DNA from: a virus
Taxonomy: Duplodnaviria; Caudoviricetes
IMG/VR virus record: IMGVR_UViG_3300032212_000685
Span: 1-36,760 of that record
Direction: 5' to 3' (one strand)
DNA length: 36,760 bases
Shown: one piece after another, positions 1 through 36,760 of the stretch
How positions within the stretch are numbered: the first letter of the stretch is position 1
Layout: each line of letters begins with the position of its first letter
Notes under the pieces: generated by a model
Databases searched by the model: none
Seen by the model: only the letters and a program-made list of their open reading frames with translations
Told to the model about the DNA's origin: nothing
Position numbers and translations under genes: made by a program

Positions 1-765
1 TCACTTCCAACTTCTTATGATTAACTCCTTTTTGGGTGTCCGGCCTTGGGTGCCTCCGACTGTGTAGGTAATGGGGACAGTCTTCATTCTGAGCCCTTTG
101 AACACCTTCCTGATATTAGGGTGGTCATTGATACTGATGATCATCTTGCCTTTGATTGAATGTGCCAGACTGGCCATTTGTTCATACTGCTCTAGCCCAA
201 ATTCATTGCCGTAGCCTGCTGTCTGCCAGTAAGGTGGATCGAGGTAGAACAGGGTGTGGGCTCGGTCATATCGTTTGACGATATTTTCCCAGTCCAGGTT
301 CTCGATATTGGTGCGTGTCATGCGTAGGTGTGCCTGGCTTAAATCTTCTTCAATGCGTAGTAAATTGAAGCGAGGTGGACTGGTGGTGGCGGTGCCATAT
401 GTTTGGCCATCTACCTTGCCGCCAAATGCCAGCTTCTGCAGATAGTAGAACCGAGCGGCACGTTGGATATCGGTGAGCGTTTCGGGTCGCTTTTCCTGTT
501 CCCATTTGTAGATTTGGCGACTAGTTAAAGCCCATTTAAACTGCCTTACAAACTCTTCTAAATGGTGTTGAATGACCCGATATAAATTAACTAATTCACC
601 ATTAAGGTCATTTAGCACTTCGACTTTGCTGGGTTGCTTTTTAAAGAAGATAGCACCCGCTCCAGCAAATGCCTCAACGTAGCATTTATGTTCAGGGAAT
701 AATGGCAGTATTTTATCTGCCAAGCGTGACTTTCCACCCATCCAGGGTATAAACGGTTTGGTCAT
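1..765 (-). CDS. DNA adenine methyltransferase, D12/Dam family (occupies Mu mom position)
   Basis: PWMGGKS N-terminus, EAFAGAGA SAM-binding motif, NDLN, LDPPY catalytic motif. Confidence 0.93.
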   Translation of the reverse strand: MTKPFIPWMGGKSRLADKILPLFPEHKCYVEAFAGAGAIFFKKQPSKVEVLNDLNGELVNLYRVIQHHLEEFVRQFKWALTSRQIYKWEQEKRPETLTDIQRAARFYYLQKLAFGGKVDGQTYGTATTSPPRFNLLRIEEDLSQAHLRMTRTNIENLDWENIVKRYDRAHTLFYLDPPYWQTAGYGNEFGLEQYEQMASLAHSIKGKMIISINDHPNIRKVFKGLRMKTVPITYTVGGTQGRTPKKELIIRSWK

Positions 766-802
766 TTTATGAGCCTTTTTATTTTAAAGTTTATGGTAAA
801 GT

Positions 803-913
803 CACCTTACCGTGATCGCGGTGGAAGGTGCCTTTGCTGGCTCACAGTACTCGTTTTACTGTTTGCTGGGGCTGGGCTGATGTTAGTGCATCAACCCAGT
901 CGCCCTTTCTTTT
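803..913 (+). ncRNA. candidate structured RNA, antisense to the methyltransferase leader
   Basis: Successive hairpins (accgt/gcggt, acagta/tactgt, ctggg..tgatg/catca..cccag) ending in a T-rich tract; TGG-TAAAGT extended -10 at 794-802. Confidence 0.5.
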
Positions 914-922
914 TATTAATAC

Positions 923-1426
923 TTACCAGACGATAGCATCAACCATAGCTTTGGTATTTGTTGCGGCATCATTCACCTGTTCAGCTAAACCCTTAAGCTT
1001 ATCTTGTGCATTTCGAACATGAATAGCAGCTGCTTGCCCTACTTGTTGTATTTGTGAATGAGTATGTCTGCGGCGATCCCAAAGGTCACTTGCATCAGCA
1101 CACCAAAAAGGTACTCCCCATGTGTTATCTGATACATTAATAATTGACTCAGTTACAACACCATTAAGATTTGCTTGGTCACGCTCACCTGATGGGTAAG
1201 TGTGAAAAGCACCTAAAGCATCAGATGTAAAGCCTCCCAATATATGTAAACTACATGCAAGGTATAAATCCGACACTTTTAATTCTTTGTATTCTAGTAA
1301 AGTTGGAGCAAGTAACTCTATTGCTTCTTGCTCTGTAATCTCAGTACAACCACTTGGCAAAAGTCGTTCAAAACCTTCCTTAATTTCATGTACGTTACTG
1401 TTTTCATCTTTGAATTTTTTAATCAT
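923..1426 (-). CDS. tail fibre-associated protein (DUF4376-like)
   Basis: GFTSDALG..HTYPS..DQANL..FWCAD..HT..QIQQV pattern; follows the tail fibre gene. Confidence 0.7.
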   Translation of the reverse strand: MIKKFKDENSNVHEIKEGFERLLPSGCTEITEQEAIELLAPTLLEYKELKVSDLYLACSLHILGGFTSDALGAFHTYPSGERDQANLNGVVTESIINVSDNTWGVPFWCADASDLWDRRRHTHSQIQQVGQAAAIHVRNAQDKLKGLAEQVNDAATNTKAMVDAIVW

Positions 1427-1437
1427 TTTATTCTCCT

Positions 1438-1968
1438 TTAACGAAGCTCTGTCCAGTTTTGCAGAGAGCTATTTACAATAGATGCACCGTATGATCCACC
1501 TGGGGGAACTATCCCAAAAAGTGACGCTAACAGAGTATCTCCTGAAGTAGTAACAGGTCTTTGCCTTGATATAGTCACACCATCTATTGTTAATGTAACA
1601 TCTGCTTGATTAACTCCTGATGCACTAATGACGACAGGAATCGGTTTATCTGTGACGTTGTAATAGGTAACACCAGACGATCTGCTAGCCGTTTGATCCT
1701 GCCAAGTTTGATTAAAACCAATATTTATTTGAGAATATGCTTGGATGGCTTGTGACAACAAAGACAAATCACCATCGTCAGGAACGAGCCCCATGTCGGT
1801 AATTACTCTGCGTAGTGACTCACCAACTTTATAAAACCAATGTGGCCCTGGTGTTGTTGCTAGTTTTCCGGCAGCTGGGTCAGCAGCCCGTGGGTAACCT
1901 GTTGATGGTGCTGCGGGTACTGCTGGTGGTGTGGCTTCAGCATTAGCAGCATAGTTACGTGGTTCCAT
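1438..1968 (-). CDS. short tail fibre / receptor-binding protein
   Basis: After gp48-like gene; N-terminal baseplate-attachment-like segment; C-terminal QTWQD..R..GVTYYN..KPI..VPPG..Y..WTELR tip pattern. Confidence 0.7.
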   Translation of the reverse strand: MEPRNYAANAEATPPAVPAAPSTGYPRAADPAAGKLATTPGPHWFYKVGESLRRVITDMGLVPDDGDLSLLSQAIQAYSQINIGFNQTWQDQTASRSSGVTYYNVTDKPIPVVISASGVNQADVTLTIDGVTISRQRPVTTSGDTLLASLFGIVPPGGSYGASIVNSSLQNWTELR

Positions 1969-1979
1969 AATACTTACTC

Positions 1980-2573
1980 CTATTTTTGGAATTCAAACAA
2001 TACAAAGATATGTGCAGGTGCTCTTTCTCGAATTGCACATATCAGTTTTTCTCTTGGTAAAAATTCACCTAATGAATTATCAACATCATCATCAACATTA
2101 AACGCATTCACCGGTTTTTCGGTTGCGAGTAAAGTGATCACAAAACGTTGGTTCTCATCATAAAGGGGCATATCAACATTGCTATCAACCGAATGAGATT
2201 CATATTCAGTAATACTGGCAGGAGCAAAATCAATTCGTTCTGCAACATCAATAAGCTCTTGATTGCTATCTTTAGCTTCTTCAATTACTTTCGATGTTAA
2301 AATTTGTTGTCGTTCTTCAACGCTTGCACCCATATATCCACAAACACCTGGAATATCGAAGCCTTGCTCCCAGCCAGGTAATAACTCAACCGTGCTACGT
2401 GGGTCAGCTTCATCCAATAAATCAGATACACGTCCATCGATGCGAGCAAACTCTGTCGCAATGCCTTTTAAAAATTTGCTATAAACAGAATCATCACGCA
2501 GCAACGATGTCCACAACTTACCGCGTGGGTGAAGTTGTTTTAGTTGATGTTGATAGTCTTCAACCGTTGGCAT
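1980..2573 (-). CDS. baseplate protein, Mu gp48-like (DUF2313)
   Basis: L.P.G..W, EADP..T.ELL..WE, C.I....PAH motifs; position. Confidence 0.85.
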   Translation of the reverse strand: MPTVEDYQHQLKQLHPRGKLWTSLLRDDSVYSKFLKGIATEFARIDGRVSDLLDEADPRSTVELLPGWEQGFDIPGVCGYMGASVEERQQILTSKVIEEAKDSNQELIDVAERIDFAPASITEYESHSVDSNVDMPLYDENQRFVITLLATEKPVNAFNVDDDVDNSLGEFLPREKLICAIRERAPAHIFVLFEFQK

Positions 2574-3665
2574 TTACAACACGCTCCATGTGAATGCACC
2601 GGGCGTTAATAATTCACCTGCATTTAACGTAATGTTTGCAGCAGGAGAAATCAGAACATGATCTTTCTCATCGGTTGAAGAACTAATGACTTCGCGTATG
2701 TGTGAAATCAACATCGTTGCATTACCGCTACCGTCTTCAACTTTTGCTTCGCGTAAGAACAATGCTTTAATTGCAGACTCAACTGCGGCTTGAACAGCTG
2801 CTGTGTTCGGTGAAAGCTGAATGTCAAAGTTTTGTACAACTTCAGTGGGTGCAAGTGCACTAAACCCTTTCATGCCTGAAGGTCGCAATACATCGATATA
2901 GTCTTGCACTGTTTGTACTTCAGCAGCGTCAGGAATGAGTGATGCATCATCATCACGCACAAAGAACACACCGACCGTGCCATAACCCATCCAGTTGCTA
3001 TAAGACCAGGCGCGGGTGACACCGGCCACTTCACGTGCCCACACTTCATATTGATCGTTATTCGATCCATTTGGGTTTTTAGCAATGCGTTCACGAATGC
3101 GTTGGTTAACTTGATCCCATGTTTCTTGATCGGTACCGCCACTTAAACCACCCGTGGCCACGGTTGCATTAGAGTTAATGCCTGCAACCGGTACAGTTAA
3201 AACCAGAGTCAATCCTTCATCAGCATTGGTGTCTTGGCCAGCACCATCAATATCAACCGTGGTGGTTACTTTAACGGTAGCAACACCGGCCACAATGGTG
3301 GCATCGGCATCTGTGACATAATCAAAACCCGCACGCTGAAGAACACTGCCTGCCGGTAATATTTTTCCATCAGTGCCAACAAGGTCAACATTACCCTTAG
3401 CCCCCACAGCCGCTTTTCGTCCTTGTTTTAAATATAACGTTGCCTGGCGTTCAATCACGGCTTCATCGGTTGCATGACCGGGTATCACTTGTTTGGCTAA
3501 ATATTGAATGTGGCCATGCAAGCCATGCGCAACACCGACAACCGCTTTACTCAAAGCCGCGGTTAAACTACGACGCAACCAGCCATAGGTGCTGTTGGTT
3601 TCACTTTCAACATCACTGCGAAAATATTGTTTTAGCTTTGCTATTGTTGGTCTGGTGAATGCCAT
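2574..3665 (-). CDS. baseplate wedge J-like protein, Mu gp47-like
   Basis: GG.D.E, Y..WA.EV.GVTRAW, G.GTV motifs. Confidence 0.92.
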   Translation of the reverse strand: MAFTRPTIAKLKQYFRSDVESETNSTYGWLRRSLTAALSKAVVGVAHGLHGHIQYLAKQVIPGHATDEAVIERQATLYLKQGRKAAVGAKGNVDLVGTDGKILPAGSVLQRAGFDYVTDADATIVAGVATVKVTTTVDIDGAGQDTNADEGLTLVLTVPVAGINSNATVATGGLSGGTDQETWDQVNQRIRERIAKNPNGSNNDQYEVWAREVAGVTRAWSYSNWMGYGTVGVFFVRDDDASLIPDAAEVQTVQDYIDVLRPSGMKGFSALAPTEVVQNFDIQLSPNTAAVQAAVESAIKALFLREAKVEDGSGNATMLISHIREVISSSTDEKDHVLISPAANITLNAGELLTPGAFTWSVL

Positions 3666-4100
3666 TTAAGCCGCCTTTAATTCATAATTAAATAAGTCTT
3701 CAAATTTACTGCCGTCGAGCACAGTTATGGTGATAACAATGGCCATCACGCCAGAGCGGTGCCAATAGGTTTCGACGTTTATTTTTGCTGCTATGCCATC
3801 TTCAATAAACCACTGCAATGCTTCAGTCGCATATTCTTTGCCGCGGTCTAATGTTTGTTGCGTTTCTTTAGCGCGTTCGAGTAACCACAATCGAGATCCC
3901 ATGCTGTCACCTTCATAGCTGTCTCCCCAGTGGCCGCGCTTATCATTTGACCCATCGGGAATTTCATCATCATCACGTGCGCGTGCGTCGGTAAATAAAC
4001 TAATCATCACGGCTGTGCGTAAACCAGCATCATGTTCTAAATCATCCTGTCCAACACCAATGTCAAATTGTTTGTTATCAAAGTTAAGTGCGATATCCAT
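3666..4100 (-). CDS. baseplate protein, Mu gp46-like (start revised to ATG 4100, MDIAL)
   Basis: L.TAV.ISLFTD.RA, RG.WGD, GSRLWLL.R.K, EALQW..DG motifs. Confidence 0.9.
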   Translation of the reverse strand: MDIALNFDNKQFDIGVGQDDLEHDAGLRTAVMISLFTDARARDDDEIPDGSNDKRGHWGDSYEGDSMGSRLWLLERAKETQQTLDRGKEYATEALQWFIEDGIAAKINVETYWHRSGVMAIVITITVLDGSKFEDLFNYELKAA

Positions 4101-4243
4101 TACAGCACCCACCAAATTAACCAAGCCAAGCCGCTCAAAACAAGGGCTAAAAGAAAGTGTGTGCTCCACCAATTTGGATAATATCCATGTGCTTCGTATG
4201 CATCCCAAAAACAGAAAATATTAATGAATAAGGGGATTATCAT
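4100..4243 (-). CDS. 47-aa hydrophobic membrane micro-protein (not in ORF track)
   Basis: GGAG before ATG 4243; MIIPLFINIFCFWDAYEAHGYYPNWWSTHFLLALVLSGLAWLIWWVL; TAATG overlap with gp46-like start. Confidence 0.6.
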   Translation of the reverse strand: MIIPLFINIFCFWDAYEAHGYYPNWWSTHFLLALVLSGLAWLIWWVL

Positions 4244-4251
4244 GCTCCAGG

Positions 4252-4812
4252 TCATTGTGGTACTCCTGTCACGCCACCCGCCACATTATTCTCTGGGTGA
4301 ACGTGTGGCGTGAATGGAATGCCGCCAATCGTTGCTTCACCTGCAATATCAACATCACCAGAAAACGCTGCAAGTGGTGAAGTTATCGTAACTTTGGTGC
4401 TGGCAATCATATTGATGTCAGGTGCTTTGGCCGTTATCTTAGTCATCGCATCAATATAAATATGATTACCACGTTTAAAATGAATGACATCACCTTCGTC
4501 GGTATAGAGTGCCACTTCACCTTTAGCCAAACCTTTCAATCTAAAAACACGATTCGCCACCGCAATGGCCACCGTGTGCGAACGTTGTCCATTGAGTGAT
4601 GCAGTGAGTACTTCAGAATCAGCCGGTGCATGCGCGGTGTAACCATAAGACTCGAAATGTTCAACATCATCAAGCACTTCACCTTTCAGTAATTCAACTT
4701 GTAACACTTGCATAAGTTGATTCGGGTCAATCAAGGTCACCACACCACGCGAGACCAACTGGCGCACTTTACGACGCAAAGGTTTTAACACCTTATTCAA
4801 TGTGCGCATCAT
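4252..4812 (-). CDS. baseplate spike, Mu gp45/gpV-like
   Basis: Q..QV...GE..D.VEH...YG, L..GEVALY..EG, C-terminal H.H motif. Confidence 0.9.
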   Translation of the reverse strand: MMRTLNKVLKPLRRKVRQLVSRGVVTLIDPNQLMQVLQVELLKGEVLDDVEHFESYGYTAHAPADSEVLTASLNGQRSHTVAIAVANRVFRLKGLAKGEVALYTDEGDVIHFKRGNHIYIDAMTKITAKAPDINMIASTKVTITSPLAAFSGDVDIAGEATIGGIPFTPHVHPENNVAGGVTGVPQ

Positions 4813-5840
4813 AAGAAGCTGTCCTCATTCTTTTCTTCAGGTAAAGGAATCAAATCCAATGCTTCAGGGGGTAACAATTGCAACTCGGTACGCTCGCCAT
4901 CATCGTCCATTGTGAAAGTGACATGTACAATTAATAAATCGGTATCAAGTTCGTTATAAGCATCAACCACTCGCACTAACTTATTAGGCGACCATAAACC
5001 TGTGTCATGTCGCCAACCATTCACGGTGTAGGTCTTAGCCTGCGATTCTCCAAAACTAATATTTCGATTAAAGGTGGCAATGCGTTTTGCATCATTTAAG
5101 GTGAGGTCATCGGGGATAATATATGTAGAGCGAACTTTGCGTATATTGTCATCGATAACTTTTTCTTCAATGTGTGCTGCGGCTTTACCATTAAGAAAAT
5201 CATCACCGGCACCTTGACCAGATACAGTATAAGAATAAAACCGATCACGTTTACTGCGTGTCGCAGAACAACCGAGAATATTTTCACCGAGTATCAAAGC
5301 CGTGTTGATTTTTTCTTTACTGGCGCGGGTGATCACTAAGTCACCCCTAGCATTACTGGTTAAATGTACAGCGCGATAACTTGCAAGCTTAGATAAAAAC
5401 TCAAAATAAGTATCGCCACCATCACGGGACTGTAGTTTAAAATCTTCACCTACATCTGTTTCAACTACCACGTTAATACCAAAGGCGGCACATTCTTTTT
5501 TTGCAATCGCAGCCAAGTCTAAATTATTGTGAGGTGTTCTGTTGGTTGAGCAGTCCACCAAGTCGCCTAACTTAGAACGACCGTTAACCGATAGACTATG
5601 ACTTTTATCATCATAAGATGTATTTACATCATCAACATATCCCGTGATGACCGCTTCACCATCAATCTCAACGACACACGGGCTGTCTTCTTTCACCACG
5701 CGTTTTGTTTTTGAGTTGGCCCATTTATCCGTTAGCTCAAGTTCAAAGGTGTCTGCAAATTGGCGCATACCCCGTTGAATTTTAATTTTCTTCCAACCAC
5801 CATAAATTTGACCGTCAACCTTTAAAGCTAAATCAGACAT
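4809..5840 (-). CDS. baseplate hub, Mu gp44/gpP-like
   Basis: L.VDG..YGGW, VITGYVD, GRSK..DLVDCS, GENIL, W.PN..V motifs. Confidence 0.92.
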   Translation of the reverse strand: MSDLALKVDGQIYGGWKKIKIQRGMRQFADTFELELTDKWANSKTKRVVKEDSPCVVEIDGEAVITGYVDDVNTSYDDKSHSLSVNGRSKLGDLVDCSTNRTPHNNLDLAAIAKKECAAFGINVVVETDVGEDFKLQSRDGGDTYFEFLSKLASYRAVHLTSNARGDLVITRASKEKINTALILGENILGCSATRSKRDRFYSYTVSGQGAGDDFLNGKAAAHIEEKVIDDNIRKVRSTYIIPDDLTLNDAKRIATFNRNISFGESQAKTYTVNGWRHDTGLWSPNKLVRVVDAYNELDTDLLIVHVTFTMDDDGERTELQLLPPEALDLIPLPEEKNEDSFL

Positions 5841-6990
5841 CAGTTAAAACCTCCAGTGCGTGGCCACCCTGAACAAATCCAGCGTGCGGAACTTTGTTTC
5901 GTGTAACAAGCTCTGCTTCACGAGTCGCATCACCATAAACGTTGTGCGCAATAACCAAGGCAGGCAAGGTGGTCAAAGGTGTGTGTTGTTTAATCTTCGG
6001 CAGTTGTGCAGAACGGGTGCGCAAGTCACGAATAACAACAGCACGTAACTCGACCAGGCTAAAATACATCTCATCGGCAACCGGTGAACCATCAACAATG
6101 TTCTCTTGTTCAATTTGGTTTTCCAGCGCGGTAGCTAAATCTTGTTGCACACGCAACGCATCATTACTGGTTGCAAAATTTGTGGTGGTTGCTGTTTTTG
6201 CACTCTCACAAATAGCAACGCGTTTTGTCAGTGTCACTAAGGCTTGTTTTGAATTTGCTGCTTGTCGACCCTGCGGTGTGCGGGTTGATGGGTAAGTGGG
6301 CTCTGCTTTATCAAACACACCTTTGTACAAATTAAGTGCATTGCCTGGTTCACTGAGTAAAGATTGAACACGAGAAAAAGAACCGGCAATGGCAACCGCC
6401 ATATTAAATGGGGTACGAATTAAACTGGCGATAGGAACAGTCGCTGCACCCGTCACATTTTCAACAGCACCAAGAATATCGCCGAGCTCTTTGGTAATGT
6501 CATCCACATAACTTTGTGCCTGACCCAGCACATCAAAGACCGATGCAAAATCATTAATGCTATCGGCAATGGATTTGTCCGCTTGTTTATTAACACCCGA
6601 GGCAGTGTCATACGTTGAGTTGGGATATCGTGGCTTCGCTTCGGCTTCAACATAAGTCAATGTGAAGGTGGCTTTGCCATGAGAGCGTGACGACTCACTC
6701 ATCCGCGCATCAATAATTGAAACAACCATGCTGCCATATTTAGGGTGCAGCAATGTACCGTCCCCAGGTAACTCAATGGCATCCAGTAACTTATCACGCG
6801 CTTCTTGCCAGCGCGCACCCATTACGGAAACTTGAATATTATATTTTCGTGCCTTCTTGCCTAGGTCTTCAACATAAGGTTCATCGCGAGACGGATATTC
6901 ATGCACTACATTACGACGACCAAACTCCAGGTCTTCACTGGTTACTATAAATTTTGCATCACGAAACTGTCCGATCACATTATGACTCAT
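5833..6990 (-). CDS. DNA circularisation protein, Mu gp43/N-like
   Basis: FR...F, GRR.V.HEYP.RD.PYVEDLG, G.L.HP..G, PALV.A...YGDA.R..E. Confidence 0.93.
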   Translation of the reverse strand: MSHNVIGQFRDAKFIVTSEDLEFGRRNVVHEYPSRDEPYVEDLGKKARKYNIQVSVMGARWQEARDKLLDAIELPGDGTLLHPKYGSMVVSIIDARMSESSRSHGKATFTLTYVEAEAKPRYPNSTYDTASGVNKQADKSIADSINDFASVFDVLGQAQSYVDDITKELGDILGAVENVTGAATVPIASLIRTPFNMAVAIAGSFSRVQSLLSEPGNALNLYKGVFDKAEPTYPSTRTPQGRQAANSKQALVTLTKRVAICESAKTATTTNFATSNDALRVQQDLATALENQIEQENIVDGSPVADEMYFSLVELRAVVIRDLRTRSAQLPKIKQHTPLTTLPALVIAHNVYGDATREAELVTRNKVPHAGFVQGGHALEVLTDV

Positions 6991-7442
6991 GCGAAAATCC
7001 TCCCGTGTGCTACACTAAGGGCATCACGATAATTAAGGATAATGTTATGAAAAAACTGTTGTTGATTTTGTTTTTGCTGCCTAGCTTGACGATGGCTATC
7101 ACCCCGGCTCAGAATGTATTTAATTACGAGTGTGAGCTGCTTAATAAAAAAAATTTGGGTTTTAGCTGTAATGGTATAGAGGGGGACGTACAACGCCGTC
7201 TTAAGATGCATGTTGCAAACACAAACCCAACAAAGAAAAAATATGTCAGTTATGAATTTAATAGATTTTTGCTTCGCTACATTGATTTGGGTGGTAAGTA
7301 TATTGATATTACTTACAAGGGCTGGCCAAAGAATAAAGTGCGTATGTGTACAGCCACTAAAAATCGTAAAAACTTTAGATGCAACGACTGTATAGTTCCT
7401 AAAAAAGGGACTGGTACATGCAAGTAGATATGCCCACTTCAT
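6987..7442 (-). CDS. 151-codon bridge ORF antisense to 7047-7427, coupled to both flanking tail genes
   Basis: ATGA overlap with tape-measure stop (7439-7442) and with circularisation-gene start (6987-6990); no recognisable domain. Confidence 0.5.
   Translation of the reverse strand: MKWAYLLACTSPFFRNYTVVASKVFTIFSGCTHTHFILWPALVSNINILTTQINVAKQKSIKFITDIFFLCWVCVCNMHLKTALYVPLYTITAKTQIFFIKQLTLVIKYILSRGDSHRQARQQKQNQQQFFHNIILNYRDALSVAHGRIFA
7008..7016 (+). promoter_or_regulatory. extended -10 promoter for the antisense cargo gene
   Basis: TGC-TACACT (TGn + -10) about 30 nt upstream of ATG 7047. Confidence 0.5.
7047..7427 (+). CDS. secreted, basic, Cys-rich protein; antisense cargo (moron)
   Basis: AAGGA SD; MKKLLLILFLLPSLTMA signal peptide; 6 Cys in mature part. 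Confidence 0.75.
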   Translation: MKKLLLILFLLPSLTMAITPAQNVFNYECELLNKKNLGFSCNGIEGDVQRRLKMHVANTNPTKKKYVSYEFNRFLLRYIDLGGKYIDITYKGWPKNKVRMCTATKNRKNFRCNDCIVPKKGTGTCK

Positions 7443-9130
7443 AACGCCCCCCCAGCTAACAAACCATTATCAACATCAACACCCATACCCTCGGTCTTAA
7501 CCTCTTTGGTTTTGACCTTGGCGCCTTTGCTTTCAATTTCCAGTTTTACGGTGGCTTCATTCGGGTTGTCGTGCAATGCACGATAAACCGCCGCACCAAG
7601 TTTATTAGGAAGGTCGCCCAGTATCATAGACGTTAATTGATAGCTTGCTGCACCCACAGCAAGTGGCCCTGCATATTTTGCGAGAGACATTGCCTTACCG
7701 CCGAGTCGCTTAACCAATGATGCTTTACCTTTCCCCGCACCACCTTTGCCGCCAGCACCGCCACCCCATGAATCAGGGGTAAGACTTAAATGTTTATTCA
7801 CAACATAAACGGGTAATGGAATCGGGCCACCACCATTGCCACCTGAAGAACCTTTGCCACCTTGACCAGTCAATTTGTTTTTTGCCCATGACGCGGCTTT
7901 ATAGGTTTTACCTGCAACCAATGCACCGGCACCACCAACGACCAGGTACTTTAAAATTTTCCCCGTGTTTTCACTGCCTAACTGGTTTAATAAATCAGCC
8001 GCATCTTGAAGTGGGCCGGTTAATGATTCATCTGCAAATTTTTTCCAGGCAGTGGATAACATTTCAACACTACCTGCTGCATCTTTAGCAGCGCGAGCAG
8101 AATCTTTTAATGTGGTTTCACCATTCGCAGTGACGTTCATAAATTTATCTAAACTTGTTACAGCGCCAGTGCGTTGAAACTCTGAACTTGCTGCATTAAA
8201 GGCACGTATTGCTTCACCATCAAACACTTTGCTTAATACTGTTTTTTTACCGCCGGACATTTTAATAATATCAACTATCAACTCATTAATAGGGCGAAGT
8301 ACTTCTTTGCCTTTTTTAAGTTCTTTAGGATCGAAAACTTTAATGCCGCCTTTTTGCAACATGGCCACTTTTTTCTTATCACCTAAAGTTCTTAGCATTG
8401 CCTCAAATGCGGTTGCTGCCATTTCAGATGACCCCGTACCCATACGAATAACTTGTAAGGCTGCACCCATTTCTTTAATGGCACCAACACCACCACGCCC
8501 CATTGAGGTGTAAGCAGTAACAACACGTGGGCCAAGTGTCGCTAAGTTTTGTAGTGTGAATGCACCGGCTTTACCTTGCACGTTTAACAGGTCAATGGCT
8601 TTGAGTACTTGCTGTTCCTGGGTGATGCCCATCTTTTGAAATTCAGCCATGATGCCGCCAATGGAAACGCCTTGTGCACCCGTGGCTTGAATAGCTGCAC
8701 CAATGTTGCGAATGTTTTTACGGGCAAATTCTAAGTCGCCGGTTTTCTCAACGATCTCTTCAATGGCTGATGTAATTTGGTCTGGGTTAACACGAATGTC
8801 TGGTGCATTGGCTGCATCATAAATTTCTTTCTTCAGCAGATTCATATCATCAGCCGACTTGTTAGCCTGAATACCTAAACGAGTAAAGCGACGCTCAAGA
8901 CTAATCACCATTTTTCCAGCACCCACGCCAGCAGCACCAGTGAGTAAAGCAGTGTAACGATTGCCTGCTCGGTCAAGCATGCGACCAGTTGCACCCGCCG
9001 TTCTACCTAAACGCGATAAGTGACCACGACCTTTCTTTGAGAAGTTTCCCAAAGAGTCGGTGTACTTTTTTGCGTTGCGTGCAAGATTACCTGCGAGATC
9101 AACGACGATGCTTGTTTTTAATTCAGTCAC
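7439..9130 (-). CDS. tail tape measure protein
   Basis: 563 aa, Ala/Gly-rich helical; between chaperone and circularisation genes; PVYVVN motif. Confidence 0.88.
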   Translation of the reverse strand: MTELKTSIVVDLAGNLARNAKKYTDSLGNFSKKGRGHLSRLGRTAGATGRMLDRAGNRYTALLTGAAGVGAGKMVISLERRFTRLGIQANKSADDMNLLKKEIYDAANAPDIRVNPDQITSAIEEIVEKTGDLEFARKNIRNIGAAIQATGAQGVSIGGIMAEFQKMGITQEQQVLKAIDLLNVQGKAGAFTLQNLATLGPRVVTAYTSMGRGGVGAIKEMGAALQVIRMGTGSSEMAATAFEAMLRTLGDKKKVAMLQKGGIKVFDPKELKKGKEVLRPINELIVDIIKMSGGKKTVLSKVFDGEAIRAFNAASSEFQRTGAVTSLDKFMNVTANGETTLKDSARAAKDAAGSVEMLSTAWKKFADESLTGPLQDAADLLNQLGSENTGKILKYLVVGGAGALVAGKTYKAASWAKNKLTGQGGKGSSGGNGGGPIPLPVYVVNKHLSLTPDSWGGGAGGKGGAGKGKASLVKRLGGKAMSLAKYAGPLAVGAASYQLTSMILGDLPNKLGAAVYRALHDNPNEATVKLEIESKGAKVKTKEVKTEGMGVDVDNGLLAGGAL

Positions 9131-9264
9131 TCAAATTTCCTAAGTAAGTGATATAGCGCCGTAGCGTTAATTGATGAATTTCTTTTTCTGCCCAGCCTGT
9201 ACGAGATGCGATAACCAGCGTTAACTTATTAATCGCTTTCGCCAGACTGTTCAGACTCTCCCCG
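9123..9264 (-). other. -2 frameshift extension of tail assembly chaperone
   Basis: CGG GGA GAG site at 9256-9264; shifted frame reads ..SLNSLAKAINKLTLVIASRTGWAEKEIHQLTLRRYITYLGNLSD* and fills the gap to the tape measure. Confidence 0.65.
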
Positions 9265-9618
9265 TGATTCAAATTCCTCTACAACTTTCACCGCCGCGTT
9301 TTCAAGTTCGTTGGCTTTTTCTTGTAGCAAACTTAAATCTTCAGGGTGAAGTGATTTAATGTTATCGAGTGAAAGTGGGCCACTGCAATCATCAATGCTT
9401 TTAATTTGACGACGTAACACATGCACACCCACCATTGTTGGGCTGGGTATAAATTCATGTTGTGGTTTATTTTTTTCATCAAATGTTGTCACAAGCTTTT
9501 CTGATTCTTCTTGCGCTTCAATCACATCACCTGCAGTAGGTTCACGTAAAACGGCCTTTTTAAAGACCGCTTTACCTACCGTTAAACCATGTGTTAAGGG
9601 AACAGTAATTTCACTCAT
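9229..9618 (-). CDS. tail assembly chaperone, Mu gp41-like
   Basis: L.HGL, LRE.TAGD.I.A, L...DL..L motifs; follows tube. Confidence 0.85.
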   Translation of the reverse strand: MSEITVPLTHGLTVGKAVFKKAVLREPTAGDVIEAQEESEKLVTTFDEKNKPQHEFIPSPTMVGVHVLRRQIKSIDDCSGPLSLDNIKSLHPEDLSLLQEKANELENAAVKVVEEFESRGESEQSGESD

Positions 9619-9621
9619 GCC

Positions 9622-9972
9622 CTACACCTTCTCTGGTCTTTGACCACTCATCTTCATTGGTGCTTTTCCGTTACCGGTAAATTCAACTGGTTCAACTGTA
9701 TATGATTTACGCATCATATATTTTTGGCCTGTATCTGCCTCAAAGAAAACAGTTATTCCTTCGATGTCACTCAACTCAATAGCATCAAAATCTTTTGTTT
9801 CTAAAACAGTGAATTCAAGCATAGGTATTTGGCTCTCTTTGGTGAAATAATTATCATCGCCATGCATTTCACCATTTCTTTTATTGCCACCGACATTTAG
9901 TTTTGCTTGATTCTCTGTTGGTATTTTTTTCCCGTCAAAACGGATGTCTACTTTTCCTGTAATTTGACCCAT
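9622..9972 (-). CDS. tail tube protein
   Basis: ITG...I..DG, GG..R, F.ADTG..Y; follows sheath. Confidence 0.85.
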   Translation of the reverse strand: MGQITGKVDIRFDGKKIPTENQAKLNVGGNKRNGEMHGDDNYFTKESQIPMLEFTVLETKDFDAIELSDIEGITVFFEADTGQKYMMRKSYTVEPVEFTGNGKAPMKMSGQRPEKV

Positions 9973-9991
9973 TTTTATTTCTCCTTATCGA

Positions 9992-11449
9992 TTAACGACG
10001 AAATTCGTTGTGAATTGCAGTTACACGCATTTGACCAACCAACTTCGGTGAGTCGTAAATATTTAAACGCGCTGGATCATTAACATCCACTTCTGAATTT
10101 AACGTTTCTTTGTAACCCGCATAATCTTGCACCCAGCCTTTGTCTTCCATTTCTATGTACAGAGCCAATAACTCAGCCTTAGCGATTTTTGGTTGCATCA
10201 CCGGTTGACCCGGTGCGACTCGCATGGTGTCTTCAGCTAACTTATGACGTGGATACTTTTGCGCAAACATGGCACGTTGTTCAAAACGAATGCGCTCCAA
10301 TGTTTCTGGTGTGTTGATATCAAGATAACTGTCATCGGCAAAGCCTGATGTGTTTTCCTGGTACATAGTAACTTGACGTTCAATCATCACGCTGCCATCA
10401 CTTGCCACGGTGTAAGTCGCAATACCATCAAACAATAACTGGTTACGTTCAGTATCTGTCCAACGTGTTTCTTTTGTTGGTGCCATGATGCCGGTCAACT
10501 TCAAACGTTGTAGTGGACGCGCAGGATCAATGCTTAAATATTTCGCACCGATGATTGCATTCACACTTGCCCAAATGTATGGAGGTTGCGGTGATGTGTT
10601 GGTACCCATGCAAGTAACATGTGGGTTGTTGCGACTGTTACCTTGAGTACCCGTTGCAGCATGGCTACCACGGAATGCAGAAAAGGCACGGGCACCAATT
10701 TGACGCATTGGGCCCCAACGACTATCCAGTTCAGTTTCTAACGCAACTAAATTAGCTGTGTCGGTAAACGGCATCACTATCCAGTTGTACCATTCATCAC
10801 CCAATGCAGCGATGGTCGCAGTAACATCAGGATTAGTGGTACCACCGGCCATCACACCAAAGCTCATGACAACACCGCTTGGTGTTTTTTCATCGTAGTA
10901 GTTCATACGAAGGTCAAGGTCATTACCTGTTTCACCTTTCCACTTACACGTGAGGTCAACCTGATTAGTTGTAACACCATTCACAACAGCATTCACAGGC
11001 AATGTTGTATCAGCGGTAATGGCTGCAGCAATGGCTGTGGCAATTTCATCGTCCGTGTCACCAGAGGCCACGCCCACTAAAACTTTTGCACCGGCAATAT
11101 AAATTGCCAGGGTACCGGCACCAGTTGCATCACCCGTTGCCGTGATGGTGCCAGCAGCAGCTGCACCGGCTTCATCTAAAGCAATGGCATAGGTTTCCAT
11201 AAATTTATCAGCGTTTTTAATCGCTTTGATTTGTTCAGCTAACATTGAGCCACGACCAAAGTATTCTTCAGCTTGCTCACCGGTATTAACACGCGTTGCG
11301 ATATCAGCCGCAACGGTACCGGTCGTTAAACGCTGACCAATGACCAGCACTTTAAAGTTGATTGCTGCATTACCGGCAAGACGATTATCAAACTCAACAA
11401 ACGTACCAGGAATACGAAGGGCTGCTGGGATTTCATTAAATGCAATCAT
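9992..11449 (-). CDS. tail sheath protein, Mu gpL-like
   Basis: F..IP..LR.PG...EFDN, FG.GSML, DPARPLQ, ERN.LL..GIAT, D.SYLD, KYPRHKLA. Confidence 0.95.
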   Translation of the reverse strand: MIAFNEIPAALRIPGTFVEFDNRLAGNAAINFKVLVIGQRLTTGTVAADIATRVNTGEQAEEYFGRGSMLAEQIKAIKNADKFMETYAIALDEAGAAAAGTITATGDATGAGTLAIYIAGAKVLVGVASGDTDDEIATAIAAAITADTTLPVNAVVNGVTTNQVDLTCKWKGETGNDLDLRMNYYDEKTPSGVVMSFGVMAGGTTNPDVTATIAALGDEWYNWIVMPFTDTANLVALETELDSRWGPMRQIGARAFSAFRGSHAATGTQGNSRNNPHVTCMGTNTSPQPPYIWASVNAIIGAKYLSIDPARPLQRLKLTGIMAPTKETRWTDTERNQLLFDGIATYTVASDGSVMIERQVTMYQENTSGFADDSYLDINTPETLERIRFEQRAMFAQKYPRHKLAEDTMRVAPGQPVMQPKIAKAELLALYIEMEDKGWVQDYAGYKETLNSEVDVNDPARLNIYDSPKLVGQMRVTAIHNEFRR

Positions 11450-11455
11450 GTTTTA

Positions 11456-11653
11456 TTACTCCTGATTAGTTTTTTCTTTTGTTTTTTTAGGTGCTTTTGC
11501 TTTAACAACATCACCATCATTCATACGGCGTAACCAATAAGCATCGTAAGTGACAAACTCACCCTCAACTTTTAAATGGCGGTTACGTTCTGGGTTACGC
11601 ACCAATACTTTTTCATTGGCAGGTTTTACAAAAATTTTAACGGGCTGGCTCAT
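11456..11653 (-). CDS. Mu gp38-like protein (DUF2635)
   Basis: VKPA..VR.P, G..V....YW.RR..DGDV. Confidence 0.88.
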   Translation of the reverse strand: MSQPVKIFVKPANEKVLVRNPERNRHLKVEGEFVTYDAYWLRRMNDGDVVKAKAPKKTKEKTNQE

Positions 11654-11665
11654 AATTAAAGTTCC

Positions 11666-12202
11666 TTATTGTGGTATCGTTTCATTATCAATTGCAGCAG
11701 GCTCGTCTTCGCCTGGTGCCATTGAATGTTCAGCGTGATACGTTTCAAAATTACTTAATGCGTTTAAGTCCATCGTGTATTCAAATGCAAAGTTAGGAAT
11801 GGTTAAAGTAACCGCATGAACTCGCGCACCTTTTTTATCTTTGTTAATAGAAAATAAGTTATCTATTCGACTGGCGCGGATCGTGCCAACATCAGTTATT
11901 GTTTCGCCATGTAATGCAGGCACCACAACATTCAAAATATCGTCTGGCCCAAGTACGCGCTCATCATTTTTTGGATCGGTAACAACATAAACAACCCAAC
12001 TGGCATTGAAGGTGGCATTGTTAAAATCACCCGCTTCACGCCCACCAACAAAAGCAACATAAATAGACGGTGTTGTTGTCATCCATCGGTTTAATACCTC
12101 ATCAGTTAATCGACCAGGTAATTCATCAACATCACGCAACTTGGTTTTAAGTGCGCTGGCTTTGATTAAATTAATAATTTGTTGAGTGGTTGAAATAATC
12201 AT
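11666..12202 (-). CDS. tail terminator/neck protein, Mu gp37-like (DUF1834)
   Basis: Position; P.IYVAF.GG motif. Confidence 0.7.
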   Translation of the reverse strand: MIISTTQQIINLIKASALKTKLRDVDELPGRLTDEVLNRWMTTTPSIYVAFVGGREAGDFNNATFNASWVVYVVTDPKNDERVLGPDDILNVVVPALHGETITDVGTIRASRIDNLFSINKDKKGARVHAVTLTIPNFAFEYTMDLNALSNFETYHAEHSMAPGEDEPAAIDNETIPQ

Positions 12203-12645
12203 TAACCGTTCACCACCGACTGATAAAAGTCATCAACAATATAATTAATTTCATCTTCATCATCGGCATTAATGCCCATAACTGGTCGCGGAGGTAATTC
12301 AGTTGAATGATTGCGGCCTGTCTTTCCACCGAAGTGTTGAATGGCGGCATAGACCATATCTGAACCATGCTCAACACCGGAACCATCAATGAAAACATTG
12401 TGTGTATATGAGTCGCGTAAGTGGCCATAATCAACTAATGTTTTTCCGCCTTCTTTTAATGCACGCTGGCTTGGTATTAATGCGTTACCTTCCCAGTCTT
12501 CGCCACTAATAAAACGGCGAGCAACTTCACTATCTAAATAGCCACCAACTTCATCAAACATTGGACGGGTATCAACATCACTAAGCCGTGATAAAAATTC
12601 ACGCGCTGCAGTGTCATCAATGCTATGAACTAAACGAACCCCCAT
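12202..12645 (-). CDS. virion morphogenesis protein, Mu gpG-like
   Basis: L.D.G.L..S, GS...YAAIQHFGG, P.RP.MG motifs. Confidence 0.88.
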   Translation of the reverse strand: MGVRLVHSIDDTAAREFLSRLSDVDTRPMFDEVGGYLDSEVARRFISGEDWEGNALIPSQRALKEGGKTLVDYGHLRDSYTHNVFIDGSGVEHGSDMVYAAIQHFGGKTGRNHSTELPPRPVMGINADDEDEINYIVDDFYQSVVNG

Positions 12646-13133
12646 TAAAATGTCCCCCAGTCAGTTTTGCTTTGACCTTGGCCTGTTTTAATACGGCCTT
12701 GTGCTGTTGCGGTACCCGTGTCTTGTTCACCAAGACTGGCTTTGTTCATTGAAATATCACGCAGCCATGAACGTGCCTGGACAAAACGGTTTTCAACTTC
12801 TTCAGTAACACGATCATCACTTAAACGATGCCGTGTAATATCAGCGCATACATCAGACAACGAACTACCATCAATTAACGCTTGCGTTAAGGGCAACGTG
12901 TATCGAGGGCTGATGTATGAGTTGATAAAGTTTGTTGCACTTGTTAATGCTTTATTGATTTTCACCAATGCCTGGTCTGCTGCTGCAGTATCAGCTGCTG
13001 AATAAGCAGTGCGATCACCTTCTTCAACCGTTAACCGAATGAGTGTTTCATCAACTGCTGGGTTTACAGAAGACAATAAGGCGACTTCCTTTTCGCCAAA
13101 TAAATCAAGTAACTGTAATGCTGTGGTATACAT
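12645..13133 (-). CDS. head-tail connector, Mu gp36-like (DUF1320)
   Basis: MY.T, AL..A...I.SY...RY.LPL, C.DI..H.L, A..WL..I. Confidence 0.88.
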   Translation of the reverse strand: MYTTALQLLDLFGEKEVALLSSVNPAVDETLIRLTVEEGDRTAYSAADTAAADQALVKINKALTSATNFINSYISPRYTLPLTQALIDGSSLSDVCADITRHRLSDDRVTEEVENRFVQARSWLRDISMNKASLGEQDTGTATAQGRIKTGQGQSKTDWGTF

Positions 13134-13137
13134 TTAG

Positions 13138-13533
13138 TTATTCTTTACCTTCTGCTTCAAGTACTTCCATCCATGCCTGATTGCGTTCTTCAGCCTTTAC
13201 TTTCCAGCCCAGCATTTCAGTCAACACGTTTGCATCCGGCATTCCACCTGCCGTCCATTTTGTTTGGTCTTCTTTATCAAGCTTTGCAGCTTCAACTTTA
13301 ATAGCCGCAATGCGATCAGCTAGTTCTTCAGGTGCCTTGTTTAAATTAACGATATTTGTGTTGTTACCTTCAGAAGTCTTTCCATCTTTACCTAGTAAAC
13401 TGATAACAGGCGGATTTGTTTCCAGTAATGGTTTTGCATCTTTATCACTTAATGTGATGCTGTCACCAACTTCATATTGTTTGTCCATTAACAAACGATG
13501 GTCGACTTGATATTTTACTTCAGAGTTGCTCAT
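13138..13533 (-). CDS. Mu gp35-like protein (start revised to MSNSEV)
   Basis: GGAG SD; WT.GG.P....L...LG..V...ER..AW C-terminal motif; follows capsid. Confidence 0.6.
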   Translation of the reverse strand: MSNSEVKYQVDHRLLMDKQYEVGDSITLSDKDAKPLLETNPPVISLLGKDGKTSEGNNTNIVNLNKAPEELADRIAAIKVEAAKLDKEDQTKWTAGGMPDANVLTEMLGWKVKAEERNQAWMEVLEAEGKE

Positions 13534-13558
13534 GATTTTTTCTCCGGTTATCGGCTCC

Positions 13559-13586
13559 CTGGTCATGTGGGTACCCACATGACCAG
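13559..13586. repeat. perfect 28-bp palindrome downstream of capsid gene
   Basis: ctggtcatgtgggtacccacatgaccag equals its own reverse complement. Confidence 0.9.
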
Positions 13587-13619
13587 ATCATCACCTTCGC
13601 TTCTTTTGGGGTTATGCTT

Positions 13620-14546
13620 TTACGCTACTGCGTTTTGAATGAAGTACGCCAGGTCATTCGCAGTAATGAGTTCTTTAACAGATTCACCAACACGTACACG
13701 TTGTCCACCACGCAAGCCGATATCCGAATCTTCTTTTGCGCCTGCAACACGATTTCCATGTTGTGCGGTTAAGGCAAACGTCATACCTGAACGGGTATCT
13801 GCCATCACGTCACGATATTGCAAACTAATGTGTTTACCCCATGCACGTTGTAAGGCAGCAGCTTGACCTTTTTTAGCAGTATTGATTCGTGCTTCACCAA
13901 CAAGGATGTCTTCGAGCTCAAATAACTCTTTAATTGCATCACGATGAGCAACACCTTTGTCACCACTATTACCATGCGCTGCTTTAACGATATCTGGATG
14001 ACGTGCTAATACTGAATATGCCTGGCGGCCAATGGTCATGATGTTGCCACGCATCACCATGCCATCGAGTGCATCCATTAATACACCGATAGGATCAGAG
14101 TTTGCAAAATCACTAAACTGATTCACACCCGCTAATGTTTGCTGGCTACCTGCTGCATAGTTCGCGGCATTGAAAACCATATTGGCTACACGCACTTCAC
14201 GACCTAGTTCAATCAGGTTTGAAGTTTGTTCTACCGACTTGCCCAGTGGATCATAATTTTCTGGTGCGTTGTCGATATCGGCTTGAGGGATTTTATCGTC
14301 AAGACCAAAGTCAACAGTCGATGCTGTTTCTTCAGTTGCAGAGAAACTCACTTCATTGGGTGCAGACTTTCGACCCACCTTTGTATCTGGAACAGTGAAG
14401 CCTTCAGCCATGTTGTGTTTAAGATATTTGAAATCTTCTTTGTTAACAGGAACACGCGGTGCAACTTCATCAGCAATCATGCGTGTGTTTTTATACGCAA
14501 TTGAAATGGCCGTTAAGTCTGGTTGAATAGGAAATGGTGCTGGCAT
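13620..14546 (-). CDS. major capsid protein (appears gpE-family rather than Mu gpT)
   Basis: 308 aa after protease and decoration gene; P.LT.I.IAY.N..IAD...P.VPV, E.RVA, SDP, ..LF....I.VG.A, WG motifs. Confidence 0.85.
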   Translation of the reverse strand: MPAPFPIQPDLTAISIAYKNTRMIADEVAPRVPVNKEDFKYLKHNMAEGFTVPDTKVGRKSAPNEVSFSATEETASTVDFGLDDKIPQADIDNAPENYDPLGKSVEQTSNLIELGREVRVANMVFNAANYAAGSQQTLAGVNQFSDFANSDPIGVLMDALDGMVMRGNIMTIGRQAYSVLARHPDIVKAAHGNSGDKGVAHRDAIKELFELEDILVGEARINTAKKGQAAALQRAWGKHISLQYRDVMADTRSGMTFALTAQHGNRVAGAKEDSDIGLRGGQRVRVGESVKELITANDLAYFIQNAVA

Positions 14547-14587
14547 AATGTGTTACTCCTAATTTAAATTTTTAATAAAGTGATTGA

Positions 14588-14959
14588 TTAACCTTGCATT
14601 ACGCCAGGTGCATAATCCATTGGGCCGATATCACCATCCGCAGCATCTACAGATGCGAAACCAATGATGCGTACATTTGCTCCTGCCGCTGGTGCAGCTT
14701 TAACCGCTTTACCATTTGCATCGGAAACTAATTCATCACCACGCGAGACGACACCACCGTATTCAACGTCGGGTTGGCCACCTTGATTAATATCAATACG
14801 CTCGCCTATATCAGCGCCAAGCTCACCGGCAATACCAAATACTTTGTCTGCTGCTGCTGCACCTTGAAGCACTTCATCATCTGAAGTACCGCGCTTAACA
14901 ATACGAAAAGCAGTAATGGCACCTTCAGCAACATAATTTTTTGTAAAAGTCGGGTTCAT
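14588..14959 (-). CDS. head decoration/cement protein (DUF2190-like)
   Basis: Small Gly/Ala-rich; VE.GG.V..GD.L.SDA.GKAV, G.A...AA.GD. Confidence 0.7.
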   Translation of the reverse strand: MNPTFTKNYVAEGAITAFRIVKRGTSDDEVLQGAAAADKVFGIAGELGADIGERIDINQGGQPDVEYGGVVSRGDELVSDANGKAVKAAPAAGANVRIIGFASVDAADGDIGPMDYAPGVMQG

Positions 14960-15000
14960 AATTTATTTCTCCTGTTAGCCTTATTTATAAATAAGCCTGA

Positions 15001-15519
15001 TTACGAGTTTTGTTTTTTAACGTGAGCAACCGCCTGGCTAACACTGACTGTGATGCCTTTATCCGATTGTTCTTTTTGATATTCCATTGCGGCATTAGCA
15101 ATGGCTTGTGCATCATCACCATCAACACCACCAGATTCACCAGCGCCACTTTCATTAAGGTCAATTTGCTTGCCGAGTGATTTAGTGAAATCGTTAAACC
15201 AATCGAGCGGTGATTTTTTAAATGTTTCTTCCTTGCCTTCTTCACCTGCAGAGAATTCAAAGTTAGCTTCATCGCTATCTGAAAGTTGCAACATGAATTC
15301 AGCCATGCCTTCAGCTTGAGCAGGTAGTAACTTTCCTTGATCTACAAGCTCAGCAATGTTTTTACTGAACTCAACACCTAAACGCTTATTACGCTCAGCT
15401 GTTAACTCTGTTTCATGTTCTTTTTGTTTGCTGGCAAACTCTGCTTCAACTTCTTCGCGCGCTTTTTTTGCAGCTTCTTCTTTTGCTGCATCAAGTTCAG
15501 CTTGTGAGAACTCAGACAT
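15001..15519 (-). CDS. nested in-frame scaffold protein (Mu Z-like internal start)
   Basis: AGGAG SD upstream of in-frame ATG 15519 (MSEFSQAELDAAK), after a Pro/Ser linker. Confidence 0.65.
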   Translation of the reverse strand: MSEFSQAELDAAKEEAAKKAREEVEAEFASKQKEHETELTAERNKRLGVEFSKNIAELVDQGKLLPAQAEGMAEFMLQLSDSDEANFEFSAGEEGKEETFKKSPLDWFNDFTKSLGKQIDLNESGAGESGGVDGDDAQAIANAAMEYQKEQSDKGITVSVSQAVAHVKKQNS

Positions 15520-16197
15520 GGGTTCATCTCCTGTTTTTTTAGGTTCGGGTTGTGAAAAGGATGTGGGGGTATCACTGTCTTCATCACGCAATCGATTTGC
15601 ATGCTCAGACATTGATTCGATTTCATAATCTGGAAGAACAGCATCGGCTTTTTCAACACCGAATTGCTCTATAAAGAAATCACGCATTCGGCGCATCATG
15701 CGACTTAATGTATTTGGCGTGTAGCTGTCAGATGAATAATCAAAGCATTCATCATCAGTCGATGCATTGTAGATAGAGTCCATGCCTTCAATGGCTGGAG
15801 GTACTGCACCTAAGAAGCCAATGTGTTTTAAATAAAAACCATCAGCACCCTTACCAATACGAATAGAACGGTTTGGCCATAAGCCATCTTCTACACCTTT
15901 GGCAAACTCATCATGAAGCTTGTCACCTTTAACAGATAGCACATTACCTTCACGCTTTAGGTCTTGAATCCAACCATAAGCTGGTGCATCTGTTTGAGGG
16001 TGACCAATCACCATTGGTGCACCACTGAAGATGTTCTTATCTATAAGCTTCTTGGTGTTGGTTACAATTTGGTCGAGTTCATCTTCAGTCCAAACTTTCT
16101 TTGTACCGTTAGAGTCAACTTGTTCACCACCAACAAAGGCAGGGAAAAAGTCGTCGAGACCTTTGAAGTCATGTGTTTTTGTTTTTGATTTGTCCAT
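15001..16197 (-). CDS. prohead protease/scaffold, Mu gpI-like (start revised to MDKSK)
   Basis: P.VIGHP..APAYGW, RS, HIGFLGA.PPA..G motifs; acidic coiled-coil C-terminus. Confidence 0.88.
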   Translation of the reverse strand: MDKSKTKTHDFKGLDDFFPAFVGGEQVDSNGTKKVWTEDELDQIVTNTKKLIDKNIFSGAPMVIGHPQTDAPAYGWIQDLKREGNVLSVKGDKLHDEFAKGVEDGLWPNRSIRIGKGADGFYLKHIGFLGAVPPAIEGMDSIYNASTDDECFDYSSDSYTPNTLSRMMRRMRDFFIEQFGVEKADAVLPDYEIESMSEHANRLRDEDSDTPTSFSQPEPKKTGDEPMSEFSQAELDAAKEEAAKKAREEVEAEFASKQKEHETELTAERNKRLGVEFSKNIAELVDQGKLLPAQAEGMAEFMLQLSDSDEANFEFSAGEEGKEETFKKSPLDWFNDFTKSLGKQIDLNESGAGESGGVDGDDAQAIANAAMEYQKEQSDKGITVSVSQAVAHVKKQNS

Positions 16198-16204
16198 GCC
16201 GTAA

Positions 16205-16254
16205 AGCATGAGGGAAAGGCGGGTTTTGAAATAGTCGTGAATTATTTCACTACT
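16205..16254 (-). promoter_or_regulatory. late promoter of head/tail operon (activator palindrome + CATGCT -10)
   Basis: agtagtgaaataattcacgact (16254-16233), 22 nt, CATGCT, 7 nt, ATG; 18/22 identical to box at 29341. Confidence 0.75.
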
Positions 16255-16343
16255 ACTTATTTGCGGTGCTTTTTATATGCTGCATGTACTTGAAGACAAA
16301 CGCAAGCGATAAATTTTAACTACAACAAAAGAGGAAAATAATT

Positions 16344-16757
16344 ATGCTTGGTTCTATTAATAAGAACAGCTATGTCATTTTGGCATTACTGATGAGTATG
16401 ACGATGATGATTGTAATGGCCGGACCAGCTACGGCTGCGGGTTGTTCTAACCCAGCTCATCAACACTTTATTTCTTTTAACTCAACAGAAACAATGCAGC
16501 CAGTAGCAGTAGCGGCCACTAAACGAATGTCTATCGGCCCTGGTAGCGGTGATGTTTTAGTTGCAGATAAAGTAGCTGATAATATTAGTTCATATAATAA
16601 GAGTGCCACCCATCATACAATTGCAGATAGTGGCTCCGTCTATTTATATAAACAAAGTCAATCGGTATCGACACATCATAGTAATCGACATGCTTTGACT
16701 GTGGCCTTTAAACATCGATCACCACCTGATGGTTGGCATGATGTGAAGCGACAATAA
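16344..16757 (+). CDS. hypothetical exported protein, His/Ser-rich
   Basis: GAGG SD; hydrophobic N-terminus ending ATA-A; ends before bidirectional terminator. Confidence 0.65.
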   Translation: MLGSINKNSYVILALLMSMTMMIVMAGPATAAGCSNPAHQHFISFNSTETMQPVAVAATKRMSIGPGSGDVLVADKVADNISSYNKSATHHTIADSGSVYLYKQSQSVSTHHSNRHALTVAFKHRSPPDGWHDVKRQ

Positions 16758-16779
16758 AGTAGTAACAAAATATAGATAT

Positions 16780-16808
16780 AAAAAAGGCCGCTTGAAGCGG
16801 CCTTTTTT
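16780..16808. terminator. bidirectional intrinsic terminator
   Basis: aaaaaa-ggccgc-ttgaa-gcggcc-tttttt between convergent genes. Confidence 0.9.
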
Positions 16809-16810
16809 TA

Positions 16811-17353
16811 TTATGATTTTTCTTTTAGAGGAACAATAGCATGCTCTCTAATATCAATTATTTGTGAAAACCATCGCTGATACCATGTGATTTTGACGGC
16901 TGGTGAATAGTTCATATCATACCCCATAGAACGCAGTAATTCATTATAGCAAATCGAATCTAGAACTCTTAAAGGTGGTGGCTCATCTGCTTCGATGTCC
17001 AAACGCTCAGCATAGAATACATTGTATTTTTCATCAGCTACGTCATTGTCCAGAAGAAGAGCCTTTTCCAGACTGGTAAACCTTCTGGATAAATCTGAGT
17101 GCAATCTTGCCTTTGATGATGTGCCCACTATTAAGTCTATAATAGAAAAAGCAGTTACTATCGCAGCCAGAATCACAGCAACCATCTTATGCTCCTTTAA
17201 AACAGCATAGATTGATGATGAACCAAATATTAATGATACAGCAGATGTGGTTTTGCTGAATCGTTCATAAAAAGCTACTCGCCGATTGTGATAGCGCACT
17301 GAACGCTGGATATCAAACAGCAGCTGCTCTTTTTTGCTAGAGTCGTCAGTCAT
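16811..17353 (-). CDS. two-TM SLATT-like protein
   Basis: RS.RYH..R..FY, two hydrophobic segments, KA.LH..L..RF..L pattern. Confidence 0.6.
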   Translation of the reverse strand: MTDDSSKKEQLLFDIQRSVRYHNRRVAFYERFSKTTSAVSLIFGSSSIYAVLKEHKMVAVILAAIVTAFSIIDLIVGTSSKARLHSDLSRRFTSLEKALLLDNDVADEKYNVFYAERLDIEADEPPPLRVLDSICYNELLRSMGYDMNYSPAVKITWYQRWFSQIIDIREHAIVPLKEKS

Positions 17354-17355
17354 GG

Positions 17356-17529
17356 TTATTTTTTGCCTTGTTTACCACCTGAGCTTGGCTTTGTTGTAGG
17401 GGCAGGATGCGTGTTTGATATTTGACTATCAGTTATACCTTTGATGTTATTGATTGACTCTGATATATCACTGGGTTGTCTGTTTCCAGTCTTATTTCTG
17501 GTGTTGTTTTGGTTTTTCTTTGTCATCAT
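17356..17529 (-). CDS. small hydrophilic protein upstream of SLATT-like gene
   Basis: AGGAG SD before MMTKK; Pro/Lys-rich tail; abuts next start. Confidence 0.55.
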   Translation of the reverse strand: MMTKKNQNNTRNKTGNRQPSDISESINNIKGITDSQISNTHPAPTTKPSSGGKQGKK

Positions 17530-17542
17530 TTTCTCCTGTTTT

Positions 17543-17920
17543 TTATAATTCAATTTTTAATTCTTTTCTTGCCACATCCCAAAAATCTTTTACCACGGCT
17601 TTAAAGTGTTCCAATTTTTGATCTGGGTCACCCGTATTATCTGTGCTATTCAACACTGCCACTATCGCATCAATTTTTGATGTTGTTTGCTTAGTAGATA
17701 TGAGCCGCATCTTTTGTAAAGCTCTATACACATCACCCAGACAATCAGATGCTTCGTTCTTCCTGTTTTCACTTAAAAGAACAAACGCTGAATTTGCGCT
17801 TGTAATAAAATCTAAGTACGTCTCCATTCTCTGTTCTTGAAAGCGACTTTCATCAGCATGCTTTAGTTGCCTGTCCTGAATTTTCCAGGTAACAAAGCCA
17901 CCCACTGCAACACCACCCAA
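17543..17920 (-). CDS. membrane-anchored hypothetical protein (start uncertain)
   Basis: Frame open upstream through a TM-like FDWNLLITALTGLGGVAVGGFVTW; helical C-terminus. Confidence 0.6.
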   Translation of the reverse strand: MGGVAVGGFVTWKIQDRQLKHADESRFQEQRMETYLDFITSANSAFVLLSENRKNEASDCLGDVYRALQKMRLISTKQTTSKIDAIVAVLNSTDNTGDPDQKLEHFKAVVKDFWDVARKELKIEL

Positions 17921-17982
17921 ACCAGTGAGCGCAGTTATTAATAAATTCCAATCAAACGTTGCGACTTCTTCAAGTCGCCATA

Positions 17983-18441
17983 TTAAGTTTTACTCGGTAT
18001 TACATGACAAGATAATTCAGCTACACCACCAACCTCGGTGGTACTCGCTTTAAAAATCACGCCATTAATTTTTACTTGCTTGCTTATACCATCTGCCGCA
18101 GAGTTTATTACATCTGCAATCTGAAATTTTTGCTTGTCTGTTCTTGTCTCTGTGCCAATATGTCCAAATGCCATGCAACGCGTAACCGCATTCGTAGCGC
18201 CAACGGATGTTGGTAAGTAAGAATAAATACTCGATTGATTTCTACTAATGGATATAACAACGTTTTCTAAATTAGTGATAGCGACTAATGCGCTACCATT
18301 TTTAGCATGCTTCCAACCAGTGACTTGAAAGATTCCTTTCGCACCCGATACAAAAGATTTTATTCTGTCTGCATCATAAGCAGCAGACGCGATCATTGGC
18401 AGCGATATTGCCAAAATGCACCCGATTATTCTTATTTTCAT
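17983..18441 (-). CDS. secreted hypothetical protein
   Basis: GGGAG SD before MKIRIIGCILAISLPMIASA signal peptide. Confidence 0.7.
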   Translation of the reverse strand: MKIRIIGCILAISLPMIASAAYDADRIKSFVSGAKGIFQVTGWKHAKNGSALVAITNLENVVISISRNQSSIYSYLPTSVGATNAVTRCMAFGHIGTETRTDKQKFQIADVINSAADGISKQVKINGVIFKASTTEVGGVAELSCHVIPSKT

Positions 18442-18459
18442 GAATCTCCCCATTTCTTA

Positions 18460-18588
18460 TTGTTTAAACATCTTCAAAACCCCTTCAAAAACGGCACAGC
18501 GCCGATTTCACATCGGGGGTGATAACATCATGGCGGTATGGGGGTGATACCGGCCTTAAAACGGCTCTCAGGGCGAAAGCCAAATTTA
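18460..18588. other. candidate strong gyrase site-like central element
   Basis: GC-richer intergenic island near window midpoint (18380); cttcaaaa repeated at 11-bp spacing; GGGGGTGATA x2. Confidence 0.5.
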
Positions 18589-18984
18589 TTAAATTTCTAT
18601 TGTTTCATAATCTAAATTTGGCAAATCAACTTGTTCATTATCAAAGCTTTCAAATGGAGGGGGGAGCTCCATTATCCTCTGCATATCTTCAACTTGTTTT
18701 TTTAAGCTGACTGTATGATTGTCTTTGGTGGTGAATTTAGCTTCGACAAAGGGTTGATTGATTACTAATAGACCTGCCCTTAGTTCACGGTTTTCTTTTA
18801 GAGTATTAAAATAAGACGTTAGAAATAAAGTAATGGCAATACCTAAGCTCATCCACATAATAATATGCCAATAATATGGAACACCTTTTTTCTCAAGTTC
18901 TTCTAACGCTGTGGTTGATGTTATTTTTCTTGTTGTTGCGTTACTTTTTATTTCACTTAACCACTTTTTCCTTTTGTTGCTCAT
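18589..18984 (-). CDS. single-TM hypothetical protein co-oriented with repressor
   Basis: AAGGAG SD before MSNKRKK; TM WHIIMWMSLGIAITLFLTSYF. Confidence 0.65.
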   Translation of the reverse strand: MSNKRKKWLSEIKSNATTRKITSTTALEELEKKGVPYYWHIIMWMSLGIAITLFLTSYFNTLKENRELRAGLLVINQPFVEAKFTTKDNHTVSLKKQVEDMQRIMELPPPFESFDNEQVDLPNLDYETIEI

Positions 18985-19573
18985 CGAGTTCTCCTTGTTC
19001 TTGTACTTCTTCTTCAGCAAGTTGAAGTAAGTCGATTACGTTATCGGGGATATCACTATCATCATCATCTCGAATTAGGGGATATAACATTCGAATGACC
19101 TTGGCTTTTTTGGCGAGGGTTACCTTTAGGCCCAGCTCCTCAATATATACGTCTACGCATTCTATAGCAATTTCTAGGGCTTCTTGATCGAAGGGTTTTG
19201 AGTCGTTTTTTGTGCTCAGTACCACCTGATATAAGTCACGAGCCCACCCATCTATTCTTTCTACCCATTCACGCTTAATTTCGGGCTCTAACAGGATCTG
19301 TTTTAAGCCCTTAACTATATTAGTAACATAACTTTTTGCTTCGGAGACTTGATCGTCAAATGGTAATTGCTCTGACTTTTTACCAGTTACTATATATATG
19401 ATGTTCGCTCCAGCATTTGCAATACCTGCAAGGTAGTCAGCATCAGGCCTCCTGTCATCAGACTCATAATTACCTTGTGCTTGTCTTTTAACGCCACCTA
19501 GCTCACCAAAATCAGATTGGCTATATCCCAATCTTTTTCTCTCTTCTATTAATCTGCTTCCGATTGACGACAT
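18953..19573 (-). CDS. immunity repressor, XRE-family HTH
   Basis: IG.RL.EERKRLG.SQ.DF....GV....Q..YE...R.PDA.YL; divergent from ner. Confidence 0.9.
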   Translation of the reverse strand: MSSIGSRLIEERKRLGYSQSDFGELGGVKRQAQGNYESDDRRPDADYLAGIANAGANIIYIVTGKKSEQLPFDDQVSEAKSYVTNIVKGLKQILLEPEIKREWVERIDGWARDLYQVVLSTKNDSKPFDQEALEIAIECVDVYIEELGLKVTLAKKAKVIRMLYPLIRDDDDSDIPDNVIDLLQLAEEEVQEQGELDEQQKEKVVK

Positions 19574-19645
19574 TATTTACAATACACTCTTGACATTGTT
19601 TGCTTATGAGTACATATTGCGTTTCAAGGTTCAAATATGTACTTA
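19574..19645. promoter_or_regulatory. lysis/lysogeny switch: early promoter and operator
   Basis: TTGACA 19590-19595, 17 bp, CATATT 19613-19618; inverted repeat agtacatatt (19609-19618)/aatatgtact (19634-19643). Confidence 0.65.
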
Positions 19646-19721
19646 AATGAATACAAATAAAGGCGAGACTCTAATCTCACCAAAGTTGCTAACTAACTAT
19701 TTAAAAACGGTTGATTTGATT

Positions 19722-19964
19722 ATGCACCACGCAGATATTTTTTGCTTATTAATGAAGAAAAATGTGACGCTTTCTTCAGTTGCTAGTGAAGAGCAAGTGA
19801 CCCCCAGTTTTGTCAGCCAAGTCATACGCGGCAAAAAAATCAGCTTTTCAGTTGCTACTGCCATTGCTGCGAAAGTAGACAAAAGCCTCAACACACTTTG
19901 GCCAGGTAAATATGACCATACTCCGCGTCCATTACGTCGTGCATCTTCACGGGTGGCTGCATGA
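19722..19964 (+). CDS. ner: Ner-like HTH regulator (start revised to MHHADI)
   Basis: H.ADI...L...T, VS.VI.G, IA......LWP..Y; first early gene. Confidence 0.8.
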   Translation: MHHADIFCLLMKKNVTLSSVASEEQVTPSFVSQVIRGKKISFSVATAIAAKVDKSLNTLWPGKYDHTPRPLRRASSRVAA

Positions 19965-20443
19965 TTAATCATCCTTTAGAAAAGGGTTTGGTAAAACAAA
20001 CGGCCAAACCTCAATGGAACAGGTTCGTAAACTTCGATGAATCTGGTATGCATCTGCAGCCATTTGACGATAACTTCCCCCTGGTTTCAGATCTGGATCA
20101 TCCAGCGCAGTCAAAAACTTGGCTGCAAGTTGAAAGTTCCAATAAGCCGCAAATGCCAATTTGGTTTGATTGTCTTTCCAGCGCTTTTTGCTTTTGCGCT
20201 GTGAAGGTGTTGCAGCCATGTATTCATTTATATCTTGGTTATTCTCTTCCCGCCATTCGCGAAACGCCGAAAGACCCAGCTTCTTTAATTCGCTTTGCAA
20301 TGACACTGCCTGCTCATCCGTTAAGTCGCCGACAACTTCTTTTGCCAGTTCTCTTGCGTTGGCGGCGTATTTATAAACGTGTTGCATTGTGGGTCTCCTT
20401 GTCGTTTCGATTGAAAAATACTACCCCTAAAAAGGAAAAATAA
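19961..20443 (+). CDS. 160-codon bridge ORF antisense to 19965-20387
   Basis: ATGA overlap with ner stop; TAA 2 nt before next GTG; no recognisable domain. Confidence 0.4.
   Translation: MINHPLEKGLVKQTAKPQWNRFVNFDESGMHLQPFDDNFPLVSDLDHPAQSKTWLQVESSNKPQMPIWFDCLSSAFCFCAVKVLQPCIHLYLGYSLPAIRETPKDPASLIRFAMTLPAHPLSRRQLLLPVLLRWRRIYKRVALWVSLSFRLKNTTPKKEK
19965..20387 (-). CDS. hypothetical protein, antisense within early operon
   Basis: AAGGAG SD 7 nt before ATG; protein-like helical composition; TAGTAT upstream. Confidence 0.7.
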   Translation of the reverse strand: MQHVYKYAANARELAKEVVGDLTDEQAVSLQSELKKLGLSAFREWREENNQDINEYMAATPSQRKSKKRWKDNQTKLAFAAYWNFQLAAKFLTALDDPDLKPGGSYRQMAADAYQIHRSLRTCSIEVWPFVLPNPFLKDD

Positions 20444-20445
20444 CA

Positions 20446-20919
20446 GTGGAAAATAACGATAAAAAAATTACCAGCAATCAGGGAGATTTGTTCCAGCAAC
20501 TTGCTGAACACGAGCCGGACTACTTGTCTGATAACGCGCCTGAGTTAGATATCGAACAAGAATTCATGGGGCAGATTAAATATGCCTTACGTCAATCTAA
20601 AAAACGTGGGCTTAGTCGAGAGCGCATTATTGAGCGTATGAACTTGTGCTTGCCAGAAGAGCTTCACATCACAAAGCGTCAACTTGATGCCTGGTGTGCG
20701 GAGTCAAAAGAATACCACCACTTCCCAGCTATTTATTTACCTGCATTTATTTGGGCGGTGAGAGGTGTGCTTAGACCACTTGAAGTTTTAACGGGTGCAT
20801 TAGATTTAGTTGTTCTTGATGAGCATGAGCAAGAAATTGTTGAACTAGGTCGAGCGCATTTAACACAAGTGCAAGCAAGTAAAACAGCTCGCTTAATTAA
20901 AAAGAAATTCAATATTTAA
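20446..20919 (+). CDS. phage regulatory protein (CII-like)
   Basis: SR..I..RM, LDAW.AESK..H.FP..YLPAF pattern of early Mu-like genes. Confidence 0.6.
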   Translation: MENNDKKITSNQGDLFQQLAEHEPDYLSDNAPELDIEQEFMGQIKYALRQSKKRGLSRERIIERMNLCLPEELHITKRQLDAWCAESKEYHHFPAIYLPAFIWAVRGVLRPLEVLTGALDLVVLDEHEQEIVELGRAHLTQVQASKTARLIKKKFNI

Positions 20920-20937
20920 GATAAGGAGAAATGATAA

Positions 20938-21327
20938 GTGAACCTCACACTTGAAGATTTACAAAAGGCTGCGACACAAGCAGCAGAAGAGGCAAAAGGC
21001 CAAACTTCTGATGAACTACTTGAGAAAGTAGCCAGCCATCATCGAGAAAATATTCAGAGAGCTATTCAACAAGGATATGCATTTAAATCTGTGTTGCTTA
21101 AGGAAGGCAGTGAAGTGCTGACTGACTTATCTGCAGAACACGGCATGTCAATTATGTATGTCCATGCGGCTATCAAAGTTTTTGACATTGCAATCACTCT
21201 AGCAGAAACGATTGAAGATAATAATGAACTACTCAAACAGGTTGGTCTGTCTCCTGAGTTTGAACATTATGACGCCCTTTCTCATCAAGAAATTTTAACT
21301 TCTATAAGAGGATTAATTAATGAGTAA
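20938..21327 (+). CDS. hypothetical protein
   Basis: AAGGAG upstream; overlaps next gene. Confidence 0.65.
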   Translation: MNLTLEDLQKAATQAAEEAKGQTSDELLEKVASHHRENIQRAIQQGYAFKSVLLKEGSEVLTDLSAEHGMSIMYVHAAIKVFDIAITLAETIEDNNELLKQVGLSPEFEHYDALSHQEILTSIRGLINE

Positions 21328-22309
21328 AGATATAGCAAATATTCCAACACATATAGCCAACTTCATTAGTGGTTTAAAACTTAAGCCGATTTCTGACGTT
21401 ATGGCATCAGCACCTAAAGAAAGATTTAAGCATGCGGCAATTGGTGACCAGCTTGAATTAGCAGGTGTTTTATATAAAGGGTTCTCCTTGTTGGATTTGA
21501 AAGATGGACTTGGGCATGGGAAATATATGTCGGGTTTGGTTAGCAATAATATTGAGCCTACCGGTGCATGGAGAGCACAAAGTTTAGCCAAATTAAGCTT
21601 ACGTACACATTCTTCAAATTTTGCAGCGCTGCAAAATTTGCCCCCTACAAAACTAGCCATGATGGTGAAGTGGGATGATAAAGAATTAAATGAATTTTTC
21701 TCAGGCAAAGAAGTTAGGGGTATTACCTATGATGATGCTGTAGTTATTCCAACGCGAGAAATGGAACAGCGATTAAAACAAGCACAACGCAGCAACAATG
21801 AACTGGAACAAGAGCTGGATAAAGTAAACCAAGAAAACTCTAAACTACATGAACAAATAAAACTCAGCCGTAAGAAGCAAAATAGTTTAGAAGGTTTTAA
21901 TTATCCGCTTTCTGTTGAGCGGGTGCGCATTGAGTCTTCTGTTTTATCTGCACAGGCTGTTCAGTTTATTGACGACATGGAACAGCTTGCTGTTGAACTT
22001 ACCCAAGCTTCTGACCTTAGTAAAGATAAAAAGAAACAAGAGGCTGAATTCTCAGCAGGTGCATCATCTTTATATTTAAACCTTAAAGCTATTCAGTCTA
22101 AGTCAGCCTATTTAATGAAGTGGTTTGCTGAAACCATCGGTGAAGATTATTTGCCTGACAATCCAGAAGATGTGCCATCGATGACATTGGAAGAAGCAGA
22201 AAAAGTTCATTCATTACATAAATTATTGTTGGCTGAAGCACGACTTGAATCTAAGTCACGTGATAGCCAAAGAAAAACAAAACGCAAAAATAAAAAGGCT
22301 ATGAAATGA
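21320..22309 (+). CDS. DUF3102-like coiled-coil protein preceding transposase
   Basis: G..LL.LK....HG.. motif; coiled coil; ATGA-coupled to transposase. Confidence 0.6.
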   Translation: MSKDIANIPTHIANFISGLKLKPISDVMASAPKERFKHAAIGDQLELAGVLYKGFSLLDLKDGLGHGKYMSGLVSNNIEPTGAWRAQSLAKLSLRTHSSNFAALQNLPPTKLAMMVKWDDKELNEFFSGKEVRGITYDDAVVIPTREMEQRLKQAQRSNNELEQELDKVNQENSKLHEQIKLSRKKQNSLEGFNYPLSVERVRIESSVLSAQAVQFIDDMEQLAVELTQASDLSKDKKKQEAEFSAGASSLYLNLKAIQSKSAYLMKWFAETIGEDYLPDNPEDVPSMTLEEAEKVHSLHKLLLAEARLESKSRDSQRKTKRKNKKAMK

Positions 22310-23982
22310 AATCTTCGCCCAGCCTTAAAATAGTGAGTGATAGCACCGAACTTGTGACTGCAGATGATGCATGGCAGCGCATCCCAGAAAGCAAGCAATT
22401 GATCGCAAATGACCGAGGCTTAATTGTAAAAGAAGCAAAGCGTATTGCTGATTCTGAAGGTCGAGCGTTGCGTGATGCAATTGAGATCATGCTACTACGT
22501 ATGGAGGTTGAGGAAGATGTTGATACTAACCTTATTAAAATTGCTAAAACATTAGGTAAAAAAGGAAAGATACCCAGCTATTCAACCATCAACCGTTGGG
22601 TTAAAGATTTTAATAAGCTTGGCATCATTGGCTTAGCACCCAGACATAAAGGCAGCGAGCAAAAAGTGTATGGCTGGGAAGCTCGAGCCATGTGCCTTTA
22701 TAACAAACCTAGCAAGCCTGATATTAATGCCGTAGCACGTAAGTTGATGTCTGAAGGATTCAAAAACGTAACTTATGATCGAGTATACCGTTTCATCACT
22801 TCATTACCTGCACAAAAAGGTGAGATGAGTCGTGGTCGACTTGGGCCACGTTTATATGAGAACACCCAAAAAACATTTAAGCGACGCAGCACTGAACACT
22901 TGCCTGTTGGTTCATGCTTTCAGGGTGATGGACATACTCTTGATATTTATATGCAACACCCTACGGGTAAAAAACCGTGGCGTGCTGAACTGACTTTATG
23001 GATTGATGTGACGAGCCGTTATGTTGTGGGCTGGTATTTGTCTGAAGCGGAAAGTGCACACTCTACTTTATTTGCTTTAAGTTATTCCATTCTCAAACAT
23101 GACCATGTGCCAGCCATTTTACATATTGATAATGGCTCGGGTTATAAAAACAAAATGATGGGTGATGACTCAACAGGTTTTTATGCAAGGCTTGGCATAG
23201 ATGTAATGCATTCACGACCTTACAACGCAAAAGCAAAAGGTCAAGTTGAACGTTTCTTTGGCACGATGGAGCGTGACTTTAATAAGTGGTTTGATTCTTA
23301 TTGCGGTGCAGATATGGCCGATGAAGCGATTCAACTTTTATTAAAGAAATATAAAAAAGGTGAGGCAACATTACCTACACGTGAGCAATGGATGGCCGCA
23401 TTCACTGATTGGCTAGAGCAATATCATAACAAGCCACATGGTGGTCTTGATGGAAGAACACCGGCTGAGCTTTGGGCAACGCTTGAACGCCACCCTGTTG
23501 AAATGAAAAGCACAGCTATCTTCTGGCCTCGTGTCACACGTACTGTTAAGCGCCAAGCTATTACTTTAGATAAACGTGAATACATGGCTCCTGATCTTAT
23601 TCAATACAACAACAAGAAACTCACTGTTGAATATAACCTTCATGATGACAGCATGGTTCGCATACTTGATGACAAAGGTCGTTGGTTGTGTGATGCCACG
23701 TTAGTCACCAAACAAGACTATCTTCCTGCTTCTCGCCTTGAAGAAGCAAAACAAAAACGCCTGGCTTCATCCATTAAACGATTGGAAGTGCATGCTCAAG
23801 AAAAAAGAGATCGTGCTGGATTATCAATTACGCACGATCAAATTATTGATGATGTTGAAATGCTTGAGAATCAATGTGATTCAACATTGTTAGAAAAGAC
23901 AACGGGAACCGAAGTTCCCGTTGATATCAACATCGGTGTACAGACCGAAGATGATATTGATTTTAACGATATCGATTATTAA
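22306..23982 (+). CDS. DDE transposase, MuA-like
   Basis: QGDGHT, HIDNGSGY, KGQVERFF catalytic triad; PS..TI.RW HTH; YHNKPH..L...TP. Confidence 0.95.
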   Translation: MKSSPSLKIVSDSTELVTADDAWQRIPESKQLIANDRGLIVKEAKRIADSEGRALRDAIEIMLLRMEVEEDVDTNLIKIAKTLGKKGKIPSYSTINRWVKDFNKLGIIGLAPRHKGSEQKVYGWEARAMCLYNKPSKPDINAVARKLMSEGFKNVTYDRVYRFITSLPAQKGEMSRGRLGPRLYENTQKTFKRRSTEHLPVGSCFQGDGHTLDIYMQHPTGKKPWRAELTLWIDVTSRYVVGWYLSEAESAHSTLFALSYSILKHDHVPAILHIDNGSGYKNKMMGDDSTGFYARLGIDVMHSRPYNAKAKGQVERFFGTMERDFNKWFDSYCGADMADEAIQLLLKKYKKGEATLPTREQWMAAFTDWLEQYHNKPHGGLDGRTPAELWATLERHPVEMKSTAIFWPRVTRTVKRQAITLDKREYMAPDLIQYNNKKLTVEYNLHDDSMVRILDDKGRWLCDATLVTKQDYLPASRLEEAKQKRLASSIKRLEVHAQEKRDRAGLSITHDQIIDDVEMLENQCDSTLLEKTTGTEVPVDINIGVQTEDDIDFNDIDY

Positions 23983-24014
23983 CGAACTTAAAACCAACAA
24001 GAGGATTATATCAG

Positions 24015-25073
24015 ATGGGTCAAGCAACAGCTATACCGCACCAACAAAGCACGCAGGAATATCCTGAAACATGCCATGCCATTTACACAGAGAACGACAT
24101 CAAAGATGTATATAGCATTGTCGACTGGATTAATGATGGCCAACATCATGAGCCTGGCTATAAAAACCAACGCTCACAAACCAAACTAAGCAAGGCATCA
24201 AAAGTTAATGATTCCACATTGAACACCATTCTTCGTGGTAAGTATGTGAGCTCGCCAACCAAGTTTATTAAAAAAATGTTGGATGCCATTCGTCGTTGGG
24301 ATATGCGTGAAGAAGAAGGTGTGCATGACTGTGCCTTTGTTGAAACGTCTGTTTACCGAACAGGCATTGCAGCCTGTAAGCGTGCTCACCTATATCGTAA
24401 CTTTGCTGTATTGAGCGCCTTCGTTGGTACCGGCAAAACGCGCACCTTAAAACATTATGCAGCCAATAATTCAAATGTCGTTTTAATTGAAGCAACACCT
24501 GATATGAATGCCTCTGTATTGGTATCAGAGTTAGTTCACCAGACAGGTGCGGTGGTTCATAAAACAAATAAATATTCTGCAGGTACCAAAGCTGAAAAAA
24601 CAGCAGCGATTATTAATGCCTTAAAAGGTTCAGACAGTTTATTGATATTGGACGAAGCCGAAACGGTGAGTACAGCCACTCTGGAATACGTTCGACGCAT
24701 AAGTGATAAAGCAAACATCGGTGTTGTTTTATCTGGCACAGAAAAACTTCAACCTCTTATTAAAGATCCACAAGGTCGCTTTGGACAGATTAGTTCACGA
24801 GTTGGTTTCTGGCCACCGGTTATTAAAGGGATCACGCAAGATGATTCTGATGCGTTAGCAATGGCTGCTTTAAGTGATTTCGATATAGAGCTTACTGAAG
24901 AAATATTGGATGCCTTTTGGCAGATGTGTGATGGCTCTGCACGTGTACTTGTCTCAGCACTTATTCCTGGCATTAAAGATTATGGATTGAAAAAGAAAAA
25001 AGAGCTCACGCCAGAACTTATTTTTAAAGTTGGCCAGACGTTACTTGGCTTCAAAAAAGCACGGAGGGTTTAA
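24015..25073 (+). CDS. transposition AAA+ ATPase, MuB-like
   Basis: N-terminal HTH (SQ..L.......STL..IL.GKY), VGTGKT Walker A, LLILDEAE Walker B, Q..SRVG. Confidence 0.93.
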   Translation: MGQATAIPHQQSTQEYPETCHAIYTENDIKDVYSIVDWINDGQHHEPGYKNQRSQTKLSKASKVNDSTLNTILRGKYVSSPTKFIKKMLDAIRRWDMREEEGVHDCAFVETSVYRTGIAACKRAHLYRNFAVLSAFVGTGKTRTLKHYAANNSNVVLIEATPDMNASVLVSELVHQTGAVVHKTNKYSAGTKAEKTAAIINALKGSDSLLILDEAETVSTATLEYVRRISDKANIGVVLSGTEKLQPLIKDPQGRFGQISSRVGFWPPVIKGITQDDSDALAMAALSDFDIELTEEILDAFWQMCDGSARVLVSALIPGIKDYGLKKKKELTPELIFKVGQTLLGFKKARRV

Positions 25074-25432
25074 TGATGCAAACGTACAGCGATGAATACA
25101 TTGAATACTGGGCAGAAGTTTATTTGCAAAATGAAATATCTAAAAAATTCATTTACTTTGAAGCTTTCTTACAAGACCCAGAAAGTATTTTATATGCGGT
25201 TCAATCAACTGATGCATTACTGGCTGCTGTTGATGAATTAGATACCTTGCTTCCTGGTCATGAAGATGTTGATGAAGCAGAAGCTATGCAAGAAGAAATG
25301 GAATCCGCTTATGAGCGGCAAGGTCATGTTCTTGAAATGCAGGGCGATAAAACGATTGAAAAATTTCATCATCATGATCCTGCTAAAAAGTGGAAAACAA
25401 ACACGGGCAATAAATCAAGGAGAGCATCATGA
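25073..25432 (+). CDS. acidic hypothetical protein
   Basis: Coupled to B stop; GGAGG SD. Confidence 0.65.
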   Translation: MMQTYSDEYIEYWAEVYLQNEISKKFIYFEAFLQDPESILYAVQSTDALLAAVDELDTLLPGHEDVDEAEAMQEEMESAYERQGHVLEMQGDKTIEKFHHHDPAKKWKTNTGNKSRRAS

Positions 25433-25617
25433 GTGAGTCAATTGGATATTGTGAGTGTTGCGGTTTAATGGAGCATCACCGCGTCGACGGGTTGTGTTCT
25501 CTCTGCATTAAAAAGGCAGTGAACTTTGATGACATTAAAGATGATATCACTCTAGGTGTTGAGGCTGCTGATGTATCAACAGTGAAAGGTTTTAATGGAG
25601 ATAGTCATGGACGCTAG
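25429..25617 (+). CDS. small Zn-finger-like protein
   Basis: CECC...CSLC; ATGA overlap. Confidence 0.6.
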   Translation: MSESIGYCECCGLMEHHRVDGLCSLCIKKAVNFDDIKDDITLGVEAADVSTVKGFNGDSHGR

Positions 25618-26209
25618 TGTTGAAACACATTCTGGTCGCATGGTGCATTTTCTATCTCCGCAAATTGATCAGATTGCCTTTGCTGATATTGCCTGGGCGT
25701 TGTCTCGTGCCTCACGTTACAACGGGCATACTCAGGGTGAACATCCATACTCTGTTGCACAACATTCGGTATGGGTTGCTTTTGTTACTCAGCATTATTT
25801 TGATGCTGACAAAGCAACAACCTTACAGGCTTTATTTCATGATGCGCATGAAGCATACACCGGAGATATGGCAACACCACTAAAATCAATCCCTGGCGTT
25901 TTTGAAAACATTAAACCTATCGAGCATCGCTTGCAGTGTGCTATTCATGCAGCGCTTGATATTCCAGAACCCACCGATGCTGATTTAATCACAATCAAAC
26001 AAGCAGACCAGTTTGCGCTTGCAGTCGAAGCACATCATTTAATGTATTCAAACGGTAAAGGCTGGGCATGTAAAGAAGATGTGCCTGAAGATTTATATGG
26101 TCTTTTCTGGCGAACATTGCCCGTGCAAGAAGCGCATGAATTATTCTGGATGGCAAAAAATTATATCGACCGTGGTTTTAAACTGGAGGAACTATGGCGC
26201 TCCATTTAA
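25607..26209 (+). CDS. HD-domain phosphohydrolase (YfdR/5'-deoxynucleotidase-like)
   Basis: DIA.ALS...RY.GH, YSVAQHS, HDAHEAY.GD..TP.K, K.AD...L..E. Confidence 0.88.
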   Translation: MDASVETHSGRMVHFLSPQIDQIAFADIAWALSRASRYNGHTQGEHPYSVAQHSVWVAFVTQHYFDADKATTLQALFHDAHEAYTGDMATPLKSIPGVFENIKPIEHRLQCAIHAALDIPEPTDADLITIKQADQFALAVEAHHLMYSNGKGWACKEDVPEDLYGLFWRTLPVQEAHELFWMAKNYIDRGFKLEELWRSI

Positions 26210-26745
26210 GTTGCCCTGAATGTGCAGCACAGTTCGACTTGAGCCAGGCAGTGGAAGATGCTGATGCACGACGATTAATGGATTTAATTAAAGACATTCA
26301 ACCATTAGTGATCAGACCTTACTTTCGCTACTTAAAATTATTCAAACCACAAAAGCAAGGTTTGCGTTGGTCAAAAATGTTAACGCTGACAAAAGAACTG
26401 GCTCCGATGATTAAGGCTGCACAAATAAAACATAACCATGCAGTGTATGCCGTGCCACCGACCGCGTGGGCAGATGCAATGAATGAACTGGTCGATAACC
26501 CTCCGGCCACTTTAAAGCTGCCATTAAAAGGACACGGGTACTTATTAACAATTTTATCAGCCAATGCTGAAAAGGTTGCTGCAAAAGAAGAACGTAAAAC
26601 AGAAGAAAGAAAGCAACGTCCACGTGAAGGCATTGAACAACAGCCTAACCAAGTATCGAACGTGATCAAAAAAGCAAGACCGAAAATGCCAGATGGTTAT
26701 TTAAGAAATTCAATCTATGGAACTAAAAACAACCAAGGGGAATGA
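26194..26745 (+). CDS. conserved Mu-like phage protein with CxxC
   Basis: CPECAA, YL.LF.P....L.W, LPLK.HGYL. Confidence 0.7.
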   Translation: MALHLSCPECAAQFDLSQAVEDADARRLMDLIKDIQPLVIRPYFRYLKLFKPQKQGLRWSKMLTLTKELAPMIKAAQIKHNHAVYAVPPTAWADAMNELVDNPPATLKLPLKGHGYLLTILSANAEKVAAKEERKTEERKQRPREGIEQQPNQVSNVIKKARPKMPDGYLRNSIYGTKNNQGE

Positions 26746-27158
26746 GTATGGATGTCCACGACCAAGAACGGCTTGAAATTAAATTTAAAGTTGATGCTCT
26801 ATTAAAAAAACACATGGGGCCAGACGATTGTATTTTGATGAATGAAATATTTGTCGAAGTTACGGGTGGACACATTATCCCTAACCGCCGTTTAGATCAG
26901 ACGCGATTTATTAGAACAATAATTAAAGAGCTTCGTGAACAGGGTTGTCCCATTGGTATTAAAGGTGGGAAAAATGGCGGTTACTTCACAGCGCGTAATG
27001 ACGAAGAGCTGAAAAAAACAATTGAAACATTTCACAGCCGTGCCATGAGCTCACTCAAACAAGAGGCGGCATTAAAACGCATTAGCTTTAACGAATTACT
27101 TGAACAATATGAATTAGAACTATCACAAGAGCAAACACAGGAGAAAATAGCATCATGA
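26742..27158 (+). CDS. winged-HTH-like DNA-binding protein
   Basis: R..I.ELR..G.PI......GYF.A...EEL. Confidence 0.65.
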   Translation: MSMDVHDQERLEIKFKVDALLKKHMGPDDCILMNEIFVEVTGGHIIPNRRLDQTRFIRTIIKELREQGCPIGIKGGKNGGYFTARNDEELKKTIETFHSRAMSSLKQEAALKRISFNELLEQYELELSQEQTQEKIAS

Positions 27159-27778
27159 GCAACGCAGCAAAAAAAATCCCAGACGGGTATATGCAAGATC
27201 AACAAGGTAAGTTAGTTCCCGTTGAAATGGTTAAACCGATTGATATTGAGCGCAATGACATGGTTCTGCAGTTGGTAGACCAGGCAAAAACAAAAAGCGT
27301 CGAACTGGCTGCATTTAAAGAAAACGCAATGAGTGCAATTGAAAAGTTTGTCAATTTGTCTGGTCGTAAATATCAAGTAAAGATGGGCGGCAATAAAGGC
27401 AATGTCACTCTAATGAGTTATGACGGTCGTTTTAAAATTCAACGTGCCATTGGTGAGCATTTAGTTTTTGATGAACGTTTACAAGTTGCCAAAGAGCTTA
27501 TCGATCAATGTCTCAATGAATGGTCTGAAGGAAGTCGCCCTGAAATTAAAGTATTAATCAACGATGCCTTTCAGGTTGATAAACAAGGCAAGGTCAGCAC
27601 AGCTCGCATCTTTGGTTTACAACGGTTAGACATTAAAGACCGCAAGTGGAAAAAAGCCATGAAAGCCATTAGCGATTCAGTTCAAGTGGCAGGTAGTAAA
27701 TCCTATGTGCGTATTTATGAGCGTGTGGGTGATACTGATGAGTACAAACCTATTCCGTTGGATGTGGCAGCACTATGA
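27155..27778 (+). CDS. DUF3164 family protein
   Basis: IP.GY..D..G.LVP, GG.KGN.TL.SYDG, FDERLQ.AK.LID.C, AFQVDK.G, SK.Y.R.YER. Confidence 0.9.
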   Translation: MSNAAKKIPDGYMQDQQGKLVPVEMVKPIDIERNDMVLQLVDQAKTKSVELAAFKENAMSAIEKFVNLSGRKYQVKMGGNKGNVTLMSYDGRFKIQRAIGEHLVFDERLQVAKELIDQCLNEWSEGSRPEIKVLINDAFQVDKQGKVSTARIFGLQRLDIKDRKWKKAMKAISDSVQVAGSKSYVRIYERVGDTDEYKPIPLDVAAL

Positions 27779-27972
27779 ATGAAGAGCTACTTGAAATTGC
27801 TCTCGCTATGCATCAGGACTTGCAAGAGTATGTTGATGCTGGTGAGGAAGCTGGCTCTAACATGACTGCTACTAAAGATTTGCTTGCTGAGTGGGATGTT
27901 GCTTATCAGAAAACTCAACGGTGGCAGGATATGGTTCCTGATGACGGATCTATTCCTGAGATAAAACTATGA
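27775..27972 (+). CDS. hypothetical protein
   Basis: ATGA overlaps on both sides. Confidence 0.65.
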   Translation: MNEELLEIALAMHQDLQEYVDAGEEAGSNMTATKDLLAEWDVAYQKTQRWQDMVPDDGSIPEIKL

Positions 27973-28235
27973 ATCCTGACTTAATAAATGGATTGTTTGA
28001 ATTGGTGGGCAGCTACTTTACCTGGATGAATGCCTGGACATTGTTCAAGCAAAAAGAAATCAAAGGTGTGTACTGGCCAACAACGGTGTTCTTTACTGTT
28101 TGGGGATTATGGAACTTGTATTACTACCCAGCACTTGGTCAGAGTTTTAGTTTTTATGCTGGCATTATTTTGGTGCTAGGCAATATTGTCTGGGTGGGTT
28201 TAGTCATGCATTACAAAAGGAGATTAGCATCATGA
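27969..28235 (+). CDS. three-TM membrane protein (PQ-loop/SemiSWEET-like topology)
   Basis: 88 aa, 3 hydrophobic segments, K..KGV.W loop. Confidence 0.6.
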   Translation: MNPDLINGLFELVGSYFTWMNAWTLFKQKEIKGVYWPTTVFFTVWGLWNLYYYPALGQSFSFYAGIILVLGNIVWVGLVMHYKRRLAS

Positions 28236-28444
28236 ATTCTGATCAACGTACTAAAGCAATTGACAACTTAATTAATACATCTGTAGATGATTGTCGTATT
28301 ACTTTGGGTAATTATTCAGATCCAACTTTGCTCTGTGAATTATTAATTAGATGTCACGACATGAATCATGGTTCCAGAGAACAGGTTGTACGACGTCGTA
28401 TTGCACAATTAATTAAAAAAGAAAAACGTAAGTTTAATGGCTAA
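28232..28444 (+). CDS. hypothetical protein
   Basis: AGGAG SD, ATGA overlap. Confidence 0.65.
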   Translation: MNSDQRTKAIDNLINTSVDDCRITLGNYSDPTLLCELLIRCHDMNHGSREQVVRRRIAQLIKKEKRKFNG

Positions 28445-28892
28445 TAAATCACCTCGCACAAAATGTTATACCTTGCTGGCTGTTGGTAAAAAGCAGCTAG
28501 GTTGGGATGATGAATTTTATCGTGATGTATTCCTGGTTAAGTTTGGTGCGACTAAAGTGAATGGCAAAGTGTCAGCAAGTACTTTAGAGTTTGGTAAGTT
28601 GCATGAAGCGGTTGAGTCCATGAAGCGTTCTGGATTTAAGCCAGTTAAAAAAGGCATTGCTTCTCGTAAACCAGACTGGAGAACACCGCGTATTAATAAA
28701 ATAAAAGCACTTTGGCATGCGCTGCATGATGCTGAAGTAATTAAGAATCCGTCTGAAATTGCTATGCAACGTTGGTGTGCCAGTATTACCAAGAAAGCCA
28801 AACTTGAATGGGCAAACGCGACTGATTTGAATAATTGTATTGAGGCTTTAAAGTCTTGGGCACATCGTGAGCACGTTAAACTTGAACACTAA
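28437..28892 (+). CDS. gemA: GemA family protein (DUF1018)
   Basis: K.QLG.DD..YR, S...L, M...GF, KI.ALW..L, IEALK.W. Confidence 0.88.
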   Translation: MANKSPRTKCYTLLAVGKKQLGWDDEFYRDVFLVKFGATKVNGKVSASTLEFGKLHEAVESMKRSGFKPVKKGIASRKPDWRTPRINKIKALWHALHDAEVIKNPSEIAMQRWCASITKKAKLEWANATDLNNCIEALKSWAHREHVKLEH

Positions 28893-29295
28893 TCCCACCA
28901 TAGAACATGAAGACCTTGAGCTGGTAGATCCGAAACTGTTACCACCACAGATTCGGTTTTATATTAATGTGATTGGTCTACCGGACACATTAAAATTACT
29001 TCAAAAAAAGGGTGGCACATTTCTTCGTGTTCCTCTTTCAGCTAAAGGCACTCAACTTGAACAACTTATTGGCTATGATGCGGCTAATAAATTATGTGAA
29101 GCCATTGCAGGTGAAATTAAAGAGCTGCCTAAAGCCGATAAAATATTAACGCAGTTGCGTAATCATGCAATTAACGAAGCTAGAAAAACAATGTCAGCAT
29201 CACAGGTTGCCTTAAAATTTAATTTAACTCGCCGTCACACTATCAACTTAACCAATGAAGAACCTGAAGACCAGAACGGTGATCTTTTTATTTGA
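28867..29295 (+). CDS. mor: Mor/C-like transcription activator
   Basis: LP......IG...T.KL....GG....VP, RN..I, C-terminal HTH A.KF.LT.R; after gemA. Confidence 0.8.
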   Translation: MSTLNLNTNPTIEHEDLELVDPKLLPPQIRFYINVIGLPDTLKLLQKKGGTFLRVPLSAKGTQLEQLIGYDAANKLCEAIAGEIKELPKADKILTQLRNHAINEARKTMSASQVALKFNLTRRHTINLTNEEPEDQNGDLFI

Positions 29296-29339
29296 CACGA
29301 CTTACTAAACAGATCAAGATAATCGTATATCCCACCTTT

Positions 29340-29390
29340 AAGTAGTGAAACGTTTCACTACTTTTTCACTCCCTCTTATCCCGTCATGCT
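29340..29390 (+). promoter_or_regulatory. late promoter of lysis/packaging operon
   Basis: Perfect 24-bp palindrome aagtagtgaaacgtttcactactt (29340-29363); CATGCT 29385-29390; ATG 6 nt later. Confidence 0.8.
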
Positions 29391-29396
29391 CCATTC

Positions 29397-29924
29397 ATGG
29401 GATTACAAAACAAAAACAAAATACACACGCTAATTATTCATTGTGCTGCTACGCCTAATGGTAAGCACTTTACCACTGAAGAAATTGACCGGTGGCATGG
29501 TGAACGTGGATTTAAGCGTGATAAAAAATTAATTGGTGATCATGCTCCTTATTTAAAACACATTGGCTACCATCTCGTTAATTATATTAATGGTGATGTA
29601 TATGTGGGACGTTCCTTACAGGAAATTGGTGCACACGCAAAAGGTGCTAACACAAACTCTATTGGTCTTTGTTTAATTGGTACAGATAAATTCTCACTCA
29701 AGCAGTGGGAGTCTCTTAGCCACCAAGTTAAATATCTCAAGCAAGAACTACCCAACCTTAAAAACATCATTGGTCACAATGAAGTTAACTCACATAAAAC
29801 GTGTCCAGGCTTCGATGTGCAAGCATGGCTTGCTGGTGGAATGGTTCCGTTGACCTCTCATGTTTTAGCTGATGATTTACCCGAACCCTTTTATGTAGGT
29901 GATGATGATGAGGAGAGTGAATAA
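29397..29924 (+). CDS. endolysin, N-acetylmuramoyl-L-alanine amidase (T7 lysozyme-like)
   Basis: IIHC.AT, IGYH, GAH..G.N..SIG.C, GH.E...K.CP.FDV. Confidence 0.93.
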   Translation: MGLQNKNKIHTLIIHCAATPNGKHFTTEEIDRWHGERGFKRDKKLIGDHAPYLKHIGYHLVNYINGDVYVGRSLQEIGAHAKGANTNSIGLCLIGTDKFSLKQWESLSHQVKYLKQELPNLKNIIGHNEVNSHKTCPGFDVQAWLAGGMVPLTSHVLADDLPEPFYVGDDDEESE

Positions 29925-30520
29925 TGGCTTTGATTACAACAGCATTGGCGCTTGCTGAATTTGTACCAACCATTGCAGGGTGGTTTGGTGGTGATGACGC
30001 AGAAGAAACCACACAACAAGTTATTGATGTTGCTAAATCAGTAACCGGCATGGATAACGACTCCGATGCTATCGCCGCAATTAAAAAAGACCCCGCATTA
30101 CAAATTCAATTTCAACAAGCTATGAGCCCCGTCATCATTGCGAGGCTTGATGCTGAAACCAAACAGCAAGCCGAAACTAATGCCACCATGCGTGCCGAGC
30201 TTAATTCAAGCGACAAATTTAAAAGTTACTGGCGACCTGCATTAGGTTGGTCGGTTGTTTTAAGTTTTGCTGCAACGATGTTTTCTATCTTGTTTATTCT
30301 TGTGTATGGCGTAATTGAAAAACCTACCGTTATAAAAGATTTTGTGACTGCTCTTGGAACATTGATGGGCTCACTAACAATGATGTGGACAATGGCTTTC
30401 GCTGTTCTTGGTGTCAATGTTAATCGACGCAGTGATGACAAAGCTCTTGCTGCAGGCCACCCACCAAAGCCAAAATTATTAAATTCATTAGCAAGTAAGT
30501 GGTTAGGTAAAAATGGATGA
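29924..30520 (+). CDS. holin-like membrane protein (3TM-holin family-like)
   Basis: Follows endolysin; TMR.E..S.D....WRP..GW, two TMs, LG....RS.DK. Confidence 0.75.
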   Translation: MALITTALALAEFVPTIAGWFGGDDAEETTQQVIDVAKSVTGMDNDSDAIAAIKKDPALQIQFQQAMSPVIIARLDAETKQQAETNATMRAELNSSDKFKSYWRPALGWSVVLSFAATMFSILFILVYGVIEKPTVIKDFVTALGTLMGSLTMMWTMAFAVLGVNVNRRSDDKALAAGHPPKPKLLNSLASKWLGKNG

Positions 30521-30731
30521 AGCTGATCACGCTCAGATTTATGAAGAGCAAACAAGGGAACGCGGGATACGTAATGCAACCCAACAACTTAAAGAACCGG
30601 CACTAATAATAAATGGCAAACGGATGTGTATAGATTGTGAAGAAGAAATTAATCCAAAGCGTGTTGAAGCAGTTAATGCCATTCGTTGTGAACATTGCCA
30701 ACCTTTTTTTGAAAAACGGAGCAACCGGTAA
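30513..30731 (+). CDS. TraR/DksA C4 zinc-finger protein
   Basis: MD.AD.A, CIDC...I...R......RC..CQ. Confidence 0.9.
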   Translation: MDEADHAQIYEEQTRERGIRNATQQLKEPALIINGKRMCIDCEEEINPKRVEAVNAIRCEHCQPFFEKRSNR

Positions 30732-30952
30732 TGGCTGACAACGATGAAGTGATGTTTATGTTGGGTCAAATTAAAGGCCAGCTTGAAGGCATGAATAAGC
30801 GCCTTGATAAGGTTGACACAATGGATAGTCGATTGCGTAAAGTTGAACAGCGTGCAGCTATTAACGGTGCAGTAACTGGTGGCTTGATGGGGGTCGGTGT
30901 GTCAGTTATTGCTCATGCTATCCGCGAAGCCTTAAAAGTACAGGGAACTTAA
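30731..30952 (+). CDS. small coiled-coil + TM protein
   Basis: LG.I.G, D.RLR.VE..AA..GA..GG. Confidence 0.7.
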   Translation: MADNDEVMFMLGQIKGQLEGMNKRLDKVDTMDSRLRKVEQRAAINGAVTGGLMGVGVSVIAHAIREALKVQGT

Positions 30953-30955
30953 TGC

Positions 30956-31453
30956 ATGGCTCACAAACCAGAAACGCGTAATGCAGTTCGTGCCTCTTAT
31001 GTTCATGAACACCTTCCTTTAGAAGCTGCTGCTGATAAACATGATGTAAGTTACCCAACCGCTCGCACGTGGAAAAAGCGTGCAAAAAATAATGGTGATG
31101 ACTGGGACAAAGCACGTGCAGCCAATCAGATGGCTAAAGGTGGTCTGGGTGACATTACTACCCAGCTACTTGAAGACTTTACGTTGTTATTTAAATCAAC
31201 GGTTGAAGATATCACCACCGGCGAATATGACGGCTTAAAAAAAGCAGAAGCGTTATCACGACTCAGTGATGCCTACACAAAAACAATGAAAGCCGCTGCC
31301 GGTGGTGACCCTAAAATTGCCAAGCTTTCGACTGCTTTAGAAACTCTGCAATTATTGGCTAACTACATCAAAGAAGAACACCCCGATGTCTTAGAACGAT
31401 TCAGTTTAATACTTGAGCCCTTTGGTGCAAAAGTAAACGAGGCGTTTGGATGA
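30956..31453 (+). CDS. terminase small subunit (DUF1804-like)
   Basis: MAH....R..VR..YV...L.LE.AA...V...TAR.WK.....GDDWDK.R.A. Confidence 0.88.
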   Translation: MAHKPETRNAVRASYVHEHLPLEAAADKHDVSYPTARTWKKRAKNNGDDWDKARAANQMAKGGLGDITTQLLEDFTLLFKSTVEDITTGEYDGLKKAEALSRLSDAYTKTMKAAAGGDPKIAKLSTALETLQLLANYIKEEHPDVLERFSLILEPFGAKVNEAFG

Positions 31454-31512
31454 GTTGTGTTATCGACACATTCGCAATTTTATGTTTACTTTATGGTATG
31501 TGGCAACTATGA
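31450..31512 (+). CDS. 20-aa hydrophobic micro-ORF linking terS and terL
   Basis: MSCVIDTFAILCLLYGMWQL*; ATGA overlaps at both ends. Confidence 0.5.
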   Translation: MSCVIDTFAILCLLYGMWQL

Positions 31513-33239
31513 AGGACATTAAAGAAAAACAGTTCTTAAATGAACTTCAAGATTTAACCGTCAGTCTCCGTAAGGAGATTGAAGCGTTTCAGGTTGGGCT
31601 AGATTCATCAAAGGCTGCTATTGCTGAACGACGTCGTAAAGTTCTAAGTGGTGACTTTGCCTTTTTTGCTTACACGTATTTCCCCCATCATGTTCGTGGT
31701 GAACCTTCTGTTTTTCAGGCTCACTTTTGCAACCGTTTTTCAAAGCTTCTATTACAACAAGCAGGTTGTCGTGAATGGTGGGTTGCGCCGCGTGGTGAAA
31801 CTAAGTCCACTTTGCTCACTAAGATTGGCCCATTGTTTATTGCTGTGCTGGGTTTGTTACAACTCGAAAGTATTCGTCGAGAAATTAACTGGCAAGGTGA
31901 TGCTCCACCTTATCTTGATTATGTGACTTTTTTGGGTGCTGAAACTAAATTGCCCACTAAGTTAATTGAGGTTGTTAAATCTGAACTCACTATGAATGCG
32001 ATGTTGGAAATGGACTTTCCTGAAGTAACTGGGCGAAGTGTTAACTGGAAGATTGGCGAATTCACAACGGCCAATGGCATCAAGATGGAATCCTTCGGTG
32101 CTGAACAAGCAGTACGTGGTACGTTTCATGGTTCATCACGTCCAAAGGTTTTATTGGGTGATGATCTCATTACCGATAAAGAAGCCAAGTCACCAACAGA
32201 ACGTGATAACCGTTGGAGCTGGTTAGAAAAAGCCATTGATTATCTTGGCCCACCTGATGGTTCAGTGAAGTACCTGGGTGTGGGTACCATATTAAATAAA
32301 GATGATCCTATCTCTCGTGCCAAGCAAGCTATTGGTCATATTGTTCATCACTTTAAAGCTATTATTAAATTACCGACCTTTATGGATTTATGGGAACAAT
32401 GCGAAGAACTCATGCGCAATGATGACCCGCGTTTTGAAGAAAAATATAACGACAAGGGTGAAGTAGCTCCACCTGAGTTAATGCCTTCGTATAAATATTA
32501 CCTGAAGCATAAAAAGAAAATGGATAAAGGTGCTGAAACATCATGGCCTGCTGTACGTAGTCTTTATTGGTTAATGCATCAACGTGCCAAAAACAAACGT
32601 GCCTTTGGTACCGAGATGCAAGGTGAACCACTCACCGATGAAGACCTGGTATTCACTAATTATCAATTTTGGGTGTCACGTTTATCGGACTGGATCATGT
32701 TTGGTGCTTGTGACCCATCAATGGGTAAAGGTGAAACATCTGATCCCAGTGCTATTTTAGTCGGTGGCTTTAATGTGCAAAAGAAAAAATTGCATGTGAT
32801 TGAAGCGGACATTAAACGTCGAGTGCCATCTAAATTATCAGCCGATCTAATTAACATGCAAAGAGAGTATGGCTGCCAGTCCATAGGCTTTGAAAACAAC
32901 AATGCTTATGAACACATGCGTAAAACATTTATTGATGATGGTATTGCTAACCAGGTGGTGCTTCCACTAGCAGCTATTACTGCAACGGTTCCACCTGAAG
33001 TGCGTATTGATTCTTTGGAGCCCTTTATTAATGACATCGACCCCAGCATTTTATTTCATTCCACGTTAACGCGCTTAATTGATGAAATGAATACCTGGCC
33101 AGAAAAACAATCACACCACCATTACGATGGTTTAGTCGCACTGCACATTCTTTGGTATGTCGCTGTGACACGTGCAGGTGGTCTACCCAATATTGCAACG
33201 CGAAGACGTAAAGATAGCGTTAATACAAAACGTTACTGA
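31509..33239 (+). CDS. terminase large subunit (start revised to MKDIKEK)
   Basis: APRGETKST Walker A-like, RP....DDL Walker B, GTIL, DPSMG....D.SA and H.DG nuclease motifs. Confidence 0.92.
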   Translation: MKDIKEKQFLNELQDLTVSLRKEIEAFQVGLDSSKAAIAERRRKVLSGDFAFFAYTYFPHHVRGEPSVFQAHFCNRFSKLLLQQAGCREWWVAPRGETKSTLLTKIGPLFIAVLGLLQLESIRREINWQGDAPPYLDYVTFLGAETKLPTKLIEVVKSELTMNAMLEMDFPEVTGRSVNWKIGEFTTANGIKMESFGAEQAVRGTFHGSSRPKVLLGDDLITDKEAKSPTERDNRWSWLEKAIDYLGPPDGSVKYLGVGTILNKDDPISRAKQAIGHIVHHFKAIIKLPTFMDLWEQCEELMRNDDPRFEEKYNDKGEVAPPELMPSYKYYLKHKKKMDKGAETSWPAVRSLYWLMHQRAKNKRAFGTEMQGEPLTDEDLVFTNYQFWVSRLSDWIMFGACDPSMGKGETSDPSAILVGGFNVQKKKLHVIEADIKRRVPSKLSADLINMQREYGCQSIGFENNNAYEHMRKTFIDDGIANQVVLPLAAITATVPPEVRIDSLEPFINDIDPSILFHSTLTRLIDEMNTWPEKQSHHHYDGLVALHILWYVAVTRAGGLPNIATRRRKDSVNTKRY

Positions 33240-33247
33240 GGTTTAAC

Positions 33248-34744
33248 ATGGAAAAATCTGATATTAAAAATGCAGCAACGAAAAAGGCACTCGGTCAAGA
33301 GATAGCAACACGACAAACCGATCCTAATTTTTATGGTGCATTATCTTACTTACCTAACCCAGATGAAATTTTGCGAAAGCTTGGGCGTTCACAAGAAGTG
33401 TTTGCGTCCATTATTGCCGATGCCCATGTTATCGGTGAGATGCGTTCTATTCGTTCTGGTTTAATTAAATTTGAATACCGTTTACAGGCTGGTGGTGACT
33501 CTCCTGCAGATATCCGTGCACTAGAATTATGCCAGCAGGTAATGAACAATAAACCGGCCAAAGGCATGCAATGGATCGATACCTTCTGGAACATGGCGCA
33601 AGGTGTATTCCGTGGTCACCAAGTGCATGAGGTGGTTTGGAAACGTGAAGGCCAGTTCCTGGTACCCGATAAAATTGTTGATCGCCCACAACGTCGATTC
33701 TTATTTTCACCTGACAATGAACTACTTTTAAAATCTAAACAACATCCTATGGGTGAAGAGTTAGGCGATTATAAATGGCTACTCACTCGCCACATGCCGA
33801 GTTATGAAAACCCGTATGGACAAGCATTACTTTCATCATGTTTCTGGCCTTATACCTTTAAGCATAACGGGTTTAAATACTTCGTTAAGTTCTGTGAGAA
33901 GTATGGTATTCCCTGGGCAATTGGAAAGTACCCGCAAGGCACACCTGAAGATGAACAAAATGCTTTGGCCGATGCATTAGCAAACATGGTTGAAGATGCG
34001 GTTGCAGCTATACCAGATAATGGTAGCGTTGAATTATTAGAGCATAAGCACGGTGGCCAACTGGTTCAAGAAAGCTTAATCAAAATTTGTAATAGTGAAA
34101 TGAGTAAGGCGCTCACATCACAAACACTGGCCACTGAAATTCAAGGTGAAGGTTCACGAGCTGCCAGTGAAACGCATCGTGGTCGTGAAGAGTCGGTCAA
34201 TGAATCAGATCGCGTCATCATCAGTGCTGCAATGAATGAACTTTTATCCTGGATAACAGAGATAAACATTGCTGATGCCAAGCCACCCACCTTTGAGTTT
34301 TACCAGGAAGAAGAAGCCAGGCAAGAATGGGTAAATGTACTTAAAGATGCGCGAGACTTTGTTGATATACCGGCACAGTTTGCACACGACCGTTTACAAA
34401 TTCCAATGGCAAAAGAAGGTGAAGATGTATTGCCACGTACAAATGGTGCTTCACCTGCAGCACCTGAATTTACCAAGAGCAGCTGCCCGCACTGTGACTC
34501 CGACTTCAATAAAAAAGATGATCCAATTAATTCATTAACAGACCAGGCAATTGAACAGGCCGATGAGTTAATCGAAGGCATGGTTGATGAAGTTCGTGAA
34601 CTACTATTTAGCTCCAACTCACTCGAAGAGTATCGTGATGGCCTGGTAAAAATTTACCCTAACATTACAGAAACCAAACTCGGTGAAATGACCAGCCTGG
34701 CATTAATGACTGGTTCACTACAAGGTACGGAGGATGCGGAATGA
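33248..34744 (+). CDS. portal protein, Mu gp29-like (DUF935)
   Basis: LPNPD.IL, NPYG..LL....WP..FK, F.EKYG.P...GKY, E.SKA...QTL.TE, S.AA..TH. Confidence 0.92.
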   Translation: MEKSDIKNAATKKALGQEIATRQTDPNFYGALSYLPNPDEILRKLGRSQEVFASIIADAHVIGEMRSIRSGLIKFEYRLQAGGDSPADIRALELCQQVMNNKPAKGMQWIDTFWNMAQGVFRGHQVHEVVWKREGQFLVPDKIVDRPQRRFLFSPDNELLLKSKQHPMGEELGDYKWLLTRHMPSYENPYGQALLSSCFWPYTFKHNGFKYFVKFCEKYGIPWAIGKYPQGTPEDEQNALADALANMVEDAVAAIPDNGSVELLEHKHGGQLVQESLIKICNSEMSKALTSQTLATEIQGEGSRAASETHRGREESVNESDRVIISAAMNELLSWITEINIADAKPPTFEFYQEEEARQEWVNVLKDARDFVDIPAQFAHDRLQIPMAKEGEDVLPRTNGASPAAPEFTKSSCPHCDSDFNKKDDPINSLTDQAIEQADELIEGMVDEVRELLFSSNSLEEYRDGLVKIYPNITETKLGEMTSLALMTGSLQGTEDAE

Positions 34745-34950
34745 TTATGTTCATTGACCTATTGCAGAATAAAGCTTTAATCAACCCGACTGATGTTTCA
34801 TCTGTAGAGCCAGTGCCATATATAAAACTACCAAATAAAGATGGTTTTGTTGATGGTGTAGAAATCATCATGAAGACTGGTAAGAAATTTCTAATAGCGC
34901 TGGATTTTGATTTTGTAACTAGTGCTATTCAAGATGAGGAGAACACATAA
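34741..34950 (+). CDS. hypothetical protein
   Basis: GGAGG SD, ATGA overlap with portal. Confidence 0.6.
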   Translation: MIMFIDLLQNKALINPTDVSSVEPVPYIKLPNKDGFVDGVEIIMKTGKKFLIALDFDFVTSAIQDEENT

Positions 34951-35159
34951 TGACTATTGATATTGCACTATGGAATATCCCTGTATTTATAACAGTTACG
35001 TCTATTGTGGCTGCATTTTTCTTTGTCAAAGAAGATAAGTCCAGTGGTTTTTTATCAGGTGTAAGTGCGGTATTTAGCTTGGGCTTAAACTTAATCGTGG
35101 CGTTAGTAATTTCATTACTGTCGTGGGTTGTTTACGCAATATTTTTTGGTGCCAGTTGA
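34950..35159 (+). CDS. small two-TM membrane protein
   Basis: GAGGAG SD; two hydrophobic helices. Confidence 0.65.
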   Translation: MTIDIALWNIPVFITVTSIVAAFFFVKEDKSSGFLSGVSAVFSLGLNLIVALVISLLSWVVYAIFFGAS

Positions 35160-35302
35160 TGCCATTAACAAAAACCCATTGCTCCATTTGTAAAAAATGG
35201 CTCACAAAAACATATTGGCCTGTTTCATCAACCCAAATATGGTGCAACAGAATTATATGCAGGTTATTTAGATGGTGGGCAGGCTTCGATTGGAAGAATT
35301 AA
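35159..35302 (+). CDS. 47-aa Cys/Trp-rich micro-protein (not in ORF track)
   Basis: TGATG overlap; MPLTKTHCSICKKWLTKTYWPVSSTQIWCNRIICRLFRWWAGFDWKN*. Confidence 0.5.
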   Translation: MPLTKTHCSICKKWLTKTYWPVSSTQIWCNRIICRLFRWWAGFDWKN

Positions 35303-35318
35303 AGTTGAGTAACAAGAA

Positions 35319-35516
35319 ATGAATTTTAACCCTGAAGATTATCGTAGCCTTAATAATGATGAATTAATCCAGGAAGGCGACGTGCAAAAAAATCTCGAAG
35401 AAGGCGCTTATTTTTTAATATCAACTAATGTTATTCATGGTTTAGTTATTGGATGTAGGGTCGGAATGGTTCGTGGTCAGTGGGCTGGATTTAACGACAT
35501 ACTCAGGAAATTATAA
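35319..35516 (+). CDS. hypothetical protein
   Basis: YR.L...E.IQ.GD pattern; ends 2 nt before F. Confidence 0.55.
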   Translation: MNFNPEDYRSLNNDELIQEGDVQKNLEEGAYFLISTNVIHGLVIGCRVGMVRGQWAGFNDILRKL

Positions 35517-35518
35517 CT

Positions 35519-36760
35519 ATGCCAGAAATAGATGTTGGTAAAGTCCCTTTCAAAGAAGCCATTGATCACTTCCAAGGCAAACTAAAAATACCATCTCAGC
35601 ATTGGGATGACATGCTCGGTGATGTTCATGCGAAAGCCTTCACGGTTGCTGGCGCCACTAAAGCTGATCTATTAACTGACTTCCACACAGCAGTAAATGA
35701 TGCCATTAAAAATGGCACCACCATCACTGAATTCAGAAAGCAGTTTGATAAAACAGTGGCCAAGCATGGCTGGTCATACAAAGGTAAACGTGGCTGGCGT
35801 ACTCGTGTAATTTATGACACCAATTTACGTACCGCACATGCCGCCGGTAAGTGGCAACAGTTCCAACGCTTAAAAGATCGCCGACCATTTTTACAATACT
35901 ACACAGTGGGTGATGAACGTGTCCGACCAGAACACCGCCAATGGCATTTAATTACTTTACATATTGATGATGAATGGTGGATAACACACTATCCACCCAA
36001 TGACTTCGGATGCCGTTGTGGTGCACGCCAACTTTCTTTACGACAAGTAAGAAAAGAAAAAATAGATATCTCTGGCCAAGCGCCAGCACTCGATCCAACT
36101 GAACGTATAAACATTGCTTCAGGTGAAATTTATGGTGAAGTTCCAAAAGGTATTGGTGTTGGTTGGAACTACAATGTTGGCAAAGCATGGCTAGGGCCAG
36201 ATATCGCTTTTGGTGAAAAGATTATGGCCATGCCAAACTCACTAAGAACAGCAGCTTTGAACAACACAAAAGACCTGGCTCCGCACCTTGAAAAAACGTT
36301 CAGCCCGTGGGCAAATAAACTACTTACGCGGGAAAAAGCACTCGGTGAAATTAAGACCGTTGGCTACCTATCACCACGCATTGTTGATGAATTAATTCGC
36401 CGAAATCAGGCTCCAACAACAGCCGTGATCACCACCACTGATAGCGACATTATTAGCATGCTTCAAAACGCTACTGATATCCAAAATCTGCCAATCGACA
36501 TGGTGCGCTCATTGCCTAATATCATTCAACAACCACAAGCCATATTGTGGGATAAAAGTCAGGCTGGGTTACTTTACATTTTCAATGCGCCCGATGGGGC
36601 AAACGATGTGAAAACCGCCCTCCGAGTAAACATCAAAACTATTAATAAAGCCGTTAATGTTGCAGCTCAAACCAACAGCTTAAAAGCAGGTAACCTGGTC
36701 GAATTACAAAGCCTGAAGGACAAGGAAATATACGATGTGCTGGATGGCCAGCTTCAATAA
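35519..36760 (+). CDS. minor head protein MuF (gp30-like) with C-terminal extension
   Basis: AFTVAGA, R...IY.TN...A..AG.W, D.RVRP.H, PPN.FGCRC, G.D-like GW.YN.G; about 180 extra C-terminal residues. Confidence 0.92.
   Translation: MPEIDVGKVPFKEAIDHFQGKLKIPSQHWDDMLGDVHAKAFTVAGATKADLLTDFHTAVNDAIKNGTTITEFRKQFDKTVAKHGWSYKGKRGWRTRVIYDTNLRTAHAAGKWQQFQRLKDRRPFLQYYTVGDERVRPEHRQWHLITLHIDDEWWITHYPPNDFGCRCGARQLSLRQVRKEKIDISGQAPALDPTERINIASGEIYGEVPKGIGVGWNYNVGKAWLGPDIAFGEKIMAMPNSLRTAALNNTKDLAPHLEKTFSPWANKLLTREKALGEIKTVGYLSPRIVDELIRRNQAPTTAVITTTDSDIISMLQNATDIQNLPIDMVRSLPNIIQQPQAILWDKSQAGLLYIFNAPDGANDVKTALRVNIKTINKAVNVAAQTNSLKAGNLVELQSLKDKEIYDVLDGQLQ

Follow-up and report, generated by a model that had tools for sequence, protein, structure and literature searches.

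A Mu-like transposable phage carries, between its tape-measure gene and the first of its baseplate genes, an antisense gene over which the tail-operon strand stays free of stop codons for 151 codons, in a frame that starts on the stop of the tape-measure gene and ends on the start of the next one. On the evidence of codon usage and of related phages, this feature is real and selected. We consider it probable that the stop-free frame serves ribosomes on the late tail mRNA as a bridge across the insert, its peptide being a by-product. An earlier note on this DNA had read the codon choice of the antisense gene as kept for ribosome passage, and this reading is supported by our sequence tests, which cover codon use, a survey of related phages and the non-conserved peptide.

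The DNA analyzed, hereafter the window, is a stretch of 36,760 nucleotides (36.8 kb). Family searches assign it to a Mu-like transposable double-stranded DNA phage, and the Mu-type families matched in Pfam include the transposase, ATPase, Mu portal, gpF, gp36, gp37, gp41 and gp43 to gp48, as well as a Mor-family activator. The minus strand carries the tail operon, which begins at about 16.2 kb and continues as far as the left end of the window. The insert lies between the gene for the tape-measure protein (TMP, Mu gp42-like; 7439..9130, minus strand; PHROG 973, E 1.8e-76) and a Mu gp43-like “DNA circularisation” gene (gp43; 5833..6990, minus strand; PF07157, E 2e-27), the first among the downstream baseplate genes, and thus upstream of all of them. 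The gp43 gene has a strong Shine-Dalgarno (SD) sequence (6999..7004, minus strand; -10.0 kcal/mol), located within the last codons of the bridge. The remaining gaps in the tail operon of the window measure 41-98 nt.

The antisense gene, which we call the cargo, is present where the earlier note had placed it, between the TMP and gp43 genes (7047..7427, plus strand), and encodes 126 amino acids. It has relatives in sister phages (71%, 64% and 36% identity), and its family profile gave 81 matches among representatives at 50% identity, two of which are sister alleles and at least one, of 4774 aa, spurious. An alignment of 56 family members retains four Cys residues and an R-x-x-x-L-G-G block, and the structure model is confident (pLDDT 87.6). 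Judging from its relatives, profile and model, the cargo is a real accessory gene and the plus strand is the protein-coding one. Its GC content is 0.37 and its GC3 0.41. The N-terminus is hydrophobic, and of the 6 Cys residues 4 are conserved in the family. The term “secreted” used for this gene is inferred from the hydrophobic N-terminus, and the product is likely an envelope protein. The family is without a name: the cargo matched nothing in Pfam or PHROG, Foldseek returned no match to its fold at E <= 0.001, and comparison with the ESM Atlas gave scores of at most 0.76 and no clear fold. The best VIA-align match (Z 7.4) was a small designed protein and was rejected as within background. Outside the slot, relatives of the cargo were found in 0 of 401 class-level genomes and not in the phage collection; L001 was dropped as a relative, its similarity being confined to the signal peptide.

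The cargo was also said to have its own extended -10 promoter and SD sequence. Both are visible, as a predicted extended -10 element of the form TGnTAnnnT (here TG-C-TACACT; 7008..7016, plus strand) and a weak SD sequence 7 nt before the ATG (7035..7039, plus strand; -3.8 kcal/mol), but the promoter was not listed by a consensus scan, which requires a -35 element. The predicted -10 element adjoins or overlaps the gp43 ribosome-binding site of the opposite strand. At the other end, only 11 nt separate the cargo stop from the TMP stop. A search for intrinsic terminators gave no match in window positions 6800-7800, and the cargo may be Rho-terminated. As an accessory gene, the cargo resembles phage morons, or lysogenic-conversion genes, in its lower GC content, predicted promoter, variable tail-gene slot and hydrophobic N-terminus, but differs in that no terminator was found and in that its sequence is constrained by the opposite strand.

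On the minus strand, the bridge ORF (6987..7442) runs stop-free through the whole insert for 151 codons in the same codon phase as the cargo, as the earlier note had claimed. The coupling that it described was seen as well, with ATGA on the minus strand at 7442-7439, where the bridge start overlaps the TMP stop, and at 6990-6987, where the bridge stop overlaps the gp43 ATG. A G-run (G7) in the 3′ end of the TMP gene forms an SD-like site 4 nt before the bridge ATG (7447..7453, minus strand; anti-SD duplex -9.5 kcal/mol). In translational coupling, ATGA or TGATG stop/start overlaps are accompanied by an SD sequence inside the upstream gene. That is the layout found here, with an overlapping stop and start at both ends and an SD sequence in the upstream ORF (-9.5 and -10.0 kcal/mol), although in contrast to ordinary coupling the relay is an ORF of 50-220 codons with a neutral product, lying on the back of another gene. 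The bridge peptide matched nothing in Pfam or PHROG. The three close alleles, with cargo identities of 71%, 64% and 36%, all keep the bridge, and the identity of their bridge peptides (52, 49 and 32%) is below that of the cargo over the same DNA.

In this register, TTA, CTA and TCA codons of the cargo would read as stops on the operon strand. The cargo has 14 Leu codons (TTG 8, CTT 3, CTG 3) and 3 Ser codons (AGT 1, AGC 2), none of them TTA, CTA or TCA, and the last 7 codons of the TMP gene hold two TTA; these counts agree with those of the earlier note. In 45 other ORFs of the window, TTA and CTA account for 46% of Leu codons and TCA for 27% of Ser codons. From window codon usage the probability that all three are missing, a check which the note had proposed, is 6.6e-5. 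As a control, we examined 4815 overlapping windows of 126 codons from 25 other genes, and none was free of TTA, CTA and TCA. For a plus-strand gene that the window carries outside the operon (16344-16757), the opposite strand contains 6, 7 and 11 stops in the three frames.

We surveyed TMP-gp43 junctions using gp43 relatives drawn from five annotated phages and from collections of viruses, metagenomes and genomes. Two of the searches contributed the best 80 of 214 and the best 80 of 587 gp43 matches. The TMP gene was placed by homology, and 15 loci without a placeable TMP and 5 without a usable gp43 match were left out. A locus identical to the window (L012) represents it in the survey, and three cargos below the strict SD filter (L105, L112 and L180) were included by hand. 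This yielded at least 142 distinct junctions, 98 insert-free and 44 with an insert of at least 100 nt. In 55 of the 98 insert-free junctions the two genes overlap at -4 or -1. The 44 inserts comprise 42 antisense cargos, a single sense gene (L076) and an insert of 145 nt (L046). The cargos encode 55-201 aa and fall into at least 11 blastp groups. A hydrophobic N-terminal stretch is present in 42/42, compared with 3/44 genes of the window. Pfam searches over 40 surveyed cargos gave two sub-threshold membrane matches, and PHROG searches over 11 other cargos a single match, for L050.

An in-register coupled bridge was found in 38 of the 42 cargo loci, a doubly coupled ORF in another register in two (L050 and L180), and none in two (L056 and L171). 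The earlier note had expected related phages with different inserts to keep this frame open and coupled, and would have been contradicted by frequent stops in it. A continuous bridge is absent in only 2 of 42 loci. L056 has 4 stops in register. The L171 cargo (L171:2585-2971) is a member of the window's cargo family and extends 18 nt into the TMP end; a single stop interrupts its in-register frame and is followed by a second ORF ending just before gp43, so that the bridge is either broken or two-step. The 38 bridges measure 50-220 aa and form 20 blastp groups. Relative to the TMP stop they start at -4 (30 loci), at -1 (4) or at 0 to +3 (4), and relative to the gp43 start they end at +1 (19 loci), at +11 (17), or at -2 and -6 (one each). 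The register relative to TMP is common to 36 of the 42 cargos. Among the bridged loci are two cultured phages with unrelated cargos, B23 (KY939598) and YPCBV-1 (OP380511). YPCBV-1 grows on Chromohalobacter, and its cargo is ORF44, of which the accessible text of the YPCBV-1 paper notes only the negative-strand position (PMC9769972).

Codon avoidance extends to the whole set. Over all 42 cargos, not conditioned on having a bridge, TTA, CTA and TCA occur 6 times, against 119.7 expected from the cargos' own rate of A-ending codons in other codon boxes (TTA, 1 of 102 TTR codons; CTA, 3 of 303 CTN; TCA, 2 of 134 TCN), and all six occurrences sit in L050, L056 and L171. In the 38 bridged cargos, A-ending codons make up 11-25% of other fourfold boxes and 36-54% of twofold boxes, whereas TCA, CTA and TTA are at 0. 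Thirty-nine cargos are devoid of the three codons, and in 38 of them a start lies at the TMP stop and the linker is open as well. The codon loss is specific to TTA, CTA and TCA, beyond GC bias. The power of the survey is uneven, as most loci are GC-rich and codon use like that of the flanks would leave about 15.5 of the 38 frames open by chance. In 15 of the 42 loci at least 3 of these codons are expected; 14 of them have none and L050 has one. Off-register frames are open in only 3 of 84 cases, two of which are the bridges of L050 and L180. Codon bias cannot explain the shared register, nor open off-register frames that belong to these two loci.

The occupants of the slot change frequently. 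On a FastTree phylogeny of 141 gp43 proteins, in which many nodes are weak, the presence of an insert changes 15 times and the cargo group 28 times. Three cargo groups alternate inside one well-supported gp43 clade, and groups swap among close gp43 relatives. In 30 of 42 cargo loci, compared with 1 of 98 insert-free loci, an antisense extended -10 element lies no more than 30 nt from the gp43 ATG, a pattern suggestive of a constant cassette whose cargo changes. Five loci with closely related gp43 (L031, L032, L033, L034 and L122, four from Vreelandella genomes and one a viral contig) hold three cargo groups. As their promoter and linker DNA is near-identical despite the change of cargo, the boundary of the swap could be mapped. 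Being related to one another and ranked by similarity to a query set that included bridged phages, the loci do not represent 42 independent events. Relatedness cuts the number of independent events; yet the cargo swaps recurred, and every one of them had to satisfy the constraint. A second set comprised 98 loci, of which 80 were obtained with two Shewanella/Vibrio phage gp43 queries, and provided 70 new junctions and 2 inserts. Both inserts are bridged, but they add little because they are GC-rich and of a family already seen.

To compare selection on the two strands, we used 8 disjoint pairs (895 codons) and uncorrected distances. In the cargo, protein-altering changes are purged (pNN/pSN 0.35), whereas the bridge frame is near neutral (pNN/pNS 0.92; pSN/pSS 0.88, the latter on 35 sites only). 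Together with the identity of the bridge peptides, lower than that of the cargo, this bears out the predicted lack of conservation of the bridge peptide. A conserved block at the C-terminus of the bridge overlies the promoter and SD sequence, and the changes in it are mostly non-synonymous. In statistical terms, what selection acts on is the absence of stops and not the peptide. The SD sequences at the bridge starts are strong, with a median of -8.85 kcal/mol over the 38 bridges compared with -3.0 for random ATG/GTG codons in TMP (p 1e-14) and -5.9 for the SD of gp43 in insert-free phages. Such strength is expected if the bridge start is used. The C/G ratio of the operon strand is 1.17 over the inserts versus 0.87 in the flanks, with C exceeding G in 32/38, and in the window it reaches 1.46 over the insert versus 0.80 in the flanks.

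A ribosome bridge might operate as follows. The TMP and gp43 genes are normally butted together, and ribosomes leaving TMP would meet an SD sequence and an overlapping start. After insertion, this old TMP-gp43 coupling start is where the bridge begins, as the sequence shows. Ribosomes would re-initiate at the TMP stop and go on translating to the far end of the insert, and by analogy with polarity in E. coli, about 450 nt of C-rich RNA would thus be covered, failing which Rho would terminate transcription before the baseplate genes. The ribosomes would then stop on the gp43 start and re-initiate there, restoring the ancestral coupling. To our knowledge, Mu late transcription proceeds without antitermination, and the Pfam search found no antiterminator in the window. 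The C-rich insert, the essential baseplate genes downstream and the lack of an antiterminator match together lead us to infer that ribosomes cross to gp43. Rho of E. coli is described as recognizing C-rich untranslated RNA, with premature stops leading to polarity (PMC13323073, accessible text). Selection acts on the absence of stops, and inserts that landed in codon register are likely the ones that persisted, since only in that register can single synonymous changes always clear the frame, a property of this one phase pointed out for narnaviruses (PMC6884476, accessible text). Expression of the cargo itself is predicted for the lysogen, driven by the predicted promoter embedded at the gp43 ribosome-binding site.

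We rate the avoidance of polarity as the main benefit, although sequence alone cannot part it from coupling. Coupling has some separate support in the rarity of bridges in the gp43 frame, which is used by 1 of 38 bridges while a stop is offered there in 19 loci. Nevertheless, in 35 of 38 loci stops in two or three frames come with the gp43 start sequence, which makes coupling at the 3′ end partly incidental, and the strong SD sequence of gp43 and the operon gaps of 41-98 nt suggest that strict coupling may be unnecessary. In a broader form, for which we see slightly better than even chances, Mu-like phages have an exchangeable antisense slot in which any envelope gene is expressed from a promoter hidden in the ribosome-binding site of gp43, provided that the operon strand stays translatable in codon register, and a translated bridge devoid of protein function would be the general way for noncontiguous operons to survive Rho under coupled transcription and translation.

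Four other explanations were weighed. The bridge may protect RNA, the ribosomes blocking pairing of the late mRNA with the cargo mRNA and cutting by RNase III or RNase E, or helping a late override that silences the cargo. Over its whole length the cargo transcript is complementary to the late mRNA, with no terminator match and 11 nt to the TMP stop; ribosome shielding has been proposed for narnavirus reverse ORFs (PMC8316113, accessible text), and antisense switching occurs in phage 80alpha (PMC11087260, accessible text). RNA protection alone, however, leaves unexplained both the single gp43-frame bridge among 38, with a stop on offer in 19 loci, and the lack of bridges over the antisense genes of 80alpha, and we regard it as unlikely. 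A second functional protein made from the operon strand, such as an inhibitor of the cargo in the lysis phase or a tail factor, had been raised as the alternative in the earlier note. It would account for the strong SD sequence and coupled start, and in the transposable phage Fc02 antisense overlapping genes are known to be functional (PMC9936078, accessible text). Against this, the bridge frame has no sign of purifying selection (0.92, and 0.88 on only 35 SS sites) compared with 0.35 in the cargo, bridges of 50-220 aa fall into 20 blastp groups with a Pfam match in 0 of 39 scanned, and the one conserved block overlies the promoter and SD sequence, with mostly non-synonymous changes. A second protein is thus quite improbable.

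It is less probable still that frameshifting or slippage at the TMP stop extends the C-terminus of TMP into the bridge, which would be kept open for this fusion. The G7 run stands directly before the TMP stop in the window, and the 30 of 38 bridges that start at -4 lie one frame from TMP. Yet extensions of unrelated sequence and length across loci would alter tail length, bridges starting at 0 and +3 are in frame with TMP but past its stop, and the G-run occupies the position expected of an SD sequence and is absent in L006. A shadow ORF, left open by chance and cargo codon bias in the absence of selection, has by our estimate the slightest chance of all and is largely refuted. Many survey loci are GC-rich, and such frames are often open in them; “pseudoambigrammatic” ORFs driven by GC3 have been described (PMC13262655, accessible text). 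However, the window cargo has a GC3 of only 0.41 and uses other A-ending codons freely, the 38 bridged cargos avoid TCA, CTA and TTA altogether while using A-ending codons in other boxes, and bias can neither fix the register nor put an SD sequence and a start at the TMP stop.

We found no description of a coupled stop-free bridge across antisense phage genes in a literature search of main texts that included few subscription journals. The layout is known from noncontiguous operons and the coding trick from narnaviruses. Noncontiguous operons, described in S. aureus and its phage 80alpha (PMC11034616, PMC11087260; accessible text), share with the present locus the temperate phage and an antisense gene nested between same-strand genes of an operon. 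An own promoter of the antisense gene is known there, according to the same accessible text, whereas here it is a predicted extended -10 element only. Transcription must persist over the untranslated region in such operons, which the accessible text explains by runaway transcription in Gram-positive bacteria (PMC11034616). The phages surveyed here have mostly proteobacterial hosts and, unlike the operons covered by that text, a coupled stop-free frame over the insert. In 80alpha, the one phage analyzed in this respect, antisense orf2, 11, 19 and 72 have stops in all three opposite frames and many TTA, CTA and TCA codons; the accessible part of the 80alpha paper names orf11, orf17/19 and orf72 in a legend (PMC11087260). 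That these genes of a single phage are without a bridge is in line with Gram-positive runaway transcription.

The reverse ORFs of ambigrammatic narnaviruses are likewise codon-aligned with the opposite ORF by avoidance of UUA, CUA and UCA, and the act of translating them has been proposed to outweigh the product (PMC6884476, PMC8316113; accessible text). As described there, narnaviruses differ in being eukaryotic RNA viruses with a genome-long ORF and with no operon, coupling to neighbors or Rho, and translation of their reverse frame and its requirement have been shown, whereas the phage bridge is known from its sequence. The olg1 and olg2 genes opposite gene 10 of Pseudomonas phage Fc02 share the opposite-strand overlap, the transposable phage and exclusion-type accessory genes (PMC9936078, accessible text). 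They lie in the immunity region, however, with proteins of both strands reported active, and that text describes no bridge role.

The 2024 paper on noncontiguous operons poses the puzzle of how transcription crosses an untranslated antisense stretch (PMC11034616, accessible text), and the present locus offers an answer for hosts with Rho polarity. Codon choice in the cargo would be shaped by translation of the opposite strand and not by the gene's own needs. This predicts a class of ORFs that are translated yet free of protein function and that gene callers drop or misname, and it suggests a rule for designing antisense cargo that can sit inside operons without causing polarity. The cultured phages B23 and YPCBV-1 are open to a direct test by one synonymous base change.

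Several further observations concern the slot and the window. The 145-nt insert of L046 (L046:2819-2971) has no clear cargo and holds a 50-codon ORF with ATGA coupling at either end; it may be what is left after a cargo was lost. The only sense-strand insert at the slot, in L076, has a terminator-like hairpin (upstream of position 1553) before gp43, which is a different solution at the same slot. In L064, L102 and L135, gp43 homologues are not preceded by a tape-measure gene, and in L102 and L135 small regulator-like genes and an intergenic hairpin lie upstream of gp43. The plus-strand gene at 16344-16757, outside the tail operon, encodes a second product whose N-terminus is hydrophobic (137 aa; without a match in Pfam or PHROG) and ends, within the region 16344-16808, at a hairpin flanked by A- and T-runs that by eye resembles a bidirectional terminator. 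The gene layout of the window is odd for a Mu-like phage, with protease, capsid-region and tail genes running leftward from about 16.2 kb, early, lysis, DUF1804, portal and gpF genes rightward from about 20 kb, and the repressor mid-window. Since a relative (G001) is collinear over window positions 14000-33999, an assembly error is unlikely to be the source of this layout. Finally, a 49-codon ORF (9123-9272, minus strand) between the tail chaperone gene and TMP overlaps both, and resembles the second part of a frameshifted tail-assembly chaperone.
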